From the NCBI GenBank assembly GCA_018817595.1, contig JAHITU010000024.1, positions 11,155 to 75,154 on the forward strand: 64,000 nucleotides of DNA, written 5' to 3'. This document shows, one piece after another, positions 1-64,000 of this stretch. How positions within the stretch are numbered: the first letter of the stretch is position 1; the number at the start of each line of letters is the position of its first letter. The position numbers were made by a program, and so were the translations under genes. This DNA comes from Patescibacteria group bacterium. Its GTDB lineage: Bacteria; Patescibacteriota; Minisyncoccia; Phycocordibacterales; UBA12079. The notes under the pieces are model-generated. The model worked only from the letters and a program-made list of their open reading frames with translations. It ran no database searches and was not told the DNA's origin.

Positions 1-332
1 GTTTTTCCCTCCCCTGTTCTCATTTCAGGAATTCCACCGTTATTTAAAACGATTCCTCCCATTAATTGAGTATCGTAATGTCTTTGGTCTAAAGTCCTTT
101 TTGAAACCTCTCGCACCACAGCAAAAGCCTCTGGCAAAAGCTTATCAAGACTTTCTCCTTTAATTAATCTATCTTTAAATTCATTAGTTTTATTCTTTAA
201 ATCCTCATCTGAAAGAACGGAAATTTTCGCTTCAAAATCGTTAATTTTATCAACAATAGGTTGTAATTTCTTTATTTCTTTAGAATTTTGATCTCCAAAT
301 ATTTTCTTTAATTTTGTTAACATAAATAGCAT
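1..332 (-). CDS. secA: Preprotein translocase SecA, N-terminal fragment (gene continues beyond the window start)
   Basis: Reverse-complement translation from ATG at 330-332 gives [34 protein letters not shown]...[45 protein letters not shown], the canonical SecA N-terminus ending in the Walker A GEGKT region. Not in the ORF track because it runs off the window edge. Confidence 0.85.
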
Positions 333-448
333 TTTACCATAAAATAGGTAGATTATAAATAAAAACAACTTTCAAATAAAAAATCTGCACTTGCCGAAAC
401 AAATGCAGATGCCATAATATTTTTTACAAAAATTACTTATTGGAAACT

Positions 449-625
449 TTAAATTAAAGCAAAAAATGTTTTAATATTTCCTAAACCAGAAACCAGAAGT
501 GTATTCGGACGAGAAGCTCCTGTCAAAATATGAACTATCTTAAAACCCCTAGACTCAAACAAACTAATTAAATCTTTTGTATCATTAGAATTGTTCGCCC
601 ATAATTTTATTATTTTTTCATCCAT
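449..625 (-). CDS. Small hypothetical protein (about 58 aa from the second Met)
   Basis: ORF-track entry 449..655. No recognisable family. Lies between murB and secA. Confidence 0.2.
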   Translation of the reverse strand: MDEKIIKLWANNSNDTKDLISLFESRGFKIVHILTGASRPNTLLVSGLGNIKTFFALI

Positions 626-688
626 ATTAATCCCCTTTTTTAAAATTAAAAACAATCTTTCTTAAGAATACCTAAATTAAAAAATAAA

Positions 689-1921
689 TCAAACAAAAAC
701 AACCTCCCTCTCCAACCTCAATCCTGTTTTTTCAAAAACATCTTTTTCTATTTTTTGGGCTAATTTTTTGACTTCTTCACAAGTTCCTTCACCTTTATTC
801 ACCAACATCAAGGCATGTTTGTTATAAACTCCCACTTCCCCTTCAAAAAATCCTTTCCATTCAAATTGGTCAATAAACCAGGCAATAGGAATTTTAATAT
901 TTTCTCCATCTTCAAAGAAAGGTGTTTCGGGAAATTTTTCTTTTAATTTTTCAAATTCATTTTTAGAGATAATCGGGTTTTTAAAAAAGCACCCAGCCGA
1001 TCCTAAACCTTCACTCAAGGGATAATTCTTCCCTCGAATTTCTATAATCTTTTTTCGAACATCTTTTACCTTTAAATCTTTTTTATTTTTTAAATCCTCT
1101 AAACCTTTGTAACCTAGGTTAGCTTTTCTGGACTGCTTCGTCGTTCCGCTTCGCTCCACTCCTCGCAGAGACGATTGTGGAGCAATCGTTACGGACGAGG
1201 CTTCGCCTCGTTCGTCTTCACTAGATAACCTACCAATAAATTGAGACGGATTTTTCTTCGAAAAATCCGTTGGCGAAAAGCTTTGTTTTTCGTCTTCGCG
1301 AGCGCAAGCGAAGCGATCCAGTGTTTCATCATCTAAAATTCTTAGTCTCAAAGCAACCCGAACAACCACCCAATTCGGTTCTTTTTTAAAAACAGAATTC
1401 CTATAACCGAATTCACATTCTTTATTGAGAAGCCTTTTCATCTCTCCATTTTCCATATCAAACACCTCCACCCAATCAACCACATCTTTCATTTCCACTC
1501 CAAAAGCTCCACAATTTTGCACAACTCCCGCTCCCACAGTCCCTGGAATCCAAGACAAACTTTCCAAACCCCACAGATTTTTTTTAGCCATTTTGTAAGC
1601 CAAATCATCCAAAAGCATCCCTGCCCCCACCACAACCTCCACAAGATCATCACTTAGTACTCCGACTACTAAGTCCTTATTTTCTATTTTTAGGACCAGA
1701 CCGTCGAAGCCATTATCTGAAATTAAAAGATTAGAACCTCCTCCTAAAATAAAAACAGGGAGTGAATTTTGTTTAGCAAAATTCACTCCCTCTTTTAAAT
1801 CTTCAATATCTTTAACTACTCCAAAATACTTAGCCTCTCCACCTATCTTAAAGGTGGTATATGGGGCTAATTTAATTTTTTCTTTTATTTCCATAATTTT
1901 TTTATTAACTTGGTTACTCAA
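689..1921 (-). CDS. murB: UDP-N-acetylenolpyruvoylglucosamine reductase MurB, carrying an in-frame insertion of about 70 aa
   Basis: N-terminal FAD-binding region (ILGGGSNLLISDNGFDGLVLKI), central WGLE..IPGTVGAG..QNCGAFG, and C-terminal GSAGCFFKNP are MurB hallmarks. At 410 aa it is longer than the typical 300-345 aa. The extra segment maps to a GC-rich repeat at 1127-1322. Confidence 0.8.
   Translation of the reverse strand: MSNQVNKKIMEIKEKIKLAPYTTFKIGGEAKYFGVVKDIEDLKEGVNFAKQNSLPVFILGGGSNLLISDNGFDGLVLKIENKDLVVGVLSDDLVEVVVGAGMLLDDLAYKMAKKNLWGLESLSWIPGTVGAGVVQNCGAFGVEMKDVVDWVEVFDMENGEMKRLLNKECEFGYRNSVFKKEPNWVVVRVALRLRILDDETLDRFACAREDEKQSFSPTDFSKKNPSQFIGRLSSEDERGEASSVTIAPQSSLRGVERSGTTKQSRKANLGYKGLEDLKNKKDLKVKDVRKKIIEIRGKNYPLSEGLGSAGCFFKNPIISKNEFEKLKEKFPETPFFEDGENIKIPIAWFIDQFEWKGFFEGEVGVYNKHALMLVNKGEGTCEEVKKLAQKIEKDVFEKTGLRLEREVVFV
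1127..1322. repeat. GC-rich composite palindromic repeat (TCTGGACTGCTTCG...CGAAGCGATCCAG termini) embedded in frame in murB
   Basis: This stretch is about 55-60% GC in a roughly 30% GC background. It shares terminal motifs (ctggactgcttcg / cgaagc..tccag) and internal motifs (cctcgcagagacg, gacgaggcttcgcctcg) with copies at 10906-11030, 21003-21128, 47334-47457 and 51375-51478. Confidence 0.6.
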
Positions 1922-1924
1922 AAT

Positions 1925-4102
1925 TTATAATGATCCATTTTGGATAGCTTTAATAAATCCTTCCCCTTGTTCTTTAAAATTAGGATCCAACTCAATGGCA
2001 ATTTTTAATTGATTAATAGCATCAAGATTTCTCCCCACTTCATAATAAGCGGCAGCTAAAGTGATATAAGACTGAGGATCATCTGGTTTAAATGCCAGCA
2101 TTTTTTCAGCTACTAAAACCATTTCATCAAAGTGCCTTGTATTTTTATAAGCATTTAAAAAGTTACTATCAGCAACAATTTCTCCTGACAATAAATCATC
2201 AACCAAAGCATCTTCCCCTGCATAAATAGCTCCCAAAGCATATAATTGTCTCGCTCTGTCATAATCTGTTTCTAACTCATAAGCTATTTTAAAAGAAGAC
2301 AAAGCCTCTCTATATTTCCCTTGATTAAGATTAGCCAAACCGATTTCAAAATAAATTGATTGCTTATTCGGTGATAATTCCAAGGCTTTTTCTAATTGAA
2401 CAGAAGCCCCATCATAAATACCAAAATTATTAAAGAATGAGGCAGCTAACATTCTATTTCGGGTATTTTCAGGATCTCTTTCTATTTCTTTTAAAACTTC
2501 ATCTCTCGATAATTCAAAAAAGTTATTAGTTATAGTTTGATCAACTCCAAAGCCTTTTACTTTGACTGCAAACATCATTAATTGTTCTCTTATTTCTTGG
2601 TTAGCAAAAGAATCATAAGACAAAGCCTTTTCAAAATGTTCTAAATTTTTAGACAAGCCCCCTTCTTGAGGACTCAAACCTTGCAACAAAGACCTATTAG
2701 CTAGAACCCCATTAACATTAAAAAAATAAAGAGAGGCAATAACCAGAAGAGCAATTACAGGAATACCGACACTATTCTTCTTTTCTTCATCTATTTTGTC
2801 CAGAATACATTCTCTTCGTGATTCCCCTAAGCCAACAGAACTATGAATAAACGCCAAGATAGCAAAGAAGAAAATGTAGCTGGTAATATTATCAAATACA
2901 AATAAATTATGTACAAAATACCCAACCAACAACCCTGTAAAAATACTTTTTTCTAAAATAGAAAAATCATTTCCGTGTTTCTTATTCCACAAATAATACA
3001 AAACGAAAACAAATAGCGATAAATAAGCAATCAACCCCAAGAAACCTCCAACAATCAACCAATCCATAAACACATTGTGAGTCCTATCAAACCACTCTTC
3101 CTGACCATACATTTTAGGAGTGTAATACTTATTAAAAACATAATTAAAGTTTTCTTGTCCCCAACCTAAAAGAGGCCTCTCTTTAGCTCCTTGCCATGCC
3201 ATATTCCAAATCATAAACCTAGATTTAGTGGTTTGTTCCTGCAAAGAAATAGAAGCAAAGCGATTCAGCACCTGAGACTCCCTAACAAAAGCAGTGTCTT
3301 TCAACGCAATAAATCCTCCAATAAATAAAACAGTTAACAGCAAAAGTCCGCCACAAAACTTTTTCAATTTAATATTTTCTTTTTCAAACAAAGCCACCAA
3401 GAAAGAAATTAACAAAGTCGCCCCAAAAAATCCTAAAATAGCTCCTCGAGTAGCTGTATGATAAAGAATAATAATATTAAGTATTATTGTCATTCCGTAA
3501 AATATTCCCATTGAATCTTTCCAGTTATAACGGCGTAACCATAAAAACAAAGCAATAAAAATATGAATCACAGAATAAATAGCCAAATAAGATGCATTTC
3601 CAAAAGTAGTATCCAGACGAGTGATCCCCTGTACCGCAGTAGCCCAACCCAATAATTGAAATATTCCATAAAGGCTAATCCACAAACTAACACCCAAAGA
3701 AATATTAAAAAACTTGTTCCATAATTTTTTAGTGTTTAACATCCCCACCAAAACAATGAAATATCCCAGTAGATGCAACAAGGTTACCCAACCTTCCATC
3801 CTTTCATAATTAGACCAAAAACTCTTTAACGGGTTTACCCCAAAAATATCAGCAAAAAACATTATCCCCACCAGTGATATCACCCCTCCTAAAATCCAAG
3901 AAAATTTTGGTCTGTATTCCTTATTAAACAAAGCCAAGATAGCCCATCCTCCGACGGCCATTTCTACCAATACTCTGAATAAAATGTTCTTTCCTACAAT
4001 ATAAGGAAAAAACATCGATGAACAAACCACCAAAGGAATAAAAGGAATAATAAAAATTAGGAATAATACAATATTTTTTAAAATTTTTTCATATTTAAAC
4101 AT
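1925..4102 (-). CDS. Polytopic membrane protein: O-antigen ligase/polymerase-like N-terminal domain fused to C-terminal TPR repeats
   Basis: About 12 hydrophobic helices over the first roughly 430 aa, followed by repeated A..Y.....LG..Y...G...EA TPR-like units. Confidence 0.5.
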   Translation of the reverse strand: MFKYEKILKNIVLFLIFIIPFIPLVVCSSMFFPYIVGKNILFRVLVEMAVGGWAILALFNKEYRPKFSWILGGVISLVGIMFFADIFGVNPLKSFWSNYERMEGWVTLLHLLGYFIVLVGMLNTKKLWNKFFNISLGVSLWISLYGIFQLLGWATAVQGITRLDTTFGNASYLAIYSVIHIFIALFLWLRRYNWKDSMGIFYGMTIILNIIILYHTATRGAILGFFGATLLISFLVALFEKENIKLKKFCGGLLLLTVLFIGGFIALKDTAFVRESQVLNRFASISLQEQTTKSRFMIWNMAWQGAKERPLLGWGQENFNYVFNKYYTPKMYGQEEWFDRTHNVFMDWLIVGGFLGLIAYLSLFVFVLYYLWNKKHGNDFSILEKSIFTGLLVGYFVHNLFVFDNITSYIFFFAILAFIHSSVGLGESRRECILDKIDEEKKNSVGIPVIALLVIASLYFFNVNGVLANRSLLQGLSPQEGGLSKNLEHFEKALSYDSFANQEIREQLMMFAVKVKGFGVDQTITNNFFELSRDEVLKEIERDPENTRNRMLAASFFNNFGIYDGASVQLEKALELSPNKQSIYFEIGLANLNQGKYREALSSFKIAYELETDYDRARQLYALGAIYAGEDALVDDLLSGEIVADSNFLNAYKNTRHFDEMVLVAEKMLAFKPDDPQSYITLAAAYYEVGRNLDAINQLKIAIELDPNFKEQGEGFIKAIQNGSL

Positions 4103-4227
4103 TGATTAAATTATATCATAGAAAATATGAAAACATTAAAACATTAGAATATAAAAACAAACAGATTTTGTTCTACAAAATCTGTTAATGAAAAGTTTTA
4201 TTTTATAAAACTTTTACAAAAAAAAAT

Positions 4228-4265
4228 AATTACACTAAAACCGCGACCGCGGTTTTAGTGTAATT
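4228..4265 (-). terminator. Intrinsic terminator: 18-bp perfect stem followed on the minus strand by a U9 tract
   Basis: aattacactaaaaccgcg-ac-cgcggttttagtgtaatt, with the A-run 4217-4227 on plus giving a U-run on the minus-strand transcript. Confidence 0.55.
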
Positions 4266-4512
4266 ATTTAATTCACAAAATTAAGAGCAGTCATCCGAAG
4301 ATGACTGCTCTTAATAGAGAAATGCTTGGCACAGATAGCCCTAGAATAACTCTAGGTGAGTGCGGTGAACGGACCACCACGGTGATTCGGAAACACTTGC
4401 TCTCTTTTATTGCATTTTAGCTAGGTTATTGCACCAAGGATTCCTCCTATGTTCATTATACACCAATTTAAAATTAACAAGCAAATCAATTGTGAATAAC
4501 TCAACCATTAAA
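4266..4512 (-). ncRNA. Candidate structured leader or small RNA between two terminators, upstream of the O-antigen-ligase/TPR gene
   Basis: Minus-strand TATAAT at 4455-4460. Locally GC-rich (about 50%) core at 4320-4440. A 13-bp hairpin capped by a UUCG tetraloop (4284-4313 on minus: aagagcagtcatc-UUCG-gatgactgctctt). Long-range pairing ccttggtgca...tgtgccaagc. Ends at the 4228-4265 terminator. No protein-coding potential. Confidence 0.3.
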
Positions 4513-4549
4513 AATAAAAAAAGTAGGGATGCTATCCCTACTTTTTTTA
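4513..4549. terminator. Bidirectional intrinsic terminator downstream of ndk
   Basis: aaaaaaagtagggat-gct-atccctacttttttt: a 9-bp stem flanked by an A-run and a T-run. Confidence 0.6.
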
Positions 4550-4560
4550 TTAATATATTC

Positions 4561-5034
4561 TTAGAAGTGATCTTCAGCATTTATCAATTTGTAATCCGGT
4601 TTTTCATAATCAAACAATTCACTTTCTTCAAAGAATCTTTTTATTTCAATTTCAGCATTTTCAGCAGAATCAGAAGCGTGAACTAAATTTGATTGCCCAC
4701 TCATAGAGTAATCCCCTCTAATGGATCCAGCATCAGCCTCATGTCCTTTAGTTGGTCCTACAATTAATCTTGTAGCAGAAATTGCATTTACTCCACCTAA
4801 GGCAATAAGCACAACAGGAGAAGCTTGCATATAATTTTTTAAGGTATTAAAAAATGGTTTTTCCACTAAATGACTGTAATGTTCTTCAATTAAAACATCT
4901 GAAATTTTTGTCATTTTAACTCCAATAATTTTCAAACCTTTTCTTTCAAATCTTTGCAGGATTTCTCCAAACAAGGATCTTTGGATAGCATCTGGTTTCA
5001 TTATAATTAATGTCTTTTCTTCTTTTGGATTCAT
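4561..5034 (-). CDS. ndk: Nucleoside diphosphate kinase
   Basis: EKTLIIMKPDAIQR..GEILQRFE..G..IIG..M...YMQASPVVLIALGGVNAI...GPT...A..GSIRGDY NDK motifs. 157 aa. Confidence 0.9.
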   Translation of the reverse strand: MNPKEEKTLIIMKPDAIQRSLFGEILQRFERKGLKIIGVKMTKISDVLIEEHYSHLVEKPFFNTLKNYMQASPVVLIALGGVNAISATRLIVGPTKGHEADAGSIRGDYSMSGQSNLVHASDSAENAEIEIKRFFEESELFDYEKPDYKLINAEDHF

Positions 5035-5106
5035 ATAAATTTTTTTTAATTATTAATTCCATTTATTATACCGAAAAACCTAAAAAATAATAGACTCCTA
5101 TTAAAA

Positions 5107-5850
5107 TTACTTCTTTTTAAGGTGAATAAGATATTCTTTATTTCCCTCTAATCCTTTTATCGAAGATTCTATAACCTCTAAAGGAATGAGGTTTTCTTTT
5201 ATCGATAATGTTTTAATTTTATTTATTACTTCGTTGTGTAAATCTGAGTCATAGACAAAACCCTTTTGAATTAAGTCTTTTCCCACTTCAAATTGAGGTT
5301 TGATTAATACCACAGCCTCACCACTTTTTTTTAATAATTCATTTATTTTAGGTAAGATATGTTCGAGAGAAATAAAAGAAACATCAACAGTAATAAAATC
5401 AATAGGTTCACTAAATAATTCTTTTGATGTCTCACGAATATTTTGACCTTCTATAGAAACCACTCTAATGTCATCAAGTAATGATTCTGCTAATTGATTA
5501 TGACCAACATCCAGAGCATAAACCTTTTTAGCTCCATTATGTAGTAGAACTTCTGTAAACCCTCCAGTAGAAGAACCAATATCAAGACATACCAAATTAT
5601 CAACATCAATAGACCAAACTTCTAAAGCTTTTTCCAATTTTAAGCCAGCACGAGAAACCCAATTAATATCTTTAGATATCATTTCTAAATTTACACCTAA
5701 AGGATATTTAGCAGAAATTTTAGTAACAACATTTCCATCAATTAATACTCCTCCAGACTCGATTAAATTTTTTGCACGCTGGCGTGATTGAGCATAACCG
5801 AGCTTTACTAATAACGAATCTAATCTTATCAATTCATTTTTCTCATCCAT
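5107..5850 (-). CDS. tlyA: TlyA-family rRNA 2'-O-methyltransferase (S4 domain plus FtsJ-like methyltransferase domain)
   Basis: N-terminal S4 RNA-binding motif (RLDSLLVKLGYAQSRQRAKNLIESGGVLIDG), then the SAM-binding DIGSSTGGFTEVLL motif and a methyltransferase fold. Confidence 0.8.
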   Translation of the reverse strand: MDEKNELIRLDSLLVKLGYAQSRQRAKNLIESGGVLIDGNVVTKISAKYPLGVNLEMISKDINWVSRAGLKLEKALEVWSIDVDNLVCLDIGSSTGGFTEVLLHNGAKKVYALDVGHNQLAESLLDDIRVVSIEGQNIRETSKELFSEPIDFITVDVSFISLEHILPKINELLKKSGEAVVLIKPQFEVGKDLIQKGFVYDSDLHNEVINKIKTLSIKENLIPLEVIESSIKGLEGNKEYLIHLKKK

Positions 5851-5854
5851 TTTT

Positions 5855-6622
5855 TTATCTAGTTAAAATCTCAAAACCTTCCTTTGTCACAAGCACGGTA
5901 TCTTCCCATTGAGCTACATTTTTTCCATCAATACTTTTGTAAGTGTGCCCGTCACTGGATGTATAAATTTTCCCTTCTCCTTTTGTAACAATAGGTTCCA
6001 AAGCCAAAACCATTCCCTCTTTTAAAATATCTCCCTCCCCTTTTCTTCCGAAATTAGGTACAAAAGGAGCCTCGTGAACCCCTCTTCCCACTCCATGACC
6101 TCCTAATTCCTTCATTACATTAAAACCTCTTTTCTTCACCACAGTCTCAATAGCATTTCCTATATCCCCAGTGGTTTTACCTGCTTTTATAGCCTTAATT
6201 CCAGCTTCTAAGGCTAATTTAGTAGTTTCTATTAGATTGATATCTTCTGAAGAAATTTTGCCGACAGAGAGCATTAACGTCTTGTCTGTTATTAACCCTT
6301 TATGAGTTAAACCTAAATCTATATTAACAATATCCCCCTCTCCCAAAGGTTTTTTGTTTCCTTTTCCAATCCCGTGAACAGCTTCGTCGTTTACAGAAAC
6401 ACACAAAGACGACGGATAAGGTCTATGTCCTCCTGTTGAGTAATTCAAAAAAGCAGGAGTGTCGCCCTGTTCATAAATTAATTTTTCAGCAAGAGAATTC
6501 AAATCGTCAGGAGTATTTCCAACTTTTACTATCTTGGCTACTTCATGCAAAATAAAATTAAGTCTTTTTCCGCCTTCTCTTAAAATCTCTATTTCTTCTT
6601 GTGTGTATATTATTGGTAACAT
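5855..6622 (-). CDS. map: Methionine aminopeptidase type I
   Basis: Metal ligands and motifs CVSVNDEAVHGIG, DIVNIDLG, HGVGRGVHE, LALEP are typical of MAP. It is in the conserved position after adk. Confidence 0.9.
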   Translation of the reverse strand: MLPIIYTQEEIEILREGGKRLNFILHEVAKIVKVGNTPDDLNSLAEKLIYEQGDTPAFLNYSTGGHRPYPSSLCVSVNDEAVHGIGKGNKKPLGEGDIVNIDLGLTHKGLITDKTLMLSVGKISSEDINLIETTKLALEAGIKAIKAGKTTGDIGNAIETVVKKRGFNVMKELGGHGVGRGVHEAPFVPNFGRKGEGDILKEGMVLALEPIVTKGEGKIYTSSDGHTYKSIDGKNVAQWEDTVLVTKEGFEILTR

Positions 6623-6716
6623 GATAATTAGTTAAAAGTTTGTAAAGTCCATAAAGTCAAAAGTCAAAAATTTGCAAAGCAAATTTTTTCTTAATTTAAA
6701 ATTTAAAATCTAAAAT

Positions 6717-7349
6717 TTATAATTCAAAATTTCCGATTTTGTTCATTATTTCATTATGAACCTCTTCAATACTCTGAACTCCATTAATGTCAAAAAATTC
6801 ATAACCTTCATGATTTTTATAAAATTCTAAAACAGGTACAACATCAGTATCAAACCAATCCTGTCTATTCTTTATTTTTTCTACTTCATCGTCTCCTCTT
6901 CCTCGAGCCAATAATTTTTCTTCTGCCCATTCTCTAGGGACATTAATATAAATCACTTTTGGTTTTCCATAAGAGTAAAAATCAAAAACTGAATGAAGCA
7001 CATCGGCTTGGTCTTTTTTTCGAGGCATTCCATCTAAGACTAAATCTTCATCTCCTTTTAAATTTTCAATCATTGCTGTTGCCCATAAAGAAAGAACTAG
7101 AAACATTGGTTGCAATCCCCCTTTTTCATTAATCTCATTAGCCAATTTATTAGTATAACCATTACCTTTCACAAATTCACGAAATTTATCTCCTGTTTGT
7201 AGATCAAATACCTTTCTTCCTTGTTCTTTTAAATATTTAATAAGTAATTCAGCCTGTGTTCCTTTTCCACAACCTGATCTCCCTATAAATATATATGCTT
7301 GTTTTTTATCTTCCATATTATTAAATTTGATTAAAATATTATTCTTCAA
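6717..7349 (-). CDS. adk: Adenylate kinase (true start probably the internal Met at about 7316)
   Basis: P-loop IFIGRSGCGKGTQAELL, LDGMPRKKDQAD, and an arginine-rich lid R.RGDDE. In the conserved secY-adk-map arrangement. Confidence 0.8.
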   Translation of the reverse strand: MKNNILIKFNNMEDKKQAYIFIGRSGCGKGTQAELLIKYLKEQGRKVFDLQTGDKFREFVKGNGYTNKLANEINEKGGLQPMFLVLSLWATAMIENLKGDEDLVLDGMPRKKDQADVLHSVFDFYSYGKPKVIYINVPREWAEEKLLARGRGDDEVEKIKNRQDWFDTDVVPVLEFYKNHEGYEFFDINGVQSIEEVHNEIMNKIGNFEL

Positions 7350-7442
7350 TTATAACAAAAAACCCTTAAATTGCGACAAAGGACGGTCGCGAAGCGACCG
7401 TCCTTCCTAATTTTCTAAAAACCTAATTTCCTAATCCCTATC

Positions 7443-8711
7443 TTAGTATTCCCTCATTGAAACCTGAGCATCAATTTTTTTAACTAGATCAAGTACTACT
7501 GAAACGATAATCAAAAGGGCTGTTCCTCCGATAGCCAAAGCCGCTACTCCTGTGATAGCTTGCATAATCAAAGGTAACACTGCGATTACTCCTAGGAAAG
7601 AAGCTCCTACCAAAGTAATTCTAGTTAACACTTTTCCTAAATATTCTGAAGTCTTTTCTCCTGGACGCACTCCGGGAATGAAAGCTCCACTCTTTTGTAG
7701 ATTTTCTGAAATAGAATCAGGATCAAAAGTAATAGCTGTATAGAAATAAGTAAAGAAAAATACTAACAAGAAATACATAACTGCATAAATCCATGAATTA
7801 GCCAAAATAGCTAAAATAAAATCTGAAACACTCACCACTATTGCATTAGATGAATTCACTAAGAAATTCAAAATCATTTGTGGGAATAAAAGAATAGACA
7901 TAGCAAAGATAATTGGAATTACTCCTGCTTGATTTACTCTCAATGGTAAATAAGTAGAAACTCCCCCATAAACTTTATTACCTCTCACTCTTTTAGCATA
8001 ATTAATTGGAATTGGTCTTTCAGCTTCAGTTACTACCACAATCGCATAAACAATGGCTACGGCAGCTACAACGAAACCTAATAACATTGGTAATTGAGTT
8101 ACTTCGAATCCGATATATAATTGACTTAAAGTAGTTGGTAATCCAGCCACAATACCAGCAAAAATCAAAAGAGAAACTCCATTTCCAATTCCGTATTCAC
8201 TAATCAATTCACCAATCCACATTAATATAAGAGAACCGGCCATAATAACAATAATGTTTGTAAATAATTCAAAATTTCCTAAAGGATTCACTACTCCCTG
8301 ACTTTGTAATAGTCTCAAAAATCCATATCCTTGAATAAATGCCAAAGGAATAGTCAATAATCTTGAATATTGACTGAATTTCTTTTTACCAGCTTCTCCT
8401 TCTTCATGATACATTTCCTTTAATCTAGGAATCATCATTGTCATCAATTGCATAATAATTGAAGCTGTAATATATGGAGATACCCCAAGCATTACAATAG
8501 ATAGACTAGCTAAACCTCCTCCTGAAAACATATTCAACAATCCTAGGAATTGGTTATTGGCAAAAAATTCTGTTAATCGAGCCACATCCACTCCAGGAAT
8601 TGGAATAGAAGCTAAAGCTCTAAATACAACCAAAGCACCCAAGACAAAGAGAATTCTTTTTCTTAGGTTCTTATCTTTGAAGATTAATTTAAATTTGTGA
8701 GTTAAATTCAT
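7443..8711 (-). CDS. secY: Preprotein translocase subunit SecY
   Basis: 422 aa with 10 TM segments and SecY signature regions (GVSPYITASIIMQL, FAGIVAG). Follows rplO as in spc operons. Confidence 0.9.
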   Translation of the reverse strand: MNLTHKFKLIFKDKNLRKRILFVLGALVVFRALASIPIPGVDVARLTEFFANNQFLGLLNMFSGGGLASLSIVMLGVSPYITASIIMQLMTMMIPRLKEMYHEEGEAGKKKFSQYSRLLTIPLAFIQGYGFLRLLQSQGVVNPLGNFELFTNIIVIMAGSLILMWIGELISEYGIGNGVSLLIFAGIVAGLPTTLSQLYIGFEVTQLPMLLGFVVAAVAIVYAIVVVTEAERPIPINYAKRVRGNKVYGGVSTYLPLRVNQAGVIPIIFAMSILLFPQMILNFLVNSSNAIVVSVSDFILAILANSWIYAVMYFLLVFFFTYFYTAITFDPDSISENLQKSGAFIPGVRPGEKTSEYLGKVLTRITLVGASFLGVIAVLPLIMQAITGVAALAIGGTALLIIVSVVLDLVKKIDAQVSMREY

Positions 8712-8716
8712 ATAAC

Positions 8717-9148
8717 TTATTTTATCTTACCACCATTCTTTTCAATTTTTTCTTTAGCTGATTGAGAAAAACTACAATCTGAAACATTCAATTTAATAGT
8801 TAAGTCCCCATTTCCTAAAATCTTTACACTCGGAACTTTATTTTCTTTCTTTTTAACAACTAATTTTTCTACTAAAATCTTAGGTGTTACGTCTTCTCCA
8901 TTAGTGAAATTAAGTTCAAGAGCAGCAAGGTTCACTAAAACTGGTCTTTCTTGGAAAGATTTGAATTGGTAACCTCTTTTCTTAGGTAATCTTTTGATCA
9001 AGTCTCTAACATCTGGTCTTTTAGATGTACCAGCTCTAGCATTTTGACCTTTATGTCCTCTACCAGAAGTCTTACCTCTTTTTCCTCCTCTTCCGATTTT
9101 AACAGTAGTTTTATTAGGATTTTTTCTTTTTAAATTATTTAATTGCAT
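8717..9148 (-). CDS. rplO: 50S ribosomal protein L15
   Basis: The Gly/Arg-rich N-terminus (GRGGKRGKTSGRGHKGQNAR) and length match L15. Its position is between S5 and SecY. Confidence 0.9.
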   Translation of the reverse strand: MQLNNLKRKNPNKTTVKIGRGGKRGKTSGRGHKGQNARAGTSKRPDVRDLIKRLPKKRGYQFKSFQERPVLVNLAALELNFTNGEDVTPKILVEKLVVKKKENKVPSVKILGNGDLTIKLNVSDCSFSQSAKEKIEKNGGKIK

Positions 9149-9174
9149 GATTTTTTTATAGATTTATTATTGAA

Positions 9175-9825
9175 CTAAGCTTTTTTAATCTCAAAGTCTC
9201 TTAAAGCTTCTATTGTAGACTTAGCAATATTTAATTGATTTTTTGATCTTGAAAGCACTTTAGCAGTCACATCTGTAATTCCAGCTAATTCCAAAACAGT
9301 CTTTACTGCTGAACCAGCACTTAATCCTTTACCTTCTTTAGTAGGTAGAATCTTAATTACTGAAGCACAGTATTTGTTTTCGACATCATAAGGAATTGAA
9401 TTATTTTTAGTTAATTTCAATTCAATCATATTTTTCTTAGCATTTTTAACTGCTTTTTCAATAGCCAAAGCTGTATCACCAGCTTTTGCAATCCCTACTC
9501 CAACTTTACCATTCTTGTTTCCTAATACCATAGCCACAGAAAAAGAAAATCTTCGTCCTCCTGACATAACACGAGTAACTCTTCTTATTTTAATTATTTT
9601 TTGATCAAACTCAGAACGAGGTTTTTCAAATTTCTTTCTTTTTCTTGAATTAAAATTCTTTTTAAAAGGTTCTTTTGCAGGGAAAGGTTTTTTAGTGTCA
9701 GTAGCTGTTTCTTTTTTATTATCAATAGCTTTTTCTTCTATTACATTTACATTAGAATCAACCATAGTTTCTTCAACTAGTTTTTCAACAACACCTTCTT
9801 CTTTTTTAATTTCTTTTTCTGTCAT
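9175..9825 (-). CDS. rpsE: 30S ribosomal protein S5, with a Lys/Glu-rich N-terminal extension of about 70 aa
   Basis: The S5 core is VTRVMSGGRRFSFSVAMVLGNKNGKVGVGIAKA ... AGITDVTAKVLSRSKNQLNIAKSTIEAL. It is followed directly by rplO, with no rpmD (L30) between them. Confidence 0.9.
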   Translation of the reverse strand: MTEKEIKKEEGVVEKLVEETMVDSNVNVIEEKAIDNKKETATDTKKPFPAKEPFKKNFNSRKRKKFEKPRSEFDQKIIKIRRVTRVMSGGRRFSFSVAMVLGNKNGKVGVGIAKAGDTALAIEKAVKNAKKNMIELKLTKNNSIPYDVENKYCASVIKILPTKEGKGLSAGSAVKTVLELAGITDVTAKVLSRSKNQLNIAKSTIEALRDFEIKKA

Positions 9826-9846
9826 TTTTTTAATAATTTATTTTAA

Positions 9847-10194
9847 TTAAAATTTCAATCCTTCTTCTCTAGCTGCATCAGCCAAAGCTTTAATTTTTCC
9901 TGCGTAAATATATCCTCCTTTATCAAAAACAACTTTTTCAATTTTTAAATCTTTAGCCTTAATCGCAATTTCTCTTCCTACCTTTACTGCGTTTTCTAAT
10001 AGAGAATTAGCTTTCATCTTTAAACTTGAAGATGCTGCTAAAGTTTTATTTCTCTCATCATCAATGATTTGAGCATAAATATATTTATTAGATTTGAAAA
10101 CACACAATCTAGGTTTTGAAGCAGACCCAATAACCTTAGATCGAACTCTTTTGTGTCTTCTTAATCTTGCTTCTGTTTTTGATTTATTTTTATC
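9847..10194 (-). CDS. rplR: 50S ribosomal protein L18 (start at MDKNKS; the ORF track over-extends the N-terminus)
   Basis: ARLRRHKRVRSKVIGSASKPRLCVFKSNKYIYAQIIDD ... VFDKGGYIYAGKIKALADAAREEGLKF. Confidence 0.9.
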   Translation of the reverse strand, partial: DKNKSKTEARLRRHKRVRSKVIGSASKPRLCVFKSNKYIYAQIIDDERNKTLAASSSLKMKANSLLENAVKVGREIAIKAKDLKIEKVVFDKGGYIYAGKIKALADAAREEGLKF

Positions 10195-10238
10195 CATAAT
10201 TATTTGGAAAGTAGTAGGTGGAAAGTAGAGAGTGGGAG

Positions 10239-10261
10239 AAAATTTGCTTCGCAAATTTTTT
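10239..10261. promoter_or_regulatory. AT-rich palindrome AAAATTTGCTTCGCAAATTTT (one of at least 11 copies), flanked by complementary purine-rich and pyrimidine-rich arms
   Basis: Dyad AAATTTGC-n3-GCAAATTT between rplF and rplR. The flanking ggtggaaagtagagagtggg and ccaccttctaccttctacg are mutually complementary. Confidence 0.5.
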
Positions 10262-10292
10262 CCACCTTCTACCTTCTACGTTCTACCTTCGA

Positions 10293-10826
10293 TTAAACAT
10301 TCTTCTTACCTTGTTTTCTTCTTACTACTTCTCCTTCATATCTGAAACCTTTTCCTTTGTAGGGTTCAGCTTTCTTTTTCTTTCTTGTTTTAGCTGCAAA
10401 TTGCCCCACCATTTCTTTATCAATTCCTGTTATTGTAATATTATTTTTTTCTGCAGTCACAGTCAATCCATTAGGTATTTCAATTTCTACCAAGTGAGAG
10501 AATCCCAAAGCTAAAACTAAGTTATCTCCTTTTACTTCTGATTTGAAACCAACTCCTTCAAGAATTAGTTTTTTACTGAAAGGAGTATTTACTCCTTGCA
10601 TCATATTTACTATATGTGAAGCATATGTTCCCCAAAGAGCTTTTGCAAAAGGAGAGTTATTTGTTGGATTAACAGTAACTTTGTTATCTTCAACAGTTAC
10701 AGCTATTTCAGGTCTTAATTCTCTTTTTAGTTCTCCTAAAGGTCCTTTTACTATTACAAAATTATCCACTAAAGTAACTTCAGTTTTTGCAGGGATTTCA
10801 TGTTGTTGTTTTCCTATTCTTGACAT
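10293..10826 (-). CDS. rplF: 50S ribosomal protein L6
   Basis: MSRIGKQ..IPAKTEVTL....VIVKGPLGEL, a two-domain L6 fold. 177 aa. Confidence 0.9.
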   Translation of the reverse strand: MSRIGKQQHEIPAKTEVTLVDNFVIVKGPLGELKRELRPEIAVTVEDNKVTVNPTNNSPFAKALWGTYASHIVNMMQGVNTPFSKKLILEGVGFKSEVKGDNLVLALGFSHLVEIEIPNGLTVTAEKNNITITGIDKEMVGQFAAKTRKKKKAEPYKGKGFRYEGEVVRRKQGKKNV

Positions 10827-10905
10827 AATGTTTTAGCTTATTAGCTTATAGCTGTTAGCTTTTAGGAAAAATTTACTCTGTAAATTTTCCTTGTTAATTC
10901 TAGAC

Positions 10906-11030
10906 CTGCCTACCGGCAGGCAGATTGCTTCGTCGTGACCTCCTCGCAAAGACGAAAATCTTTGCTTTTTGAAACGAATTTTGCTTTGCAAAATTCGTCT
11001 CTGCGAGGAGCCTGCGACGAAGCAGTCCAG
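10906..11030. repeat. GC-rich composite palindromic intergenic repeat of about 125 bp, between rpsH and rplF
   Basis: cctgcctaccggcaggcag + attgcttcgtcgtgacctcctcgca ... tgcgaggagcctgcgacgaagcagtccag. Nested inverted repeats (gcttcgtcg/cgacgaagc, cctcctcgca/tgcgaggag, cgaatttt/aaaattcg). About 60% GC. Confidence 0.65.
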
Positions 11031-11045
11031 TATTTTTATTTTAAA

Positions 11046-11441
11046 TTACCAAATTTTAAACAAAGCTTCTCCTCCTAATCCTGATTCCTTAGCTTGTTCC
11101 CCTGTCATCACTCCTTCTGAAGTTGACATTATTAATTTACCAAAACCATTCTTAACTTTTCTGATATCCTTATTATTTAAATAAACTCTTTTAGATAATT
11201 TTGAAACTCTTACTACATCTTTAATCTTTGGAGTATTTTTAGCTTTGTAAGCTAATTCAATTTCTAAAACTCTTTTAGGGTTTTTTCCTATCTTAGAAAA
11301 TGATTCTATAAAACCTTCTTTTTTCAATATTTCAGCTATATTAGCTTTAAAATTAGAATAAGGAAGATGCACAGTTTCTTTATCTGCAGTTCCGGCATTT
11401 TTTATACCTATTATTAATTCTGAAATTATATCTCTACTCAT
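11046..11441 (-). CDS. rpsH: 30S ribosomal protein S8
   Basis: MSRDIISELIIGIKNA...LPYSNFKANIAEILKKEGFI...GKLIMSTSEGVMTGEQAKESGLGGEALFKIW. Confidence 0.9.
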   Translation of the reverse strand: MSRDIISELIIGIKNAGTADKETVHLPYSNFKANIAEILKKEGFIESFSKIGKNPKRVLEIELAYKAKNTPKIKDVVRVSKLSKRVYLNNKDIRKVKNGFGKLIMSTSEGVMTGEQAKESGLGGEALFKIW

Positions 11442-11491
11442 ATTTATTTAATTATTTATTTAGACTTTGTCTTTATATCTCTAATTCTTTT

Positions 11492-11677
11492 TTACCAAGA
11501 AGATTTTCTAATACCTGGAATTTTTCCTTCATTTGCTAATTCTCTAAAACAAATTCTACATAAATCAAATTGTCTCATATAACCTCTCTTTCTCCCACAC
11601 TTAAAACATCTATTAGTTTCTCTAGTAGAAAATTTTGAAGGTTTATTTGATCTAGCTAATACTGATTTTTTTGCCAT
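11492..11677 (-). CDS. rpsZ: 30S ribosomal protein S14 type Z (zinc-binding, 61 aa)
   Basis: The [23 protein letters not shown]ys4 motif, and its position before rpsH. Confidence 0.9.
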
Positions 11678-11764
11678 ATTTATTTTCTTTAAATATAAAC
11701 CGCCTTAAAACTAGCGGGATACTTGCTTATCCTATCAAAAACACCCCTTGATGTCAATTAAATA

Positions 11765-11794
11765 AAGTATTTAATTTCAATAAATTAAATACTT
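11765..11794 (-). terminator. Intrinsic terminator ending the ABC/giant-protein transcription unit, upstream of rpsZ
   Basis: 12-bp inverted repeat aagtatttaatt-tcaataa-attaaatactt, followed by a T-rich tract on the minus strand. Confidence 0.45.
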
Positions 11795-11836
11795 TCAACA
11801 ATAATTAAAAGGTTTAACTTTAGTTATTGTGTTATT

Positions 11837-13057
11837 TCATTTATATCTTAAAGCCTGAAGAGCATCTAATCGAGCAGCTCTTCTTGAAGGAGAAATTCCT
11901 GTTAATAAACCTACAGCCATGGAGAAAATTACTATACTAAAAATGAACCATGGAGGGTTATAAAATATATCTACAAAAACCCCTCCTAGAGAACGAGCCA
12001 ATATATTTAATGCAAAATTAAATACCCATTCTACTACTATACCAACCACGACTCCTATAACACCTCCCAAAAAACCCATAACTATAGCTTCACTTAGAAA
12101 AATAAAAGCAATATCTTTATTAGAAGCACCAATAGCTTTCATAATACCAACTTCATTCGTTCTTTCTAAAAGAGTAATAGTCATAGTATTAAACATTCCA
12201 ATTGCTGATACCACTAAAGCAATAAAACCAAATACTCCCAGAATAACCTGAATAGCACTAAAGATTTTGTTAATTTGATCAACTGTATCGGACAAAGCAG
12301 AAACTAAAAATCCCATATCAAAAATCTTTTCTCTCGCAGGGGATAAAAATTCATTTGATTTTACTTTAACCTTTAATTCATCATATCTATTTATACTTAG
12401 GTCACTAAGAAAACCTAAAGGCAAAAAAACAAAAGAAGAATCAGAGTTATCTATCACTCCTACAATTTTAAATTTTTCGTTTAAATCCACTATTTCTATT
12501 TCTCCTTCTACTAAAACTTCTTCGTATTCAATATTTTGAGTTATCTCCCTAGGTAGAAATACCTGAAAAGAAACTTCTGAACCGATAACTTCTTCTTCCT
12601 TTAAATCAAATAATTTAATCACAGCACTTGAAACTAAGATTTCAGGAGTATTGTTGTCAAATAATTTCCCTATTGATGGAATAATCCCTCCTAAATCAAA
12701 ATAATCAGTATTCACAGAATAAACTGTTGTATTAGCAATTAAATTATTTATACTCATTTGAGCAGGTAGAGTTATTTTTGGACTCACTTTATCAACTTCT
12801 TCAAAAGCTAATATTTTATCTATATTATCTTTATCCAAAACAATAGTTTCTACTTTCCCAGGAGCAACATCCAAAGATAATAGGGATTCACTAGTAGCGA
12901 TTTCTTTTAATAAAAGATCCTGTAAACCATAACCCATACCAACCAAAAATAGTACCGATCCAAAACCGACACCTAAACCAAGGACCGTCAAAAAGGTACG
13001 ACTTGATCGTCCTTTGAAACCTCTTATTGACAATCTAAATAGATCTGAATATAACAT
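11837..13057 (-). CDS. ABC transporter permease, MacB/FtsX family
   Basis: N-terminal TM helix, a large extracytoplasmic domain, and a C-terminal FtsX-type 3-TM module (MKAIGASNKDIAFIFLSEAIVMGFLGGVIGVVVG). Confidence 0.75.
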   Translation of the reverse strand: MLYSDLFRLSIRGFKGRSSRTFLTVLGLGVGFGSVLFLVGMGYGLQDLLLKEIATSESLLSLDVAPGKVETIVLDKDNIDKILAFEEVDKVSPKITLPAQMSINNLIANTTVYSVNTDYFDLGGIIPSIGKLFDNNTPEILVSSAVIKLFDLKEEEVIGSEVSFQVFLPREITQNIEYEEVLVEGEIEIVDLNEKFKIVGVIDNSDSSFVFLPLGFLSDLSINRYDELKVKVKSNEFLSPAREKIFDMGFLVSALSDTVDQINKIFSAIQVILGVFGFIALVVSAIGMFNTMTITLLERTNEVGIMKAIGASNKDIAFIFLSEAIVMGFLGGVIGVVVGIVVEWVFNFALNILARSLGGVFVDIFYNPPWFIFSIVIFSMAVGLLTGISPSRRAARLDALQALRYK

Positions 13058-13060
13058 AAT

Positions 13061-14371
13061 TTATTCTTGAGATAATATTATTTCTAACTCGTTTGTAAAA
13101 TGTTTAGCACTTACACGATTAAAACCAATTCCTCCTTTTTTCAAAGGTAAATCTAACTTCTTTTCAAATTCTTTAGTATTAATTTCATTAATTAATCTTT
13201 CCTTTATTAAAATATCTAACTTCATTCTTTGTTCTAAGCTTATTTGAATATCTTTTTTATTATCCAAAAGATATCTTCTTATTTCTTCAGCTTTTAAATC
13301 CAACTCTGATTTTTCTGAATTCGGTAAATTTATTTTATGTTTTAACAAATCAGCTTCTTCTAAAATTATATCTACTTTTCTCGCAAATTCTTGAGCTGTC
13401 TGTTTATAAAGACCCACTCCCCCATCTCTGAACGAATCATCAAATATCTTCTCCATAACATCGGTATCAATTTCTCCAGAAATTCTTTTAGCCACAACTT
13501 TTTCCAATCTGCTTATCTCAACAGGATTAAAATCTATTAAAAGGTGCTCTACCAAAGCCTTGGCTTTTAATTCCTCTTGCTTTAAATCTGGATAAATTTT
13601 AGCAAGTCTATTTAAAACTCCAACAATGGGTTTTTCTTCAGAAACCGATAGACTTTTATATTTAGACTTTTTATTTATTACTTCTCTGACTACTTGCCCG
13701 TCTTTCATATATAAAACTCTATGAGCATAATCAAGAAATCTATCGTCGTGAGTAACTAAAATAATTGTTTTTTTAAATTTTGTATTTAATTCTTCCAACA
13801 AACCCATCACTACATCAGTAGATTTAGAATCTAAATTTCCTACTGGTTCATCAGCCATAATAACAGACGGTTCATTTATCATAGCTCTAGCAATAGAAAC
13901 TCTTTGTCTTTGCCCCCCAGATAATTCATTAGGGAACTTATCAGCTTGTTTTAATATCCCAAAATATTTTAATAAATCTTTTGCTTTTTTCTTTCTTTCT
14001 TCTACTGGTCTTTCTATAAAAATTTGAGGTAAGATAACATTATCCAAAACACTCAAACTAGGCACTAAGTGATATGCCTGGAAAATCATTCCTATCTCGT
14101 GACGGTTAATATTCAATATATCTTTAGAAGCTAAAGATAAAATCTTTTTATCATTTATAATAATTTCCCCTGAAGTAAGTTTTTGTAGACCACTCATACA
14201 ATAAAGTAAAGTTGATTTTCCACAACCAGATGGTCCATAAATAATTACATATTCTTCAGGGTATATTTCAACGTTCACGTTTAACAAAGCGTTTGTTTCA
14301 TAGGTTTGACCTATATCATATATAAGGCTAGCGTCTTTTGTTTTTATTATGGGGTTTTTTATCATATTCAT
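13061..14371 (-). CDS. ABC transporter ATP-binding protein (MacB/LolD-like), with a C-terminal extension of about 200 aa
   Basis: Walker A GPSGCGKST, Q-loop, signature LSGGQRQRVSIARA, Walker B IMADEP, and an H-loop in VTHD. The extension beyond about aa 230 is of unknown function. Confidence 0.85.
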   Translation of the reverse strand: MNMIKNPIIKTKDASLIYDIGQTYETNALLNVNVEIYPEEYVIIYGPSGCGKSTLLYCMSGLQKLTSGEIIINDKKILSLASKDILNINRHEIGMIFQAYHLVPSLSVLDNVILPQIFIERPVEERKKKAKDLLKYFGILKQADKFPNELSGGQRQRVSIARAMINEPSVIMADEPVGNLDSKSTDVVMGLLEELNTKFKKTIILVTHDDRFLDYAHRVLYMKDGQVVREVINKKSKYKSLSVSEEKPIVGVLNRLAKIYPDLKQEELKAKALVEHLLIDFNPVEISRLEKVVAKRISGEIDTDVMEKIFDDSFRDGGVGLYKQTAQEFARKVDIILEEADLLKHKINLPNSEKSELDLKAEEIRRYLLDNKKDIQISLEQRMKLDILIKERLINEINTKEFEKKLDLPLKKGGIGFNRVSAKHFTNELEIILSQE

Positions 14372-14405
14372 TATATTATACCTGATTTTTGTTTTCGTTT
14401 AAAAT

Positions 14406-17400
14406 TTATAAACCTAGTCTTTCTAACCAACCAAATTTCTTTTCAAAGTTAGAGAAAATAATTTCTACAACATCTTGCTTTTTTTGAGGTGTTAATAAGG
14501 TGTAGTCTTTTGAGATAGATAGATTACCTTGAGAATCCTTGGACTGAACATTAAAACGATAAACAGTAGCTGGTTTTAGATTACCCAATACGGTTGTATG
14601 ACGATAAACAAGATCTTCTCTCAATTCACTACTTACTACAAATTCAGGGTTAATGGATGCTCCTTCTTGATAAAAAACTTGAGAGGTTGCCAACTCATCA
14701 GTTTGCCAAGTAATAATAGTTTGAATTTTTTTACCTTCTGAAGATACAGCTGATTCTGTTCTTAATTGTAATATCTGAGGAGGAATTACATCATCCACAT
14801 TATTAAATTCAGGAATAGTATGAGTAATTAACTCTCCGCTTTGAGTGGTTGATTTTAGACGTACAAAATATGTGGTTCCTCCCTCTAAATCTTCTATGGT
14901 AACCTCATGAGTAATACTCAGTCCTGCAACAGATTTTGTTTTTAATCTATCCTTTTGCAATTCTCCTTGATGATATGGAGTATATTCAATTTCTGTTGTT
15001 GATTCTACTGAAGTTTCCCATACAAATGTAGCTGAATGATCTTCTACATCCTTAACAGACCATTTAGTAATTTCTGGTACTTCAGCATTGGTTTTAAAAA
15101 CAAAATCTTTAGATTGAGCAATAGGTCCTACCTGTGATTTAGATTTTAATTTGTAGTGATATGTTGTACTTGGAGCTAAGTTAGAGAGAACCACAATATG
15201 AGAAGTTGTCAGCTCTTCTGCTTCTCCTCGTGTCTCTGTATATGGTTTACTTTTATTCAAATTATATTCAGCCTCTGTAGCTAACTCAATTAATGAGTTA
15301 GCTGGTTTATCAGTTCCCCAAGAAATGATAGCTGAAGACGAAGTCACCTTAACATTCGGTTCAGAACTTAAAAGTGGAGCTGGGATATATTTTGATAAAT
15401 CTTCGATAGTTTGAGTAGTTAAAACCAAGTTCTCTTCTAATTTTTGTACTGAAACCTGTCCTGCCATTTTTGAGAAAATTGAATTAACTTTTTGAGTCGC
15501 TAACTGCAATAGAGATTCTTGAGCTGTCTTAACTGTGCTACTTGTGGTTATAACAGGAGTTTCTTGAATATCTTCAATTTCTTGAGTGTCTTTCTCCACT
15601 CCTTCAAGAGAAGATAAAGTGGTGAAAGAAGCCTGGGGTGATTCAGCTTTATTACCTGAACTATCAATAGAAATAACTTTATAGAAATATTGATTTGAAG
15701 GGTAAAGTTTTGTTAAAGTTATTTTATGATTTCTACTCGTATTCAATGACATACCATTTAATAGCCCGTATTCTGGACCTGTACCATACTGAACTCCTTC
15801 ATTCGCGTCCTCGTTAGTAGCCCAAGTCACAGTAGCTGTAGTTGCACCAACATCAACTTTAACATCACTAATTACAGGAGCTTTTCTGTCAGTAACAGGA
15901 CAAGAAGCTCCTCCCCCTCCACCACCACTTGAAGCAGCGACACAAAAAGTTCCATTCCAAGAAGTATTAGAACCACAATAACTAGAACCAGCCCCTGCAC
16001 TAGCAATTCCCTCAGCTCTCGCAGCTTCTTCTCGTATGACCACAGCAGCCTCTTCAGACAAGGCTCCTAAAGTAGTAAAGAATGTTTCTGCACTAGTAGT
16101 AGCGTTCGAATTAGCATCAGTGGAAAGCACTCTGAAATAATATTTAATCTCTTCAGTTAAGCCAGATAATTTAACTGAGTGTGAAGTATCCAGAGTTGCC
16201 TTTGAAGAGGAGGCTGTATAGACTCCTGAAGTGGTTCCATAATCAACAACAGAATTTGAAGCTTCATCTGTTATCCAAGTAATGTACGCGAAAGTATCCC
16301 CAATAGTTGAAGCACTTGGATCAGTTGTAATATTAGGAGCAGTTATATCTGACGAATCTGTTGTGGTAAAGGTCCATCCCGCTCCAGCATTATCATCAGT
16401 TCTTGTATTAGAGTTGGAATCGGTACTTTTTAATCTTATGTAATAGGTGGTACCTGCTGTTAAGCCAGTTATATCAAAAGAATGGTTAGAGTTGTAGTTG
16501 TTGTTAGATTCTGTAGTTCCATAGGAATTAGATATTCCGTATTCTAGTGTTGAAGTAGCCACTTCACTGGTCGTCCAAGAAACAGTGGCTGTGGTATCTC
16601 CTATAGCAGTAATATCTGTATCACTATCAAAAGTAATTGTAGGAGCGGTCGAATCTTGAGTAGTAGTCAGACTATAATATGCAACTTCTCCATTAATAAC
16701 ATTTTTATCATTAGCTGTTCCTGAACTTACATAATAGTAATATTTAGTCCCTGCTGTTAAACCACTCACAGTCACTGAGTGTGAAGCCACTGAATCAGCT
16801 GAACCAGTTTGAGTAGCACTGGATAAATCTGAGTTAGTTGAATAATAAACATAAGAACTAGCTACAGTATCTGTAGTCCAAGTAATCACAGCTGATTCAT
16901 TATTTATAGTATCTGTAGTTACAGCAGAGATAGATGGACCTGCTAGAGTATCAAAAGTAAAACCATTATCTCCTGGAACTTTAGTAGCTGTATTATTATT
17001 AATATCCGTTGATTTAACCTGGTAATAATACGTAGTGTCTGGAGTTAAACCAGTCAAGACGATACTATGTTGTCCTAGGCCAGCAGCTGTATTTAACATA
17101 GTAGCTTTTCCAACATAAGGGGCATCTGTGAAGTCAGCTCCTGTAGCTGTAATATATTCTACTCTGGAATCGGCTAGCTCATCTGTATCCCAAGTAATAG
17201 TAGCTGACTGAGTAGTAATATTAGAAGCTGTAGTATTAGTAATAACAGGTTCAACAGCTTCTACTCCTCCCCCTCCTTCTGATCCGTCTTGAGTACCGTT
17301 AGCTGTTCCTGCAATAGCTGAAGAGTAAGCTGAAATATTTCCATCGGCATCAATTGAAAGAACTTTGTATTGATGAGTAGAATCAGCACTAAGACTTCTA

Positions 17401-20282
17401 TCCACATAATAATTCAAAGTTCTATCTGTAATAGTTGATTCTAATGAATAGTTAATTCCATCAGTGGCATGATAAACCTTGTAGGAACCAAAACCAGGAC
17501 CTGGATTATCAACAACTCCCCAAGTTAAAAACAAATCATAAGTCGCAGGAGTCACATTAACATTAGAGATATCTTGAATAACAACATTAGCAGGTGTATT
17601 GGGAGTAGTAGCATTAAGAACAGAAGATTCATTTCCATAAACATCTCTGAATTTAACATAAACAGTATCTGGATCAGTTGTGCTTTGGGTATCACTAGTT
17701 GAATATGATTCCCATGAAGCTCCTGCAAAACCAGAATCTAAAGAAATCATCATTTCTTTGTCTGAATCATCTGTAGCTGCCAAAGTCAAAGTAGCTGGAC
17801 TGGTAGAATTATCTACAATGACAGAAGTTGATGTAGGGGCAGTAGTATCTAAAATACCGGCTATGGTAGTAGAAGCCACGGTATTATTAGCCGCTTCTTT
17901 ATCGTCAAAGGTTGCTCTCATTTGAAAACCTGTTGTATACAAATCAGCCACAGTAGTTGAAGCTATCCATGTTGCTGTATAAGTTAAATATGAATCTTCT
18001 AAGACTTTGTTATCTGTGTATCCATCAGAGTTGTCATCAATCACTTCCCCACTACCTGGGGCTACACCATAAATAATTGATGAAGTAGCAATAGAATTCC
18101 AAGAAGATCCATTGTAATATTCAAAAGTAGGTGTTACATAATTAGGGATAACAGTTCCACTGGTTGTATCGGCATCTTTAATTTCATAAGAAATGTCTAC
18201 CACTCCATCTGTTCCTTGTACTGCTGTGAAAGTTCCGACTAAAGGAGCTCCATTAGCCACATAGATAGGAATAATATTATCAACCGTAGGTGAAGTTAAT
18301 CCAGGTTCAATCACTACTTTATATTGAAACCACTGATCATTAGATCCGTCTTTTAGAGCTGTAGGGATTACTGTAGTGTCACAAGCAACAGAACTTGTTA
18401 ATTTAGTACAACCGCTGGTTAAAAAGTTAGGAGTGGATGATGCTATTTCAGACCAAATAGCTGAATCTAAACCGACAGCAGAAGTGGCTGTTCTTAAATA
18501 CATTTTAACTTGTGAATTAGTTGGTAGAGTTGTATTCTCTGTCCAATTAATTCCTGCCATTACATTAGCAACTGCTTCTGTATTATATTTAGAAGAGATT
18601 AAATTTTCATTATTTTCAAAATAAGTATAATTAACTTTAATCTGATCAATTTCCGGAGTTGCGGCACTATCAGTTGTTGATAAATCCATCGCAAAATCTA
18701 AAGTAGTAGTTGTTCCAGCTGTAAACCCTCCACTAGTTGACCAATCTGCAGAATTCAATGCTTCCAATACTGTTTTAGACATTCCTTGAGATTGTAAATT
18801 AGCTAAAGAGGATAAGGCCCAGGCTGAACCAGTCCAATATTTCCAGGTTGTTCTTCCGTCGAAAGATACTAGATATTTTATATCTGTGTTAGTTGGAGTG
18901 GTTTGGGTTAAATCTACGTCTGTGATTGCAGAATAATTTGATACATCTATTTGAGTGGTATTTGTTGTAATTATGTAATATGGTGTTATTGGATAAGGAG
19001 AACTATAACTACTAATATCCATCATTTCTATTTCTGCTATAGAAATCGTAGTTCCACTTGAAACTGGAGCTGTGACATTTATTCGATAATAATTATATGC
19101 AATAGTATTCCCTATATCATATGTCTTCCATTCATGATATACCCAATCAGTAACATTACTCTGTGTATCAAGAGTAACCCAATTAGATCCATCATTTGAA
19201 CCGAGAAAAGTCCAATTCTTTGGCATTGTTTCATCTACTGAAAGATCTCCGGTCATACGATACCTTTTTATAATTTTAGTCTCTGGGAAAAGATATTGAA
19301 TCCAATGATTTAAACCTTGATTAAATGTTCTCCAATGAGTAGTTAAATTATTATCAAAAGCTTTGGTGGCATCATTACCGCCCGCAACATAATAAATACT
19401 AGCTGTCGCTGTTCCTCCATTACATAAATCATTTGAATAATTAATTACTGTTCCTTGTAATTTCCCAACCCCACCAACAATATCTGTTTTAGATGAATCC
19501 TCTTGTGTGTAATCTCCCTCTGTTGTGAAATCTATAGTGCTTGAAGCTGTTTGTGCTATTACTGTAATATCAGTTCCAGCATTAACACCAGAAGATTTAG
19601 AATAATATTTATCCCAATCTGATTGGTTAGATGTATGATTAGCTGTAGTTACAGTATCGACTCCTCCCACCCATGAAGCTTGAGTAAAATTATAGGTAGC
19701 AGCTTTAACAACAGAAAGTGGATATATTAAAGAAGAAACTAAAACAAAAATTATTCCAATAATTCCAATAGAAGTTTTTATAGTTGTTTTTATTCTGTTC
19801 TGTTTATGAAAATTAATCAATTGTTGTTCAAGAGAAATAGCTTGTTTTTTATCTACTTCTTCCCCTCTTTTGATTTGATTAATAATTTTATCTAAATCTA
19901 AATATTCAGTAGGACAGTGTTGTTTAAACTCATTTAAAATTTCATTCTCAACTAGAACTAAAGAATCTTTAGAAGATCTAAATAACAAAGCAAGAGAATA
20001 AATCAGTCTACGATAAGAATCAATTTCATCTTTGTTTTGAATTCTTTTGTATTCTTTTTTTAATAATTCTCCAACGATAGGAACAGAGCTATCTGTAATC
20101 TGAGAAATTATAATTAAAGATAAAATAAAAGCCAAAAGAATAATAAAAAAGATTATTCCTCCTACTAAATTCCATAGATAAAACAAAGTAAATACAGTTA
20201 GTAAAAACGTAATTACAGACAACAAAAAAGATACGTAAAAAGCCATCTGTTTTCTTAATTTAAACAAATATTTATTCATCAT
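14406..20282 (-). CDS. Giant (1958 aa) membrane-anchored surface protein with an F5/8-type-C (discoidin)-like domain and at least 8 fibronectin-III-like repeats
   Basis: N-terminal hydrophobic helices. A discoidin-like segment (NLTTHWRTFNQGLNHWIQYLF...NWTFLGSNDGSNWVTL). Repeated units of about 90 aa of the form TATITWDTDELADSRVEY...LTGLTPDTTYYYQVKSTD. Thr/Ser/Gly-rich. Confidence 0.7.
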   Translation of the reverse strand: MMNKYLFKLRKQMAFYVSFLLSVITFLLTVFTLFYLWNLVGGIIFFIILLAFILSLIIISQITDSSVPIVGELLKKEYKRIQNKDEIDSYRRLIYSLALLFRSSKDSLVLVENEILNEFKQHCPTEYLDLDKIINQIKRGEEVDKKQAISLEQQLINFHKQNRIKTTIKTSIGIIGIIFVLVSSLIYPLSVVKAATYNFTQASWVGGVDTVTTANHTSNQSDWDKYYSKSSGVNAGTDITVIAQTASSTIDFTTEGDYTQEDSSKTDIVGGVGKLQGTVINYSNDLCNGGTATASIYYVAGGNDATKAFDNNLTTHWRTFNQGLNHWIQYLFPETKIIKRYRMTGDLSVDETMPKNWTFLGSNDGSNWVTLDTQSNVTDWVYHEWKTYDIGNTIAYNYYRINVTAPVSSGTTISIAEIEMMDISSYSSPYPITPYYIITTNTTQIDVSNYSAITDVDLTQTTPTNTDIKYLVSFDGRTTWKYWTGSAWALSSLANLQSQGMSKTVLEALNSADWSTSGGFTAGTTTTLDFAMDLSTTDSAATPEIDQIKVNYTYFENNENLISSKYNTEAVANVMAGINWTENTTLPTNSQVKMYLRTATSAVGLDSAIWSEIASSTPNFLTSGCTKLTSSVACDTTVIPTALKDGSNDQWFQYKVVIEPGLTSPTVDNIIPIYVANGAPLVGTFTAVQGTDGVVDISYEIKDADTTSGTVIPNYVTPTFEYYNGSSWNSIATSSIIYGVAPGSGEVIDDNSDGYTDNKVLEDSYLTYTATWIASTTVADLYTTGFQMRATFDDKEAANNTVASTTIAGILDTTAPTSTSVIVDNSTSPATLTLAATDDSDKEMMISLDSGFAGASWESYSTSDTQSTTDPDTVYVKFRDVYGNESSVLNATTPNTPANVVIQDISNVNVTPATYDLFLTWGVVDNPGPGFGSYKVYHATDGINYSLESTITDRTLNYYVDRSLSADSTHQYKVLSIDADGNISAYSSAIAGTANGTQDGSEGGGGVEAVEPVITNTTASNITTQSATITWDTDELADSRVEYITATGADFTDAPYVGKATMLNTAAGLGQHSIVLTGLTPDTTYYYQVKSTDINNNTATKVPGDNGFTFDTLAGPSISAVTTDTINNESAVITWTTDTVASSYVYYSTNSDLSSATQTGSADSVASHSVTVSGLTAGTKYYYYVSSGTANDKNVINGEVAYYSLTTTQDSTAPTITFDSDTDITAIGDTTATVSWTTSEVATSTLEYGISNSYGTTESNNNYNSNHSFDITGLTAGTTYYIRLKSTDSNSNTRTDDNAGAGWTFTTTDSSDITAPNITTDPSASTIGDTFAYITWITDEASNSVVDYGTTSGVYTASSSKATLDTSHSVKLSGLTEEIKYYFRVLSTDANSNATTSAETFFTTLGALSEEAAVVIREEAARAEGIASAGAGSSYCGSNTSWNGTFCVAASSGGGGGGASCPVTDRKAPVISDVKVDVGATTATVTWATNEDANEGVQYGTGPEYGLLNGMSLNTSRNHKITLTKLYPSNQYFYKVISIDSSGNKAESPQASFTTLSSLEGVEKDTQEIEDIQETPVITTSSTVKTAQESLLQLATQKVNSIFSKMAGQVSVQKLEENLVLTTQTIEDLSKYIPAPLLSSEPNVKVTSSSAIISWGTDKPANSLIELATEAEYNLNKSKPYTETRGEAEELTTSHIVVLSNLAPSTTYHYKLKSKSQVGPIAQSKDFVFKTNAEVPEITKWSVKDVEDHSATFVWETSVESTTEIEYTPYHQGELQKDRLKTKSVAGLSITHEVTIEDLEGGTTYFVRLKSTTQSGELITHTIPEFNNVDDVIPPQILQLRTESAVSSEGKKIQTIITWQTDELATSQVFYQEGASINPEFVVSSELREDLVYRHTTVLGNLKPATVYRFNVQSKDSQGNLSISKDYTLLTPQKKQDVVEIIFSNFEKKFGWLERLGL

Positions 20283-20345
20283 ATTTGTCTTTAATTATAT
20301 ATAAATTAACTCATTCAATCCAATTAATTTGGGGACAAGACTTAT

Positions 20346-20372
20346 TAAAAAACCACCTTTTGGTGGTTTTTT
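20346..20372. terminator. Bidirectional terminator after rplE, marking the end of the rpsS-rplE transcription unit
   Basis: aaaaaaccacc-tttt-ggtggtttttt. Confidence 0.55.
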
Positions 20373-20378
20373 AATTCT

Positions 20379-20939
20379 TTATCTTTTTTTTCTTTTTTTT
20401 TCAGCTTCTGTTTTAAAAGGGAAACCTAGATATCGCAAAAAAACTTCCGCTTCTTTTTTATCTTTGGCTGTAGTTACTATTGTAATAGACATTCCAAAGA
20501 CATCTCTTATTTCTTCATCAGAAGTTTCAGGGAAAATAATATGTTCTTTGATTCCCAAAGTAGCATTTCCCATTTCATCAATTGATGATAGTTTCAAACC
20601 TCTAAAGTCTTTTGTTCTAGGAATAGAAATATTGATTAATTTATCCAAAAAACCAAACATTCTGTCCCCTCTTAACGTTACTTGATAACCCACATTTTCT
20701 CCATCTCTTAATTTAAAAGCAGCGATTGATTTTTTAGCTTTTCTTACAGCAGGTTTTTGACCAGTAATTTTAGTTAATCTATCTAAAATTAAAGCATCTC
20801 TATCTTTTGTATTTCTAGAAGAACCTGTGCCTACATTCAAAATAACCTTCTCCAACTTAGGAGTTTGCATTTTATTCTTATATCCAAATTCTGATTTTAA
20901 TGTTTCAAAAGTTTGATTTTGTTTTTCTTTTATGTTCAT
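20379..20939 (-). CDS. rplE: 50S ribosomal protein L5
   Basis: PKLEKVILNVGTG....D.......L..ITGQKP...AKKSIAAFKLR.G..VG..VTLRGDRM..FLDKLI...PR..DFRG. Confidence 0.9.
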   Translation of the reverse strand: MNIKEKQNQTFETLKSEFGYKNKMQTPKLEKVILNVGTGSSRNTKDRDALILDRLTKITGQKPAVRKAKKSIAAFKLRDGENVGYQVTLRGDRMFGFLDKLINISIPRTKDFRGLKLSSIDEMGNATLGIKEHIIFPETSDEEIRDVFGMSITIVTTAKDKKEAEVFLRYLGFPFKTEAEKKRKKR

Positions 20940-21002
20940 TTTATTTATCTTATAGGATATTTTTTAATAAAAATTTACAAATTTTTCTTATTATTTATAG
21001 AC

Positions 21003-21128
21003 TTGCCTGCCCGACAGGCAGATTGTTTCGTCGTGACCTCCCCGCAAAAACGAAAAGCTTATCTTTTCGTAACGAATTTTACTCAATAAAATTCGTCTCT
21101 GCGAGGAACCTGCGACGAAGCAGTCCAG
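21003..21128. repeat. GC-rich composite palindromic repeat between rplX and rplE, co-linear with the 10906-11030 copy
   Basis: cttgcctgcccgacaggcag + attgtttcgtcgtgacctccccgca...tgcgaggaacctgcgacgaagcagtccag. Confidence 0.65.
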
Positions 21129-21159
21129 AATCTTAAATCCTAAATCTTAATTCTTAAAT

Positions 21160-21468
21160 CTAATTCAATATTGATCCGCTTTTTTTAGTTATTCTAACCA
21201 TCTTACCTTTTACTTCTTTCTTACCAATTCTTGTGGCTTTTTTTGTTTTTGGATCTATAAAAGCGACATTGGAAACATGAATTGGAAATTCTTTTTCAAT
21301 AATTTGTCCTTTTTGTCCTGATTTAGTTGCTCTTTGGTTTTTCTTTCTTTTGTTCACTCCTTCAACTAAAACTTTATCCAAAGCAGGAAAAGCACGTAAA
21401 ACTTTACCAGTTTTATCTTTGTCTTTTCCAGCAATTATTATTACATTGTCATTTTTTTTAATTTTCAT
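21160..21468 (-). CDS. rplX: 50S ribosomal protein L24
   Basis: KOW motif MKIKKNDNVIIIAGKDKDKTGKV. Confidence 0.9.
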   Translation of the reverse strand: MKIKKNDNVIIIAGKDKDKTGKVLRAFPALDKVLVEGVNKRKKNQRATKSGQKGQIIEKEFPIHVSNVAFIDPKTKKATRIGKKEVKGKMVRITKKSGSILN

Positions 21469-21555
21469 ATTAATTTAGTTATTTAGTTATTTAGGTTTTA
21501 GTTGTTTAGGTATTAAATTGACTTCGTCAATTTCCCCTAATACCTAATCACCTAT

Positions 21556-21927
21556 TTAAATTACTTCAGGAGCTAAAGAAGTAATTTTTTGATAACCTAA
21601 ATCTGCTATTTCTCTAGGAATAGGACCAAATATTCTTCCTGCTACAGGTTCCTTCTTAACCTTATCTACAATCACAACAGCATTATCATCAAAACCAATA
21701 TATGAACCGTCCTTTCTTTTTATTTTTTGTTTAGCTCTAACAACAACAGCTCTTAAAACATCTTTCTTTTTAACATTTTTTCTAGGTTCAGCTACTTGAA
21801 CTGACAAAACCACGATATCCCCTATTCGAGCGTATCTTTTTTTAGATCCTCCAAGCACCTTAAAAACTCTACCGATTTTTCCGCCTGAGTTATCTGTTAT
21901 TTTTACTATTGATTGTGGTTGTATCAT
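21556..21927 (-). CDS. rplN: 50S ribosomal protein L14
   Basis: MIQPQSIVKITDNSGGK..RVFKVLGGSKKRYARIGDIVV. Confidence 0.9.
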   Translation of the reverse strand: MIQPQSIVKITDNSGGKIGRVFKVLGGSKKRYARIGDIVVLSVQVAEPRKNVKKKDVLRAVVVRAKQKIKRKDGSYIGFDDNAVVIVDKVKKEPVAGRIFGPIPREIADLGYQKITSLAPEVI

Positions 21928-21991
21928 TTTATTAGTTATTAGCTTATAGCTTTTAGGTTTTTAGGAAAAACTTGCGAAGCAAATTTTTACT

Positions 21992-22011
21992 CCTGCCCGC
22001 CGGCAGGCAGG
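21992..22011. repeat. 20-nt GC palindrome CCTGCCCGCCGGCAGGCAGG, fused to the AT-rich palindrome upstream of rplN
   Basis: Near-perfect dyad. The same unit occurs at 22328-22347, 51325-51344 and 53875-53894, and in extended form at 29455-29490, 34105-34144 and 42171-42216. Confidence 0.6.
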
Positions 22012-22027
22012 TTATAGGCTTTTGAAT

Positions 22028-22291
22028 TTATGAACTTTTGACTATTTTGAATCTTTTCTCTTTTGAAATTGGATTACATTCTTCAATAGTCACCTCATCT
22101 CCTTCATTATATTCACCTTCTTCATAATGAGCCTTATATTTCTTTTCTATTGTTCTATACTTACCATATTTAGGATCTTTAATAAATCTTTTAGTTAAAA
22201 CCACAAGAGTCTTTTCCATTTTATTTGAAACAACTACTCCTTTAATAGTTTTTTTATTTACCTTATTATTTTTTTCTTTAATGTTTTCCAT
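22028..22291 (-). CDS. rpsQ: 30S ribosomal protein S17
   Basis: KKTIKGVVVSNKMEKTLVVLTKRFIKDPKYGKY. Confidence 0.9.
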   Translation of the reverse strand: MENIKEKNNKVNKKTIKGVVVSNKMEKTLVVLTKRFIKDPKYGKYRTIEKKYKAHYEEGEYNEGDEVTIEECNPISKEKRFKIVKSS

Positions 22292-22362
22292 ATTATTATT
22301 TAAAATTTGCGAAGCAAATTTTTACTCCTGCCTGCCGGCAGGCAGGTTATAGACTTTCGACT

Positions 22363-22557
22363 TTATGAACTTTTGACTCTACTATTCAACTCAGTTAAAA
22401 CTCTAGCTGTTTCTTTTCTCAAAGCTCTTCCTTTCTTTATATCTTTTGTTTTAGAACCTGACAAACCAAATCTAAATTCTCGCAAACCATTTCTTGCATC
22501 GGCTAAGGATTTATCTAAATCCTTATTTGTTTTATTTTTTAAATCTATTTTTTTCAT
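22363..22557 (-). CDS. rpmC: 50S ribosomal protein L29
   Basis: 64 aa: LKNKTNKDLDKSLADARNGLREFRF. Confidence 0.85.
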   Translation of the reverse strand: MKKIDLKNKTNKDLDKSLADARNGLREFRFGLSGSKTKDIKKGRALRKETARVLTELNSRVKSS

Positions 22558-22605
22558 AACAACTTTAAAATTGAATCTTACCTTAAATATCCTTTTAAAT
22601 CAAGC

Positions 22606-23037
22606 TTAAATACTTATTCTTTCTCGACTAATTATTTTTGTCTTCACTGGCATTTTTGTTCCTGCCTTTCTTAAAGCTTCAATTGCTTTTTCATTTGACA
22701 CACCATCAACTTCAAATAATATTGTTCCAGGCTTCACAGGCACACAATAACCTTCTGGTGCCCCCTTACCCTTACCCATCTTAACTTCTGATGGCTTTGA
22801 AGTGAAAGGTCTATCAGGGAAAATTCTTATAAAGATTCTTCCTGTTTTACCTATATATCTTTTAGCGGCTCTACGTCCAGCTTCAATTTGATTAGATAAT
22901 AATCTTGATCCTGCCATAGCTTTTAAACCATGAGAACCAAAAGAAATATTATTCCCACGAGAAGCTACACCCACTTTAGTTGAGTTTTTTCTGCCTGTTT
23001 GCCATTTTCGATGTTTTGCTTTTTTAGGGAATAACAT
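22606..23037 (-). CDS. rplP: 50S ribosomal protein L16
   Basis: [16 protein letters not shown]...[31 protein letters not shown]. Confidence 0.9.
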
Positions 23038-23147
23038 ATTATTACAATTAGTTGAAAGTCCTTAATGTCGAAAGTCGAAAGTCTTTTTTAAAAATTTACG
23101 AAGTAAATTTTTACTTTATGGACTTTATGGACTTTACAGACTTCTCA

Positions 23148-23804
23148 TTATTTATTAAACACTTCTCCTTTGTAAATCCAAACCTTGATACCTACTACTC
23201 CGTAAGACATATTAGCTCTTTCTCTTGCGAAATCAATATCAGCTCTTAATGTCTGTAAAGGAATTCTTCCTTTTTTCAATTCTTCTCTTCGAGCCATTTC
23301 AGCTCCTCCTAGACGACCTGATAATGAAATTTTTACTCCTTCAACCTCTCTATTAGCTGCTACTTTATCAACTGTCATTTTAAGAACTCTTCTAAAAGGC
23401 ATTCTTTTTTCTAATTGTTCAGCTACCATCATTCCAACAATAGCAGCGTCAGTTTCAGGATATCTTACCTCTTCTATATCAATTTTCAAGTCTTTGGGTT
23501 TAGGTAATTTGTGCTTTGTCATAAAATCCAAAATTTCCTTTTTTAAGTTCTTAGCACCTTCTCCAGATCTTCCGATTATCATTCCAGCTCTTGAAGTTTT
23601 GATAATAATCTTAAAAACTTTTTCATTTCTTTCCATTTCTATTGAAGATATAAGAAAATTACGTAGTTTCTTCTCTAAAAATTCTCGTATCAAAACATCT
23701 GTTTTTAATTGTTCAGCGTATTTTGTACGCGCACCAAACCAGCGAGATTTCCAATCTCTTAAAATTCCTATTCTATGTGCATATGGGTGTACTACGTGAG
23801 TCAT
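23148..23804 (-). CDS. rpsC: 30S ribosomal protein S3
   Basis: HPYAHRIGILRDWKSRWF..., a KH domain, and RAGMIIGRSGEG. Confidence 0.9.
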   Translation of the reverse strand: MTHVVHPYAHRIGILRDWKSRWFGARTKYAEQLKTDVLIREFLEKKLRNFLISSIEMERNEKVFKIIIKTSRAGMIIGRSGEGAKNLKKEILDFMTKHKLPKPKDLKIDIEEVRYPETDAAIVGMMVAEQLEKRMPFRRVLKMTVDKVAANREVEGVKISLSGRLGGAEMARREELKKGRIPLQTLRADIDFARERANMSYGVVGIKVWIYKGEVFNK

Positions 23805-23869
23805 GTTTAGTGAAATTTTAATTTTTAATTTTATAATTTTAAATAAATCTAAATTTTTATTTTTTAAAT

Positions 23870-24265
23870 CTATTTTTTTGTTTCTTTTTCTACCGCTACA
23901 ACTTTTTTAACTTCCCTTTTTACTTCTTCAGGATTTTCTTCTAAAGTTACTGTAATGTGACTAGTTCTTCTTTTGAAAGGAAATGCTCTTCCCCTTGCCC
24001 CTTCTTTAAATCTTTTCATTGAGGGGCCTTCGTCTACGGTAATAGTCTTTAAAAATAAATCATCTTTATTTAATTTATTATTATGTTTAGCATTTGCAAC
24101 AGCTGATTCAATCAATTTTCTCATAGCTACTGAAACCTTTTTATTTACATGCTTAAGTTCAGAAATTACTCTTTCTATTTTTTTACCCCTCACCAAATCA
24201 GCTACCAAACGAACTTTTCTTGGTGATTGTTTGTAATTTCTTAATTTTGCTTTTACTTCTGTCAT
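23870..24265 (-). CDS. rplV: 50S ribosomal protein L22
   Basis: KAKLRNYKQSPRKVRLVADLVRGKKIERVISEL. Confidence 0.9.
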   Translation of the reverse strand: MTEVKAKLRNYKQSPRKVRLVADLVRGKKIERVISELKHVNKKVSVAMRKLIESAVANAKHNNKLNKDDLFLKTITVDEGPSMKRFKEGARGRAFPFKRRTSHITVTLEENPEEVKREVKKVVAVEKETKK

Positions 24266-24355
24266 GATTTTAGTTATTTAGTTATTTGGGTCATTAGGTT
24301 TTAGGAAAAATTTACTTCGTAAATTTTTTCTTAAATCTTAAATCATAAATATTAT

Positions 24356-24685
24356 TTATGCGTTAGCTTTAGCTGCTTTTGCAGCTGTTATTTCAGCTTC
24401 TTTTTTCTTTTGTTCTAATTCTTTTTGCATCTTACCTCCGTGTTTAATGAATTTCTTTGTTGGTGAGAATTCCCCTAATCTGTGTCCAACCATATCTTCT
24501 GTTATTAAAACTTCAATATGCTTTCTGCCATTATGTACCCCGAAAGTAAAACCTGACATTTCTGGTGATATCTGGGAAGCTCTTTTCCAAGTTTTTATCA
24601 CACCTAAATCGGCTGGCTTTTTACCTTCTATTTTTTTTAAAAGTTTTTCGTCCACATAAGGACCTTTTTTTAGTGATCTTGTCAT
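24356..24685 (-). CDS. rpsS: 30S ribosomal protein S19
   Basis: [19 protein letters not shown]......[51 protein letters not shown]. Confidence 0.9.
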
Positions 24686-24721
24686 AATTTAAAATAGCTC
24701 TTTTTTGCTTGAGCTTGCTAT

Positions 24722-24749
24722 ATATTAACAGAATTTATTTCTATGTCAA
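24722..24749 (-). promoter_or_regulatory. Sigma70-type promoter for the rpsS-rplE operon (TTGACA-N16-TAATAT on the minus strand)
   Basis: Complement of 24744-24749 is TTGACA. Complement of 24722-24727 is TAATAT. The spacer is 16 nt. The promoter lies about 40 nt upstream of the rpsS ATG. Confidence 0.5.
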
Positions 24750-24787
24750 TAAAGTATGACATAAAAAATATTATTCATAATAAAATT

Positions 24788-24821
24788 AAATATAGGATGA
24801 TTATAAAATCATCCTATATTT
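24788..24821. terminator. Hairpin terminator downstream of the 1012-aa protein gene
   Basis: aaatataggatgatt-ataaa-atcatcctatattt. Confidence 0.45.
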
Positions 24822-24840
24822 AATTTTAAAACCTAATTAA

Positions 24841-27800
24841 TTAAATCTCTTGGAAACTTGGAACCAACATAAATTCCAAAGAAACTGATTCTGAAGGAGC
24901 CCCTACTTCTGTTCCGTTCTGACAAGTTAAAGTAAATTCTGATTTGTGTTCAATAGCAGGAGTAGTAAATGAACCAGAAATTATTCCACTTTCAGATTGG
25001 GCTTGAGTGTAATTGTACGTAGCAATAAATCCATCCGGTCCTTCTAGTGTACAAGAAGTAGCATTGCCAATTCCACTCCAAATGATTTCTCTAGTTTTTC
25101 CTTTGACTACCCAATAAATATTATCATCAGTTCTAAATCCTAAATTAGTTGGAGTTCCTGTAATAGTTTTTGATGCAGGAATAATAGGAGTGGGGCAAGC
25201 AGATACAGGAGGAACCACAGCATTACACAAACCGTCACAACCAATAATTCCAGTACCTGTCATATAACAAGAGTTTGTTCCCGCAGTACAAACTGTACCG
25301 TACCCAACAGGATTAGCAGGAACTGAGGCTGAACAAGTTCCGTCACACTGGATAGTTCCTGAAGCTGTTGTGCCACAAGCATTAGCAGCTGAAGTACAAG
25401 CATCACCTAGATCATCAGGATTATCAGGAGCTGAAACAGAACAATCACCCGTACATTCAATTTGTCCATAATTTACATCCCCACAAGAATTAGCATCTGA
25501 TTCACAAGGGTCTCCTAAACCAGCAGGTACAGTAGGGACAACGGCTGAACAGGTTCCATTACAAGCAATCGTTCCGCTCCCTTTATCTCCGCATAGATTT
25601 GGAGAAGATTGGCAATAACTTCCATAACTGGCTACACAACAAGATACTGTATTACAGCTCTGATATTGAATATTTGAACCTGCACAATACGCTCCCCCTC
25701 CTGATGGGTATGGATTTGAACAAGTTCTTGTTGAATATTGAGTTCCTCCTCCACAAACAACTGTACAAGGAGACCAAGCAGACCAAGCAGACCAACCTCC
25801 GTTTACAGCAGGGCTAACCACTGTAAAATAAACAGGAGCATTAGCATAGGGTGTACCTGAAAAATCAGAGATCCTGAAATTATAGTGAACTCCTTCATAT
25901 TGCCCATACTGCACCCAATGACTATAGGGGGTAAATCCATAATTTGGCAATAAGGAATTACACACTTCAGGGCCTGTCCAATTATTCCTTTCCATGTACC
26001 AACCACTATTAAGTTGCTCAGCTTTATTACTACAATAAAGATCATTATTAAATTCTTGTGGATAACCATAATAAGTTTTAAACCATCGCTCATCGTCCCA
26101 ATGAAACCAAGTGTAATAAGACCCTGGGGAACTAGGAGCACTTGCACTAAAAGTATAATAAGAACTACCCCTTCCTATATAAAAAGAACCTGCAGGATAG
26201 GGTATAATAGCATAATACTGACTACTAGTAACAGAATTCCAACAAACAATAGAACTTTCATACATTGTAGCTGTAATTGTTTCATAAGGGTTATAAGTAC
26301 TTTTGTTTAAGCTAATATTCCAAGTAAATGAATGATCCCAAAACCGATCTGCTCCACCAGCCCTAACAGCATAATTAATTCTATAGGAAGCAGCGTCGGC
26401 TACATTATAAGAACTCCCAAAAAAAGCAAAAGCTTGCAAAAAAACAAAAAAAACAATAACAAAAGTCGGAAATTTAAACCCTTTGTTTTTAAAATAAACT
26501 AAACTCACCAAAATTAAAAACCCTACACCTAATAACAGGTATACTAATAAAGAATTTCCTCTGTCTAGATCAAAATCAAATTTTGTATAGGAAAGAACTT
26601 CTCCTGAGTCATTATCAATTACTTGGATATTTACTTTTGGAAAGAGACAGTCTTTGTTAATTTGAAAATCTATAATCTGATTCAGGGAAAATTGATCAAT
26701 TTCAACCTTTAAAATATCTCCACAACTGTTATTATTTTTATCTACAACTTCGATTTTAGCTATTACATTTTCTACAAAAGAAGGTCCTAGTCTCGAACCA
26801 TAAAAAGAGTCAGCTGAACCACTGTAAAATAAGTTTATCTTGGCTATCTCTCCAGATTCATAAATTGTTTTATCGAGTGAAAGATTAGGAATAGTACTTC
26901 CTTTTCCTCTCAAAACATAATGAGCTGAAACAAAATCAACAGGAATATTTAAACTGTTATTAAAAGTTAATTTAACATCATAGGCTTGAGATTTTTCTGG
27001 TTTAGGTATTTCCAAAGAAAAAGTTTTCTTCTCTAAAGCTTTTATTTCAATGTTATCTTGTGAGAGTTGAGGAGTTTCAACTTTTTCTCCAAAAGTTGAT
27101 CTATAAAAAGTTTCGAAAGCAGGAATCAAAGACAAATCTTTATCAGAGTGGTTTTCTATCTCACAATTTAATTTCAATATTTCTTCTGGATTAACATCCA
27201 CGCCTTGGTCTAAAGTATAATGAGGGTCCAATTCTTCTCCTTCGATATTAAAAAAACAACTTGGTTTTATGATTTCCACAAATGAATTATCTCCTTCAAG
27301 CGTAACTTCACCTAAACTACCTAACCCTAAAATTAAACCTTCTTTATTTTTACTGACTATATATAATTGATATATTCCATTCAAATAATCAGGAGCATCA
27401 TATTTAATTTTTTTAATTATTTCTTCATTTTCTCCTAAATTGATTATTTCAGAATAAATCTTTTCATCAATAATTGATTGTGTTTGTAAACCATCATTCT
27501 CATTTATTAAAATTAAGTGCACCCCATACTGAATATCTGATTGAATCATTTCCCCGTTAGAAAGAACAAAAGATAAATCAAATTTATTATTTATTTGTTT
27601 TATTATTTTAGAATCATATATATTAAGACTTGATATCATTACTATTTCAGGAGTAATATCTTCTCCTAGTTCTTTTGTTGAATCCTCAATATATTTTTTT
27701 ATTAGATCTTGTTCATCTATAGAATCATTCTCTCCAAGCATCATTGAATTCATAAGATTAATTTCTTCTTGAGTTAATTCTTTTGGTGCACCAAAGCCTT

Positions 27801-27879
27801 CTTGTGCTGAAACATTTAGAGTACAATACCCTAAAATTAAAACAGTACAAAACAAAAAATATGTTAATATTTTTTTCAT
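24841..27879 (-). CDS. Secreted/membrane protein (1012 aa) with a thrombospondin type-1 repeat and four tandem Cys-rich modules of about 40 aa
   Basis: Signal peptide MKKILTYFLFCTVLILGYCTLNVSA. Two mid-protein hydrophobic helices. GGWSAWSAWSPCTVVCGGGTQYSTRTCSNP matches the W-x-x-W-x-x-W / CSVTCG TSR consensus. It is followed by repeats of the form CxSxANxCGxxxxGxIxCxGxCSAxxPxxP. Confidence 0.7.
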   Translation of the reverse strand: MKKILTYFLFCTVLILGYCTLNVSAQEGFGAPKELTQEEINLMNSMMLGENDSIDEQDLIKKYIEDSTKELGEDITPEIVMISSLNIYDSKIIKQINNKFDLSFVLSNGEMIQSDIQYGVHLILINENDGLQTQSIIDEKIYSEIINLGENEEIIKKIKYDAPDYLNGIYQLYIVSKNKEGLILGLGSLGEVTLEGDNSFVEIIKPSCFFNIEGEELDPHYTLDQGVDVNPEEILKLNCEIENHSDKDLSLIPAFETFYRSTFGEKVETPQLSQDNIEIKALEKKTFSLEIPKPEKSQAYDVKLTFNNSLNIPVDFVSAHYVLRGKGSTIPNLSLDKTIYESGEIAKINLFYSGSADSFYGSRLGPSFVENVIAKIEVVDKNNNSCGDILKVEIDQFSLNQIIDFQINKDCLFPKVNIQVIDNDSGEVLSYTKFDFDLDRGNSLLVYLLLGVGFLILVSLVYFKNKGFKFPTFVIVFFVFLQAFAFFGSSYNVADAASYRINYAVRAGGADRFWDHSFTWNISLNKSTYNPYETITATMYESSIVCWNSVTSSQYYAIIPYPAGSFYIGRGSSYYTFSASAPSSPGSYYTWFHWDDERWFKTYYGYPQEFNNDLYCSNKAEQLNSGWYMERNNWTGPEVCNSLLPNYGFTPYSHWVQYGQYEGVHYNFRISDFSGTPYANAPVYFTVVSPAVNGGWSAWSAWSPCTVVCGGGTQYSTRTCSNPYPSGGGAYCAGSNIQYQSCNTVSCCVASYGSYCQSSPNLCGDKGSGTIACNGTCSAVVPTVPAGLGDPCESDANSCGDVNYGQIECTGDCSVSAPDNPDDLGDACTSAANACGTTASGTIQCDGTCSASVPANPVGYGTVCTAGTNSCYMTGTGIIGCDGLCNAVVPPVSACPTPIIPASKTITGTPTNLGFRTDDNIYWVVKGKTREIIWSGIGNATSCTLEGPDGFIATYNYTQAQSESGIISGSFTTPAIEHKSEFTLTCQNGTEVGAPSESVSLEFMLVPSFQEI

Positions 27880-28015
27880 TATAATAATAATTAGTCAATA
27901 ATAACTATATTATATACTAATATAGTTATTACTTACACATAGTTATCCCCAGAAATACAAAAACCTTTATCTAAAAAGATGAAGGTTTTTGTATTTTCTA
28001 TATTTATCTTATAGA

Positions 28016-28699
28016 TTACATTTTTTTTCTAACATCTTCAATCATATCAGATGCAAAATTCTTTCCTCCTAATCCGAAAGCTAGTCCTATTGCTAGAGAC
28101 ATAGCTACCACCAATCCTGTGAACAATGTTTGGACAAAAGCTGCGGCAACTCCTAATTGATAAAGAGCCATCAATCCAGCAAATACCCAAATTGCCCATC
28201 GAGATACAGTTCCTAAAAATCCGAAATGAGCTTTCTTAGCTCCAGCGGCTTTAGCAGAACCAATCACTAGGTGTTCTGTAGCATCAGCAATTATAGCAGC
28301 AATCAAAAGAATAGCTGCGGCTGCGATTACTCTTGGTAGATAAAGAAGAACTACTTGTTGTAGAAATTGATTTACTTGGTCTAAGCCTAATACATCGAAA
28401 GATGCAACAGCAAAAACAACAATAATAAACCATTTAATTAAAGCACCTATAAATATTCCAGCATCCAAACGGAAACCAGCTTTATTAAGTGTTTTTTCTA
28501 CCCCAGCACTTCTTAGAACTTTATCAATTCCAAGTGAACGAATAATTTGAGCTACCACTCTTCCTATCAAAGCTCCAACAACCCATCCAATGACAAAGAT
28601 TACTATAGCAATAATCAAGTTTGGGACAAAGCCCATCACCCCTATCCAAAGACTTTGAAAAGACTGTGATAATACTTCACTCCATGTTTGTAGTATCAT
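28016..28699 (-). CDS. Membrane protein of the conserved-TM-helix / MscS N-terminal-like family
   Basis: Four to five TM helices with repeated VxxLGxD/LxxAG motifs. 227 aa. Confidence 0.45.
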   Translation of the reverse strand: MILQTWSEVLSQSFQSLWIGVMGFVPNLIIAIVIFVIGWVVGALIGRVVAQIIRSLGIDKVLRSAGVEKTLNKAGFRLDAGIFIGALIKWFIIVVFAVASFDVLGLDQVNQFLQQVVLLYLPRVIAAAAILLIAAIIADATEHLVIGSAKAAGAKKAHFGFLGTVSRWAIWVFAGLMALYQLGVAAAFVQTLFTGLVVAMSLAIGLAFGLGGKNFASDMIEDVRKKM

Positions 28700-29454
28700 A
28701 TTTTTTTTCTAAAAAATTAAAACTAATAATGAATTATTATCATATCCCCAAGACTTAATTGAATGGTCAAAGAAAATCAACCACCAAGAAATCTCATTGG
28801 TTTTATGATTTTACGACCTTTATTTTAGTATCTAAAAATACCATAACTATATAATATCATTATATGAAATGAAAAATATATGAAAACTGTGGATAAAATG
28901 ATGTCGGCTCAAAACAAAAGAAATCTTTGCTGAAAAACTTTTTCCTTCGGAACAACTTAAAGACATCCGACCTCATTTTTTATAATATTAAAATTAATAT
29001 CTAAAGATGACAGTTGTTTTAATTAAGAGGTCGGATGTCACCCAAACCACTCCCAGTGGGTCGGGTGAAATTTTTTCATAACTAAAGTAAAGAACAGTAA
29101 TTGTTTTGTTAAAAGTTTTAATGCTTGTATTTTATTTAGGTTTAACTTTTTTAAGGGATGGAAGAAGACGAAAAGCTTTAGCTTTTCGTCCACGAATTTT
29201 GCTTCGCAAAATTCGTCTTTACGAGAAATGAAGCGTAGCGAAATGACGAAGTAATCCAGAAATAAACAAAAAAGATAAACCTCAGTCTTACTTTTTCACT
29301 AAAAGTTTTAATGCAAGGATTTCTTTTATTTTAAACCTTAGTAGGGTGACGGGCGAGGCTTCGCCTCGCCCGTCTATAAATAAAAAAATCAACGGCTATG
29401 CTCGTAGCCATTGATTTTTTGTTTATTTTTTTAACTTTACAGACTTTAAACTTA

Positions 29455-29490
29455 CCTGCCCACGCCTGCCGGCGCGCAGGGGCAGGCGGG
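29455..29490. repeat. Extended GC palindrome CCTGCCCACGCCTGCCGGCGCGCAGGGGCAGGCGGG
   Basis: Near-identical copy at 34105-34144. Reverse-orientation copy at 42171-42216. Confidence 0.6.
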
Positions 29491-29492
29491 CC

Positions 29493-30110
29493 TTACAAAT
29501 CCAATTTGTTTACAATTTTTTTATGAGAGTAATCTAGAATGTCTCTTAATAATTTATCATAGACTCCTAAACGATAATTGAAGTCTGCTGTTTCTAAAAT
29601 AGAATATCTTAACTCTTGTCCAATTTCAGATTCCAAAATACCAATAGCTTTTTCTAAATAAGAATTATTTAAATTGTCCCCCACTATTAAAATATCTACT
29701 CGACTATCTGTTTCTTGAATAAAGACCCCTGAAGTGATTACTAATTTAAGTGTTCCTCCTCCTTTTAATCGATCAGTAATATCTTTAGATGAAAGTGGTG
29801 ATCCTTTTATTAACAAATTTTTTAAGGGGGCTAATAAAGAAAAGTTAGTATCCAATACCCAACCACTCATTTTTTTCTTTTCAACGACTTCTTGTTTATT
29901 TTTCTTTTTTATTATTTCTTTGTAAAAAATTCTTTTTTTAATCAAAGATATTTTTTCTAGAGCATTTAATTCTTTGCGCAGCGTAGCGACTGGAACTTTT
30001 GTTCTTGAAGAAATTTCTTCATTATCAAAAACCATATCATCGTTTGATAAAAAAAGTCTCATTATTTTTACTTTAGCAATTGAGCCAAATAATTTTCCTA
30101 AGGTTTCCAT
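29493..30110 (-). CDS. Hypothetical protein with an N-terminal winged-helix-like segment (possible regulator)
   Basis: ORF-track entry 29493..30176. The likely start is METLGK. It contains a SSRTKVPVATLRKELNALEKISLI helix-turn-helix-like stretch. Confidence 0.35.
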   Translation of the reverse strand: METLGKLFGSIAKVKIMRLFLSNDDMVFDNEEISSRTKVPVATLRKELNALEKISLIKKRIFYKEIIKKKNKQEVVEKKKMSGWVLDTNFSLLAPLKNLLIKGSPLSSKDITDRLKGGGTLKLVITSGVFIQETDSRVDILIVGDNLNNSYLEKAIGILESEIGQELRYSILETADFNYRLGVYDKLLRDILDYSHKKIVNKLDL

Positions 30111-30201
30111 TGTTAATATAATAACATCATTTTTTTTGACCAGCAACAAAAAAATCCTATCTGCACCTCCGCACAAATAGGATTATTTAAACTTTTTGTA
30201 A

Positions 30202-30450
30202 TTAATTAAAATTATTTTTCAGTAAAGAACCTATATGGATACTATTCATATTATCTATAAGATAGAACATAATATCGTCTAAAGTGTTCAGAGAAAATAT
30301 TCCATCACCTTCAATATAAACAATACCTCCAGATTCTTTCCAAATTCTTTCAGCTTCTAGTTGAATAGCCATATCATCTTCAAATAAATCTAAATTCACT
30401 TGAAATTCTTGTCCTTCTTTTCCATGAAATAAAACGATACGATTTTCCAT
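30202..30450 (-). CDS. Small hypothetical protein (82 aa), paralogous to the adjacent 97-aa ORF
   Basis: MENRIVLFHGKEG...LDLFEDD, versus the neighbour's MESKEIVFYGKND...ILLEDTD. Confidence 0.4.
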   Translation of the reverse strand: MENRIVLFHGKEGQEFQVNLDLFEDDMAIQLEAERIWKESGGIVYIEGDGIFSLNTLDDIMFYLIDNMNSIHIGSLLKNNFN

Positions 30451-30525
30451 TTTAAAAAATCTCCCAATTTATTTTAGAAAATAATAACCCTTATCTATAA
30501 TCCTACTAAGATAAGGGTTGGTTTA

Positions 30526-30819
30526 TCAAGCGAGAAGAGATTTAAAATAACGAATTAGTGATTCATTTTCACAGGAAGCAAAATCTGGCCCACTGTCCCT
30601 TTTTAATGAAAGCATTTTTTGCTTTTCTTTTTCTAAATATTCAACCAACCCTTCCCTACTTTGGAAAACGTAATCTGCTTCACCACAAGGAACGGAAACA
30701 ATGCTATTCAATCTTAGAAAAAGATCCTCCGCCATTTTTAGGCTATCTGTATCTTCCAACAAGATAACAGATAAAGGCGGATCATTTTTTCCATAAAAAA
30801 CGATCTCTTTAGATTCCAT
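30526..30819 (-). CDS. Small hypothetical protein (97 aa), tandem paralog of 30202..30450
   Basis: Shared N-terminal pattern ME..IV.F.GK and an acidic second half. Confidence 0.4.
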   Translation of the reverse strand: MESKEIVFYGKNDPPLSVILLEDTDSLKMAEDLFLRLNSIVSVPCGEADYVFQSREGLVEYLEKEKQKMLSLKRDSGPDFASCENESLIRYFKSLLA

Positions 30820-30902
30820 TTTTTTAACTCCTTAATTTTAAATTTATAGAAACTTACTAGAATCAAAGTATATCTAAAAAAACAAAAAAGGTCAACGAAA
30901 AT

Positions 30903-30982
30903 AAAAAGACTTGGGGGTGAAACCCCCAAGTCTTTTTATTTTATAAATATGAAAGAGCGAGGCTTTAGCCTCGCTCTTTCAT
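30903..30982. terminator. Two consecutive strong hairpins (bidirectional terminators) downstream of rplL
   Basis: aaaaagacttggggg-tgaaa-cccccaagtcttttt, then atgaaagagcgaggc-ttta-gcctcgctctttcat. Confidence 0.55.
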
Positions 30983-31027
30983 CAGCTTCTAATACGCATC
31001 AATTCTGCGTAATATCTGCTTATTTTA

Positions 31028-31519
31028 TTATTTCAATTCTACTTTTCCTCCAGCTTCTTCAATATCTTTCTTCAAAGCTTCTGCTTCTTCTTTCTTCATA
31101 TCTTTCTTCAATGAAGTAGGAGCTGCATCAACTAATTCTTTAGCTTCTTTAAGTCCTAGACCTAAAGCTGTTTTAACTGCTTTAATCACAGCAATTTTTT
31201 GGTCTCCTACTGCTGTAAGTTCAACATCAAATGAAGTCTTTTCTTCACCTGCATCATCTCCTGCAACAGCACCTCCAGCAACAGCCACAGCTGCAGCAGA
31301 AACACCAAATTTCTTTTCTAATAGTTTTACTAATTCATGTAAATCAAGTACTGACATTGTTTCGATTCCTTCTACCAAGGCTTTGAATTTAGCAGGTACT
31401 TCTACCTCTACTCCTTCTTCTTTAACTTCTTCAACTGGAGCTCCTACTTCTGCGGGAGCTTCAGTTACTTCTTCAGTAGTTTCTTCAACTACTACTTCAT
31501 CTTTTTTTTCTTCAGTCAT
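31028..31519 (-). CDS. rplL: 50S ribosomal protein L7/L12 (an acidic N-terminal extension is possible; the true start may be downstream)
   Basis: [23 protein letters not shown] dimerisation helix, an Ala/Gly hinge, and C-terminal domain [38 protein letters not shown]...[18 protein letters not shown]. Confidence 0.85.
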
Positions 31520-31635
31520 AATTATATTAAGTTATTAGGAAATTAGGTTGTTAGGTTGTTAGGAAAAAATTTACGAAGTAAATTTTTTTCTTAAATCCTA
31601 AATCTTAAATCCTAAATCTAAATTATTTTAATAAT

Positions 31636-32127
31636 TTAAGCCTCTTTCTTTTCAGCTATTTTACTCAAAGCTGTTACAAAAGATTGAATTGGTGAATTTA
31701 TAAGATTTACAAATTGACCTCTCAATACTTGTGGAGCAGGAATCTGAGCAATTGAAAGCATTTTTTCTTTGTTCATAAAAACACCTTCAAAAATACCTCC
31801 GAGAATAGCCATTTTCTCCTTATGTTTCTTTTGAAATTCATATACTCCTCTTGCTGGTGCAATTAAATCTTCACTATAAGCCAAAGCCAATTCCCCTTCT
31901 AATTCAGGCATTTCACCTTCAATAGAAGTATTTTCTAAAGCTTTTTTTACAATAGTCTTCTTTATAACTGTGTAAGAAGAACCTTCATTTCGAAGATTAT
32001 TACGCAATTGAGTTGTATCAGAAACACCTAGCCCGTGGAAATTTACGAAAACAACGGAATTAGAATCTTTTAAAATTCCTTCTGCCTTTTCAAAAATTTC
32101 TTTTTTCTTTTCTTTTTTTATTGCCAT
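31636..32127 (-). CDS. rplJ: 50S ribosomal protein L10
   Basis: 163 aa, immediately upstream of rplL. SNSVVFVNFHGLGVSDTTQLRNNLR. Confidence 0.85.
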   Translation of the reverse strand: MAIKKEKKKEIFEKAEGILKDSNSVVFVNFHGLGVSDTTQLRNNLRNEGSSYTVIKKTIVKKALENTSIEGEMPELEGELALAYSEDLIAPARGVYEFQKKHKEKMAILGGIFEGVFMNKEKMLSIAQIPAPQVLRGQFVNLINSPIQSFVTALSKIAEKKEA

Positions 32128-32389
32128 ATATTTAGGTTATTAGCTTATTAAGATTTTAGATTATTAGGAAAAAACTTGCTTAGCAAATTTTCATAATCTA
32201 TACCCAATTTACTAACTTCCTTATAAAATTTAAAAAGTCTTGAATAATCAAGACTCAGAGAAAAACACATCTACATATTTAATATATTAGTGTTTCGACC
32301 TAAATAGGGTTTATAAAATGGATTTTTAAAAGTATCCTTTTAAACCTATCTTCTCTGATCTTTACGAATACTATTTAATCATTTTTTAT

Positions 32390-32436
32390 AAAAAAAATCA
32401 AGAGGGTTTGAGCAAAGCTCAAATCCTCTCTTTTCA
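32390..32436. terminator. Bidirectional terminator with a 13-bp stem, downstream of gene 32440..32856
   Basis: aaaaaaaatca-agagggtttgagc-aaa-gctcaaatcctct-ctttt. Confidence 0.5.
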
Positions 32437-32439
32437 TTA

Positions 32440-32856
32440 TCAAAAATAAAGATCAACAGGCTTCCTTTTTTCAAAAAGGGATTCATTTGATGAATGCTTT
32501 TTCAAAAGCTTCTTTAGAACATACCCGAGATCTTCAGCAAATTCACTTTCTTTTCCAAAAAGGATTTGTATTTGTTCTGAAGACAAATTCATTTCTTTAA
32601 AAACATCCCATGATGTTTTCTCAACAGACAATGATACCCAAACCAAAAACTCAGCAATTTCTTCTGAAGAATTTAAAAAAATATCTATTTTATTCCAGAA
32701 AACAGAGCATCCCATTCGTCCAGTATTTTCCCAAATAGTTGCTGCTAAATACTCCGGTTTGTATTCACCCCTCAAGAAACCTTTTTCCAAATCAATGGAT
32801 TTAGGAATGCTATTACTCCCAGCTCTGGGAATAAAAACTACAACATTTTCATTCAT
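32440..32856 (-). CDS. Hypothetical protein (138 aa)
   Basis: ORF only; no recognisable motifs. Confidence 0.35.
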   Translation of the reverse strand: MNENVVVFIPRAGSNSIPKSIDLEKGFLRGEYKPEYLAATIWENTGRMGCSVFWNKIDIFLNSSEEIAEFLVWVSLSVEKTSWDVFKEMNLSSEQIQILFGKESEFAEDLGYVLKKLLKKHSSNESLFEKRKPVDLYF

Positions 32857-33078
32857 TTTTATATTCCTTTAAATAATTTAAAGTTAACTACCTCAGGTCA
32901 ATATACCAAAACAAATCCATTAGTCAATAAAGAACCTTGTGCATTCAAACTCATACCCCACCCCGTCTCCGCGAGACAATATTTCTTATTAAGAAATATT
33001 GTCTCGCGGTCCATTTCTAAAATCTCACAACAAAAAATCACTTGGAAGTTGAACTTCCAAGTGATTTTTTGTTTACAT

Positions 33079-33504
33079 TTATTGATTAACAGTTGCTATT
33101 TGTGTTTCATTTATTTCGGCAATATCTTTTTCCATTCTTTCAATCATTCTTCCTACTTCTCGTAAAACAATATCCAATCTCTGTAATTCAGGACTATGAG
33201 GAGCTTCTGGATTTGCGCTTGAAATCCCTACTAAATCATCATAGGTAACTCCTTTGTTTACAGTTCCAGAGTTTGAACCTATCCCTTTATTTTGAATCTC
33301 TGTTACATTAGCTTTAATTCTATCTTTTAAATCTCCTGAGTCTGAAACTATCTCAGAAGTCCCGTCTTCATTCAAAAGACCTTCTTCATTTGAAATACTA
33401 GCTTCTTCATAACGATTAAAACCAATCATTACAATAGCAGCTAAAATAAAACCAGTTAATAGACCTGTTAAATATTTTTGATCTTTAATTAGATTCTTTT
33501 CCAT
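33079..33504 (-). CDS. Hypothetical membrane-anchored protein (141 aa)
   Basis: Single N-terminal TM helix (LTGLLTGFILAAIVMIGF). Confidence 0.35.
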   Translation of the reverse strand: MEKNLIKDQKYLTGLLTGFILAAIVMIGFNRYEEASISNEEGLLNEDGTSEIVSDSGDLKDRIKANVTEIQNKGIGSNSGTVNKGVTYDDLVGISSANPEAPHSPELQRLDIVLREVGRMIERMEKDIAEINETQIATVNQ

Positions 33505-33612
33505 ATTTTTGTATAAAAATTAATAATTACTATTCTATTAGTATAGTAATCTCCTGTATAAAGTCAATGGATTTTCGTTATTTTAAATAAATATAAATTT
33601 TCTAACAAACCC

Positions 33613-33888
33613 TTGCAAAAAACCGAAATATAAATATAATAGTCATCAGCAGTTCAAGAGAGGCTGATGGTCCAGCAAAAGGCGAGGTCCGAATCTCGGG
33701 GACAATACTCCCTTTAAACTCTCTTTTTCTTCGATCAAGACAAGTCTGGTTGCCGAGGTCATTCCCTAAAATGACTGACGGTCTCCAAAGGCACCCCGCA
33801 ACAATAGTGGTGTCTACATCGCAATCAAACCATCTTGATCAAATCCCTCTTGGATACCTTTTCACGGTATCCTAGAGGGATTTTTTTT
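33613..33888 (+). ncRNA. Candidate small RNA 1: promoter TTGCAA-N16-TATAAT (33613-33640), about 240-nt transcript, terminator 33845-33888
   Basis: Good -35/-10 match. GC-enriched structured body (ggctgatggtcc..gaggtccgaatctcgggg). Ends with a 14-bp interrupted stem ccctcttggatacc/ggtatcctagaggg followed by T8. Stop codons in all frames. Confidence 0.45.
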
Positions 33889-34207
33889 ATCTATTTTCTT
33901 ATTTTTCAAAGGACGAAGCCTCGCTTCGTCCTTCTTCTTCACCCTAAAAAGTTAAACCCAAATAAAATACAGACATTAAAATTTTTAATGAAGAGTTACT
34001 GTCTTTTGCTTTAGCAAAAGGAAAATTTCACCCGACCCATACTCCCACAACAAAGAATATTTGTATAATATGGTTTTTAAAATGGTTGGGCTTGGGTTTG
34101 GATCCTGCCTGCCCACGCCTGCCGGCGCGCAGGGGTAGGCAGGTTTAAAAACATATTATACAAATATTCTAACAACTCATTTTATCCACAACTTCTTTTA
34201 AAATTTC

Positions 34208-34500
34208 TTGACTTTTATTTAAATATATTATATCCTTATATTTAGAAATAAAGGTAAATACAATTTCCGGGAGAATAGATGAAAAGGATTTATAGTACCT
34301 TTTCACAACAACAACTTTATAATTTCTCCCAAATGACCTCTCCTTTAGAGTCTTTCCTCTTCGGGAGTAAATGCATTCGAAAATGTTTTCATGAGAACAT
34401 TTTCATGTATAAGGAATTATAGCCAATTCCTTGTATAGCTGAATAGGTCATAATACCCCCAAAGATGTCTGGTGAACATCATGCGGGGGTATTTTATTTT
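34208..34500 (+). ncRNA. Candidate small RNA 2: TTGACT -35 at 34208-34213, a structured body of about 250 nt, terminator 34453-34500
   Basis: Internal hairpins gaaaatgtt/aacattttc and tataaggaatt/aattccttgtata. Terminator ataccccc...gggggtat followed by a T-rich tract. Confidence 0.35.
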
Positions 34501-34547
34501 ATGTTATTTAGTAATTTAAATTTATATTAATTAATTTTTAAAAATCC

Positions 34548-43162: not shown

Positions 43163-46100
43163 CTATTTTGAAATAGTTTGAGCTGAGCTTCCGCCTGATG
43201 GCAATCCGTCTACTAGGTATCCGTTTGACCAATCTACATGAGCTAGAGCAGAAGTAGTTGTAGCGTGACCTGACCAAACAAAGTCATTGTTTGTATCAGC
43301 ATCTACAGTTGTTTCTGTTCCCATCAAAGTTGCCATTGCTGGGTAAGCTGCATCTCCTGAAATCTTAGTTGTAACATTTCCTGAGAATGTACCTGTTCCA
43401 GCTGTTAATGTAGTGTCTCCTTCTACTTTAAAGTAGTAAGTAGCACCTGCTGGGATATTCAAAACTGAACTAAATTCAACTTCGTTATCACCAGTTACTA
43501 GAGTAGCTGCTGCAGTTGCAAGTAATCCGTTTGTGTATCCAGATACTGGATTTGAGAAACTTGAATCTGTGTAAGCATATACTTCTAGGTTAGTTACAGT
43601 TGTTGTTCCTGATACAGCTGAAGCTGATGAAGTAGCAACATTTACAGTAACTTGGTTAAGTCCGATTCCATCACTTAATCCATCAGCATCTTTAGCTGTA
43701 ATGCTGAATTTGTACAATTCAACATCTGTTGATGAGATTAACACTGTGTTAGAAACATTAATCTTAGCAAATTCTGGATAAGCTCTGAATACTCTCACTC
43801 CATCAACAGCAGTATCTGATGCTGATGTTGTGTTGATAGTTGTTCCTGATTGTGCTCCTACTCCTTGAGTAGATGCAGTATAACCACCGTCAAAGTTTAC
43901 TTTCAATAATGCTCCTTGTGTTCCAACTTGAGATGTTCCGATCTTTGCAAGATCTCCTTTAATTGTCATAACTTTTGATCCATCTTTTGGAATCATAAAG
44001 TCAGTTGTCAAAGTAGATGTTGCGTAATCTGTACTTGTGAATGTAGCAACACCAACTTGTGTTGTTCCATCCCACAAAGTAACTCTAGTTAAGTCTGAAG
44101 GTGAACTTGAAGCAGCAGTCAATTGTAGACCTAATTTCTTCAAGTTAATAGCTTCATTTGTTCCTGTGAATTTCAATTTAGCAAGAACTACATCTGTTGT
44201 TCCAGCAGCAACAATCTTGTATGAAGGACTTGAGTCGTCTTTAACTACTGTGAATGTACCACCTGTTGTAGCTGTCATTATTTGTCCTGATCCTGTAGGA
44301 GTAGCTGTTGTGATAGTAGATCCTGAATCAAGACCTGATCCTGTTTGAGCAGCTGTCATACTCCATAGGTAAGTGTCTCCACTTGCTGAAGCTGAAATGT
44401 TACATTTTAGAGCAATTGTTTTTAGTGTTCCTTTAGGAATTACTAGTCCAGCACTGTCTAATGTAAATGTTTGAGCTGCAGTTTCACCTGAAGCAATGTC
44501 TTTGATGTTTGAACCTGTGTTCAAAGCTGTTGTTCCATCAAATAATTGACATCCTGTTTGATATTCTGAATTTGCTCCTGTAACTGTGTTATTTAATACC
44601 AATGTATTAAATTTAACATCTTCTCCTGATGCTGTTGCATCGAATTGGAAATTAGCCATTACAAATCCTTGTGCACCAGCTACCACGTTTTGTGCTACTG
44701 GGCTTGCGGATGTGCTGATTACAGCTGTTCCAGTTTTCAATGTCATTGTGTTTGAAGTCAATGTTGCATCAGGTGTAGGTGTAATTGAGTTACCTGTTGT
44801 TTGACCTGTTACTGTTGTCCAATCATCAGTAGGATTTGTGTCAATAATAATTGTTTGATCATTAACAAAATTTGTTCCTAATTGACCTTTCAATGTGTAA
44901 GTTCCTTTTCCTAATTGGAAAGTAACTGTATCTGTGAAAGTAATTGTTCCTGTTGTTTGTGCTGATACTGAAGTATAAGCTGCATCAACTGGACCAGCTA
45001 CTACTGAACCATTAGCATCAACCAAAGAAACATTAGTGATGTCGTCTACTTGACCTACAGCTGAACTAGCTGCAGCTGACGAACCAGTAAGTGTTACGTT
45101 GAATACCATTGAAGCCACTGAGATTGCTTCTCCTTTAGCTTCAATATCGAATCCACCTAATACTTGGTTGGCAACATTTTCAGCAATATTTTGTGCTTCT
45201 ACTGTTGTTGATTTTGATCCTTGTAATGAACCATTTGAAACAGTTACTACTGAAGCATCATACCAAGGTGTTCCTGTACTGAATCCTGTTCCTGTTGAAG
45301 CAGGAGTAATTCCATATCCGTAAGTTTCACCTGTTACATAAAGATCTGTATTTTTATACAAATCAAATGCAATTGTTCTACCTGATCCTGAAATGATATC
45401 TCCTTTAATAGTGATTTCTTTTGCAAGACCTTTATCTACAACAAGTCCTGTTCCAAATGTAGATGTATAGTATTTACCATCGGATGATACCATTACATCG
45501 TAAGCAACTCCGTCAACATAAGTCTTAAGGTTTCCTAAGTCTGATGCTGAAACTGAACCTGATTGATTCCATCTAATTGAATGAAGTCTAATCTTTTCAG
45601 CTGATCCAGCTGTTACTTTTATAGATGAGAATGTGTATCCGTCTACTCCAACTTCTTTTGTAGCTGTTGCATTAGGATCGTTCACTCCTCGAGCTGGTGT
45701 AGCTGATCCAATTGATAGGGAATCATTCATTGTGTGAGCTGTTCCCATGATTGGAAGAGCACCATTAACAGCAGCTGAAGTATTTACTCCAATCACTGAA
45801 AGTGATCCAACTTGTCCTCTGTATGAAGCCATTGTTGCTGCTGCAACCATGTTTCCAGCAATAGTTACTGTTTTTGAAGTTCCAGCTTTCACTGTGAAGT
45901 TTTCTCCAACTGTAGCTTGGTGTAGTGAGTTCAAAGTTTTAGCAATTCCGATTTGTGTTCCATCTTCATCCAGTAAGATGATTCCTGCGAACGCTGCATC
46001 TGCTGCTAAACCAGTTCTCTCTATTAATAGAGAGTTAACTACTACATCTCCATCAGCACTAGCTGTAAGAATAACTTTTGTGAAAGGAATTCTTGCTGCA

Positions 46101-46726
46101 GATGATACTGCCAAAGTAGCTGCTGGTTGTGATCCTGCGGAAATAGTTAATCCTGTTCCTGCAGGTGTTACAACTGGTGTAGTTGGGTCAACTGGAGTTG
46201 TAGGTGTAGTTGCAACAGTCATAGCATTTAATTTTGCTCTTGTTGAAGCTCCTACGAATCCTGTACCTGCAGTTAATCCTACTGGTGTCAAAATTTCTGA
46301 AGCGTATTTGTTTTGGAATTTGATTACAGCTGCTTTAGTTAATCCACCAAAGTATTCTGTTTCATTTCCTTTTGATCCTACTCCTGATGCTGCGATCATT
46401 GTGTCTGAACTCATGTTCAAAACTTTTTGTAGGTTCAATACGTCTGCTCCACTATCACCCATTGTTAGGTTTTTTGTGAAGTTATAAGATACTCCTGTTG
46501 TTGTAGTAGTACCTCCCATGTTTGATAATTGTGCTTGTAATGATGAAATCATTGCAAGTAAACTACTGATTTGTGCTGTAAGTTCTTCTACTGTTTGAGC
46601 TTGAGCTGGAGCAACTGCACCACCAAAAACCAAAGTAAGAGCCATAGCAACACCTGCGAATACTGAAACAGCCTTAGCTGCTGCAGAATCTTTAAGTTTA
46701 AATATACTCATAATATGTGTTTTCAA
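43163..46726 (-). CDS. Large secreted surface (S-layer-like) protein, 1187 aa, with an N-terminal peptidoglycan-binding-domain-like module
   Basis: Signal peptide ...AVAPAQA. LTMGDSGADVLNLQKVLN...YFGGLTKAAVIKFQNKYA resembles PG_binding_1. The remainder is Thr/Gly/Ala/Ser/Val-rich beta-strand repeats. The gene is markedly more GC-rich than its flanks. Confidence 0.55.
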   Translation of the reverse strand: MKTHIMSIFKLKDSAAAKAVSVFAGVAMALTLVFGGAVAPAQAQTVEELTAQISSLLAMISSLQAQLSNMGGTTTTTGVSYNFTKNLTMGDSGADVLNLQKVLNMSSDTMIAASGVGSKGNETEYFGGLTKAAVIKFQNKYASEILTPVGLTAGTGFVGASTRAKLNAMTVATTPTTPVDPTTPVVTPAGTGLTISAGSQPAATLAVSSAARIPFTKVILTASADGDVVVNSLLIERTGLAADAAFAGIILLDEDGTQIGIAKTLNSLHQATVGENFTVKAGTSKTVTIAGNMVAAATMASYRGQVGSLSVIGVNTSAAVNGALPIMGTAHTMNDSLSIGSATPARGVNDPNATATKEVGVDGYTFSSIKVTAGSAEKIRLHSIRWNQSGSVSASDLGNLKTYVDGVAYDVMVSSDGKYYTSTFGTGLVVDKGLAKEITIKGDIISGSGRTIAFDLYKNTDLYVTGETYGYGITPASTGTGFSTGTPWYDASVVTVSNGSLQGSKSTTVEAQNIAENVANQVLGGFDIEAKGEAISVASMVFNVTLTGSSAAASSAVGQVDDITNVSLVDANGSVVAGPVDAAYTSVSAQTTGTITFTDTVTFQLGKGTYTLKGQLGTNFVNDQTIIIDTNPTDDWTTVTGQTTGNSITPTPDATLTSNTMTLKTGTAVISTSASPVAQNVVAGAQGFVMANFQFDATASGEDVKFNTLVLNNTVTGANSEYQTGCQLFDGTTALNTGSNIKDIASGETAAQTFTLDSAGLVIPKGTLKTIALKCNISASASGDTYLWSMTAAQTGSGLDSGSTITTATPTGSGQIMTATTGGTFTVVKDDSSPSYKIVAAGTTDVVLAKLKFTGTNEAINLKKLGLQLTAASSSPSDLTRVTLWDGTTQVGVATFTSTDYATSTLTTDFMIPKDGSKVMTIKGDLAKIGTSQVGTQGALLKVNFDGGYTASTQGVGAQSGTTINTTSASDTAVDGVRVFRAYPEFAKINVSNTVLISSTDVELYKFSITAKDADGLSDGIGLNQVTVNVATSSASAVSGTTTVTNLEVYAYTDSSFSNPVSGYTNGLLATAAATLVTGDNEVEFSSVLNIPAGATYYFKVEGDTTLTAGTGTFSGNVTTKISGDAAYPAMATLMGTETTVDADTNNDFVWSGHATTTSALAHVDWSNGYLVDGLPSGGSSAQTISK

Positions 46727-47333
46727 AATTTCTTAAAAAATTATTACTAATAAAAATTTTAATGATTTTAAGAAATTGTAATGTACAAAATTATTTCTAA
46801 TTTTGTACGGCTAATAAACAATTAATAATTTCGTTTGTTAATTTTTATTACACCAATTATATTTACGACCAAATAAAATTGGTGCATTCGTTTGTTTTTG
46901 TTTTTAGGTTCCTCGAACCTTTTGGGATATTCAATTTTCAAAGTACATATTCATTGAACAACTCTTCCGATTTAAAACGGAAAATTTGTTAGTGAAATTA
47001 TATCTTGTCTTGTTTATCTTGCAAAGAAATTTTGTGGATAACTCACACAAAATAAACAGAAATATAACCTTATTATTTTATAATAATTAAGGTTAAAAAG
47101 CAAGAGATTTTCAACCCAACTATGCCGACAGGCAGGTACAAAAATATTACGGTCCTTCATATATACTAACATAAATATAAACTAATTCATATCTAAAAAA
47201 TTAAATTTTAAGACTTATTTTAAAGATAAATGAATAGGTTAAAAATATTATTAATGACTTTATGATTATAGTGACATGGGTTAAATATTAGGTGTTGTGA
47301 ATAGTTTTGTGAAATAATAATTTAATTGAGTTT

Positions 47334-47457
47334 TTCTGGACTGCTTCGCAAGCTCGCAGAGACGGTCACAAAGCGACCTTTACGGTTCGCTTTCAGCGAA
47401 CCGTCCCTGCCTGACGGCAGGCAGGTTTGCGAGGAGTTTGCGACGAAGCAATCCAGA
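47334..47457. repeat. GC-rich composite palindromic repeat with the CCTGCCTGACGGCAGGCAGG module placed centrally
   Basis: ttctggactgcttcgcaagctcgcagagacgg...cctgcctgacggcaggcagg...gcgacgaagcaatccagag. The internal minus-strand and plus-strand ORFs here are spurious. Confidence 0.6.
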
Positions 47458-47526
47458 GTATTTTTTAGAATTCAGGTATCTATTTTAGTTTTAGTCCTCC
47501 GACTTTATTAAATTAAAAGTTTATTG

Positions 47527-48285
47527 TTATTCACTAATCAATGAATATCGGCTCCATCTTCTCTCCCCTTCCTTGTTCAAAAGTTTGTCTTTTAACATTG
47601 ATTGTAATTCTCTTTGGATTGTTTTTTCACTGCAGTCTGAAATTGTCTTTGATATGTCCTTTATAGTTAGTTTTTGTCCTTTAGATAAAATTTCAATGAT
47701 TTTATCACGACGAGATATTTTCTTTTCGTTATTTGTAATCTTATCTGTTTTTGTCTTTTTTGAATCAAAAACATTATGTCCTTTATATTTAAACTGTCCT
47801 TTATCCTCGTTAATGTCTTTTACGGAATTTAAGACATCTTCAATTTCTTTCGGGCGTAAAGATTTGTCTTTAACTTTAAAATAATCCCCTCCTAAATATG
47901 GGGAAAGTTGGTTATTTATTTTAATAGAATTATTTTTTATTAAAGACAAAAGTAAATCAAATTCTCTCTTTAAAACCTCATGATTATCTTCTGAAATTAA
48001 ATTAGTAGCAGAAGCTAATTCTAAAAAGGACAAGATTTCAAAAATCTGAAAAGATATAGTTGAGAAGATTTTAAATTTATCCGAGAAAGAATCATCATTT
48101 AATTTCATAACTTCTGAAAATAGATTTACTGCTTTTTTCCGAACTTCCCATTTTAATGGTTCTTTTTCCTTCAAGTAATCAGTAATTAAATACAAAGCAG
48201 AAACAATCTTCTCTGTTTTTTTAATAAAGAAGGTTAAATATAGGTCATTATTATATCTTTTATTTATAATATCTAATGAATTCAT
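47527..48285 (-). CDS. Hypothetical protein with a C-terminal winged-helix DNA-binding domain
   Basis: C-terminus DKIIEILSKGQKLTIKDISKTISDCSEKTIQRELQSMLKDKLLNKEGERRWSRYSL is typical of wHTH regulator tails. Confidence 0.4.
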   Translation of the reverse strand: MNSLDIINKRYNNDLYLTFFIKKTEKIVSALYLITDYLKEKEPLKWEVRKKAVNLFSEVMKLNDDSFSDKFKIFSTISFQIFEILSFLELASATNLISEDNHEVLKREFDLLLSLIKNNSIKINNQLSPYLGGDYFKVKDKSLRPKEIEDVLNSVKDINEDKGQFKYKGHNVFDSKKTKTDKITNNEKKISRRDKIIEILSKGQKLTIKDISKTISDCSEKTIQRELQSMLKDKLLNKEGERRWSRYSLISE

Positions 48286-48464
48286 TTGTGTCTTTCTTGT
48301 TATTTATATATGTCCATTATATGTCTTTTATTCAGAAACGCAAACATTTTTGTGTCTTTTAAGATGTCTTTTTTATAAAGGACATATAGATTAGTCTAAA
48401 GTTAAAAGTCTATAAAGTCGAAAGTCTTAGAATAAATTTTCAAAATAAATTTATAATTATTATT

Positions 48465-48595
48465 TCTGGATTGCTTCCCCAACACTTTGTTGCAACAATG
48501 TTAATAAAGTTTAAAAAAAATAAACAATAATCTATAAAATAATAGTAAGTAATTTAATTCAAAGTACTGGGTCGCAAAGACGAAAAGATTTAAAC
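48465..48595. mobile_element. MITE-like element, copy B
   Basis: See copy A at 42300-42445: shared 26-nt left end and a related right end. Confidence 0.5.
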
Positions 48596-48682
48596 TTCTA
48601 ATTAGATTTTATTCACTAAAATTCTTATTTAAAATATGTTAAAATTAAGGAAATTAATATTAAAAAATATTTATAAATTAAA

Positions 48683-50965
48683 ATGAAAAAGAAATTAAAA
48701 AAGAAAGAAGCAGAAATAGAAACAGAATCATTCTTTAGTAAAATTAAGGATGAAACATTGCAAGGAGTTATGACTATAATATTTTTTGTATTAGGAATTT
48801 TTTTAATTTTGGCTTCAATGGACTATGGAGGATTAGCTGGTGAAAAAGTTTACTCATTATTTAGTCTCCTATTTGGAGTTGGTTATTTTCTTCTCCCTGT
48901 TCTCTTGTTCATAATCGCCTACTCAAACACCCTGGAGCTAAGATCAAAAATGGCTTCTACAAAAACAGTTGGTTCTCTAATTTTCTTTCTTTCAGGATTA
49001 GGAATAGTTTCCATTCTATTTCCAGACAAAGGAGGAATTTTCGGAGGAGCTATCGCCTCCCCTCTTTTAAAACTTTTTGATATTTATGCTTCTTTAATTT
49101 TTCTAACAGCACTTCTTATAATCTCTCTTTTAGTAATTTTCGACACTGAACTTAATTTCAAAAAATTAATGTTTTGGAAAAATCGTTCTGAAGGAGAAGA
49201 TTTCGATGATGAGATTCAAGAAGAAAAAGAATTTAAAATCACTGGAGTAACAGAAACAGAAAAAGATGATTCCCCTGCCCTAGAAAAAATACCTCAACAA
49301 AAAGTCTTAACCAAGAAAGAAAAAGAAGAAGAGGATTTTGAAAAAGATGTTTCTATGACAGGAGGATTTCTTTCGAGGAAAGCCCTAGAGTATTTTGGTA
49401 AAAGAACATTACTACCTCCAATATCTCTCCTGAACAAAGATAAAGGTAAACCAGAAGTTGGAGATATCAAAGCAAACTCAAATATAATTAAAAGAACATT
49501 AAAGAATTTTGGCATTAATGTGGAAATGGACGAAATTTCTATTGGGCCGTCCGTAACCCGTTATGCTCTGAAACCAGCCGAAGGAATTAAATTAGCTAGG
49601 ATTGTTGGATTACAAAATGACCTATCTTTGGCTCTCGCTGCCCACCCTCTTCGTATTGAAGCTCCTATCCCTGGAAAATCTTTGGTAGGAATTGAAATCC
49701 CCAACAAAACAAAAACTATGGTTGGATTAGGATCTCTATTTAACCAAAAAGAATTCCAACAAAGCGACAAATTACTAACCATCGCTCTTGGAAAAGATAT
49801 TTCAGGAAAGGCTCATTTCGTTAACTTGGCTAAAGCTCCTCATATGTTAATCGCTGGAGCCACTGGTGCAGGTAAGTCTGTAACTATCCACGCCTTAATC
49901 ACTTCCCTTCTATATAAAGCCACTCCAGACAATCTTAAATTTATAATGATTGACCCTAAACGAGTAGAGTTAACTCAATACAAAAATATACCTCATCAAT
50001 TAACTCCGGTAATCACAGATGCTAAAAAAGCTATCCTTGCTCTTAAGTGGGCGATTAAAGAAATGGATAGGCGTTATGATATTTTGGAATCTCATTCAGT
50101 ACGAGATATTCAGTCATATCATAAAAATATTGTGGCTCCTGCCTATGAAAAAGCTTTGAAACAAAAACAGGATATTGATGTGGAACTTCCAGATGCAATG
50201 CCATATATAGTAATCGTAATTGATGAATTAGCTGATATTATGCAAACCTACCCGAGAGAATTAGAGGCAGCAATTGTAAGATTGGCTCAAATGAGTCGTG
50301 CAATTGGAATCCATTTAGTGCTTTCAACCCAAAGACCTTCTGTAAATGTTATTACAGGATTAATTAAAGCCAATGTTCCTACAAGAGTAGCCCTACAAGT
50401 AGCCTCCCAAGTTGACTCAAGAACAATTCTTGATATGAGTGGAGCTGAAAAATTATTAGGGGCTGGAGATATGTTGTATATGTCAGGAGATATGTCGAAA
50501 CCCACCCGTATTCAATCTGCTTTTATCTCAGAACCAGAACTAAAAGCTGTTACAAAATTCCTAAGAGAATCATACAAAGACGAAATTCCTCACGAAATAG
50601 ACATAAGTTCAGCTGAAAAAGATAGGAACCCATTATTTGATGCTTTAAATGACACAAATGAGGATTCAGATGATTTATTCGATGAAGCTAGAGAAGCAGT
50701 TATTGAAGCTGGAAAAGCTTCAACGTCTTATTTACAAAGAAAATTAAGAGTGGGTTATGCTCGAGCTGCTCGTATAATGGATGAATTAGAGGAAGCTGGA
50801 ATGATTGGACCTGCTGATGGATCAAAACCAAGAGAAGTATTAGTTGGAAATGAGACTGAAGAGGAACCCTCTACCGAAGATAATGAAATTATAGAAAACA
50901 ATGAAGAAGAATCAGGGTATTTAGTAGAAGACAAGGAACAAGAAATAAATAGAAATCATGAGTAA
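48683..50965 (+). CDS. ftsK: DNA translocase FtsK/SpoIIIE
   Basis: N-terminal 4-TM domain, acidic linker, motor domain with Walker A IAGATGAGKSV and Walker B IVIDELAD, and a C-terminal gamma winged helix (YLQRKLRVGYARAARIMDELEEAGMIGP). Confidence 0.9.
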   Translation: MKKKLKKKEAEIETESFFSKIKDETLQGVMTIIFFVLGIFLILASMDYGGLAGEKVYSLFSLLFGVGYFLLPVLLFIIAYSNTLELRSKMASTKTVGSLIFFLSGLGIVSILFPDKGGIFGGAIASPLLKLFDIYASLIFLTALLIISLLVIFDTELNFKKLMFWKNRSEGEDFDDEIQEEKEFKITGVTETEKDDSPALEKIPQQKVLTKKEKEEEDFEKDVSMTGGFLSRKALEYFGKRTLLPPISLLNKDKGKPEVGDIKANSNIIKRTLKNFGINVEMDEISIGPSVTRYALKPAEGIKLARIVGLQNDLSLALAAHPLRIEAPIPGKSLVGIEIPNKTKTMVGLGSLFNQKEFQQSDKLLTIALGKDISGKAHFVNLAKAPHMLIAGATGAGKSVTIHALITSLLYKATPDNLKFIMIDPKRVELTQYKNIPHQLTPVITDAKKAILALKWAIKEMDRRYDILESHSVRDIQSYHKNIVAPAYEKALKQKQDIDVELPDAMPYIVIVIDELADIMQTYPRELEAAIVRLAQMSRAIGIHLVLSTQRPSVNVITGLIKANVPTRVALQVASQVDSRTILDMSGAEKLLGAGDMLYMSGDMSKPTRIQSAFISEPELKAVTKFLRESYKDEIPHEIDISSAEKDRNPLFDALNDTNEDSDDLFDEAREAVIEAGKASTSYLQRKLRVGYARAARIMDELEEAGMIGPADGSKPREVLVGNETEEEPSTEDNEIIENNEEESGYLVEDKEQEINRNHE

Positions 50966-51308
50966 ATTAATCCCTAAAAAAATCAGTATTTATTTGTTTT
51001 TGATAATTTTAGGATTGACTGCTTGTTATAGCTATTATCAGACAAAATCATTCACAAAAGGACCTGTATTAGTAATAGAAGATCCAATAGACGGGTCATT
51101 ATTACAAACCAACCCGATTATAATCAAAGGATATTCTGAAAATATTTCCTATATTTCAATAAACGGAAGACAAGTTTTTGTTGACGAAGAAGGATACTTA
51201 AAGGAAAAGATGCTTTTATCCTTAGGTTATAATATAATAAAAGTATCAGCGAAAGATAAGTACAAAAGAGAAATTGAAAAAAAGATAGAGTTGGTGTACC
51301 AGAACTAG
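50958..51308 (+). CDS. Putative lipoprotein (116 aa)
   Basis: Signal peptide with lipobox LGLTAC. Overlaps the ftsK stop by 8 nt. Confidence 0.45.
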   Translation: MSKLIPKKISIYLFLIILGLTACYSYYQTKSFTKGPVLVIEDPIDGSLLQTNPIIIKGYSENISYISINGRQVFVDEEGYLKEKMLLSLGYNIIKVSAKDKYKREIEKKIELVYQN

Positions 51309-51324
51309 TCGAAAGCCTGTAAAG

Positions 51325-51478
51325 CCTGCCTGCCGGCAGGCAGGTCCATAAAGTCAAAAGTCGAAAATCAAATCTCTGGATTGCTTCGCTGACGCTCGCA
51401 AAGACGAATTTTTCAAAATAAAATTCGTTAACGAAAATCTATGATTTTCGTCTCTACGAGCGTCAGCAAGGAAGTCAA
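51325..51478. repeat. GC palindrome CCTGCCTGCCGGCAGGCAGG plus an AAGTC-pentamer tract plus a composite GC-rich repeat unit
   Basis: cctgcctgccggcaggcagg, gtccataaagtcaaaagtcgaaaatc, and tctggattgcttcgctgacgctcgcaaagacgaa...cgtctctacgagcgtcagc. Confidence 0.6.
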
Positions 51479-51508
51479 GTAAATTATTATTCCATTATAA
51501 AAAACATT

Positions 51509-52555
51509 ATGCCTAAAAAGAAAGAGGACGAGAAAAAAGACGCAAAAAAAGTATCCACAAAAGCAGAAAATACTGCTAAAAAGGATTCAAAGGTAGAAGA
51601 TACTCTTGCTCAAATAAGGACTAAATTTGGAGAAGATTCAATCATTCGTTTAGGAGACGCTCCTAAGGTAGATATAGAAGCTATTCCTACGGGTTCTATA
51701 GGTTTAGATGAAGCTTTAGGAATTGGAGGAATCCCAAGAGGTAGAATTATTGAAATTTTTGGGCCAGAGTCATCAGGAAAAACAACCCTAGCCCTTCATA
51801 TTATTGCTGAATCACAAAAGAAAAACGGTGTATGTGCCTTTGTTGATGCGGAGCATGCATTAGATCCAGTTTATGCAAAAAATCTAGGAGTAAAGATAAA
51901 TGATTTATTAGTATCGCAACCAGATACAGGAGAACAATCTCTAGAAATTACAGAATCGTTGGTTCGTTCTGGTAAAATAGATGTAATAGTAATCGACTCA
52001 GTAGCTGCATTAACCCCTCAGGCTGAAATTGAAGGAGATATGGGAGCCCATCATGTGGGAAGACAAGCTCGTTTAATGTCACAAGCCCTAAGAAAACTAA
52101 CAGCTATTGTAGCTAAATCAAGAACCACAGTTATTTTCATTAACCAGATAAGAATGAAAATCGGTGTAATGTTTGGTAGTCCTGAAACAACTCCAGGAGG
52201 AAAGGCTCTTAAATTCTATACCTCTGTTAGATTAGATATTAGAAGAATTGCTCAAATTAAAAAAGGAACAGAAATCGTAGGAGGACGTGTAAGAGTCAAA
52301 GTTGTTAAAAACAAAGTAGCTCCCCCATTCAAAATGACTGAATTCGATTTAATTTATAATGAGGGTATTTCTCGTGAAGGAGAAATATTAGCTCTAGGAG
52401 AAAAATATGGAATTATCTCCAAGTCAGGTTCGTCCTATGGTTATGGAGAAATTAAATTAGGAAGAGGATATGATGCCTCTCGCCAATTTTTAAAAGCAGA
52501 CCAAAAATTATTTAATGAAATTTTAAGAAAAATTCGAGAAGAAATGAGAAAATAA
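51509..52555 (+). CDS. recA: Recombinase RecA
   Basis: Walker [11 protein letters not shown]1/L2 loops, and the [23 protein letters not shown] signature. Confidence 0.95.
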
Positions 52556-52721
52556 TTAAAAAGTTCGGTTTTAACCGAACTTTTTAACTATTTCTAGATT
52601 TATGATTTAAGAATTAAGATTTAAGATATTAAACACTTTCAACGGCTCAAGTCTTTGAGTCATTGAATAAAAAAAATTTAAATGATAGAGTATACGGATT
52701 AAAAACTTAGAAATTAAATTT

Positions 52722-53285
52722 ATGATATTATCCTACAATGAAGTAATTCCTAAAAAATTTATTAATTTAGATGGAATCCCTTACGAGGTGCTTTCTTCAC
52801 ATGTTTTTAGAAAACAGCAAAGGAAACCAGTAAACCAAACTAAATTAAGAAATCTTTTGAATGGTAAGCAAATTGAAAAAACTTTCCACCAGCCAGATAA
52901 AATCGAATCAGCAGAAATTGAATTTAGAAAAATAAAATTCTTATACCAAAACAAAGAGGAATTCTGGTTTTGTGAAGAAAATAACCCAAAAGAAAGATTT
53001 AAAATTGACGGTAACGCTATTTCGATAAAGTTTTTGAAAGAAAATTCATTAGTTGACGCTATGTTTTTTGATGATAAAGCTATAGGAATTAAATTACCTA
53101 CTAAATTAGACCTTAAGGTTGTAGAAGCTCCCCCAGCTAATAAGGGAAATACCGTATCTGGAGCTAACAAACCAGTAAAAGTAGAAACAGGTGATTTTGT
53201 TACTGTTCCAATATTTATCAAAGAAGGTGATATTATCAGAGTTAATACGGAAAAAGGAGAATATGTAGAGAGGGTTACAAACTAA
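52722..53285 (+). CDS. efp: Elongation factor P
   Basis: 187 aa with a three-domain EF-P pattern (KLRNLLNGKQIEKTF; KGNTVSGANKPVKVETG; IKVDT/RVNTEKGEYVERV). Confidence 0.8.
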   Translation: MILSYNEVIPKKFINLDGIPYEVLSSHVFRKQQRKPVNQTKLRNLLNGKQIEKTFHQPDKIESAEIEFRKIKFLYQNKEEFWFCEENNPKERFKIDGNAISIKFLKENSLVDAMFFDDKAIGIKLPTKLDLKVVEAPPANKGNTVSGANKPVKVETGDFVTVPIFIKEGDIIRVNTEKGEYVERVTN

Positions 53286-53339
53286 AAAATAGACAAAGAA
53301 AAAATGAGCTTTAGCTCATTTTTTCTTTGTCTATTTTTT
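53285..53339. terminator. Long perfect-stem bidirectional terminator after efp
   Basis: aaaaatagacaaagaaaaaatgagc-ttt-gctcattttttctttgtctattttt (stem of about 25 bp). Confidence 0.6.
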
Positions 53340-53446
53340 AGAATTATAAATTAAAAATTGTAAATTTTATATTGAATTTTTATTTTTAAAAAACTTTAAG
53401 CGGAAAGGGGGGTTCCCTTTCCGCCTTGAATCTATGTTTATGATTC

Positions 53447-53746
53447 TTATTTCGCTTTCAAAAGGTCTTTGGGAGGTAGTTTGTGATATTCTATTCCACA
53501 AATATCACAATGAAAACCTTCTGTAACTGGATTTCCATACCCAGCGAATTTTTTATGACCACCAGGTCCAAAAACTCCTTTTCTACCACCTGTAAAGTTG
53601 GCAGGTTTACGAGTCCTTTCAACTACTTCTCCTCCACAAGAAGAACAAAATCTTCCTGTCTTTTTTTCTTGGTAAGGGTTTTCTTTTTCTTTTTCTCGAT
53701 TCTCTTTAAATCTTTTAAAAAAATCTCTTTTTTTTAATTCATCCAC
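53447..53746 (-). CDS. Zinc-ribbon protein (two CxxC pairs), 99 aa
   Basis: CSSCGG...CDICG. Sits where rplI often follows rpsR. Confidence 0.4.
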   Translation of the reverse strand: MDELKKRDFFKRFKENREKEKENPYQEKKTGRFCSSCGGEVVERTRKPANFTGGRKGVFGPGGHKKFAGYGNPVTEGFHCDICGIEYHKLPPKDLLKAK

Positions 53747-53906
53747 TTTCTTCTCCTTAAATAAAAAGTTAAAGAATTATTTTTATGAATAACTAGCTAT
53801 TGGCATATTACATTAAAACCCCTCAAAATACAACAAAAAAACAATTGCTTTGGCAACTGTTTTTTGTTTTCATGCCTGCCTGTCGGTAGGCAGGTTTTAA
53901 TGATTC

Positions 53907-64000: not shown

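What the first reader, a model, noticed from the sequence alone, without database searches (positions are those of the whole stretch)
1127..1322. In-frame insertion of a GC-rich repeat into the essential murB gene (Rickettsia-RPE-like event)
The murB ORF is intact at 410 aa, against 300-345 aa for characterised MurB. About 65 codons (RFACAREDEKQSFSPTDFSKKNPSQFIGRLSSEDERGEASSVTIAPQSSLRGVERSGTTKQSRKANLGYKG) are encoded by a roughly 195-bp segment that carries the diagnostic termini and internal modules of the intergenic repeat family. The reading frame is preserved, so the element seems to have added a hydrophilic loop to a cell-wall biosynthesis enzyme without disrupting it. This is the same phenomenon that is well known for Rickettsia palindromic elements.
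Basis: partly seen in the sequence, partly recalled or inferred. Interest (0 to 1): 0.75.

Follow-up and report, generated by a model that had tools for sequence, protein, structure and literature searches.

The report
Palindromic repeat translated inside murB
A 194-base hairpin-forming repeat of the kind that litters this tiny bacterium's intergenic DNA sits in frame inside its essential cell-wall gene murB, has been inherited that way by at least three related lineages, and is read through as a floppy extra loop; this is the "Rickettsia palindromic element" phenomenon, here seen in the Candidate Phyla Radiation.

Summary
Window 1128-1321 is a 194-nt, 51% GC palindromic element in a 32% GC genome. 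It carries the termini (CTGGAYTGCTTCG, CTCGCARAGACG) of a repeat family with about nine intergenic copies in the window. It lies in frame in an otherwise normal type-I murB.

- **Empty site:** the closest homologue (82% identical) lacks the insert.
- **Filled sites:** two other homologues carry the same insert at the same site. One has a nested 20-nt palindrome; the other has a 78-nt internal deletion.
- **Translation:** all four indels within the element are multiples of three, so it is very probably translated.
- **Protein:** AlphaFold gives a confident MurB fold with the insert disordered. The insert sits in the type-I "tyrosine loop", 5-6 residues before the conserved Tyr.
- **Conservation:** stems are conserved more than loops. 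Synonymous divergence in the element is 3-5 times lower than in the rest of murB.
- **Family:** the terminal module is a hairpin tagged CGTC at one end and CCA at the other, found across phyla, resembling the CGTC-type REPs that include Rickettsia RPE-4 and RPE-6.

Verdict: a real, old, in-frame insertion of a REP-dimer-like composite. It is a new member of a known kind, apparently not yet described in Patescibacteria.

The parts
689..1921 (-). murB (UDP-N-acetylenolpyruvoylglucosamine reductase, type I). Mechanical ORF is 410 aa from TTG 1921; the likely true start is ATG 1894 (401 aa).
   Evidence: AlphaFold mean pLDDT is 87 and pTM 0.84.
1128..1321 (-). In-frame palindromic composite element (194 nt, 51% GC). 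It encodes residues 201-265 (LDRFACARED...TTKQSR) in 410-aa numbering.
   Evidence: Inverted termini. RNA minimum free energy is -82.3 kcal/mol, z = -5.7. The segment is absent from orthologue P0002 and present in P0003 and P0008. pLDDT is below 50 for residues 214-263.
1291..1321 (-). 5' (coding-strand) terminal REP-like module CTGGA-TCGC-TTCG-CTTGCG-CTC-GCGA-AGACG. Local stem is TCGC/GCGA.
   Evidence: The TCGC/GCGA variant is shared by all three filled orthologues and by no intergenic copy in the window.
1128..1173 (-). 3' (coding-strand) terminal module, read on the + strand as CTGGA-CTGC-TTCG-(21 nt)-CTC-GCAG-AGACG. It is inverted relative to the 5' module, so the CGTC heads face inward (head-to-head dimer).
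1171..1292 (-). Interior of the element: hairpins hpD 1171-1189, hpC 1191-1216, hpB 1246-1270 and hpA 1274-1292, plus an AT-rich non-palindromic spacer 1217-1245. Two GAAGACG direct repeats (within 1285-1300 and 1206-1222) bound the 78 nt deleted in orthologue L008.
   Evidence: hpB shows a T-A to G-C compensatory change between the window and L004. Relatives of hpB sit in the intergenic copies at 10973-11000, 21070-21098 and 29192-29218, and a relative of hpC at 29349-29375.
1322..1342 (-). RILDDET: seven codons just upstream of the element. They are shared by the three filled orthologues and absent from the empty-site orthologue. They are either ancestral loop sequence or co-inserted sequence.
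1103..1126 (-). KANLGYKG: native MurB tyrosine-loop residues, including the near-invariant Tyr271. This is the equivalent of E. coli Tyr190 and P. aeruginosa Tyr196.
   Evidence: Y271 present in at least 90% of 120 homologues; PMC3689657.
10924..11030 (.). Intergenic family copy: a head-to-head dimer whose left end abuts a small palindrome at 10905-10924.
21022..21128 (.). Intergenic family copy, 81% identical to the 10.9-kb copy.
29160..29259 (.). Intergenic family copy. Its right module has the TTAC/GTAA stem variant.
47336..47456 (.). Intergenic family copy with both termini. A small palindrome is nested directly after the CGTC head (47406-47425).
51376..51476 (.). Intergenic family copy. 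Its right module is degenerate.
42312..42428 (+). Single terminal-type module with a roughly 90-nt AT-rich interior. A sister copy lies at 48466-48582 and a further module at 42829-42925.

Best explanation
Window 1128-1321 is a copy of this genome's palindromic intergenic repeat family. It consists of two inverted REP-like terminal modules, each a small hairpin flanked by conserved CTGGA/TTCG and CTC/AGACG boxes (a CGTC head and a CCA tail). These modules enclose four further hairpins and a spacer.

The element entered murB in a common ancestor of at least three Patescibacteria lineages. It landed in the beta12-alpha5 'tyrosine loop' at the start of domain III, in the one orientation and frame (of six) that has no stop codon. 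Because murB is needed for peptidoglycan synthesis, only such an open, loop-located insertion could survive.

The ribosome reads through the element. It adds a disordered, hydrophilic loop of about 65-70 residues to an otherwise intact enzyme.

Since insertion it has evolved in place:
- a nested insertion of a 20-nt GC palindrome in one lineage;
- in-frame internal deletions between short direct repeats in another;
- near-complete deletion in a third (the 'empty' site).

Its hairpin stems are held more constant than either its loops or the gene's synonymous sites. The nucleic-acid structure therefore appears to be under constraint, while the peptide is largely a by-product.

Shown: family membership, the open frame, orthologous filled and empty sites, indels in multiples of three, the disorder prediction, and stem conservation. 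Inferred: translation, a single ancestral insertion followed by loss, tolerance by the enzyme, and the reason for stem conservation.
For: **Family membership**
- Motif counts are 10 against 0.04 expected, and 13 against 0.07 expected.
- blastn to intergenic copies gives E down to 1.6e-7.
- The architecture is shared with copies at 10.9, 21.0, 29.2, 47.3 and 51.4 kb.

**Hairpin nature**
- RNA fold is -82.3 kcal/mol, z = -5.7; DNA fold z = -4.2.
- The local module stem co-varies: CTGC/GCAG, TTGC/GCAA, TTAC/GTAA and TCGC/GCGA in the window.
- In 141 cross-phylum copies the Y/R pair is T-A 137, C-G 3, T-G 1, C-A 0.

**Insertion rather than native domain**
- P0002 (82% identical, three independent contigs) lacks it.
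- 117 of the 120 nearest MurB sequences (119 database homologues plus the window's own) lack it.

**Orthologous filled sites**
- P0008/L008 and P0003/L004 have the same site, orientation, unusual TCGC/GCGA 5' module and non-palindromic spacer.
- P0003 was assembled on 9 contigs from several samples, so this is not an assembly artefact.
- The hpC-hpD junction sequence occurs in the metagenome collection only in P0003's murB. The composite is therefore locus-specific, not a circulating unit.

**Translation**
- The four in-element indels are +21, -18, -78 and -12 nt, all multiples of 3.
- The frame is open in all three orthologues, whereas 3% of shuffles are open.
- Only 1 of 6 frames is open.

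**Structure**
- pLDDT exceeds 90 on both sides and is below 50 for residues 214-263.
- Target-normalised TM-score is 0.89-0.93 to type-I MurB structures.
- The insert lies between strand E184-195 and Tyr271, in the loop described as the mobile Tyr loop of type-I MurB (PMC3689657).

**Selection against genic insertion**
- 1 of 10 copies is genic although 79% of the window lies in ORFs of at least 100 aa (p = 7e-6).

**Nucleic-acid constraint**
- Element dS is 0.18-0.24 against 0.68-0.97 in the rest of murB, at similar dN.
- Paired positions are 88.6% identical and unpaired 67.9% (p = 0.002).
- hpB shows a compensatory T-A to G-C change.

**Secondary loss**
- In the NJ tree P0002 and P0008 are sisters with the window sequence outside them, and two of the three carry the insert.
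Against: - There is no direct evidence of translation or of enzyme activity. Both are inferred from sequence.
- No target-site duplication or transposase link was found, so the insertion mechanism is unknown.
- The NJ tree places P0003 in a different clade from the window sequence, with insert-less MurBs between them. A single gain then needs several losses, unless the poorly resolved 60-68%-identity nodes are wrong.
- The seven codons RILDDET travel with the element and are unexplained.
- The insert sits next to a substrate-contacting tyrosine, so 'harmless' is an assumption.
- Low dS could reflect a younger age of the element through lateral transfer. However, the spacer and loops are as diverged as the gene.
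- The dN/dS estimates rest on only 33-59 codons.
Confidence: 0.78

Rival explanations
1. The hairpin array is the selected feature. It would act as a cis-acting nucleic-acid element inside murB: an mRNA-stabilising or ribosome-pacing structure, or a binding site for a host or transposase protein. The peptide would be the price paid for it.
For: - Stems are conserved above synonymous-site level, with a compensatory change in hpB.
- Some pairs are G-U only on the coding strand, for example the L008 3' module and the L008 hpC stem.
- The same gene carries a second, independent intragenic hairpin (1757-1791) conserved in 9 orthologues, with 4 compensatory pairs.
- Intergenic REPs are generally thought to act as RNA elements (PMC3733652).
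Against: - The closest relative and most homologues do without the element, so it is dispensable.
- One lineage has deleted 78 nt, including two hairpins.
- No specific function can be named from the sequence.
- Stem conservation is also expected if hairpin-breaking mutations promote deletion or mistranslation.
Confidence: 0.15
2. The element inserted independently at a preferred target site in the three lineages (a hotspot), rather than once in an ancestor.
For: - P0003 is separated from the window/P0008 pair by insert-less sequences in the NJ tree.
- CPR MurBs show recurrent inserts at three loop positions.
- The small GC palindrome repeatedly lands at the same position inside REP modules.
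Against: - All three share the same orientation and frame, the same 7 upstream codons, the same rare TCGC/GCGA module variant, the same order of internal hairpins, and (window and L004 only; L008 has it deleted) a homologous non-palindromic spacer.
- No other copy of this composite exists in the window or in the metagenome collection.
Confidence: 0.07
3. The segment is now an exapted, functional lineage-specific MurB domain, for example an interaction or regulatory loop.
For: - It has been retained over divergence to 67% MurB identity.
- In the best-conserved stretch the peptide SSVTIAPQSSLRG is identical in three lineages.
- omega is below 1 in some comparisons (0.28-0.42).
Against: - It is predicted to be disordered.
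- omega in the element (0.28-0.81) is higher than in the rest of the gene in four of the six element-versus-rest comparisons, while dS is depressed. The conservation is therefore at the nucleotide level.
- Large in-frame deletions and complete loss are tolerated.
- The conserved peptide stretch coincides with hairpins hpC and hpD.
Confidence: 0.05
4. It is an artefact or a dead gene: a chimeric assembly through a repeat, or a murB pseudogene whose frame is open by chance.
For: Repeats do cause mis-assemblies in metagenomes. The window's own protein is on record from a single contig.
Against: - Both halves of murB flank the element in the correct order and frame.
- Orthologous filled sites were assembled independently from other samples by other assemblers, 9 contigs for P0003.
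- The rest of murB is under strong purifying selection (omega 0.10-0.19 in comparisons with the window; 0.29 for L008-L004).
- Catalytic and FAD-binding residues are conserved.
Confidence: 0.02

Closest known systems
Rickettsia palindromic elements (RPE)
   Same: Both are short palindromic repeats with intergenic and intragenic copies. Both insert in frame into unrelated, often essential genes, are read through as extra peptide segments compatible with the protein fold, and are shared or lost among related species (PMC10969869; PMC3733652).
   Different: - The host phylum differs: Patescibacteria rather than Alphaproteobacteria.
- No sequence comparison with RPE consensus sequences was possible here.
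- In this window only 1 of about 10 copies is genic, whereas nearly half the RPEs of three families are in ORFs.
- The murB copy is a locus-specific composite that has accreted and lost modules, not a uniform unit of about 150 bp.
CGTC-tagged REPs and their head-to-head dimers (Di Nocera et al. 2013; these include RPE-4, RPE-6 and Neisseria dRS3)
   Same: Both have a CGTC motif at one end of a small hairpin and a CCA(G) tail at the other. Both are predominantly arranged head-to-head, lie mostly in intergenic positions close to gene ends, and have occasional intragenic in-frame copies encoding 20-80 residues. No dedicated transposase is known for either.
   Different: - The published families have 8-9 bp stems beginning with A-T pairs and 4-5 nt loops. 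Here the co-varying stem is only 4(-5) bp (YYRC/GYRR), and the 'loop' is 10-30 nt or more and itself variable.
- Patescibacteria are not among the phyla reported.
- The consensus figures of the paper could not be read, so sequence-level identity with CGTC-1 to CGTC-4 is untested.
REPIN / RAYT systems
   Same: Two inverted REPs form a larger hairpin as the unit. A Y1 (HUH) RAYT-like transposase gene lies in the same window (40604-41287), flanked by palindromes.
   Different: The palindromes around that gene (CACTTGGACACCGGGTGTCCAAGTG) are a different family from the murB element. No link between this transposase and the CGTC-type modules was shown.
MITEs (for example Correia/NEMIS, ERIC, QMITE)
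   Same: It is small, non-coding for a transposase, has terminal inverted repeats, is multicopy, and can fuse in frame with host ORFs (PMC10969869).
   Different: There is no target-site duplication and no parental IS with matching ends. The structure is modular and hairpin-based rather than simple TIRs around a core.

Membership tests
MurB, type I (host gene) | FAD_binding_4 plus MurB_C domains, and an equivalog-level match to UDP-N-acetylmuramate dehydrogenase | tested here: met
   Pfam 76 and 83 bits. NF000755 scores 294 bits against a cutoff of 277. PDB phmmer gives 8e-63 to 4JAY.
MurB, type I (host gene) | [quoted passage not shown] | tested here: met
   Best structural matches are the type-I enzymes 4JAY, 3I99 and 1MBB, with target-normalised TM-score 0.89-0.93. 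A near-invariant Tyr271 is present. The definition comes from PMC3689657.
Window's intergenic palindromic repeat family | Terminal boxes CTGGAYTGCTTCG and CTCGCARAGACG in inverted orientation at both ends | tested here: met
   The boxes are at 1128-1140 and 1162-1173 (+), and at 1309-1321 and 1291-1302 (-). Their enrichment is 10 against 0.04 and 13 against 0.07.
Window's intergenic palindromic repeat family | Internal ACG...CGT(C) hairpin modules shared with other copies | tested here: met
   Relatives of hpB lie at 10973-11000, 21070-21098, 29192-29218 and 51395-51430, and a relative of hpC at 29349-29375.
CGTC-tagged REP superfamily (Di Nocera 2013) | Unpaired CGTC motif at one end of the hairpin | tested here: met
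   On the head strand the modules read CGTCTCTGCGAG and CGTCTTCGCGAG.
CGTC-tagged REP superfamily (Di Nocera 2013) | Short unpaired CCA tail at the other end | tested here: met
   Modules end ...GCAGTCCAG or ...GCGATCCAG.
CGTC-tagged REP superfamily (Di Nocera 2013) | Stem of 8-9 bp starting with complementary A-T pairs, and a loop of 4-5 nt | tested here: not met
   The co-varying stem is 4 bp (YYRC/GYRR). The interior is 10 to more than 30 nt.
CGTC-tagged REP superfamily (Di Nocera 2013) | Predominantly head-to-head dimers | tested here: met
   The murB copy and the copies at 10.9, 21.0, 47.3 and 51.4 kb have their CGTC heads facing inward. Cross-phylum copies L067, L068, L098 and L116 are likewise arranged.
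Rickettsia palindromic elements | Sequence match to one of the RPE consensus families | not testable with these tools
   No RPE consensus sequences were available. The only link is the literature equivalence RPE-4 = CGTC-4 and RPE-6 = CGTC-1.
Rickettsia palindromic elements | In-frame insertion in a functional gene, with an open frame through the palindrome and an empty site in relatives | tested here: met
REPIN/RAYT system | Two inverted REPs forming one hairpin unit | tested here: met
   The termini pair in the minimum-free-energy fold. Each module also forms its own local stem.
REPIN/RAYT system | A cognate single-copy RAYT flanked by the same REPs | tested here: not met
   A Y1_Tnp/RAYT-like gene exists at 40604-41287 (PF01797, E = 9.6e-8). 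It is flanked by a different palindrome family. Only 64 kb of the genome was examined.
MITE | Terminal inverted repeats, small size, no transposase ORF, multiple copies | tested here: met
MITE | Target-site duplication flanking the element | tested here: not met
   Flanks of the murB copy and of the intergenic copies show no direct repeat.

The most novel reading that the evidence does not exclude
Patescibacteria may harbour an active or recently active ecosystem of nested palindromic repeats: CGTC-type dimers, a 20-nt GC palindrome and RAYT-associated hairpins. These would be maintained at the nucleic-acid level even inside essential coding regions. On this reading the murB insert is a dual-use segment in which the hairpin array is the selected feature and the protein loop is a by-product. 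The roughly 30-nt terminal module, conserved from Legionella and Methylobacterium to Bacteroidales and CPR, would be recognised by a conserved and still unidentified protein partner.
Probability: 0.2. Interest if true: 0.7.

Novelty: new member of a known kind. Interest (0 to 1): 0.5.

Why it matters
- **Scope of the phenomenon.** In-frame 'selfish DNA in proteins' is textbook for Rickettsia but is treated as a curiosity. Here it appears in a streamlined CPR genome, and independent palindromic inserts recur at three loop positions of MurB across many CPR lineages. The phenomenon may therefore be a general route of protein-loop evolution in reduced genomes.
- **Annotation.** NCBI calls this protein only 'FAD-binding protein'. 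Such inserts inflate protein lengths and seed spurious ORFs.
- **A natural experiment.** The filled, decayed and empty allelic series of an essential, druggable enzyme tests how much insertion the MurB tyrosine loop tolerates.
- **Possible function.** The stem-biased conservation gives a testable case of nucleic-acid structure constraining a coding sequence.

Tried and rejected
- **Rfam scan** of the whole window at gathering thresholds gave no hit, so the element is not a known RNA family. There are no tRNAs.
- **Phage collection blastn** of the insert gave no match.
- **Protein search with the insert peptide alone** found no candidates because of the word-index limitation, and cost one search.
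- **Exact-protein look-up of the 410-aa ORF** found nothing on record, because databases use the 401-aa start.
- **Other GC islands inside large ORFs** (15.8, 25.3-25.8 and 37.7 kb) were inspected. They are ordinary Cys/Gly/Pro-rich coding sequence, not repeat copies.
- **Peptide-signature scan of all ORFs of at least 100 aa** found no other genuine CGTC-type genic copy in the window.
- **Genic copies among 119 cross-phylum loci:** in low-GC loci all hits lie at ORF edges, and none is clearly internal.
- **Intrinsic terminator inside the insert:** none was flagged. The only terminator-like hairpin in murB is the separate 1757-1791 structure.
- **Intein or intron readings** were rejected. There are no splicing motifs, the frame is open, and indels come in threes.
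- **Gene conversion from other genomic copies** as the cause of low dS was rejected. The rare TCGC/GCGA module variant is shared by the three orthologues and by no intergenic copy.
- **Literature searches** for REP, MITE or palindromic insertions in CPR/Patescibacteria, and for the module sequences themselves, found nothing relevant.
Full report
**1. What is at the coordinates**

The minus-strand ORF 689..1921 is intact. It is a type-I MurB by four tests:
- Pfam FAD_binding_4 (residues 35-164) plus MurB_C (288-410).
- NCBIfam PRK00046 at 294 bits, against a cutoff of 277.
- phmmer E = 8e-63 to P. aeruginosa MurB 4JAY. The match is split in two, with query 204-285 facing only chain residues 198-214.
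- The AlphaFold model matches 4JAY, 3I99 and 1MBB with target-normalised TM-score 0.89-0.93.

Homologues and the database copy of this protein (P0001, 'FAD-binding protein', Patescibacteria group bacterium, 121-kb contig) start at ATG 1894. The real length is therefore probably 401 aa, not 410.

The window is 32% GC. The segment is 51% GC.

**2. The segment is a member of the intergenic repeat family**

Read on the + strand, the segment starts CTGGACTGCTTCG...CTCGCAGAGACG (1128-1173). It ends CGTCTTCGCGAG...CGAAGCGATCCAG (1291-1321). These are two inverted copies of one module, 194 nt in all.

| Box | Matches (up to 1 mismatch) | Expected from shuffles |
|---|---|---|
| CTGGAYTGCTTCG | 10 | 0.04 |
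| CTCGCARAGACG | 13 | 0.07 |

The other copies are all intergenic. They lie at 10.9, 21.0, 29.2, 42.3, 42.8, 47.3, 48.5 and 51.4 kb, with a fragment at 61.2 kb.

blastn of the insert against the window gives E = 1.6e-7 and 1.9e-6 to two of these copies. The interior hairpins also have relatives in them:
- ACGGATTTTTC-GAA-GAAAAATCCGT
- GACGAACGAGGC-GAA-GCCTCGTCCGT
- ACGATTG-CTCCA-CAATCGT

The whole element folds into a closed multi-hairpin structure. As RNA it reaches -82.3 kcal/mol (z = -5.7); as DNA, z = -4.2.

Only one of ten copies is genic, although 79% of the window lies in ORFs of at least 100 aa (p = 7e-6). This is what purifying selection against genic insertion predicts.

**3. It is an insertion, and an old one**

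Among the 120 nearest MurB sequences (the window's own plus 119 database homologues), 117 lack the segment. The closest, P0002, is 82% identical and appears on three independent contigs. It reads ...LKL-SEGN-KANLNYKGLEDL... where the window has ...LRL-RILDDET-[element]-(R)KANLGYKGLEDL....

- **P0008 (locus L008).** It is the sister of P0002. Its insert is shortened by a 78-nt deletion between two GAAGACG direct repeats, plus a 12-nt deletion.
- **P0003 (locus L004).** It is 67% identical, comes from GCA_900089805.1, and was assembled on 9 contigs from several samples. Its insert carries a nested CCTGCCTGCCGGCAGGCAGG palindrome (+21 nt, peptide PACRQAG) and an 18-nt deletion.

All three share the seven upstream codons RILD(D/N)ET, the rare TCGC/GCGA variant of the 5' module, and the same order of hairpins; the window and L004 also share a homologous non-palindromic spacer (it is deleted in L008).

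The hpC-hpD junction sequence occurs in the metagenome collection only in P0003's murB. The composite is therefore locus-specific, not a circulating unit. One ancestral insertion followed by decay, accretion and loss is the economical reading.

In the NJ tree P0002 and P0008 are sisters, with the window sequence outside them. The empty site of P0002 is therefore most simply a secondary deletion. Its four residual codons (AGTGAAGGTAAT) may be a scar of the element's right end, but 12 nt cannot prove that.

P0003 falls in another, poorly resolved clade. Either further losses occurred or the tree is wrong at 60-68% identity.

**4. It is very probably translated**

- The frame is open in all three orthologues. 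Only 3% of shuffles of the element are open over 65 codons, and only one of the element's six frames is open.
- The four indels within the element (+21, -18, -78, -12) are all multiples of three. The chance of that is about 1%.
- The rest of murB is under strong purifying selection, with omega 0.10-0.19 in comparisons with the window and 0.29 for L008-L004. The gene is therefore functional.

**5. Where it sits in the protein**

AlphaFold, run with 120 aligned sequences, gives mean pLDDT 87. Both flanks exceed 90, and residues 214-263 fall below 50.

The insert lies between the last strand of domain II (E184-195) and Tyr271, which is present in at least 90% of homologues. This is the beta12-alpha5 'tyrosine loop' that defines type-I MurB. 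It moves on substrate and NADP+ binding; the equivalent residue is Tyr196 in P. aeruginosa and Tyr190 in E. coli (PMC3689657).

The site is therefore a flexible, solvent-exposed loop, but one next to the substrate channel. In P0003 the tyrosine itself and about 15 following residues have been deleted. P0006 and P0010 also lack the tyrosine. The loop is thus evolutionarily plastic in this clade.

**6. What is conserved is the nucleic acid**

Nei-Gojobori estimates:

| | Element | Rest of murB |
|---|---|---|
| dS | 0.18-0.24 | 0.68-0.97 |
| dN | 0.06-0.20 | 0.11-0.23 |
| omega | 0.28-0.81 | 0.16-0.29 |

Ranges cover the three pairs that carry the element (window-L004, window-L008, L008-L004).

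Between the window and L004, positions paired in the fold are 88.6% identical. Unpaired positions are 67.9% identical (Fisher p = 0.002). The unpaired positions are thus no more conserved than the gene (75.8%). This argues against a recent lateral origin of the whole segment.

hpB shows a T-A to G-C compensatory change.

The rare TCGC/GCGA module variant is inherited in all three orthologues and matches no intergenic copy. Gene conversion from other copies therefore does not explain the conservation.

Why stems are held constant inside an ORF is not established. I rate an RNA- or DNA-level function at about 15%.

**7. What the module is**

Each terminal module is itself a hairpin. Its four-base stem co-varies in the window as CTGC/GCAG, TTGC/GCAA, TTAC/GTAA and TCGC/GCGA.

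The hosts include:
- Legionella and Coxiellaceae;
- Methylobacterium, Bradyrhizobium and sphingomonads;
- Nitrosomonas and Nitrospina;
- Bacteroidales and Tannerellaceae;
- Christensenellaceae and Deferribacteraceae;
- Peribacteria and several Patescibacteria.

In these copies the allowed Y/R positions pair as T-A 137, C-G 3, T-G 1 and C-A 0.

The module has a CGTC head, a CCA(G) tail and a head-to-head dimer arrangement. These are features of the 'CGTC-tagged REPs' of Di Nocera et al. That paper assigns Rickettsia RPE-4 and RPE-6 and Neisseria dRS3 to the same superfamily, reports no dedicated transposase, and lists intragenic in-frame copies encoding up to 82 residues (PMC3733652).

The published stem and loop dimensions (8-9 bp, 4-5 nt) are not met. 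I therefore file the element as 'resembling' that superfamily, not as a proven member.

RPEs are the textbook case of in-frame palindromic insertion (PMC10969869).

**8. The phenomenon is wider in CPR MurB**

Inserts of at least 6 residues cluster at three loop positions among the nearest MurBs.
- P0002 carries the 20-nt GC palindrome in frame, as TCLPAGR. This was confirmed at DNA level in L001. P0010 has the same peptide at the same alignment position, but its DNA was not checked.
- P0022 (locus L135) carries two further in-frame, near-perfect hairpins (-57 and -52 kcal/mol). One ends in the family's CGAAGCAATCCGG terminus.

I found no paper describing REP-like or palindromic in-frame insertions in Patescibacteria/CPR. 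The searchable library is limited to open-access text.

**9. Verdict**

This is a real, inherited, in-frame insertion of a REP-dimer-like composite into the tyrosine loop of an essential enzyme, read through as a disordered loop.

It is a new member of a known kind (RPE or intragenic REP). It has three unusual aspects:
- the host phylum;
- a natural series of filled, nested, decayed and empty alleles;
- stem-biased conservation inside a coding sequence.

Interest is 0.5.

Noticed in passing
window 1757-1791 (inside murB, about 105-140 nt after the ATG): A 15-16 bp perfect hairpin followed by a T-rich tract (terminator-like) lies inside the coding sequence for the conserved FAD-domain segment EGVNFAKQNSLPVFILGG. 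It is conserved in all 9 murB orthologues examined (56-82% aa identity). 97% of cells are paired, and 4 pairs show compensatory double changes, some of which alter amino acids (only 1 of 500 shuffles reaches this). G-U pairs in one orthologue suggest an RNA-level structure. Its core GAATTTTGC-NNN-GCAAAATTC is the same as a hairpin module of the intergenic repeats. Its function is unknown; it could be an attenuator, an mRNA stabiliser, or a domesticated REP.
   Followed up: partly
window 40604-41287 (-), with palindromes at 40567-40603, 41089-41123, about 41300-41330, 41341-41377 and 43009-43042: This is a Y1/HUH transposase-like (RAYT-like) gene: PF01797 E = 9.6e-8, with motifs YHVYNRG, HYH and GVLFQGRYKS. 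It is flanked on both sides by the palindrome CACTTGGACACC(C)GGTGTCCAAGTG followed by TTATCCACAG. It carries the same palindrome in frame inside itself (peptide QLGHPVSKL).

The family has more than 12,000 homologues. Of the 28 (of 151) sequences in which both sites could be extracted, roughly ten show near-identical peptides at the two intragenic sites (for example LRSEASQL twice, FGGPTSK twice, LGNPVSK twice), and the peptides differ between proteins. This suggests that two embedded copies of each genome's own hairpin are evolving in concert.
   Followed up: partly
window 10905-10924, 21992-22011, 22327-22346, 42841-42860, 47406-47425, 51325-51344, 53875-53894; variants at 29461-29480, 34114-34133 and 42190-42221: A second repeat family is present: the 20-nt GC palindrome CCTGCCTGCCGGCAGGCAGG. 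It is often just downstream of genes. It is repeatedly nested inside the CGTC-type modules, directly after CGTC at 47406 and in L004's murB insert, and inside CTGGA^TTGC at 42841. It is also inserted in frame in the murB of P0002 (TCLPAGR, checked at DNA level) and in P0003's insert (PACRQAG). The matching peptides in P0010 (TCLPAGR) and P0068 (MPAGRQ) were seen at protein level only.
   Followed up: partly
loci L009-L127 (genome-contig scan): The roughly 30-nt module CTGGATTGCTTCG-N(3-15)-CTCGCAAAGACG is nearly identical across distant phyla: Gammaproteobacteria, Alphaproteobacteria, Betaproteobacteria, Bacteroidota, Firmicutes, Deferribacteres, Nitrospinae and Patescibacteria. It usually occurs in inverted pairs. 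Such cross-phylum conservation of the unpaired boxes suggests a conserved protein partner or repeated horizontal spread.
   Followed up: partly
window 21957-21991, 22292-22326, 23081-23115, 24297-24331, 31559-31587, 32161-32195, 54657-54691, 55525-55559, 6668-6697: AT-rich hairpins AAATTTGC-GAAG-CAAATTT (and the TTTAC/GTAAA variant) recur in the spacers between ribosomal-protein genes. They are often preceded by TTAGG/TTAGC-rich tracts. They may be terminators or attenuators, or another repeat family.
   Followed up: no
window 4290-4410, 33640-33890, 34620-34790: These are GC-rich, ORF-free stretches with stem-loops and T-tracts in an AT-rich genome. They look like structured RNA genes but match no Rfam family at gathering threshold, and no tRNA or tmRNA was found.
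   Followed up: no
locus L135 3241-3327 and 3706-3777 (murB of P0022): Two separate in-frame, near-perfect long hairpins (about 29-bp stems, -57 and -52 kcal/mol) are inserted at two different loop positions of one murB gene in another Patescibacteria genome. The second ends in CGAAGCAATCCGG.
   Followed up: partly
window 42047-43163: A 1.1-kb ORF-poor region next to the RAYT-like gene is packed with members of at least three palindrome families. It may be a repeat 'nursery' or a decayed mobile element.
   Followed up: no

What the first reader, a model, noticed from the sequence alone, without database searches (positions are those of the whole stretch)
4228..4512. Structured leader or sRNA with a UUCG-capped hairpin, sandwiched between two terminators upstream of the O-antigen-ligase/TPR gene
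On the minus strand, a TATAAT element (complement of 4455-4460) is followed by AGGAGGA and then a minimal start-stop ORF (ttg-gtg-caa-taa). A 110-nt core is closed by long-range pairing, ccttggtgca with tgtgccaagc. A 13-bp helix carries a UUCG tetraloop (complement of 4284-4313). An 18-bp perfect terminator stem plus U9 (4228-4265) ends it about 125 nt before the start codon of the membrane-protein gene at 4102. This architecture suggests either an independent sRNA or a terminator-controlled riboswitch-like leader. It does not obviously match a known riboswitch class.
Basis: seen in the sequence. Interest (0 to 1): 0.55.

Follow-up and report, generated by a model that had tools for sequence, protein, structure and literature searches.

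The report
Unannotated divergent 6S RNA gene
The hairpin-rich stretch is a free-standing small-RNA gene, most likely a shrunken 6S RNA (a decoy that holds RNA polymerase), in an ultra-small Patescibacteria genome; it is not a riboswitch or leader of the neighbouring membrane-protein gene.

Summary

It is a conserved RNA gene with its own TATAAT box and its own terminator, which is the UUCG hairpin. I found 18 distinct homologues, all in Patescibacteria and always just downstream of ndk. Their structure covaries strongly: 92% of cells are paired, 24 of 42 pairs show compensatory changes, and 0 of 500 shuffles reach this.

It is not a leader of the Wzy_C/TPR gene. In distant homologues the downstream gene is different. 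The Wzy_C gene also has its own -10 box 7 nt before its ATG.

The architecture matches 6S RNA:
- a long closing stem;
- a 16-nt variable 5' bubble strand;
- a G-C-flanked upstream stem;
- an invariant ACCU opening a 13-nt 3' bubble strand;
- a CCUAG/CCUAG/CUAGG triplet that reproduces the release-hairpin logic of E. coli 6S RNA.

The two most distant family members hit Rfam 6S (RF00013) over its full length and in register (22 bits, E = 0.006), below the curated cut-off of 46.4. The window copy itself gives no 6S hit.

Verdict: a divergent, compact 6S RNA that standard annotation misses (confidence about 0.7). It is a new member of a known kind, of moderate interest.

The parts
4455..4460 (-). 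-10 promoter box TATAAT of the RNA gene. A weak -35-like TTGCTT lies at 4479-4484, with an 18-nt spacer.
   Evidence: Read. TATAAT is present 6-9 nt upstream of the closing stem in all 16 main-clade homologues. The transcription start at about 4448-4450 is inferred, not mapped.
4424..4447 (-). 5' strand of the closing (downstream) stem P1, GGAGGAAUCCUUGGUGCAAUAACC.
   Evidence: Pairs with 4316-4340. 24 pairs, 15 of them with compensatory changes, 89% of cells paired.
4421..4425 (-). 5' copy of CCUAG. It can extend the closing stem by pairing with CUAGG at 4340-4344. It is the predicted start of the template region for a product RNA.
   Evidence: This pairing is possible in 96% of cells across 16 sequences, but the bases do not vary, so there is no covariation. 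The Rfam 6S model aligns this segment as the inner downstream helix.
4405..4420 (-). 5' strand of the central bubble, CUAAAAUGCAAUAAAA (16 nt): A/U-rich and variable in sequence between species.
   Evidence: Alignments A1 and A2. It aligns to the 16-nt single-stranded region of the Rfam 6S consensus.
4399..4404 (-). P2 5' strand GAGAGC, the upstream duplex that flanks the bubble.
   Evidence: Pairs with GCACUC at 4358-4363 and has a conserved A.A mismatch. In L043 and L045 it becomes GGGAGU/(G)ACACCC: two pairs change on both sides and the A.A is kept. It equals the Rfam 6S consensus GGGag...caCCC.
4370..4389 (-). P3 apical hairpin: CGAAUCAC, loop CGUG (4378-4381), GUGGUCCG.
   Evidence: 8 pairs, 6 with compensatory changes, 93% of cells paired. 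The CGUG loop is invariant in all 18 homologues.
4358..4363 (-). P2 3' strand GCACUC.
4345..4357 (-). 3' strand of the central bubble, ACCUAGAGUUAUU (13 nt). ACCU (4354-4357) is invariant. CCUAGA (4351-4356) is the left arm of hairpin P4, the candidate release hairpin.
   Evidence: ACCU is invariant in all homologues. [quoted passage not shown] The Rfam consensus reads 'caCCC ACCUggaAcagCa'.
4340..4345 (-). UCUAGG, the right arm of P4. The same bases are the only partner available to the 5' CCUAG copy, so the two pairings exclude each other.
   Evidence: The P4 form is 1-6 kcal/mol more stable than the extended-stem form in all 16 sequences. P4 is paired in 99% of cells.
4316..4340 (-). 3' strand of closing stem P1.
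4277..4314 (-). Intrinsic terminator of the RNA gene: a 15-bp perfect stem, a UUCG loop and a UUUU tail.
   Evidence: Every homologue has a hairpin plus a U-run directly after P1. The stem sequences differ between species, and several have UUCG loops.
4217..4268 (-). Second, stronger tandem terminator: a 20-21-bp stem plus a T9 run. It is specific to the window.
   Evidence: It is absent at this position in the homologues.
4513..4551 (.). Bidirectional terminator hairpin that ends the ndk operon upstream of the RNA gene.
   Evidence: Most homologous loci lack it, and there the RNA promoter follows the ndk stop codon directly.
4103..4115 (-). Not part of the RNA: the downstream Wzy_C/TPR gene's own -10 box TATAAT (4110-4115), 7 nt before its ATG (4102), with no Shine-Dalgarno.
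   Evidence: The same layout occurs in L002, L005, L008, L009, L014 and L016, and before the DUF2238 gene in L045.

Best explanation
The region 4277-4460 (minus strand) is a free-standing gene for a divergent, compact 6S RNA (SsrS-type) of a Patescibacteria/Paceibacteria lineage. The transcript starts a few bases after the TATAAT box and ends at the UUCG-capped terminator, with a second terminator as backup.

The RNA has a core of about 132 nt and folds as follows:
- a roughly 25-bp closing stem;
- an open region with a 16-nt variable 5' strand and a 13-nt 3' strand that begins with the invariant ACCU;
- a short upstream arm (P2 with a conserved A.A mismatch, an internal loop, and P3 capped by CGUG).

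By analogy with E. coli and B. subtilis 6S RNA, I infer the mechanism below. None of these steps is shown here.
1. The RNA mimics an open promoter and occupies the primary-sigma RNA polymerase holoenzyme.
2. When NTPs rise, the polymerase copies the 5' bubble strand into the closing stem. The predicted product begins near 5'-AGCUAGGUUAUUG.
3. That copying strips the 5' CCUAG from CUAGG.
4. CUAGG then pairs with the second CCUAG to lock the P4 hairpin, and the RNA is released.

The shown parts are the gene structure, the conservation, the covarying fold, the lack of linkage to the downstream gene, and the sub-threshold, in-register similarity of family members to the Rfam 6S model.
For: Gene structure and conservation:
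- Real and conserved: 18 distinct homologues from 9 GTDB species plus metagenomes, all Patescibacteria.
- Covariation: 92.2% of cells paired against about 40% when partners are slid; 24 of 42 pairs have changes on both sides; 0 of 500 shuffles reach this. Many G-U pairs fix the strand as minus.
- Own -10 box and own terminator in every locus.
- The family model R1, built without them, finds L045 (59.7 bits, E = 1.6e-12) and L043 (E = 1.2e-10) downstream of ndk.

Similarity to 6S RNA:
- Those two RNAs hit Rfam RF00013 6S/SsrS over the full model 1-187, at 22.3 and 22.4 bits, E = 0.006 each. It is the top hit for L045.
- The Rfam alignment is in the same register as my independently derived structure. 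The closing stem equals P1. The 16-nt bubble strand equals the variable linker. Consensus GGGag/caCCC equals P2. ACCUggaAcagCa equals the 13-nt 3' strand. The inner downstream helix equals 5' CCUAG with CUAGG.
- ACCU directly after the upstream duplex is invariant here. It is also nt 131-134 of E. coli ssrS (sequence verified), which PMC3988568 calls highly conserved.
- Three mutually constrained segments (CCUAG, CCUAG, CUAGG) reproduce the release-hairpin arrangement described for gamma-proteobacterial 6S. A small 3'-bubble hairpin already present in the free RNA matches B. subtilis 6S-1 (PMC8876501).
Against: - The window RNA itself gives no 6S hit, even at E <= 10 on 141-175 nt. L020 does not either.
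- The best 6S scores are about half the curated cut-off (22 against 46.4 bits).
- The link is transitive, and L043 and L045 are related to each other, so the two hits are not independent. I tested five family RNAs, which weakens E = 0.006.
- The reverse test fails. Family models R1 and R2 do not find E. coli ssrS.
- The upstream arm is short (about 14 bp plus a loop, against 25-30 bp in typical 6S), so the usual '-35' region is missing.
- The invariant CGUG loop, the conserved internal loop and the strict synteny with ndk are not explained by the 6S model.
- The thermodynamic ground state is a three-way junction with P4 closed, not an open bubble.
- The competing 5' CCUAG:CUAGG pairing has no covariation.
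- No expression, RNA polymerase binding or product-RNA data exist.
Confidence: 0.7

Rival explanations
1. A lineage-specific structured sRNA unrelated to 6S. On this reading the three-way junction, with its invariant CGUG loop, A.A-containing P2 and CCUAG/CUAGG elements, is a binding platform for some other protein or RNA. The resemblance to 6S is then convergence or chance.
For: - The window copy has no Rfam hit.
- The 6S hits of relatives are far below the gathering score.
- R1 and R2 do not find E. coli ssrS.
- Loop and junction bases are conserved at sequence level while the stems covary, as expected for a specific binding site.
- The free-RNA ground state is a closed three-way junction.
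- The fixed position after ndk is unusual for 6S.
Against: - Two family members hit 6S over the full model, in the register of the independently derived helices.
- The bubble strands are 16 and 13 nt, as in the Rfam consensus.
- The invariant ACCU sits at exactly the 6S position (PMC3988568).
- No alternative partner is suggested by the gene neighbourhood, which changes downstream of the RNA.
Confidence: 0.2
2. A riboswitch or attenuator leader. The structured core senses a ligand and controls read-through of the UUCG terminator into the Wzy_C/TPR gene.
For: - It lies upstream of, and on the same strand as, the Wzy_C/TPR gene in 16 loci.
- It contains two mutually exclusive pairings.
- A terminator follows the structured core.
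Against: - The downstream gene is DUF2238/beta-CASP in L043 and L045, and two other ORFs intervene in L012. Only the upstream neighbour, ndk, is constant.
- The closing stem of about 25 bp is far too stable to be a ligand-gated P1.
- By eye I saw no complementarity between the 3' strand of P1 and the terminator that is conserved across loci.
- The window has two to three terminators in tandem.
- The Wzy_C gene has its own -10 box 7 nt before the ATG and no Shine-Dalgarno, so a read-through transcript would carry an unfavourable start.
- It matches no riboswitch family.
Confidence: 0.04
3. A small coding or dual-function transcript. The AGGAGGA followed by a start-stop mini-ORF (or another short ORF) would be translated, for example as a ribosome-sensing leader peptide.
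For: In the window, AGGAGGA lies 5 nt before TTG-GTG-CAA-TAA. Similar TTG-NNN-CAA-TAA strings occur in L008 and L009.
Against: - The segment is the 5' strand of a covarying helix.
- In L002, L005 and L025 a 122-203-nt insertion separates the 'SD/TTG' from the rest.
- Other members read GAGGAUUGUCUGGUAAAAUAA and the like, without the ORF.
- No other ORF is conserved across the alignment.
Confidence: 0.02

Closest known systems
E. coli 6S RNA (ssrS; Rfam RF00013)
   Same: - A long closing stem formed by the 5' and 3' ends.
- A large central bubble (16-nt and 13-nt strands) flanked by G-C pairs.
- An upstream duplex ending ...CA(C/U)UC, followed directly by the conserved ACCU.
- The 3'-bubble sequence and the 3' strand of the downstream helix can form a hairpin once the 5' strand is taken away (release hairpin).
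- A free-standing gene with its own promoter.
(PMC3988568.)
   Different: - The core is about 132 nt instead of 184 nt.
- The upstream arm is roughly half as long and has no '-35' region.
- The release hairpin is 5-6 bp instead of 9 bp, and it is already the more stable state in the free RNA.
- The RNA ends in an intrinsic terminator hairpin rather than being processed.
- It scores below the Rfam threshold, or not at all for the window copy.
Bacillus subtilis 6S-1 RNA
   Same: A short hairpin (5-7 bp) already forms in the 3' strand of the central bubble of the free RNA and is stabilised after product-RNA synthesis. Truncated versions with only short arms around the bubble still run the full cycle in vitro (PMC8876501). 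This makes a compact 6S plausible.
   Different: 6S-1 is 190 nt and uses a 'central bubble collapse helix'. No equivalent was identified here. No sequence similarity was tested.
Ms1 RNA of actinobacteria
   Same: A 6S-like rod-shaped RNA that binds RNA polymerase and that 6S covariance models miss; it was found through synteny (PMC9130861).
   Different: Ms1 is about 300 nt, binds the core enzyme rather than the holoenzyme, and lacks the ACCU/upstream-duplex signature. No similarity was seen here.
Riboswitch or T-box type leaders
   Same: A structured core followed by an intrinsic terminator, and two mutually exclusive helices.
   Different: It has no fixed downstream gene, a very long P1, its own promoter and terminator as a closed unit, and no Rfam match.

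Membership tests
6S RNA (SsrS, Rfam RF00013) | Scores at or above the curated Rfam gathering threshold (46.4 bits). | tested here: not met
   The window has no hit at gathering and none at E <= 10 on 175 or 141 nt. L020 has none. L045 scores 22.3 bits and L043 22.4 bits.
6S RNA (SsrS, Rfam RF00013) | Statistically supported similarity of family members to the 6S covariance model, full length and in structural register. | tested here: met
   L045 and L043 match model positions 1-187 at E = 0.006 each. P1, the bubble strands, P2 and ACCU align to the corresponding 6S elements. Both are tied to the window RNA by family model R1 at E = 1e-10 to 1e-12. Caveat: the link is transitive, the scores are sub-threshold, and five RNAs were tested.
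6S RNA (SsrS, Rfam RF00013) | A rod-like fold: closing stem, large central bubble, internal (upstream) stem, supported by covariation. | tested here: met
   P1, P2 and P3 covary. With the 5' CCUAG paired to CUAGG, the bubble strands are 16 and 13 nt. Caveat: the free-RNA minimum-energy state closes part of the 3' strand into hairpin P4, as reported for B. subtilis 6S-1.
6S RNA (SsrS, Rfam RF00013) | Conserved upstream-duplex end (G-C pairs) followed by ACCU at the start of the 3' bubble strand (the '-10' region). | tested here: met
   GCACUC|ACCU in the window and CACCC|ACCU in L043 and L045, invariant in all homologues. E. coli has CACAUUC|ACCU at nt 124-134. The Rfam consensus reads caCCC ACCU. 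PMC3988568 reports the conservation.
6S RNA (SsrS, Rfam RF00013) | Capacity for a rearrangement driven by product RNA (a release hairpin formed by the 3' bubble and the 3' strand of the downstream helix). | tested here: inconclusive
   Both pairings are possible in 96-99% of cells and the three segments are invariant. The energies differ by 1-6 kcal/mol. There is no covariation and no experiment.
6S RNA (SsrS, Rfam RF00013) | Binds the primary-sigma RNA polymerase holoenzyme and serves as a template for short product RNAs. | not testable with these tools
   This needs biochemistry or small-RNA sequencing.
6S RNA (SsrS, Rfam RF00013) | Reciprocal detection: a model of this family finds a bona fide 6S gene. 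| tested here: not met
   R1 and R2, with filters off, do not find ssrS in the E. coli locus L047.
Riboswitch / cis-regulatory leader | A constant position in the 5' UTR of one gene family, or of functionally related genes. | tested here: not met
   The downstream gene is Wzy_C/TPR in most loci, an unknown 519-aa ORF in L012, and DUF2238 plus beta-CASP in L043 and L045. Only ndk upstream is constant.
Riboswitch / cis-regulatory leader | A match to a known aptamer class. | tested here: not met
   No riboswitch family appears at E <= 10 other than a 9-bit Glutamine-II fragment.
T-box leader | Stem I with a specifier loop, a T-box sequence in an antiterminator, and a downstream aminoacyl-tRNA synthetase or amino-acid gene. 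| tested here: not met
   I considered this because of the GAGAG and GUGGU strings. There is no RF00230 hit, the helices found do not fit, and the gene context is wrong.

The most novel reading that the evidence does not exclude
The RNA is not a classical 6S but a distinct, Patescibacteria-specific class. One possibility is a miniaturised polymerase-binding RNA that works as a closed three-way junction. Another is an RNA with a different partner that reads the invariant CGUG loop and the A.A-containing helix. In either case some lineages would carry an optional 120-200-nt accessory domain, and the RNA would be functionally tied to ndk and NTP supply.
Probability: 0.2. Interest if true: 0.65.

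Novelty: new member of a known kind. Interest (0 to 1): 0.4.

Why it matters
6S RNA is described as nearly universal in bacteria (PMC8414754), but covariance models often fail to find conserved non-coding RNAs in small, A/T-rich genomes (PMC4779614). My full-text searches found no paper that links 6S RNA to the Candidate Phyla Radiation or Saccharibacteria. The single paper holding both '6S RNA' and 'Patescibacteria' mentions each once and concerns mitochondrial SRP.

If this is a 6S RNA, three things follow:
- Ultra-small, probably symbiotic Patescibacteria keep global control of RNA polymerase by an RNA decoy.
- It would be a naturally minimal 6S, with a core of about 132 nt and a short upstream arm. 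Truncation experiments on B. subtilis 6S-1 already showed that short arms suffice in vitro.
- The alignment and model made here could seed annotation of this RNA in this phylum.

For genome annotation it also removes a false lead: there is no riboswitch in front of the O-antigen-ligase-like gene.

Tried and rejected
Identities considered from the sequence and rejected:
- SRP RNA: no GNRA loop and no AGCA symmetric-loop motif.
- RNase P RNA: the GAGGA..GUC resemblance to CR-I is just the P1 strand and is not conserved.
- 5S rRNA: same three-way topology, but P1 is far too long and there is no Rfam hit.
- tmRNA or tRNA: ARAGORN finds none.
- T-box, Y RNA and self-cleaving ribozymes: a CUGAUGA string occurs only in L014.

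Structural ideas rejected:
- The local hairpin GUGGUGG/UCACCGC that the single-sequence fold of the window predicts. It is not kept in the relatives and is replaced by the covarying P3 with a CGUG loop.
- My first idea of an H-type pseudoknot (GUGGUG with CACUCAC). It became unnecessary once P3 was resolved.
- A P2a helix UAGCU/AGCUA. It holds only in one subgroup.

Searches that gave nothing:
- Family models R1 and R2 do not find E. coli ssrS.
- The extra domain of L005 has no Rfam match and no second copy in the held loci.
- The MITE-like repeat is not enriched in the window.
- The literature searches found nothing on structured RNAs of this kind in the Candidate Phyla Radiation.

Limits: the exact-pattern scans of the genome and metagenome collections required invariant motifs.

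Full report
**1. The observation**

I read 3900-4900 on the minus strand. It shows, in order:
- the end of an Ndk gene (ORF 4561-5034; Pfam NDK, E = 1e-48);
- a bidirectional terminator hairpin at 4513-4551;
- TATAAT at 4460-4455;
- AGGAGGA at 4448-4442;
- the string TTG-GTG-CAA-TAA at 4437-4426;
- a GC-richer core;
- a perfect 15-bp hairpin with a UUCG loop (4314-4281) followed by UUUU;
- a perfect 20-21-bp hairpin followed by nine T (4268-4217);
- a third small hairpin (4186-4160);
- the ATG of a 725-aa Wzy_C plus TPR protein at 4102.

The region 4220-4455(-) folds to -95.7 kcal/mol, against -50.8 +/- 4.3 for shuffles (z = -10.4).

**2. Organism and context**

The window carries L15-SecY-Adk-Map-TlyA-Ndk on the minus strand. 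The best Ndk relatives are named Patescibacteria or 'Pacebacteria'. The whole 64-kb window has no tRNA and no Rfam family at gathering thresholds.

**3. It is conserved**

Neighbourhoods of Ndk homologues at 77-95% identity all show the same intergenic element between ndk and a Wzy_C/TPR gene.
- An exact-pattern scan of one genome per GTDB species found it in 9 species. All are Patescibacteria/Paceibacteria-type MAGs, some of them labelled Saccharibacteria.
- A differently anchored pattern found 11 true and 3 false hits in metagenomes.
- Sixteen distinct core sequences were aligned (A1).

**4. Structure**

RNAalifold, a covariance model built with my annotation (R1) and its structure-fitted alignment (A2) agree on four helices:
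- P1, a closing stem of about 24 bp formed by the two ends.
- P2, GAGAGC/GCACUC, with a conserved A.A mismatch.
- P3, an 8-bp hairpin capped by an invariant CGUG loop.
- P4, CCUAGA/UCUAGG.

Pair counting gave the following:
- 92.2% of cells are paired, against 37-47% when the partners are slid.
- 24 of 42 pairs have changes on both sides.
- No shuffle out of 500 reaches any of the measures.

By helix, 15 of 24 pairs in P1 and 6 of 8 in P3 are compensatory. P2 gains two compensatory pairs from the distant members. The many G-U pairs fix the transcribed strand as minus.

The hairpin GUGGUGG/UCACCGC that the single-sequence fold predicted is not conserved.

**5. It is its own gene**
- In all 16 main-clade sequences a TATAAT lies 6-9 nt before P1.
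- A hairpin plus U-run follows P1 within 2-4 nt. The stem sequences differ between species, and several carry UUCG loops. The UUCG hairpin is therefore the terminator of this RNA.
- The second, stronger terminator is specific to the window.

**6. It is not a leader of the Wzy_C/TPR gene**
- R1, built without them, finds homologues downstream of more distant Ndk genes (66-69% identity): L045 (59.7 bits, E = 1.6e-12) and L043/L044 (E = 1.2e-10). There the next genes are DUF2238 and a beta-CASP nuclease.
- In L012 two other ORFs lie between the RNA and the Wzy_C gene.
- The Wzy_C gene has its own TATAAT at 4110-4115, 7 nt before the ATG, and no Shine-Dalgarno. The same layout is seen in the homologous loci.
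- A P1 of about 25 bp is also unlike a ligand-gated helix.

**7. What it is**

Rfam gives nothing for the window RNA even at E <= 10. The anatomy suggested 6S RNA for these reasons:
- The ends are paired in a long irregular stem.
- There is an A/U-rich single strand that is variable in sequence.
- There is a G-C-flanked inner stem.
- There is a conserved opposite strand.
- There are two copies of CCUAG, one at the inner end of the 5' strand of P1 and one on the opposite strand. They compete for a single CUAGG that continues into the 3' strand of P1.

I verified the E. coli ssrS sequence (100% identity, annotated as 6S RNA) and numbered it. The upstream duplex ends CACAUUC (nt 124-130). It is followed by ACCU (131-134) and by UGAACCA. 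With GGUUCAAGG of the downstream helix, these form the 9-bp release hairpin.

Two papers describe the relevant features. [quoted passage not shown] PMC8876501 describes the same rearrangement. It also notes that in B. subtilis 6S-1 a 5-7-bp hairpin already exists in the 3' bubble strand of the free RNA, and that truncated 6S-1 with only short arms still completes the cycle in vitro.

In the present family the sequence after P2 is GCACUC|ACCU|AGA...UCUAGG, and ACCU is invariant in all 18 homologues.

The decisive computed result concerns the two most distant family members. They hit Rfam RF00013 (6S/SsrS) over the full model 1-187, at 22.3 and 22.4 bits and E = 0.006 each. The alignment puts the following elements together:
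- the Rfam closing stem on P1;
- the 16-nt single strand on the variable linker;
- the consensus GGGag...caCCC on P2 (GGGAGUC/GGACACCC in L045);
- 'ACCUggaAcagCa' on ACCUAGAUUUUUG;
- the inner downstream helix on the 5' CUAG copy paired with CUAGG.

With that pairing the window RNA has bubble strands of 16 nt (4420-4405) and 13 nt (4357-4345), the same as the Rfam consensus.

**8. Cautions**
- The 6S scores are half the curated cut-off.
- The window copy and L020 give no 6S hit.
- L043 and L045 are related to each other, and five RNAs were tried.
- R1 and R2 do not find E. coli ssrS.
- The upstream arm is short. The invariant CGUG loop and the strict linkage to ndk are not explained.
- Constrained folding shows that the P4 form is 1-6 kcal/mol more stable than the extended-stem form in every member.
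- The alternative pairing is possible in 96% of cells but has no covariation, because the three segments never vary. That invariance is what three mutually dependent segments would show, but it is not proof.

I therefore put 0.7 on a divergent 6S RNA, 0.2 on an unrelated lineage-specific structured sRNA, and a few percent on a leader or a coding reading.

**9. Inferred mechanism (not shown)**
1. The RNA mimics an open promoter and occupies the holoenzyme.
2. Product-RNA synthesis starts on a U two to three bases into the 5' bubble strand. By analogy with U44 of E. coli, this is near 4419.
3. Synthesis runs into P1, giving about 5'-AGCUAGGUUAUUG.
4. This frees CUAGG.
5. CUAGG locks P4 with the second CCUAG, and the complex dissociates.

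**10. Variants**

The window's closest relatives (Ndk 92-95% identical) carry a homologous, strongly structured domain of 122-203 nt inserted in the 5' strand of P1. These are L002, L005 and, by the similarity of its RNA, L025. The insertion turns P1 into a three-way junction.
- It has no Rfam match and no second copy in the held sequence.
- The window has a C.C mismatch at that position.
- The site is about 13-18 bp from the bubble. On the 6S model this would lie at or beyond the edge of the polymerase.

**11. Novelty**

Full-text searches found no paper that links 6S RNA with the Candidate Phyla Radiation or Saccharibacteria. The one paper holding both '6S RNA' and 'Patescibacteria' mentions each once and concerns mitochondrial SRP. 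The RNA falls below Rfam thresholds, so standard annotation misses it. It is best filed as a new, compact member of a known kind.

Noticed in passing
window 4103-4115 (minus strand); also L002, L005, L008, L009, L014, L016 and L045 just before the gene that follows the RNA: The downstream genes (Wzy_C/TPR; DUF2238 in L045) have a -10-like box only 6-8 nt before the start codon and no Shine-Dalgarno. This suggests leaderless mRNAs in this lineage.
   Followed up: partly
L002 3550-3671; L005 3550-3752; L025 4238-4417: A homologous, highly structured extra domain of 122-203 nt is inserted in the 5' strand of the RNA's closing stem in the window's closest relatives and is absent from the window. 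The whole 341-nt L005 RNA folds with z = -12. The domain has no Rfam hit and no other copy in the held loci.
   Followed up: partly
L012 3496-3633; L030 182-278; L033 993-1128; L005 4091-4247; also seen by eye in L014 and L034: MITE-like elements of 97-157 nt with terminal inverted repeats CCTGTTAAAT...ATTTAACAGGG sit between ndk and the RNA's -10 box, or downstream of the RNA. Their ends seem to supply a new -35-like TTTACA. They are not enriched in the window.
   Followed up: partly
Just after the ndk stop codon in L002, L005, L008, L012, L014, L016, L020, L022, L026 and L027: A conserved box (C/T)TG(T/C)CAAT lies about 24 nt upstream of the RNA's -10 box, which is too far for a normal -35. 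Its role is unknown. The window has CAATTGATTTGC at the equivalent place.
   Followed up: no
window 1-64000: The whole 64 kb has no tRNA gene and no Rfam family at gathering thresholds, although the region is dense with ribosomal-protein and housekeeping genes.
   Followed up: no
window 4160-4268: Beyond the RNA's own terminator, the window has a second very strong terminator (20-21 bp, T9) and a third hairpin with a T-run. These make three tandem stops before the Wzy_C promoter, and the relatives do not share them.
   Followed up: partly
window 53277-53342 (+) and 30896-30940 (+): Weak matches to the family model R1 (24 and 21 bits). They are short, so they are probably plain long hairpins matching only the closing stem.
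   Followed up: no
L043 2574-2680: The 3' half of the RNA plus its terminator matches Rfam sraL (RF01408) at 27 bits, E = 1.5e-4, below the gathering score of 39. I judge it spurious (an enterobacterial Hfq sRNA, with the match driven by the terminator).
   Followed up: no
window 14406-20282, 35152-39150, 43163-46726, 24841-27879 (minus strand): Several very large ORFs (1958, 1332, 1187 and 1012 aa) lie in the window. I did not examine them.
   Followed up: no

What the first reader, a model, noticed from the sequence alone, without database searches (positions are those of the whole stretch)
10906..11030. Family of GC-rich composite palindromic repeats (MITE/BIME/RPE-like) dispersed through an AT-rich genome
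At least eight copies or partial copies were seen directly: 1127-1322, 10906-11030, 21003-21128, 29163-29258, 42835-42945, 47334-47457, 51375-51478 and 61236-61290. They share the termini CTGGA(C/T)TGCTTCG ... CGAAGCA(G/A)TCCAG and internal modules (CCTCCTCGCA/TGCGAGGAG, AGACGAA/TTCGTCT). Several also carry the 20-nt palindrome CCTGCC(T/C)(G/A)CCGGCAGGCAGG, either at one end or in the centre, so the family is modular like BIMEs. They are 55-60% GC against a background of about 30%, and each can fold into a hairpin of more than 100 nt. Two copies sit inside the ribosomal-protein operon (rpsH/rplF and rplX/rplE spacers) and would therefore be transcribed. One possible role is as RNA structural or processing elements. 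Another is as nonautonomous mobile elements, perhaps mobilised by the RAYT at 40.6 kb. To my knowledge, repeats of this kind have not been described for this lineage.
Basis: seen in the sequence. Interest (0 to 1): 0.75.

Follow-up and report, generated by a model that had tools for sequence, protein, structure and literature searches.

The report
Mobile palindromic repeats in a Patescibacteria genome
The GC-rich palindromes scattered through this tiny AT-rich bacterial genome are real, insertion-prone repeat elements (one sits in frame inside the cell-wall gene murB), and their conserved 30-base arm is also found, sometimes identical, in bacteria of many other phyla.

Summary
The repeat family is real. 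Its terminus occurs 10 times in the window against 0.04 expected. Five copies fold into long multi-branched hairpins (z -6 to -10). The host is a Patescibacteria (CPR) MAG with 32% GC.

- The copy at 1125-1322 lies in frame inside murB and adds about 66 residues. A relative with 82% identical MurB has an empty site.
- Both copies in the ribosomal-protein operon are absent from the same spacers in the closest relatives found, which carry arms in other spacers. The elements are therefore gained and lost.
- The arm (CTGGAYTGCTTCG..CTCGCARAGACG) is not specific to this lineage. One capped scan found it in at least 119 genome stretches from about 10 phyla. Read on the other strand it has the CGTC...CCA frame of the published CGTC-tagged REPs.

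The 20-21 nt palindrome is a separate small insert. It adds 7 residues to murB and to a Wzy-like gene in relatives.

The local RAYT-like gene is flanked by a different palindrome, so it is not supported as the mobiliser.

Verdict: a REP/BIME/RPE-like non-autonomous repeat family, a new variant in a lineage where I found none described. The mobilising enzyme is unknown.

The parts
1125..1322 (-). Composite element inside murB, 198 nt or 66 codons, in frame. Arms at 1128-1173 (+) and 1291-1321 (-). Four inner hairpins.
   Evidence: PDB MurB (4jay) aligns on both sides with about 65 extra residues here. The homologue P0002 lacks the insert. Only the frame in use is free of stop codons. AlphaFold pLDDT is below 50 over residues 199-257.
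689..1894 (-). murB gene (FAD_binding_4 + MurB_C) that hosts the insert.
   Evidence: It is identical to database protein P0001, 401 aa.
10903..11030 (-). Composite element in the rpsH->rplF spacer. The 20-nt palindrome at 10905-10924 is nested in the left terminus. Arms at 10923-10954 (+) and 10996-11030 (-). Two inner hairpins.
   Evidence: It is absent from the orthologous spacer in L278-L286, where the spacer is 5-155 nt against 219 nt here.
21003..21130 (-). Composite element in the rplX->rplE spacer, 81% identical to the 10903 copy and with the same layout.
   Evidence: (family D4). It is absent from the orthologous spacer in L279, L280 and L283.
29163..29260 (-). Truncated composite: two inner (G)ACGA..TCGT(C) hairpins plus one diverged arm (29214-29259).
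29348..29374 (.). Solo perfect hairpin GACGGGCGAGGC-ttc-GCCTCGCCCGTC, of the same GACG...CGTC type as the inner hairpins.
32964..33012 (+). Solo unit CGTC-T-(19-bp perfect stem, 3-nt loop)-T-CCA. It shares CGTCTCCGCGAG with the arms.
   Evidence: DNA fold -21.7 kcal/mol, z -10.9.
42312..42429 (+). Solo arm split by a 94-nt AT-rich hairpin: CTGGATTGCTTC | CCCAACACTTTG...CAAAGTGCTGGG | TCGCAAAGACGA.
42835..42926 (+). Solo arm carrying two nested inserts: the 20-nt palindrome between CTGGA and TTGCTTCG (42841-42860), and an AT-rich hairpin in its middle.
47333..47457 (.). The most complete composite element. Arms at 47336-47364 (+) and 47426-47456 (-). Two inner hairpins, plus the 20-nt palindrome nested at 47406-47425.
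48466..48583 (+). Second split solo arm. Its ends are identical to those of 42312-42429, with a different AT-rich middle.
51375..51478 (+). Composite element in the spacer upstream of recA. The left arm (51376-51406) is identical to arms in Methylobacterium and Legionella. The right arm is degenerate.
51325..51344 (.). Solo copy of the 20-nt palindrome CCTGCCTGCCGGCAGGCAGG. Other solo copies are at 21992-22011, 22327-22346 and 53875-53894.
61236..61290 (+). Doubtful member. It has a terminus-like TTCTGGACTGTTTC followed by an unrelated hairpin.
   Evidence: The arm HMM does not detect it.

Best explanation
These are non-autonomous, insertion-prone palindromic repeats of the REP/BIME/RPE kind.

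The basic unit is a 30-38 nt arm. On one strand it reads CGTC-(A/T)YYGC..GCRR(T)-CCAG: a CGTC tag, a short covarying stem, a variable middle and a CCA(G) tail. In this genome two arms usually face each other with the tags inward. They enclose 2-4 perfect hairpins that each begin (G)ACGR and end YCGT(C). A second, independent 20-21 nt palindrome (CCTGCCTGCCGGCAGGCAGG) nests into the arms or inserts alone.

Shown: units are gained and lost between related genomes. They insert just downstream of stop codons and occasionally inside genes. Inside genes only copies that keep the reading frame survive, and they are translated as a disordered surface loop.

Inferred: mobilisation happens in trans, through single-stranded DNA hairpins, by an enzyme that recognises structure plus the CGTC tag, in the manner of HUH/Y1 (RAYT, IS200/IS605) enzymes. 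This would give insertion and excision without target-site duplication. The enzyme is not identified. Any effect on mRNA would be a secondary consequence.
For: Real family:
- Motif counts are far above chance.
- The folds are strong.

Gain and loss:
- murB is filled in the window and in L004-L006, which are three independent assemblies. It is empty in L001-L003, whose MurB is 82% identical.
- The rpsH/rplF and rplX/rplE spacers lack the element in every relative recovered. One of those relatives, L279, has an arm in the rplN/rplX spacer instead.

Nested, independent modules:
- The 20-nt palindrome is present in the L004 murB copy at CTCGCGAA^GACGA and absent from the window copy.
- A precise 21-nt in-frame insert sits in L001 murB (GAA|ACCTGCCTACCGGCAGGCAGG|TTA, giving TCLPAGR). 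Another sits in the L004 Wzy-like gene (EARLPAG). Neither shows a duplication.

Translated rather than spliced:
- The murB copy is 66 codons long.
- Only the frame in use is open.
- The same frame is kept in L004.
- AlphaFold gives pLDDT 22-39 over the insert, with confident domains on both sides.

Structure-level constraint on the arm:
- Two stem positions covary across 153 distinct arms. The first is T-A 140, C-G 8, T-G 4, C-A 1. The second is T-A 134, C-G 14, T-G 2, C-A 3. Fisher p = 7e-10 and 3e-15.
- There is one T-A to G-C compensatory change between the window and L004 murB copies.

Known kind:
- The CGTC tag, CCA tail, dimer organisation, intragenic copies and lack of an adjacent transposase match the published CGTC-tagged REPs (PMC3733652).
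- No gene recurs next to arms in 119 genome stretches beyond common ABC-transporter ATPase and short-chain dehydrogenase genes.
Against: - No mobilising enzyme is identified, and no transposition intermediate can be seen in static sequence.
- Copies in the window are diverged. The best pair is 81% identical, so recent activity is not shown.
- The 30-nt arm alone does not fold stably under nearest-neighbour DNA parameters (z +0.9 and +1.4). It therefore fails the canonical REP stem rule.
- The murB pattern is present in a 68%-identical relative and absent in an 82%-identical one. It needs either precise loss, a repeated hit at the same site, or recombination, and I cannot tell which.
- Identical arms across phyla are not explained by ordinary selfish spread within a lineage.
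- The covariation counts are not corrected for shared ancestry of the copies.
Confidence: 0.62

Rival explanations
1. The elements are primarily functional RNA structures (stabilisers, RNase processing sites or attenuators) kept by selection in operon spacers. On this view their repetition reflects a shared function rather than mobility.
For: All intergenic copies lie between co-directional genes, 16-230 nt downstream of a stop codon. They would be co-transcribed, because no sense-strand terminator-like site is found at the two ribosomal-operon copies. The folds are very stable. Published REPs are thought to act this way (PMC3733652).
Against: The same spacers in close relatives are 5-155 nt long and lack the elements, so the ribosomal operon does not need them. 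One copy is translated inside murB. Both strands fold equally well. No Rfam family matches. Nearly all genes here are co-directional, so the position downstream of stops carries little information.
Confidence: 0.15
2. The composite elements are mobilised by the Y1 (RAYT/IS200-like) transposase encoded at 40604-41287.
For: The gene carries HUH-type motifs (HYHFIL, and a later conserved Y) and a Pfam Y1_Tnp match at E = 9.6e-8. Enzymes of this class act on tagged DNA hairpins and leave no target duplication, which fits the junctions seen.
Against: The gene is flanked by a different palindrome, ACTTGGACACCSGGTGTCCAAGT. Five copies lie within 2.5 kb and one lies inside its own ORF. That is the classical REP-RAYT pairing for that other repeat. 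No arm adjoins the gene. In 119 arm-bearing genome stretches no Y1 gene recurs nearby. The published CGTC repeats likewise are not linked to tyrosine transposases.
Confidence: 0.1
3. The elements are not transposed. They spread and are lost through recombination or gene conversion between copies, or arise locally by fold-back or template-switch synthesis at GACG/CGTC sites. That process would generate perfect hairpins of arbitrary sequence.
For: The inner hairpins have perfect 9-12 bp stems with unrelated sequences, but all share the (G)ACGR...YCGT(C) ends. The arm middle accepts hairpins of any sequence. The murB pattern across relatives does not follow relatedness.
Against: There is no direct evidence. 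Identical arms in unrelated phyla require transfer or strong constraint, not local generation. The precise 21-nt inserts at unrelated sites look like insertion of a preformed unit.
Confidence: 0.1
4. The pattern is due to chance similarity, a local duplication or an assembly artefact.
For: None beyond the weak eighth copy (61236-61290).
Against: Motif counts are 10-13 against 0.04 expected. The same insert is seen in three independent assemblies. The arm is present in isolate genomes and in a closed CPR genome.
Confidence: 0.01

Closest known systems
CGTC-tagged REPs (families CGTC-1 to CGTC-4; Di Nocera, De Gregorio & Rocco 2013, BMC Genomics 14:522, PMC3733652)
   Same: They share the terminal CGTC tag, the CCA(G) tail and an A/T at the first stem positions. 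Both pair up as inverted dimers that fold into larger hairpins. Both occur in several phyla and sit mostly downstream of ORFs. Both include occasional in-frame intragenic copies and have no adjacent transposase gene. Canonical examples such as CGTCATGCCCGCGAAAGCGGGCATCCAG occur in the same proteobacterial stretches as the arms. Both share CGTC-AT..AT-CCAG.
   Different: The arm has only a 4-5 bp covarying stem around a 12-20 nt middle, not an 8-9 bp stem with a 4-5 nt loop. Alone it does not fold stably in silico. In the window the dimers have the tags inside ('TT', reported as rare) and enclose extra hairpins. None of the peptide strings I searched for (derived from the arm sequence) appears in the paper's list of intragenic REP peptides. 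Patescibacteria are not among the phyla the paper lists.
Rickettsia palindromic elements (RPE-1; also RPE-4 and RPE-6, which PMC3733652 equates with CGTC-4 and CGTC-1)
   Same: Both are palindromic repeats in a small AT-rich genome. Both insert in frame into essential genes and are translated as extra surface segments (for the Rickettsia facts; here).
   Different: The host phylum is different. The sequence differs from RPE-1 (my recollection, not tested). Only one intragenic composite copy is seen in 64 kb here. No protein-level evidence is available.
E. coli BIMEs and Pseudomonas REPINs with their RAYT transposases
   Same: Both show mosaic clusters of inverted palindromic units with variable linkers, located between co-directional genes. 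A RAYT-like gene is present in the genome.
   Different: BIME and REPIN units carry GTAG-type tags, are species-specific in sequence and flank their RAYT gene. Here the RAYT-like gene is flanked by another repeat, and the arm sequence is shared across phyla.
GC clusters of yeast mitochondrial DNA (from my own knowledge, not tested here)
   Same: Both are GC-rich palindromic mobile modules that stand out in a very AT-rich genome. They nest into each other and can lie in frame inside coding sequence.
   Different: They are organellar, unrelated in sequence and have different proposed mechanisms. This is an analogy only.

Membership tests
CGTC-tagged REP superfamily (PMC3733652) | Unpaired terminal CGTC (or a near variant) at one end of the unit | tested here: met
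   All solid arms end in GACG, which is CGTC on the other strand. The solo unit 32964-33012 starts with CGTC.
CGTC-tagged REP superfamily (PMC3733652) | Short unpaired tail fitting CCA at the other end | tested here: met
   Arms end ...AATCCAG or ...AGTCCAG. The solo unit ends TCCAT.
CGTC-tagged REP superfamily (PMC3733652) | Stem of 8-9 bp beginning with A-T pairs, and a loop of 4-5 nt | tested here: not met
   No unit of that geometry exists in the window, while 61 exist in the other fetched stretches. The arm stem is 4-5 bp (A/T)YYGC/GCRR(T) and covaries. The 30-nt arm does not fold stably as DNA (z +0.9 and +1.4), whereas a canonical unit gives z -5.7.
CGTC-tagged REP superfamily (PMC3733652) | Mostly head-to-head dimers (tags outside); tail-to-tail dimers rare | tested here: inconclusive
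   Across the fetched genome stretches, neighbouring arms with tags outside number 71 and with tags inside 21. All window dimers have the tags inside.
CGTC-tagged REP superfamily (PMC3733652) | No dedicated transposase gene next to the repeats | tested here: met
   Clustering ORFs within 3 kb of arms in 119 genome stretches gave only ABC-ATPase and short-chain dehydrogenase families.
RAYT-associated REP / REPIN | The repeat flanks the RAYT gene in the same genome | tested here: not met
   The Y1 gene at 40604-41287 is flanked by ACTTGGACACCSGGTGTCCAAGT, not by arms.
RAYT-associated REP / REPIN | GTAG-type tetranucleotide 5' of the hairpin | tested here: not met
   Arms carry CGTC and CCAG, not GTAG.
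MITE (derived from an insertion sequence) | Terminal inverted repeats matching those of an IS, plus a target-site duplication | tested here: not met
   Inverted termini are present. No duplication is seen at the murB, Wzy or palindrome junctions. No IS with these ends was seen in any stretch. The divergence of the compared genomes limits precision at the composite junction.
Rickettsia RPE-like coding palindromes | In-frame insertion in a conserved protein, absent from orthologues, with the reading frame kept | tested here: met
Rickettsia RPE-like coding palindromes | The inserted segment is expressed in the protein | not testable with these tools
   Only indirect evidence: an open frame kept in two genomes and a disordered loop in the AlphaFold model.
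Any Rfam RNA family | Covariance-model match | tested here: not met
   No match at gathering threshold in the window. Nothing relevant at E <= 0.5 on six arm-bearing stretches.

The most novel reading that the evidence does not exclude
The arm may be the recognition module of a pan-bacterial mobilisation or hairpin-processing system that has not been identified. The published CGTC repeats also have no known transposase. Identical 30-31 nt arms occur in genomes from 31% to 71% GC: Legionella, Methylobacterium, Nitrosomonas, Nitrospina, Clostridia, Bacteroidota and several CPR classes. Arms also occur on viral contigs. CPR genomes encode very few proteins, so finding the elements there, gained and lost between relatives, would sharply narrow the list of candidate enzymes. 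The candidate would be either a small mobile gene shared by all carriers or part of the universal replication and repair machinery.
Probability: 0.25. Interest if true: 0.7.

Novelty: new variant of a known kind. Interest (0 to 1): 0.45.

Why it matters
- I found no description of REP/BIME/RPE-type repeats in Patescibacteria in the literature I could search. Here they lengthen operon spacers and add residues to essential genes in genomes thought to be streamlined.
- In-frame palindrome inserts (66 residues in MurB; 7-residue PAGR-type inserts in MurB and a Wzy-like protein) add to the known sources of odd insertions in CPR proteins. They could mislead annotation, alignment and phylogeny.
- The arm is conserved, sometimes base for base, across about ten phyla. 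Its mobiliser is an open question that the authors of the CGTC REP paper themselves flagged. Small CPR genomes offer a tractable place to search for it.
- The elements are convenient markers of recent genome change between closely related CPR populations.

Tried and rejected
- Exact-protein look-ups of the window's RecA and MurB to recover the parent contig found nothing on record. I therefore could not census the rest of this genome.
- Rfam found nothing relevant: no match at gathering threshold on the window, and only chance-level hits in E-value mode on six arm-bearing stretches and on the 33.4-35.2 kb gene-free stretch.
- A literature search by sequence strings and by encoded peptides returned only noise.
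- Gene-neighbourhood clustering to find a partner enzyme gave only ABC ATPases and short-chain dehydrogenases in genome stretches. In viral contigs the recurrent clusters were a shared syntenic phage-like gene block, not a transposase.
- A plasmid BLAST with the arm found it on Methylobacterium, Novosphingobium, Methylosinus, Legionella and Aulosira replicons, always unannotated. No existing name could be recovered from annotation.
- I considered that the murB copy is an intron-like intervening sequence. I rejected this because the insert is a multiple of three and open only in the frame in use. It also keeps the same frame in a second genome.
- I considered intrinsic terminators. I rejected this for the sense strand of the ribosomal-operon copies, which have no T-run after the stem.
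- I considered that the arm is a canonical CGTC REP. I rejected strict membership because the stem and loop geometry is not met.

Full report
**Setting.** The window has 31.9% GC. It carries a ribosomal-protein operon, murB, secY, ftsK, recA and several very large surface proteins, nearly all on the minus strand. Its MurB is identical to a database protein named 'FAD-binding protein [Patescibacteria group bacterium]' from a 121.6-kb contig. The nearest homologues are from Pacebacteria/Paceibacterota-type CPR bacteria.

- The terminus CTGGAYTGCTTCG (up to 1 mismatch) occurs 10 times against 0.04 expected.
- The inner module CTCGCARAGACGR occurs 13 times against 0.04 expected.
- The 20-nt palindrome is found at 9 sites against 0 expected.
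- Five copies (1125-1322, 10903-11030, 21003-21130, 47333-47457, 51375-51478) fold on either strand into an outer stem closing two to four inner hairpins. Energies are -42 to -82 kcal/mol, with z -6.2 to -10.0.

Some details do not hold. GC of the copies is 39-57%, not 55-60%. Copies 29163-29260 and 42835-42945 are partial. Copy 61236-61290 is doubtful and is not found by an arm HMM. The HMM adds two 'split' arms, 42312-42429 and 48466-48583. Their two halves are separated by a 94-nt AT-rich hairpin. There is also a solo CGTC...CCA hairpin at 32964-33012.

**Anatomy.** The unit is an arm, CTGGA-YYGC-TTCG-(3-22 nt)-CTC-GCRR-W-GACG.
- In the window two arms usually face each other with GACG/CGTC inward.
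- Between them lie perfect 9-12 bp hairpins of unrelated sequence. Each begins (G)ACG(A/G) and ends (C/T)CGT(C).
- Across 153 distinct arm sequences from all fetched DNA, the two variable stem positions covary. The first pair is T-A 140, C-G 8, T-G 4, C-A 1. The second is T-A 134, C-G 14, T-G 2, C-A 3. Fisher p is 7e-10 and 3e-15. These counts are not corrected for shared ancestry.
- Each arm therefore has its own short stem around a variable middle. That middle often forms a small hairpin and can hold a 94-nt one.
- The 20-nt palindrome is a separate module. It sits between CTGGA and TTGCTTCG in three window copies and in a Campbellbacteria genome, in the centre of copy 47333, and alone at four sites.

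**A coding copy.** Copy 1125-1322 lies inside the murB frame.
- The PDB MurB 4jay aligns to residues 10-204 and 285-406 of the ORF. About 65 extra residues fall between the two domains.
- Most homologues are 333-340 aa, against 401 aa here.
- P0002 is the closest homologue, 82% identical, and has no insert at this site.
- P0003 (68% identical, 388 aa, seen in three independent assemblies) has a related insert at the same site and in the same frame. It also carries the 20-nt palindrome nested at CTCGCGAA^GACGA, read as PACRQAG.
- The insert is 66 codons. Only the frame in use is free of stops, against 0.2 open frames expected in shuffles.
- An AlphaFold model (12-sequence alignment, mean pLDDT 70) gives pLDDT 22-39 over residues 199-257, with confident domains on both sides.
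- I infer a translated, disordered surface loop, as described for Rickettsia palindromic elements.

**The small palindrome also enters genes.**
- P0002 and P0010 carry TCLPAGR elsewhere in MurB.
- At the DNA level this is a precise 21-nt addition, GAA|ACCTGCCTACCGGCAGGCAGG|TTA, with no duplication.
- The Wzy-like gene of L004 has EARLPAG where the window and L001 orthologues have nothing.

**Presence or absence at orthologous spacers.** A metagenome scan with ribosomal protein S8 returned nine related stretches.

| Spacer | Window | Relatives |
|---|---|---|
| rpsH->rplF | 219 nt | 155 nt, no arm, in L278/L279 (S8 83%, L6 91% identical); 10 nt in L280/L281; 5-31 nt in four more distant stretches (no rplF found in L282) |
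| rplX->rplE | 220 nt | about 105, 25 and 20 nt, none with an arm |

L279 has an arm in the rplN->rplX spacer, where the window has none. Together with murB, this shows gain and loss on the timescale separating these genomes.

**Distribution.** I scanned one representative genome per GTDB species for a single arm (25 specified bases).
- By record title they are: Methylobacterium 23, other Alphaproteobacteria 40, Legionellaceae 13, named Patescibacteria 12, unclassified 9.
- The remainder: other Beta/Gammaproteobacteria 5, Bacteroidota 5, Clostridia 4, and 2 each of Coxiellaceae, Nitrospina, Thermodesulfobacteriota and Deferribacteraceae.
- The named Patescibacteria include Moran-, Kaiser-, Campbell-, Peri- and Saccharibacteria.
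- Identical 30-nt arms are shared by Legionella, Methylobacterium, Nitrosomonas, Coxiellaceae, Sphingomonadales and a Peribacteria MAG.
- The window arm at 51376 is identical to arms in Methylobacterium sp. NFXW15 and Legionella quinlivanii.
- Arms and the 20-nt palindrome also occur on IMG/VR viral contigs, in 117 and 35 stretches. Arms occur unannotated on large plasmids.
- Outside the window the commonest arrangement has the tags outside, with a 14-33 nt loop: 71 pairs against 21 with tags inside.
- Tandem arrays exist in Legionella quateirensis (176-nt period) and Bradyrhizobium.

**Comparison with what is known.** On the other strand the arm reads CGTC-(A/T)TTGCGAG...CGAAGCAAT-CCAG.
- Di Nocera et al. 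(PMC3733652) defined CGTC-tagged REPs by a CGTC tag, an 8-9 bp stem starting with A-T pairs, a 4-5 nt loop and a CCA tail.
- They report mostly head-to-head dimers, occurrence in five phyla, intragenic copies (including Rickettsia RPE-4 and RPE-6) and no linked transposase.
- Canonical units of that form are present in the proteobacterial stretches I fetched but not in the window.
- The arm shares the tag, the tail and the first stem bases. It lacks the 8-9 bp stem and does not fold alone in silico.
- I therefore do not file it in families CGTC-1 to CGTC-4. I treat it as a variant in the same frame.
- No Rfam family matches. My searches found no description of such repeats in Patescibacteria.

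**Mechanism.**

*Shown:* insertion and loss, nesting, in-frame survival inside genes, covariation in the arm stem, and junctions without visible duplication.

*Inferred:*
- Mobilisation in trans through single-stranded hairpins by an enzyme that reads structure plus CGTC, by analogy with RAYT and IS200/IS605 enzymes.
- The CGTC strand contains GCGNAGC, and many hairpin loops in this genome are C-GAA-G.
- From memory, such GNA loops give unusually stable DNA mini-hairpins. That would favour a DNA-level form, but I did not test it.

*The local Y1 gene:*
- The gene at 40604-41287 is a poor candidate. It is flanked by five copies of a different palindrome, one inside its own ORF.
- No gene recurs next to arms elsewhere.

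*RNA role:* an RNA role remains possible as a by-product. The elements would be co-transcribed, and no sense-strand terminator follows them. However, relatives do without them.

**Unexplained.**
- Arm identity holds across phyla and across a 31-71% GC range.
- The inner hairpins are perfect although their sequences are unrelated.
- The murB insert is present in a more distant relative but absent from a closer one.

**Verdict.** This is a real, insertion-prone palindromic repeat family of a known general kind, in a lineage where I found none reported. It includes an in-frame copy in murB and an arm shared across bacteria. Interest is moderate. It would be higher if the arm leads to the unknown mobiliser of CGTC-type repeats.

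Noticed in passing
window 11837-20282: The ribosomal-protein operon is interrupted between rplE and rpsH by about 8.5 kb. The insert holds an ABC permease, an ABC ATPase and a 1958-aa fn3/purple-acid-phosphatase-N repeat protein. Relatives L279, L280 and L283 have only 340-870 nt there.
   Followed up: partly
window 40571-43036: A Y1 (IS200/RAYT-like) gene at 40604-41287 has its own palindrome, ACTTGGACACCSGGTGTCCAAGT, in five copies. One copy (41089-41111) lies in frame inside the transposase ORF, read as QLGHPVSKL. Related hairpins lie at 30898-30942 and 33029-33073.
   Followed up: partly
window 6666-6688, 10868-10888, 21970-21990, 22302-22322, 23089-23113, 24306-24328, 31564-31588, 55533-55557: A family of AT-rich hairpins, AAAAATTTRC-GAA-GYAAATTTTT, lies just upstream of many ribosomal-protein genes. 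They sit next to short tandem words of the TTAGG and TAAATC type (families D1-D3 and D7). They may be spacer regulatory or terminator-like modules. Relatives have similar ones.
   Followed up: no
window 1757-1791: A 15-bp perfect palindrome (AGGGAGTGAATTTTG-tttag-CAAAATTCACTCCCT) lies inside a conserved part of murB that encodes EGVNFAKQNSLP. It is not an insertion, because homologues keep the peptide.
   Followed up: no
window 33505-35151: A 1.6-kb stretch has no ORF of 80 aa or more and holds several GC-rich structured segments. Rfam gives only chance-level hits. The whole 64 kb has no tRNA gene and no Rfam match at gathering threshold.
   Followed up: partly
window, e.g. 4224-4269, 24781-24828, 35110-35156, 53282-53341, 55444-55501, 61181-61232: There are many very long perfect hairpins (stems of 19-28 bp, loops of 3-6 nt) at gene ends. 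This is far more than a terminator would need.
   Followed up: no
L057 1769-2205; L066 5708-7108: Arm dimers form tandem arrays in Legionella quateirensis (176-nt period, at least 3 units, cut short by an assembly gap) and in Bradyrhizobium sp. DASA03120 (about 167-nt period, at least 8 units).
   Followed up: no
P0022 and P0049 (MurB homologues): Other CPR MurB proteins carry different inserts at other sites, for example SSSLRADFGRNFQQASLVENSAQNPRGNP and SLRERFEADFSTAQLVEPLKNPPQNTRSNP. They look like translated palindromic repeats of yet other families.
   Followed up: no
L130-L205 (IMG/VR contigs): About 25 of the viral contigs that carry an arm share one syntenic block of genes. The arm may sit at a conserved position in a group of related high-GC prophage-like or GTA-like elements.
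   Followed up: no

What the first reader, a model, noticed from the sequence alone, without database searches (positions are those of the whole stretch)
11837..20282. Ribosomal-protein operon split by an autonomous MacB-type ABC transporter / giant Fn3-discoidin surface-protein cassette
In the conserved spc cluster, rplE is normally followed directly by rpsZ/rpsN. Here three genes (FtsX-type permease, LolD/MacB-type ATPase with a C-terminal extension of about 200 aa, and a 1958-aa protein with membrane anchors, a discoidin-like domain and at least 8 Fn3-like repeats) sit between them. The cassette has its own terminators on both sides: 20346-20372 after rplE and 11765-11794 before rpsZ. A separate promoter-like TTGACA element lies upstream of rpsZ. 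MacB-type ABC modules transmit force across the membrane to extracytoplasmic partners, which makes the giant protein a plausible partner. Co-localisation with the most highly expressed operon is unusual.
Basis: partly seen in the sequence, partly recalled or inferred. Interest (0 to 1): 0.7.

Follow-up and report, generated by a model that had tools for sequence, protein, structure and literature searches.

The report
Giant surface protein with ABC motor
A three-gene unit conserved across the ultra-small Patescibacteria (a roughly 2,000-residue surface fibre protein plus a MacB-type ABC "motor" whose ATPase has an uncharacterised tail domain) sits here in a gap between two ribosomal-protein genes that was already a transcription-unit boundary in this lineage, so the location is a minor curiosity and the apparently undescribed trio is the interesting part.

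Summary
On the minus strand, rplE (20379-20939) and rpsZ (11492-11677) are separated by a 1958-aa Fn3/discoidin protein, a 436-aa MacB/LolD-type ATPase with a 200-aa extension, and a MacB_PCD+FtsX permease. Hairpins flank the block on both sides, and a TTGACA-17-TAGGAT element precedes rpsZ. Two independent assemblies and a related genome (ATPase 85% identical) show the same arrangement, so it is not a chimera.

The interpretation needs revising in two ways.
- **The split predates the cassette.** The closest cassette-free relative has a terminator after rplE and a near-identical rpsZ promoter and leader. Other relatives carry unrelated genes at this junction. No sign of mobility or foreign composition was found.
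- **The trio is a conserved Patescibacteria module.** Ten distinct loci show giant protein, ATPase and permease in that order, in different neighbourhoods. None of 41 generic MacB-type ATPase loci has a giant upstream gene.

The giants share an invariant C-terminal module (three Fn3 domains plus an amphipathic helix) but have variable heads. The ATPase extension is a tandem helical repeat with no confident family or structural match.

Most likely this is a type VII (mechanotransmission) ABC system with a dedicated giant adhesin partner. That mechanism is inferred, not shown.

The parts
20379..20939 (-). rplE (ribosomal protein L5), the last gene of the upstream ribosomal-protein transcription unit
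   Evidence: Pfam Ribosomal_L5 and Ribosomal_L5_C. 77% identical to L5 of the closest relative, L003.
20344..20375 (-). Intrinsic-terminator-like hairpin after rplE (AAAAAACCACC-AAAA-GGUGGUUUUUU)
   Evidence: Pattern scan. RNA fold -20 kcal/mol, z = -6.1. Equivalent terminators follow rplE in L003, L005, L006, L008 and L009.
20294..20323 (-). Possible promoter of the giant gene: TTGGAT, 18 nt, TATAAT, ending 12 nt before the ATG. This is a weak call from my own reading of the sequence.
   Evidence: Sequence read. It was not reported by the consensus scan because the -35 hexamer matches only 3 of 6. Inference only.
14406..20282 (-). Giant surface protein (1958 aa). It has N-terminal membrane helices, a conserved 'AATYNFTQASWVGG' segment, a discoidin head, an Fn3 array, a low-confidence helical linker and a conserved C-terminal module.
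   Evidence: [quoted passage not shown]
19029..19409 (-). Discoidin (F5/8 type C) domain, residues 292-418. This is the variable 'head', replaced by Kelch, FG-GAP or DUF2341 domains in homologues.
   Evidence: Pfam. Heads of homologues.
14409..15395 (-). Family-defining C-terminal module (residues 1630-1958): three Fn3 domains plus a terminal amphipathic helix (…VVEIIFSNFEKKFGWLERLGL).
   Evidence: Conserved in all 7 full-length giants and about 22 fragments. AF2 model m0f6707f95bd4: three beta-sandwiches with pLDDT about 82-94, then helix 430-442. Foldseek matches tandem Fn3 triplets.
13061..14371 (-). ABC ATPase (436 aa). The nucleotide-binding domain (NBD) is of the MacB/LolD/MJ0796/BceA type (residues 1-235), followed by a C-terminal domain (CTD).
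   Evidence: More than 100 homologues of 420-460 aa match with 96-100% coverage, and those that carry a source name are Patescibacteria lineages.
13064..13666 (-). ATPase C-terminal domain (residues 236-436): two homologous helical repeats of about 80 aa, each with a conserved GGxGL(Y/N)xxTA motif.
11837..13057 (-). MacB-type permease (406 aa): TM1, an extracytoplasmic MacB_PCD domain, then three FtsX-type TM helices. Its start lies 3 nt after the ATPase stop.
   Evidence: Pfam PF12704 at 21-244 and PF02687 at 275-397. Best NCBIfam hits are MacB, ADOP and LolCE, all far below equivalog cut-offs.
11765..11794 (-). AU-only hairpin after the permease gene (14-bp stem). A likely but weak terminator.
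   Evidence: Sequence. Fold -11.3 kcal/mol, z = -5.0. It does not meet the GC criterion of the scan.
11729..11757 (-). rpsZ promoter-like element TTGACA-17-TAGGAT with TG upstream of the -10 hexamer. It is conserved in relatives with and without the cassette.
   Evidence: Near-identical sequence upstream of rpsZ in L003 (no cassette) and L175 (cassette), and a similar one in L004.
11700..11717 (-). Conserved 5'-leader hairpin of rpsZ (CCGC-N8-GCGG)
   Evidence: The fold is not significant on its own (z = -1.6). No Rfam match.
11492..11677 (-). rpsZ (zinc-form S14, 61 aa), the first gene of the downstream unit S14-S8-L6-L18-S5-L15-SecY-Adk-Map

Best explanation
**What it is.** The 8.45-kb block is a native three-gene operon that is conserved across Patescibacteria. 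It encodes a type VII (MacB/FtsEX/LolCDE-class, 'mechanotransmission') ABC transporter together with a dedicated extracytoplasmic partner.

**The partner protein.** The partner is a giant Sec-exported Fn3-fibre protein with three parts:
- a lineage-variable ligand-binding head (discoidin here);
- a long Fn3 stalk;
- an invariant C-terminal module of three Fn3 domains plus an amphipathic helix.

**Proposed mechanism (inferred).** I infer that the invariant C-terminal module is the cell-proximal end, and that it docks on the permease's extracytoplasmic domain or the membrane beside it. ATP hydrolysis by the ATPase dimer would then be transmitted through the permease to anchor, assemble or mechanically actuate the fibre, which serves in attachment to a host cell or substrate. 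The ATPase's tandem helical C-terminal domain would be a cytoplasmic regulatory or dimerisation module specific to this system.

**Why it is here.** In the window's sub-lineage the operon lies between rplE and rpsZ because that junction had already become a boundary between two transcription units (a terminator after rplE, a separate rpsZ promoter) in this clade of Paceibacteria-like organisms. The spacer tolerates insertions and holds different genes in different relatives.

**Shown versus inferred.** Shown: gene content, domain architecture, conserved gene order, the pre-existing operon boundary, and native base composition. Inferred: physical docking, force transmission, the adhesive role, and the direction of the relocation.
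For: **Type VII ABC identity**
- The permease has MacB_PCD and FtsX domains. The NBD's best hits are LolD, DevA and MacB (NCBIfam) and MJ0796, BceA, LolD and MacB (PDB).

**Conserved trio**
- Ten distinct loci have a giant gene whose product ends in the ...NFExxFGW tail, then the ATPase with its CTD, then the permease. The spacers are 2-56 nt and 0-53 nt.
- The neighbourhoods all differ: TIM/PGK, STT3/GT2, RecO, queuosine/methyltransferase, TsaD, beta-CASP.

**Specificity control**
- 0 of 41 generic MacB-type ATPase loci have an ORF of 1000 aa or more directly upstream, against 7 of 7 for the CTD family. The hypergeometric p is about 1e-8 (my calculation).

**Architecture of the giants**
- The heads vary (discoidin, Kelch, FG-GAP, DUF2341), while the last 135 residues are 40-52% identical to the window's (60% mean column identity) with 19 invariant columns. 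This is the pattern expected when the C-terminus contacts a conserved partner and the head contacts variable targets.
- AF2 confirms three Fn3 domains plus a terminal helix.

**CTD**
- It is restricted to this ATPase family.

**Precedent from the literature**
- Every characterised type VII system works through a dedicated extracytoplasmic partner: EnvC, LolA, MacA-TolC, TesA (PMC5985334, PMC12646458, PMC7668044).

**Pre-existing operon boundary**
- Terminators follow rplE in L003, L005, L006, L008 and L009, and the rpsZ promoter and leader are conserved in L003, L004 and L175.
- Unrelated cargo occupies the junction elsewhere: a methyltransferase in L009; a PG_binding_1 protein and a DUF2177 protein in L006; a 208-aa ORF in L007.

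**Native and inherited**
- Four-fold GC3 is 0.145-0.176, against 0.13-0.25 for other non-ribosomal genes.
- L175 shares the junction.
- L003 is collinear with the window and shows no cassette remnant.
Against: - No physical interaction, expression or localisation data exist.
- One locus (L178) has a giant-family C-terminus followed by TPR and POR genes, with no ABC transporter within 6.8 kb, so adjacency is not obligatory.
- Which end is anchored is unresolved. The N-terminus has a TM helix, followed in 6 of 7 giants by small residues and a conserved ATYxFxQTSW segment. This could be either a signal anchor or a cleaved signal peptide. If the N-terminus is the anchor, the head is membrane-proximal and my stalk model is wrong.
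- The CTD has no confident structural homologue, so its role is a guess.
- The well-studied Saccharibacterium Southlakia epibionticum has a MacB_PCD/FtsX pair (SEML1_0053/0054), but with a shorter ATPase (311 aa) and no adjacent giant gene. It scores as non-essential or growth-defect only (PMC10633639 supplements). The module is therefore not universal or indispensable in the phylum.
- The polarity of the event (insertion here versus loss in L003) rests on parsimony over a handful of genomes.
Confidence: 0.6

Rival explanations
1. A recently acquired mobile or genomic-island cassette that broke an intact spc operon.
For: - The block has its own flanking hairpins and is missing from the closest sequenced relative, L003.
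- The giant gene has a higher overall GC (0.35-0.38) than its flanks.
- An IS200-like Y1 transposase gene lies elsewhere in the window (40604-41371), and Y1_Tnp genes sit two genes downstream of the trio in L083 and L086.
Against: - There are no bracketing direct repeats, no recombinase next to the block and no tRNA.
- Four-fold-site GC3 is native. The raised GC comes from Thr/Ser/Gly/Ala-rich composition and is shared by the window's other giant genes.
- The terminator and the rpsZ promoter exist in L003 without the cassette.
- L175 (85-92% identical proteins) has the same junction, so the placement is inherited.
- The closest ATPase homologues belong to the same lineage.
Confidence: 0.08
2. 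The ABC pair is an ordinary MacB-type exporter or resistance pump (for peptides, lipids or antimicrobials), and the giant protein is merely a neighbour with no functional link.
For: - NCBIfam's best hits are to LolD, DevA, MacB and bacteriocin or darobactin exporters.
- One giant-family gene lacks an adjacent ABC transporter (L178).
- MacB-type pairs without giants exist in Saccharibacteria.
Against: - The same gene order with near-zero spacers occurs at 10 loci whose ATPases are only 43-86% identical to the window's and whose neighbourhoods are unrelated. The control set gives 0 of 41.
- The ATPase carries a family-specific CTD found only in this context.
- All NCBIfam scores are far below the equivalog cut-offs.
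- No HlyD/MacA-type adaptor appears among the genes called next to the trio at the loci examined.
Confidence: 0.12
3. The transporter is a dedicated secretion, release or extraction device for the giant protein rather than a permanent partner. It would either recognise the invariant C-terminal helix as a secretion or sorting signal (by analogy with type 1 secretion system (T1SS) adhesins), or extract the N-terminal TM anchor from the membrane in the manner of LolCDE.
For: - The extreme C-terminus is the most conserved part of the giant. C-terminal signals are the rule for ABC-dependent giant adhesins (established knowledge of T1SS).
- LolCDE and YbbAP extract membrane-embedded moieties (PMC12646458).
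- A conserved small-residue site follows the N-terminal TM helix.
Against: - MacB-type transmembrane domains form no transmembrane channel (PMC5985334).
- The giant has an N-terminal signal or anchor, which implies Sec export.
- The conserved region spans about 330 residues of folded Fn3 domains, not just a short signal.
Confidence: 0.15
4. The placement next to ribosomal-protein genes is itself selected: transcriptional read-through from the rplN-rplE unit drives very high, growth-coupled expression of the surface protein.
For: The position is retained in two related genomes. In this lineage a second giant surface-protein gene (the TSP1 protein) sits just upstream of rpsS.
Against: - A strong terminator separates rplE from the giant gene.
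- The cassette's four-fold GC3 (0.145-0.176) is unlike that of most ribosomal-protein genes (0.05-0.11) and of the strongly biased 1187-aa gene (0.023).
- In all other lineages the trio lies away from ribosomal genes.
Confidence: 0.05

Closest known systems
FtsEX with EnvC, PcsB, CwlO or RipC (type VII ABC system that regulates an extracytoplasmic partner)
   Same: The ATPase and the FtsX-fold permease are separate polypeptides encoded side by side. No substrate is thought to cross the membrane. Work is done on a dedicated extracytoplasmic protein partner encoded in or near the operon (PMC7668044, PMC5985334).
   Different: - The permease here has a full MacB_PCD, not the FtsX extracellular domain.
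- Scores fall below the cut-offs: FtsX models 36-54 bits against 225-255, and FtsE 176 bits against 265.
- The partner is a giant Fn3 fibre of about 2,000 aa with no hydrolase or hydrolase-activator domain.
- The ATPase carries an extra 200-aa tandem-repeat domain.
LolCDE and YbbAP-TesA (type VII ABC systems that extract membrane-anchored molecules)
   Same: LolD gives the best NCBIfam match to the NBD (204 bits). The permease architecture is MacB_PCD plus FtsX. In both known systems a membrane-embedded anchor is handed to a partner protein (PMC12646458).
   Different: - Scores are below the LolD and LolCE equivalog cut-offs (204 against 308; 72 against 362).
- There is a single permease gene (a homodimer, by inference).
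- Patescibacteria are described as having a single membrane and a peptidoglycan wall (PMC11809585), so there is no outer membrane to traffic to.
- The associated protein is a giant Fn3 protein, not a chaperone or a lipase.
MacAB-TolC and Gram-positive MacB-like pumps (YknXYZ, Spr0693-0695)
   Same: The permease fold and the NBD subfamily match. PDB hits include 5lil, 5nik and 5xu1.
   Different: - No HlyD/MacA-type adaptor gene is present in or beside the cassette.
- The NBD is not fused to the permease.
- Conserved linkage to a giant surface protein and an ATPase CTD are both unknown in these pumps.
Type 1 secretion of giant repeat adhesins (LapA with LapBCE, RTX/BAP-type adhesins)
   Same: A giant repeat-rich adhesin is encoded next to a dedicated ABC system. 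The extreme C-terminus of the adhesin is conserved.
   Different: - The ABC fold class differs (T1SS exporters are not FtsX/MacB-type).
- There is no membrane-fusion or outer-membrane component.
- The giant here has an N-terminal signal or anchor.
- The repeats are Fn3 domains, not RTX or BIg.
Invasion of the S10-spc-alpha ribosomal operon cluster by unrelated genes ('invasion-separation', Brandis 2021, PMC8046335)
   Same: Non-ribosomal genes are inserted between units of the otherwise highly conserved cluster. The insertion is then inherited by a sub-lineage.
   Different: Here the junction lies inside what is normally a single operon (spc, between rplE and rpsN/Z). In this clade it had already become an operon boundary with its own terminator and promoter. 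The events described previously were in Gammaproteobacteria and Bacilli.

Membership tests
Type VII (MacB/FtsX-fold) ABC transporter superfamily | Permease with four TM helices and a large extracytoplasmic domain between TM1 and TM2 (MacB_PCD), followed by the FtsX C-terminal TM bundle | tested here: met
   PF12704 at residues 21-244 (E = 2e-16) and PF02687 at 275-397 (E = 3e-22), both above the Pfam cut-offs.
Type VII (MacB/FtsX-fold) ABC transporter superfamily | Cognate NBD of the MacB/LolD/FtsE subfamily, encoded adjacent to the permease | tested here: met
   NCBIfam top hits are LolD, DevA, DarD and MacB over residues 7-239. PDB top hits are MJ0796, BceA, LolD and MacB. The gene ends 3 nt before the permease start.
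Type VII (MacB/FtsX-fold) ABC transporter superfamily | Acts through a dedicated extracytoplasmic partner by mechanotransmission | not testable with these tools
   Only conserved synteny with the giant protein supports this: 10 loci, against 0 of 41 controls. No interaction or ATPase data exist.
LolCDE lipoprotein-release system | Score at or above the NCBIfam equivalog cut-offs for LolD and LolC/E | tested here: not met
   LolD 204 bits against a cut-off of 308; lolCE 72 bits against 362.
FtsEX cell-division system | Score at or above the FtsE and FtsX model cut-offs; FtsX-type extracellular domain | tested here: not met
   FtsE 176 bits against 265. FtsX_Gpos 54 against 225. FtsX_Gneg 36 against 255. 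The extracytoplasmic domain matches MacB_PCD instead.
MacAB-type tripartite efflux pump | Adjacent HlyD/MacA-family periplasmic adaptor; NBD fused to the permease in MacB proper | tested here: not met
   The block contains only the three genes, and ribosomal-protein genes flank it. No HlyD-family hit appears among the called genes at any homologous locus. MacB equivalog scores are 86 and 183 bits against a cut-off of 966.
Conserved spc ribosomal-protein operon | Contiguous order rplN-rplX-rplE-rpsN/Z-rpsH-rplF-rplR-rpsE-(rpmD)-rplO-secY | tested here: not met
   All genes are present in that order except rpmD, but 8.7 kb separates rplE from rpsZ. Relatives L003-L010 also have widened gaps of about 80-3260 nt with terminators.
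Mobile genetic element or genomic island | Recombinase or transposase, flanking repeats or target duplication, tRNA or attachment site, deviant composition | tested here: not met
   no bracketing repeats; no tRNA; no recombinase or defence domains; native GC3.
Anti-phage defence system (PADLOC models) | A specific match to a defence-system protein model | tested here: not met
   Only generic P-loop and FtsX-TM matches were found, and none for the giant protein.

The most novel reading that the evidence does not exclude
Probability: 0.3. Interest if true: 0.8.

Novelty: new variant of a known kind. Interest (0 to 1): 0.58.

Why it matters
**The open question.** Patescibacteria make up a large share of bacterial diversity, and every cultivated member lives attached to another microbe. 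Beyond type IV pili, the molecular basis of attachment is largely unknown (PMC11623550, PMC10633639). Large Fn3 and lectin surface proteins are repeatedly named as candidates, but only one genome at a time (PMC13059738, PMC11809585).

**What this adds.** A conserved operon that ties such proteins to an ATP-driven MacB-fold transporter would give a defined, testable machine. Its features are:
- invariant docking parts;
- swappable ligand-binding heads, suggestive of host or substrate specificity;
- an ATPase with an uncharacterised domain.

It would also extend the type VII ABC paradigm, in which a motor works with a dedicated extracytoplasmic partner, to a new kind of partner.

**The ribosomal-operon aspect.** This matters less. 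It shows that the nearly universal rplE-rpsN adjacency has been converted into an operon boundary in one clade, and that the resulting spacer has become a landing site for other genes.

Tried and rejected
**Checks that came back negative**
- Genetic code 4: rejected. Table 11 already gives intact long ORFs, and table 4 mainly adds spurious antisense ORFs.
- Rfam at gathering thresholds and tRNA scans of the whole window: nothing found.
- Direct-repeat search around the block: only the internal Fn3 periodicity of about 300 nt, with no bracketing repeats.
- blastn and blastx of the L003 spacer against the cassette: no remnant.
- PADLOC: no defence-system signature.

**Searches that under-performed**
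- Metagenome scan with the CTD alignment failed because it has no sufficiently conserved 7-10-column stretch.
- Metagenome scan with the whole-ATPase alignment returned only generic MacB-type NBDs, because the search patterns were Walker motifs. I re-used these loci as the negative control.
- Word-indexed protein searches with the giant's C-terminal region returned only short fragments (6 and 24 hits). They did not even return the full-length giants, so the family size of the giant remains unmeasured.

**CTD fold search**

**Literature**
- Nine searches found no description of this trio.
- I checked whether the essential Fn3 protein SEML1_0890 of Southlakia epibionticum is a member. It is a 195-aa protein and is not. 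The MacB_PCD pair in that organism (SEML1_0053/0054) has a 311-aa ATPase and no adjacent giant gene.
Full report
**1. What is in the sequence**

The window has about 30% GC, uses the standard bacterial code, and comes from a Patescibacteria (CPR) genome. L5 is 77% identical to that of a 'Patescibacteria group bacterium' MAG and 58-61% identical to Taylorbacteria, Kaiserbacteria and Paceibacterota MAGs. The ATPase and the giant protein are GenBank MBU1046756.1 and MBU1046757.1.

On the minus strand the gene order is as follows:
- S19, L22, S3, L16, L29, S17, L14, L24, L5;
- then the giant protein (1958 aa), the ABC ATPase (436 aa) and the MacB_PCD/FtsX permease (406 aa);
- then S14 (61-aa zinc form), S8, L6, L18, S5, L15, SecY, Adk, Map.

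The hairpin after rplE (20344-20375; -20 kcal/mol, z = -6.1), the AU-only hairpin after the permease gene (11765-11794; z = -5.0) and the TTGACA-17-TAGGAT element upstream of rpsZ (11757-11729) are all present. The same locus was assembled independently from two samples, so it is not a chimera.

**2. Is the interruption unusual, and did the cassette cause it?**

I fetched 80 loci with L5 as the query. In 73 of them the L5-S14 tblastn gap is at most 243 nt, and much of that reflects the unaligned N-terminus of long-form S14. The seven exceptions (L003, L005-L010) all belong to the eight nearest relatives (L003-L010). The real intergenic distances in those eight are about 80 to 3260 nt, and none contains the trio.

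In L003, L005, L006, L008 and L009, rplE is followed by a clear intrinsic terminator.

The closest relative, L003, is perfectly collinear with the window from L10 to Ndk, with 57-86% identical proteins. Its rplE-rpsZ spacer is 443 nt long and has no ORF. It contains:
- a strong terminator after rplE;
- a near-identical rpsZ promoter (TTGACT-17-TAGGAT);
- the same CCCGC...GCGG leader hairpin as the window.

Other relatives carry unrelated genes in the junction:
- L009 has a SAM methyltransferase;
- L006 has a PG_binding_1 protein, a DUF2177 membrane protein and one more ORF;
- L007 has a 208-aa ORF.

In this clade, therefore, the spc operon had already been divided into two transcription units at rplE|rpsZ, and the spacer is a permissive landing site. 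The cassette occupies that break and did not create it.

A second genome (L175, GCA_018902735.1) has the giant C-terminus, the ATPase (85% identical), the permease (88%), the same promoter, then S14 (98%) and S8 (92%). The placement is therefore inherited within a sub-lineage. Parsimony across L003-L010 favours insertion after the split from L003. No remnant of the cassette is detectable in the L003 spacer.

**3. Is it mobile or foreign?**

I found no evidence that it is.
- No direct repeats bracket the block.
- No tRNA is present in the window.
- No recombinase lies in or beside the block.
- PADLOC gives no defence signature.
- GC at four-fold degenerate sites is 0.145-0.176 for the three genes, inside the range of the window's other non-ribosomal genes (0.13-0.25). 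Most ribosomal-protein genes lie at 0.05-0.11.

The giant gene's higher overall GC comes from its Thr/Ser/Gly/Ala-rich composition and is shared by the window's other giant genes. The same codon data argue against expression at ribosomal-protein level.

**4. The trio is a conserved module**

The ATPase, including its extension, has more than 100 homologues of 420-460 aa that align over 96-100% of its length, and every hit that carries a source name is annotated as a Patescibacteria lineage.

I looked up the genomic context of eight family members (43-86% identical to the window's ATPase). Six were chosen only for contig length and two because they are the closest homologues. Every one showed the same order: a giant Fn3 protein (1400-2500 aa where complete), then the ATPase, then the MacB_PCD/FtsX permease. 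The spacers are 2-56 nt and 0-53 nt. These loci are L083-85, L086, L087-89, L170-171 (a Saccharibacteria MAG), L172-173 (Wildermuthbacteria), L174, L175 and L176.

The neighbourhoods are all different: TIM/PGK, STT3/GT2, RecO, queuosine synthesis, TsaD, beta-CASP/MurJ. None is ribosomal except L175.

I also ran a reverse test, starting from fragments of the giant's C-terminus. It gave one more positive (L177) and one negative (L178, with no ABC transporter within 6.8 kb downstream).

As a control I used 41 loci of generic MacB-type ATPases without the extension, which the failed metagenome scan had returned. None has an ORF of 1000 aa or more directly upstream, against 7 of 7 for this family. 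The hypergeometric p is about 1e-8 by my calculation.

**5. Anatomy of the parts**

*Giant protein.*
- The N-terminus is positively charged and is followed by a TM helix. The window's protein has about 165 extra residues before it, with further hydrophobic helices and a charged loop.
- In 6 of 7 giants, small residues and a conserved 'ATYxFxQTSWxGG...HxTNQxxW' segment come next. This is compatible with either a signal anchor or a cleaved signal peptide.
- The head is variable: discoidin here, and Kelch beta-propeller, FG-GAP or DUF2341 in other lineages.
- A long array of Pur_ac_phosph_N-type Fn3 domains follows, then a low-confidence helical linker.
- The last roughly 330 residues are strongly conserved: three Fn3 domains plus a terminal amphipathic helix (...IIxNFExTFGW). 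Identity to the window over the last 135 residues is 40-52% (mean column identity 60%), with 19 invariant columns.
- The AF2 model has pLDDT of about 82-94 for the three Fn3 domains.

A variable N-terminal head, a repetitive stalk and an invariant C-terminus make up the layout of an adhesin whose C-terminus is the cell-proximal, partner-binding end.

*ATPase.*
- Residues 1-235 are a MacB/LolD/MJ0796/BceA-type NBD.
- Residues 236-436 are two homologous helical repeats of about 80 aa (29% identity, E = 1e-10). Each has a conserved GGxGL(Y/N)xxTA motif.
- A profile search of 1.84 billion cluster representatives finds only 383 proteins with this domain. In full-length proteins it sits at about residues 235-435. 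It is a restricted, unannotated domain specific to this ATPase family.

*Permease.* It has a canonical MacB_PCD and FtsX architecture, and all scores are far below the LolC/E, FtsX and MacB equivalog cut-offs.

**6. Most likely mechanism**

Established knowledge of type VII ABC systems is that they move nothing through the membrane. They use ATP-driven movements of the extracytoplasmic domain to act on a dedicated partner (EnvC, LolA, MacA-TolC, TesA; PMC5985334, PMC7668044, PMC12646458).

The conserved operon, the family-specific ATPase domain and the invariant C-terminal module of the giant protein fit a system of this kind, with the giant Fn3 fibre as the partner. I infer that the transporter anchors, assembles or actuates an adhesive fibre whose exchangeable head determines what is bound.

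This is inference. No interaction, expression or localisation data exist, and which end of the fibre is anchored is unresolved.

The rivals, with my confidence in each, are:
- a dedicated release, extraction or secretion device for the giant protein (0.15);
- a functionally unrelated exporter (0.12);
- a mobile island (0.08);
- selection for ribosomal-operon co-expression (0.05).

**7. Comparison with what is known**

The system belongs to the type VII/MacB-fold ABC superfamily: the architecture was tested and the criteria are met. It is not LolCDE, FtsEX or MacAB, because their scores or required components were tested and are not met.

Published work on Patescibacteria notes large Fn3, lectin and DUF2341 surface proteins as candidate host-interaction factors (PMC13059738, PMC11809585, PMC10633639). 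In nine full-text searches I found no description of their linkage to a MacB-type transporter or of the ATPase extension. The library does not cover most subscription journals, so this absence is provisional.

The insertion into the ribosomal cluster resembles the 'invasion' events described for Gammaproteobacteria and Bacilli (PMC8046335).

**8. Verdict**

The partnership idea is strengthened, while 'operon split by an autonomous cassette' is replaced by 'a native conserved operon relocated into a pre-existing operon boundary'.
- Novelty: a new variant of a known kind.
- Interest: 0.58. This rests on the conserved trio, not on its ribosomal address.

Noticed in passing
window 24841-27879 (minus strand): A second giant surface-protein gene sits inside the ribosomal region. 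It encodes a 1012-aa protein with a signal peptide, a mid-protein TM segment, a thrombospondin type 1 (TSP_1) domain and Cys-rich repeats. It lies between a 227-aa MS_channel-like gene and rpsS. The collinear relative L003 has only a 124-nt spacer at this position.
   Followed up: partly
window 24356-32127: The S10-L3-L4-L23-L2 half of the S10 operon is absent upstream of rpsS. Instead, L10 and L7/L12 (31028-32127) are followed by a few small genes and then rpsS, with no rpoB/rpoC after L7/L12. L003 shows the same arrangement, so the ribosomal super-cluster is extensively rearranged in this lineage.
   Followed up: partly
window 10905, 21003, 21992, 22327, 42841, 47406, 51325, 53875; also the L175 permease-rpsZ spacer: A dispersed GC-rich palindrome, CCTGCC(T/C)(G/A)CCGGCAGGCAGG, often with conserved flanks (e.g. 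TTGCGAAGCAA), occurs in intergenic spacers of this 30%-GC genome, including inside the ribosomal-protein operons. It looks like a REP-type repeat or a shared terminator family. An IS200-like Y1 transposase gene at 40604-41371 could be the cognate RAYT-type (REP-associated Y1) transposase.
   Followed up: no
window 43163-46726 (minus strand): A 1187-aa protein has no significant Pfam match (only a faint PG_binding_1 hit). Its GC at four-fold degenerate sites is 0.023, which is more biased than the ribosomal-protein genes (mostly 0.05-0.11). This suggests very high expression, so it is a candidate major envelope or S-layer protein.
   Followed up: no
window 11700-11757; L003 9040-9100; L175 2890-2970; L004 10560-10620: The promoter-like element and the short CCGC...GCGG hairpin in the rpsZ 5' leader are conserved across relatives with and without the cassette. 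This could be a ribosomal-protein autoregulatory leader. There is no Rfam match, and the fold is not significant on its own (z = -1.6).
   Followed up: partly
window 58679-62701; L087 18016-21314: The gene string ProRS-like aaRS, peptidase M16, AI-2E transporter lies directly downstream of the trio (after a DUF2341 giant gene) in the Parcubacteria locus L087. The same string is present in the window about 40 kb away from the trio. This may be a trace of the trio's former neighbourhood.
   Followed up: no
window 14406-46726: Four giant predicted surface proteins (1958, 1012, 1332 and 1187 aa) occupy about 16.5 kb, roughly a quarter of the 64-kb window. The 1332-aa protein has lamin-tail, Fn3 and beta-helix domains.
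   Followed up: no
L083 13054-13716; L086 13701-13910: IS200-like Y1 transposase (Y1_Tnp) genes or fragments lie two genes downstream of the trio in two unrelated homologous loci. This is a possible hint at how the module gets relocated, but no such gene lies beside the cassette in the window.
   Followed up: no
L087 4565-4760 (N-terminus of the giant homologue): The cytoplasmic N-terminal extensions of the giant proteins vary between lineages. The window's has extra TM helices and a charged loop of about 100 aa. The L087 protein begins with a segment of about 60 aa that reads like a helix-turn-helix (excisionase or MerR-like) domain. No domain search was run on it.
   Followed up: no

What the first reader, a model, noticed from the sequence alone, without database searches (positions are those of the whole stretch)
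14406..20282. 1958-aa protein: an Fn3-repeat array preceded by a discoidin domain, membrane anchored at both ends of the N-terminal region
Two hydrophobic helices at aa 15-60 and another at aa 165-190 bracket a cytoplasmic segment of about 100 aa. The rest (about 1750 aa) is extracellular, with a discoidin-like carbohydrate-binding domain (about 19050-19420) and at least 8 Fn3-like repeats, some separated by Gly-runs. The N-terminal cytoplasmic loop could couple to the adjacent MacB-type ABC system.
Basis: inference. Interest (0 to 1): 0.5.

Follow-up and report, generated by a model that had tools for sequence, protein, structure and literature searches.

The report
CPR surface fibre with ABC partner
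This gene encodes a giant cell-surface fibre of an ultrasmall (CPR/Patescibacteria) bacterium, and its conserved C-terminal end, not its N-terminal loop, links it to a neighbouring MacB/FtsX-type ABC machine found across that phylum, a pairing not described in the literature I could search.

Summary
ORF 14406-20282 (-) encodes 1958 aa: two N-terminal TM helices, a ~105-aa cytoplasmic segment, a third hydrophobic helix, a discoidin domain, nine Fn3 domains and Gly-run linkers.

The link to the adjacent MacB-type ABC pair is real. That pair (ATPase with a ~200-aa C-terminal extension, plus permease) is conserved across Patescibacteria, and 27 of 78 pairs have an Fn3 protein directly adjacent. 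Conversely, 40 of 79 assessable partner genes have the pair adjacent.

The element that tracks the ABC pair is not the N-terminal loop. It is a conserved C-terminal module (helical linker, Fn3 domains and the tail "LTP…NFE..FGW" ending 3-8 residues before the stop). This module occurs in partners of 222-2882 aa and co-varies weakly with the permease's extracytoplasmic domain.

The N-terminal module is a separate, small, unannotated family (61 clusters). Its third helix carries a conserved signal-peptidase-like site.

A close relative has L5 directly followed by S14, so the 8.6-kb cassette was inserted at a boundary in the ribosomal gene cluster.

Best reading: a type VII ABC system with a dedicated surface-fibre partner, analogous to FtsEX-EnvC. 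This is a new variant of a known kind.

The parts
14406..20282 (-). Giant surface-fibre gene (1958 aa)
   Evidence: ORF and translation; domains; identical NCBI protein MBU1046757.1
19701..20282 (-). N-terminal membrane module, aa 1-194: TM1 (aa ~14-36, nt 20175-20243), TM2 (aa ~38-60, nt 20103-20171), cytoplasmic helical segment (aa 61-165, nt 19788-20102), signal-peptide-like TM3 ending ...IYPLSVVKA (aa 166-194, nt 19701-19787)
   Evidence: Hydropathy and charges. It is a family of 61 representative clusters, 42 at E<=1e-10. Conserved blocks are shown. AF2 model has pLDDT 87 and is all-helical. No Pfam or NCBIfam hit and no PDB fold match.
19413..19700 (-). Conserved stalk start, aa 195-290, beginning A|ATYNFTQASWVGG directly after a signal-peptidase-I-like site (VKA|A)
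   Evidence: Ala at the -1 position in 27/29 family members and S/T/V at -3 in 22/29. The same mature start follows a plain signal peptide in P0004, L039, L050 and L021a.
19029..19409 (-). Discoidin (F5/8 type C) lectin-like domain, aa 292-418
   Evidence: Pfam PF00754 E 8e-10 and PF22633 E 4e-6
17313..19028 (-). Middle beta-rich domains without a Pfam match (aa 419-895) plus a classical Fn3 (aa ~896-990). aa 428-570 is 56-64% identical to a domain in unrelated proteins.
   Evidence: BLAST of search hits against the giant; self-profile and Pfam fn3
14514..17252 (-). Array of eight purple-acid-phosphatase-N-type Fn3 domains (aa 1011-1923) with Gly-run/helical linkers at aa 1397-1467 and 1548-1634
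   Evidence: no DNA tandem repeat
14409..15665 (-). Conserved C-terminal partner module (aa ~1540-1958): helical linker, Fn3 #6-8 and the extreme C-terminal amphipathic tail ...LLTPQKKQDVVEIIFSNFEKKFGWLERLGL (tail aa 1924-1958 = nt 14409-14513)
   Evidence: blastp E 8e-8 to 2e-90 against every ABC-adjacent partner, 222-2882 aa. Logo from 103 distinct tails: S 102/103, P 101/103, F 103/103, G 85, W 92; 3-8 residues then stop.
13061..14371 (-). ABC ATPase, 436 aa: LolD/MacB/FtsE-clade NBD (aa 1-229, nt 13685-14371) plus a conserved helical C-terminal extension with two 'GG[VIL]G' motifs (aa 230-436, nt 13064-13684)
   Evidence: Pfam and NCBIfam. The extension is homologous in other cassettes and present in 76-78 of 80 CPR loci. 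It has no Pfam or PDB relative.
11837..13057 (-). Type VII ABC permease, 406 aa: 4 TM helices, MacB-like extracytoplasmic core domain between TM1 and TM2 (aa ~41-270, nt 12248-12937), FtsX-type C-terminal domain
   Evidence: PF12704 E 2e-16 and PF02687 E 3e-22. TM segments at aa 22-40, 271-289, 324-342 and 371-389. Orthologs at 43-51% identity in at least 437 loci of representative CPR genomes.
11772..20383 (-). The whole three-gene cassette as an insertion between rplE (L5) and rpsN (S14)
   Evidence: Close relative L171 (SecY >=90% identical) has L5 - 565 bp - S14 with no cassette. Nucleotide homology stops at window 20384 and resumes at 11771.
20344..20375 (-). Terminator-like hairpin directly after L5 (AAAAAACCACC-AAAA-GGTGGTTTTTT), upstream of the giant gene
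   Evidence: A different terminator hairpin sits at the same place in L171.
11700..11757 (-). Promoter-like TTGACA-17-TAGGAT (11729-11757) followed by a small hairpin (11700-11717) upstream of S14, downstream of the cassette
   Evidence: Both elements are conserved in L171, which lacks the cassette.

Best explanation
**What it is.** The gene encodes a Sec-exported cell-surface fibre of a Patescibacteria (CPR) bacterium.

**Inferred layout, from the outer tip to the base:**
- a conserved stalk that starts ATY.F.Q..W.GG;
- a discoidin lectin-like domain and other beta-rich domains, probably the binding end;
- a rod of nine Fn3 domains;
- a conserved C-terminal module (helical linker, three Fn3 domains, amphipathic 'NFE..FGW' tail).

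**How it most likely works.** The fibre is the dedicated extracytoplasmic partner of the type VII (MacB/FtsX-fold) ABC system encoded directly downstream. The C-terminal module docks on the permease's extracytoplasmic domain. ATP hydrolysis by the ATPase is transmitted across the membrane to hold, activate or release the base of the fibre. This is mechanotransmission, as in FtsEX-EnvC/PcsB, LolCDE-LolA and YbbAP-TesA, and not transport through a channel.

**The N-terminal module.** The TM hairpin, ~105-aa cytoplasmic helical domain and third helix form a separate, exchangeable module. Its last helix acts as the Sec signal and is probably cut by signal peptidase I. The cassette is transcribed as its own unit.

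**Shown:** the domain architecture, the two families (N-module and C-terminal module), the conserved gene neighbourhood in both directions, and the insertion.

**Inferred:** physical docking of the tail module on the permease, the mechanical role of the ABC system, signal-peptidase cleavage, and the adhesive role.
For: 1. **The cassette recurs with unrelated flanks.** Giant + ATPase (449-456 aa) + MacB_PCD/FtsX permease (387-400 aa) is found at L007, the P0086 contig and L008.
2. **Permease-anchored genome scan.** At least 437 loci were found, and the best 80 are all CPR MAGs. In 78 of them an ATPase with the C-terminal extension directly precedes the permease. Of those 78, 27 (35%) have a directly adjacent same-strand Fn3 protein; among loci with both flanks available it is 23 of 59. 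Only 23 of 528 ORFs of at least 300 aa in these regions carry Fn3 repeats, and most of them are those adjacent partners.
3. **Tail-anchored metagenome scan.** There are 373 relatives. Among 79 assessable genes in the best 80 loci, 37 have the ATPase directly downstream and 3 have the permease directly upstream.
4. **Shared C-terminal module.** Every ABC-adjacent partner, from 222 to 2882 aa, matches the giant's last ~420 aa (E 8e-8 to 2e-90). All end in the same near-invariant tail at a fixed distance from the stop codon. The smallest partners are just anchor + one Fn3 + tail.
5. **Co-variation (48 triplets).** Tail-module divergence correlates with the permease extracytoplasmic domain after controlling for the NBD (partial r 0.21; 9/2000 permutations). 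The correlation with the TM domain is weaker (0.19; 92/2000). There is none with the ATPase extension (-0.03).
6. **Type VII fold features are met**, and the NBD motifs are intact.
7. **Signal-peptide features of TM3 and their conservation**. In L063 the N-module is a separate gene and the giant has its own signal peptide.
8. **Known precedents.** Type VII ABC systems work with dedicated extracytoplasmic partners (PMC12646458, PMC7668044).
Against: - No direct evidence of contact; no multimer modelling or experiment was possible.
- 12 complete tail-bearing genes have no ABC pair on either side, and so does the closest ortholog's downstream region (L091, 69% identity).
- About 60% of ABC pairs have no adjacent partner and sit among housekeeping genes such as Tgt/FolD, SecY and NusB. 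The pair may therefore have a more general role.
- The mirror-tree signal is weak, and such tests are confounded by shared phylogeny.
- Signal-peptidase cleavage is inferred from motif conservation only.
- The function of the ATPase extension and of the N-module's cytoplasmic domain is unknown.
Confidence: 0.5

Rival explanations
1. The N-terminal cytoplasmic segment (aa 61-165), held between membrane helices, contacts the ABC system on the cytoplasmic side, for example the ATPase's C-terminal extension. ATP hydrolysis is then coupled to the fibre through its N-terminal anchor.
For: - Both the cytoplasmic segment and the ATPase extension are conserved, helical and of unknown function.
- N-module-bearing giants are often ABC-adjacent. 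In the tail-anchored scan it was 5 of 7 complete genes. The window, L007, L008 and L063 add four more.
Against: - Most ABC-adjacent partners lack the N-module. They have plain signal peptides or unrelated N-terminal extensions.
- N-module proteins without the C-terminal tail (P0002, P0075) are not ABC-adjacent.
- The ATPase extension is present in essentially all pairs, whatever the partner's N-terminus.
- There is no co-variation between the tail module and the ATPase extension.
- If TM3 is cleaved, the segment would be detached from the fibre.
Confidence: 0.1
2. A LolCDE-like extractor. The ABC pair pulls a hydrophobic element of the fibre out of the outer leaflet of the membrane. That element would be the uncleaved TM3 signal anchor or the amphipathic C-terminal helix. 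The fibre would then be released to the cell wall, S-layer or host instead of staying docked.
For: - The fold and the closest NBD matches are to LolD, DevA and MacB.
- The tail is an amphipathic helix (hydrophobic moment 0.50 for the consensus) at a fixed distance from the C-terminus, as sorting signals are.
- In several lineages the pair sits directly after SecY.
- YbbAP and LolCDE extract hydrophobic cargo from the membrane (PMC12646458, PMC8333309).
Against: - No LolA-like acceptor or lipobox is present in the cassette.
- The tail carries several charged residues and is not a membrane-spanning segment.
- The present data cannot separate this model from the docking model.
Confidence: 0.2
3. 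No functional link. The giant protein is a generic CPR adhesin, and the ABC pair is a housekeeping or resistance system (efflux, antimicrobial-peptide defence, envelope maintenance) that often happens to be its neighbour.
For: - About 60% of pairs have no adjacent partner and lie among housekeeping genes.
- 12 complete partner genes and the ortholog L091 lack an adjacent pair.
- Public annotation is generic.
Against: - Adjacency holds in both directions across many CPR lineages with unrelated flanks, mostly in the same order and always on the same strand.
- A partner-specific C-terminal module is conserved from 222-aa to 2882-aa proteins.
- The tail module co-varies with the permease beyond the NBD signal.
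Confidence: 0.15
4. A type-1-secretion-like model. The conserved extreme C-terminal tail is a secretion signal, and the ABC pair exports the giant protein across the membrane.
For: The conserved motif lies at a fixed distance from the C-terminus, and the ABC genes are adjacent.
Against: - The permease has the type VII (MacB/FtsX) fold with 4 TM helices, which has no transmembrane substrate path according to established structural work (PMC5985334).
- The protein carries its own Sec-type signal.
- There are no RTX repeats, no C39 domain and no membrane-fusion or outer-membrane component nearby.
Confidence: 0.05

Closest known systems
FtsEX with EnvC / PcsB / CwlO / RipC (type VII ABC mechanotransmission complexes)
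   Same: - A 4-TM FtsX-type permease with an extracytoplasmic domain between TM1 and TM2, and a separate LolD/FtsE-clade ATPase.
- No membrane-fusion protein.
- A dedicated extracytoplasmic partner protein, often encoded nearby, which contains a helical segment.
   Different: - The permease carries a full MacB_PCD domain and is ~400 aa, against ~300 aa with an FtsX ECD.
- Scores are far below the FtsE and FtsX equivalog cut-offs.
- The ATPase has a ~200-aa C-terminal extension.
- The partner is an Fn3 fibre with no hydrolase or LytM/CHAP domain.
- CPR genomes are reported to have a separately annotated FtsEX (PMC11809585).
LolCDE-LolA and YbbAP-TesA (type VII ABC extractors)
   Same: The same ABC fold and the closest NBD matches (LolD 204 bits). 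These are systems that act on a protein or lipid cargo at the outer face of the membrane together with a dedicated partner.
   Different: - A single permease gene, not a LolC/LolE pair.
- No lipobox, no LolA-like or TesA-like gene.
- Scores are below the equivalog cut-offs.
- The host is a monoderm-like CPR cell.
MacAB-TolC tripartite pump
   Same: A MacB-like periplasmic core domain (PF12704) and an FtsX domain. The best full-length permease match is MacB (E 2e-24).
   Different: The NBD is not fused to the permease. The cassette has no MacA-type adaptor and no outer-membrane duct.
Gram-positive wall-anchored adhesins (MSCRAMM type) and giant repeat adhesins such as LapA
   Same: The overall logic is shared: an N-terminal signal, a distal ligand-binding or lectin domain, a rod of Ig/Fn3-like repeats, and a conserved element at the extreme C-terminus that determines attachment.
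   Different: - No LPXTG motif, C-terminal TM segment or basic tail.
- No RTX repeats or T1SS components.
- The C-terminal element is an amphipathic 'NFE..FGW' helix, and the linked machine is a type VII ABC system and not a sortase or a T1SS.

Membership tests
Type VII ABC (MacB/FtsX superfamily) - applies to the adjacent ATPase/permease pair | Permease with four TM helices and a large extracytoplasmic domain between TM1 and TM2 | tested here: met
   TM segments at aa 22-40, 271-289, 324-342 and 371-389. PF12704 MacB_PCD matches aa 21-244, E 2e-16.
Type VII ABC (MacB/FtsX superfamily) | FtsX-type C-terminal permease domain, and an NBD of the LolD/MacB/FtsE clade with intact motifs | tested here: met
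   PF02687 E 3e-22. The best NCBIfam hits are LolD, DevA, DarD, MacB and FtsE. Walker A GPSGCGKST, signature LSGGQRQR, Walker B ADEP and H-loop THD are read in the sequence.
Type VII ABC (MacB/FtsX superfamily) | Works by mechanotransmission to an extracytoplasmic partner, not by transport through the membrane | not testable with these tools
   Inferred only, from fold membership and from the conserved neighbourhood with the partner.
FtsEX cell-division complex | FtsE and FtsX equivalog-level similarity, and a partner that activates a cell-wall hydrolase | tested here: not met
   FtsE scores 176 bits against a cut-off of 265. The FtsX models score 36-54 bits against cut-offs of 225-255, and only over the C-terminal domain. 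The partner has no hydrolase, LytM or CHAP domain.
LolCDE lipoprotein extractor | LolD and LolC/E equivalog-level similarity, and lipoprotein cargo with a lipobox | tested here: not met
   LolD scores 204 bits against a cut-off of 308, and lolCE 72 against 362. No lipobox Cys follows the signal segment; the sequence reads VKA|ATY.
MacAB-TolC tripartite efflux pump | Fused NBD-permease, a MacA-type membrane-fusion protein and an outer-membrane duct | tested here: not met
   The ATPase and permease are separate genes. The cassette holds only three genes between L5 and S14, and none has an adaptor domain.
Fn3 / discoidin domain-containing surface protein | Pfam-level matches to fn3-type and F5/8 type C domains above the curated cut-offs | tested here: met
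   PF16656 scores 178 bits (cut-off 30), PF00041 99.8 bits (cut-off 25) and PF00754 39.3 bits (cut-off 28.2).
Sec signal peptide cleaved by signal peptidase I (third hydrophobic helix) | Positively charged n-region, hydrophobic h-region, helix breaker, and small/neutral residues at -3 and -1 before the mature start | tested here: inconclusive
   The giant reads KQNRIKTTIK - TSIGIIGIIFVLVSSLIYP - LSVVKA|A. In the family, -1 is Ala in 27/29 and -3 is S/T/V in 22/29. The same mature start follows ordinary signal peptides in relatives. However, the segment lies 165 residues from the N-terminus, and neither a predictor nor an experiment was available.
Sortase-anchored (LPXTG) surface protein | C-terminal LPXTG motif, then a hydrophobic segment and a basic tail | tested here: not met
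   There is no hydrophobic segment outside aa 12-196. The C-terminus reads ...FSNFEKKFGWLERLGL.
Type 1 secretion substrate (RTX / LapA-like) | RTX or similar repeats, a C-terminal signal, and a linked exporter-fold ABC with a membrane-fusion protein | tested here: not met
   No RTX match was found. The linked ABC has the type VII fold and there is no fusion-protein gene.

The most novel reading that the evidence does not exclude
The 'LTP...NFE..FGW' tail is a new kind of C-terminal sorting or anchoring signal. The CPR-wide type VII ABC pair, with its unique ATPase extension, is the machine that reads it. The pair would act as an ATP-powered anchor or actuator for host-binding surface fibres in bacteria that live attached to other cells. 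Functionally this would be a counterpart of sortase/LPXTG or of the FtsEX-hydrolase switch, applied to adhesion.
Probability: 0.25. Interest if true: 0.8.

Novelty: new variant of a known kind. Interest (0 to 1): 0.6.

Why it matters
Patescibacteria make up a large share of bacterial diversity, and the cultivated ones live attached to host cells. How they attach is largely unknown beyond type IV pili.

A conserved three-part system would give a concrete and testable candidate for an energy-coupled attachment organelle. The three parts are the surface fibre, its C-terminal recognition module and a dedicated type VII ABC motor.

It would also add a fifth kind of partner (a fibre) to the short list of things type VII ABC systems act on: hydrolase activators, lipoproteins, efflux ducts and lipid hydrolases.

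Two unannotated protein modules are defined here well enough to be turned into family models: the N-terminal 3-TM module and the C-terminal FGW tail module. So is an unannotated ATPase extension.

An Fn3-domain envelope protein was found to be essential in the one CPR bacterium studied by Tn-seq (PMC10633639). Whether that protein belongs to this family was not tested.

Tried and rejected
- **ATPase extension, word-seeded search.** A search with the extension alone found nothing.
- **Helix-hairpin-helix idea for the 'GG[VIL]G...A' motifs.** Rejected. There is no Pfam hit even at E<=10 and no PDB sequence-profile hit (best E 0.35). By my reading, the Gly-to-Ala spacing also differs from the canonical GhG-x3-A.
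- **Structure of the ATPase extension.** The single-sequence model has pLDDT 66 and was not used for fold search.
- **Locus scan with the 23-sequence N-module alignment.** It failed for lack of a conserved block. The word-indexed search with that alignment returned only 5 proteins.
- **The pair as the CPR FtsEX, or as LolCDE or MacAB.** Rejected on scores and missing components.
- **Horizontal transfer inferred from composition.** The giant gene has higher GC and near-zero GC skew. The other Thr/Ser/Ala/Gly-rich giant gene at 43-47 kb shows the same pattern, so I attribute the shift to amino-acid composition. This is my inference and was not tested further.
- **Recent repeat expansion or assembly artefact.** Rejected.
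- **Literature.** Searches for a description of this cassette in CPR found none.
Full report
**1. Observation**

ORF 14406..20282 (minus strand) encodes 1958 aa. It is identical to NCBI MBU1046757.1, annotated only as 'fibronectin type III domain-containing protein [Patescibacteria group bacterium]'.

Hydropathy finds three hydrophobic segments, all N-terminal: aa ~14-36 and 38-60 (a hairpin) and aa ~166-190. The charge distribution fits N-in / loop-in / C-out: 4 K/R before TM1, none in the turn, K/R-rich loop flanks, and one K after TM3.

Pfam places a discoidin domain at aa 292-418, which is nt 19029-19409, and reports 8 purple-acid-phosphatase-N-type and 6 fn3 stretches. A self-profile search resolves eight strong repeats between aa 1011 and 1923, plus a classical Fn3 at ~896-990. 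The repeats are 19-42% identical and there is no DNA tandem repeat. Gly runs and two helical/Cys-containing linkers separate some repeats.

**2. Surroundings**

All genes in this region lie on the minus strand. The order is:

- S19, L22, S3, L16, two short ORFs not scanned (the positions of L29 and S17 in the relative L171), L14, L24, L5
- the giant gene, an ABC ATPase (436 aa), a MacB_PCD/FtsX permease (406 aa)
- S14, S8, L6, L18, S5, L15, SecY, Adk, Map

There is no L30 ORF between S5 and L15. Together with ~31% GC, the public annotation and the relatives recovered, the organism is a Patescibacteria/CPR bacterium.

A terminator-like hairpin follows L5. A TTGACA-17-TAGGAT promoter-like site with a small hairpin precedes S14. 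The gaps are 34 bp between the giant and the ATPase and 3 bp between the ATPase and the permease.

**3. The ABC pair**

- The permease has four TM helices, a MacB-type extracytoplasmic core domain between TM1 and TM2, and an FtsX-type C-terminal domain.
- The NBD is closest to LolD, DevA, DarD, MacB and FtsE. It falls below every equivalog cut-off. This is a type VII ABC system but not FtsEX, LolCDE or MacAB.
- The ATPase carries a ~200-aa soluble helical C-terminal extension with two copies of a 'GG[VIL]G' motif. The extension has no Pfam or PDB relative.

**4. The N-terminal module is a family**

An exhaustive profile search with aa 1-207 plus its one relative found 61 representative clusters, 42 of them at E<=1e-10. 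The proteins range from ~180 to 2722 aa.

The conserved blocks are:

- the TM hairpin
- 'SY.KD.SIP...L.R.YF..KF' just after TM2
- 'LLFKSS.ESF..L.EE'
- 'HK..QK+' leading into TM3
- 'S.IFP', then small-x-Ala immediately before 'A(T/S)Y.W.Q.DWSGG'

Ala occupies the -1 position in 27 of 29 members, and S/T/V occupies -3 in 22 of 29. Relatives with an ordinary N-terminal signal peptide have the same mature start at the predicted cleavage point (P0004, L039, L050, L021a). I therefore infer that TM3 acts as a Sec signal and is probably cleaved.

The AF2 model of the module is confident (pLDDT 87) and all-helical. It has no fold relative in the PDB.

The module is attached to unrelated extracellular regions. 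Examples are a Gly-rich domain in P0002 and an Lcl_C domain next to a diversity-generating retroelement in P0075. In L063 it is a separate gene upstream of a giant that has its own signal peptide.

**5. The cassette is conserved**

Neighbourhood look-ups showed giant + long ATPase + permease at L007, L008 and the P0086 contig, with unrelated flanks. The ATPase extensions are homologous (E ~1e-12) and the permeases are 44-47% identical.

*Permease-anchored scan of one genome per species.* It found at least 437 loci. The best 80 are all CPR MAGs from many lineages. In 78 of them an ATPase with the extension directly precedes the permease. Of those, 27 have a directly adjacent same-strand Fn3 protein; among loci with both flanks available it is 23 of 59. 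Only 23 of 528 long ORFs in these regions carry Fn3 repeats at all. The other pairs lie among housekeeping genes: Tgt/FolD, NusB, or directly after SecY inside the ribosomal cluster.

**6. The element that tracks the ABC pair is C-terminal**

Every ABC-adjacent partner, from 222 to 2882 aa, matches the giant's last ~420 aa (E 8e-8 to 2e-90). All end in the same tail.

In 103 distinct tails the conservation is: Ser 102, Leu 90, Thr 87, Pro 101, Ile 97, Asn 93, Phe 83, Phe 103, Gly 85, and Trp 92 (or Phe 11). After the final F-x-W there are always 3-8 residues before the stop, most often 6. The tail is amphipathic, with a hydrophobic moment of 0.50 for the consensus.

*Tail-anchored metagenome scan.* It found 373 relatives. 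In the best 80 loci:

- 37 genes have the ATPase directly downstream
- 3 have the permease directly upstream
- 12 complete genes have neither
- 27 lack it downstream and are cut at the 5' end

In contrast, partner N-termini vary among a plain signal peptide, 55-145 cytoplasmic residues plus one TM, and the full N-module.

**7. Co-variation**

On 48 partner/ATPase/permease triplets, tail-module distances were compared with the other components after controlling for the NBD:

| Compared with the tail module | Partial r | Permutations reaching it |
|---|---|---|
| Permease extracytoplasmic domain | 0.21 | 9/2000 |
| Permease TM domain | 0.19 | 92/2000 |
| ATPase extension | -0.03 | 1157/2000 |

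. The signal is weak and mirror-tree tests are confounded by phylogeny. Its direction favours an extracytoplasmic contact.

**8. Insertion**

A close relative (L171, GCA_900089805.1, SecY at least 90% identical) is collinear with the window at 78-87% nucleotide identity. It has L5 - 565 bp - S14 and no cassette. Homology ends at window 20384 and resumes at 11771.

The S14 promoter-like site and hairpin are conserved in both genomes, and both have a terminator hairpin after L5. The 8.6-kb cassette therefore occupies an existing boundary between two transcription units.

The closest ortholog of the giant (L091, 69% identity) lies next to a P-type ATPase, RmuC and GroES/EL, with no ABC pair downstream. 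The gene's location is evidently fluid.

**9. Mechanism**

*Shown:*
- the architecture
- two new module families
- a CPR-wide type VII ABC pair with a unique ATPase extension
- a strong gene-neighbourhood link, in both directions, between that pair and proteins carrying the C-terminal module

*Inferred:*
- The fibre is exported by Sec through TM3, which is probably cleaved.
- Its C-terminal module docks on the permease's extracytoplasmic domain.
- The ABC system does mechanical work on it (anchoring, activation or release), as FtsEX does on EnvC/PcsB and as LolCDE and YbbAP do on their cargo (PMC7668044, PMC8333309, PMC12646458).
- The N-terminal lectin-like end binds a host or environmental glycan.

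The rivals are in the structured fields: N-terminal coupling, Lol-like extraction, no functional link, and T1SS-like export. The function of the N-module's cytoplasmic domain and of the ATPase extension remains unknown.

**10. Novelty**

The individual domains and the ABC fold are known, and public annotation is generic. I found no description of this cassette, the tail or the N-module in the searchable literature, in Pfam or in NCBIfam.

I rate it a new variant of a known kind: a type VII ABC system with a dedicated extracytoplasmic partner, where the partner is a giant surface fibre recognised through a new C-terminal module.

Noticed in passing
window 11772-20383, compared with L171:4536-4887: The three-gene cassette is absent from a close relative (SecY >=90% identical), where L5 and S14 are separated by only 565 bp. 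In both genomes the spc ribosomal cluster is already split there by a terminator after L5 and a promoter-like site before S14.
   Followed up: yes
L045, L058, L068, L074, L087 (also partial L078, L080): In other CPR lineages the same ATPase-permease pair lies inside the ribosomal/SecY supercluster at a different position, directly after SecY and before Map. In most of these loci the ATPase is longer, 580-665 aa (478 aa in L058). Recurrent placement next to SecY may hint at a secretion-related role.
   Followed up: partly
window 24841-27879 (-): A 1012-aa protein lies directly upstream of S19, where L2 would normally be. It has a signal peptide, two internal hydrophobic helices (aa 443-488), a thrombospondin type 1 domain and Cys-rich repeats. 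No S10/L3/L4/L23/L2 genes were found in the window.
   Followed up: no
L005:100-3614: P0075, an N-module family member with an Lcl_C (C-type-lectin-fold) domain, sits next to bAvd and reverse-transcriptase genes of a diversity-generating retroelement. It is followed by a 1754-aa Fn3 protein. N-module proteins may therefore be targets of diversification.
   Followed up: no
window 18573-19001 (giant aa 428-570): This Pfam-less domain is 56-64% identical to segments of otherwise unrelated proteins. One of them lies on a 5.1-Mb contig and also has Laminin_G_3 and Peptidase_S74 domains (P0007, P0008, P0010). That is unusually high identity for a CPR protein and suggests a widely exchanged module.
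   Followed up: partly
L063:1447-8646; P0054, P0062, P0088: In L063 the N-module is encoded as a separate 251-aa gene, 7 bp upstream of a 2145-aa Fn3 giant that has its own signal peptide. Several family members of ~185-215 aa end within TM3, so stand-alone N-modules may exist. Truncation was not excluded.
   Followed up: partly
L102:1004-18683: Two tail-bearing giant genes (3125 and 2273 aa) lie in tandem upstream of a single ATPase. One ABC system may therefore serve several fibres.
   Followed up: no
window 11700-11717 (-): A small GC-rich hairpin lies between the S14 promoter-like site and the S14 start codon. It is conserved, with compensating differences, in L171. It is a candidate leader or attenuator for the S14-S8-L6 unit.
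   Followed up: no
window 35152-39150, 43163-46726, 40604-41371: The window holds two more giant secreted proteins. One is 1332 aa with a lamin-tail domain and a beta-helix; the other is 1187 aa with no Pfam match. An IS200-like transposase gene lies between them. Neither giant protein carries the stalk, N-module or FGW tail.
   Followed up: partly
window 4103-4560, compared with L002:4603-6816: In a syntenic relative (GCA_034661035.1), a 519-aa N-module protein (P0002) and a 62-aa ORF lie between NDK and the Wzy_C/TPR gene. In the window that interval is only ~460 bp. N-module genes thus come and go at several places in this conserved region.
   Followed up: no
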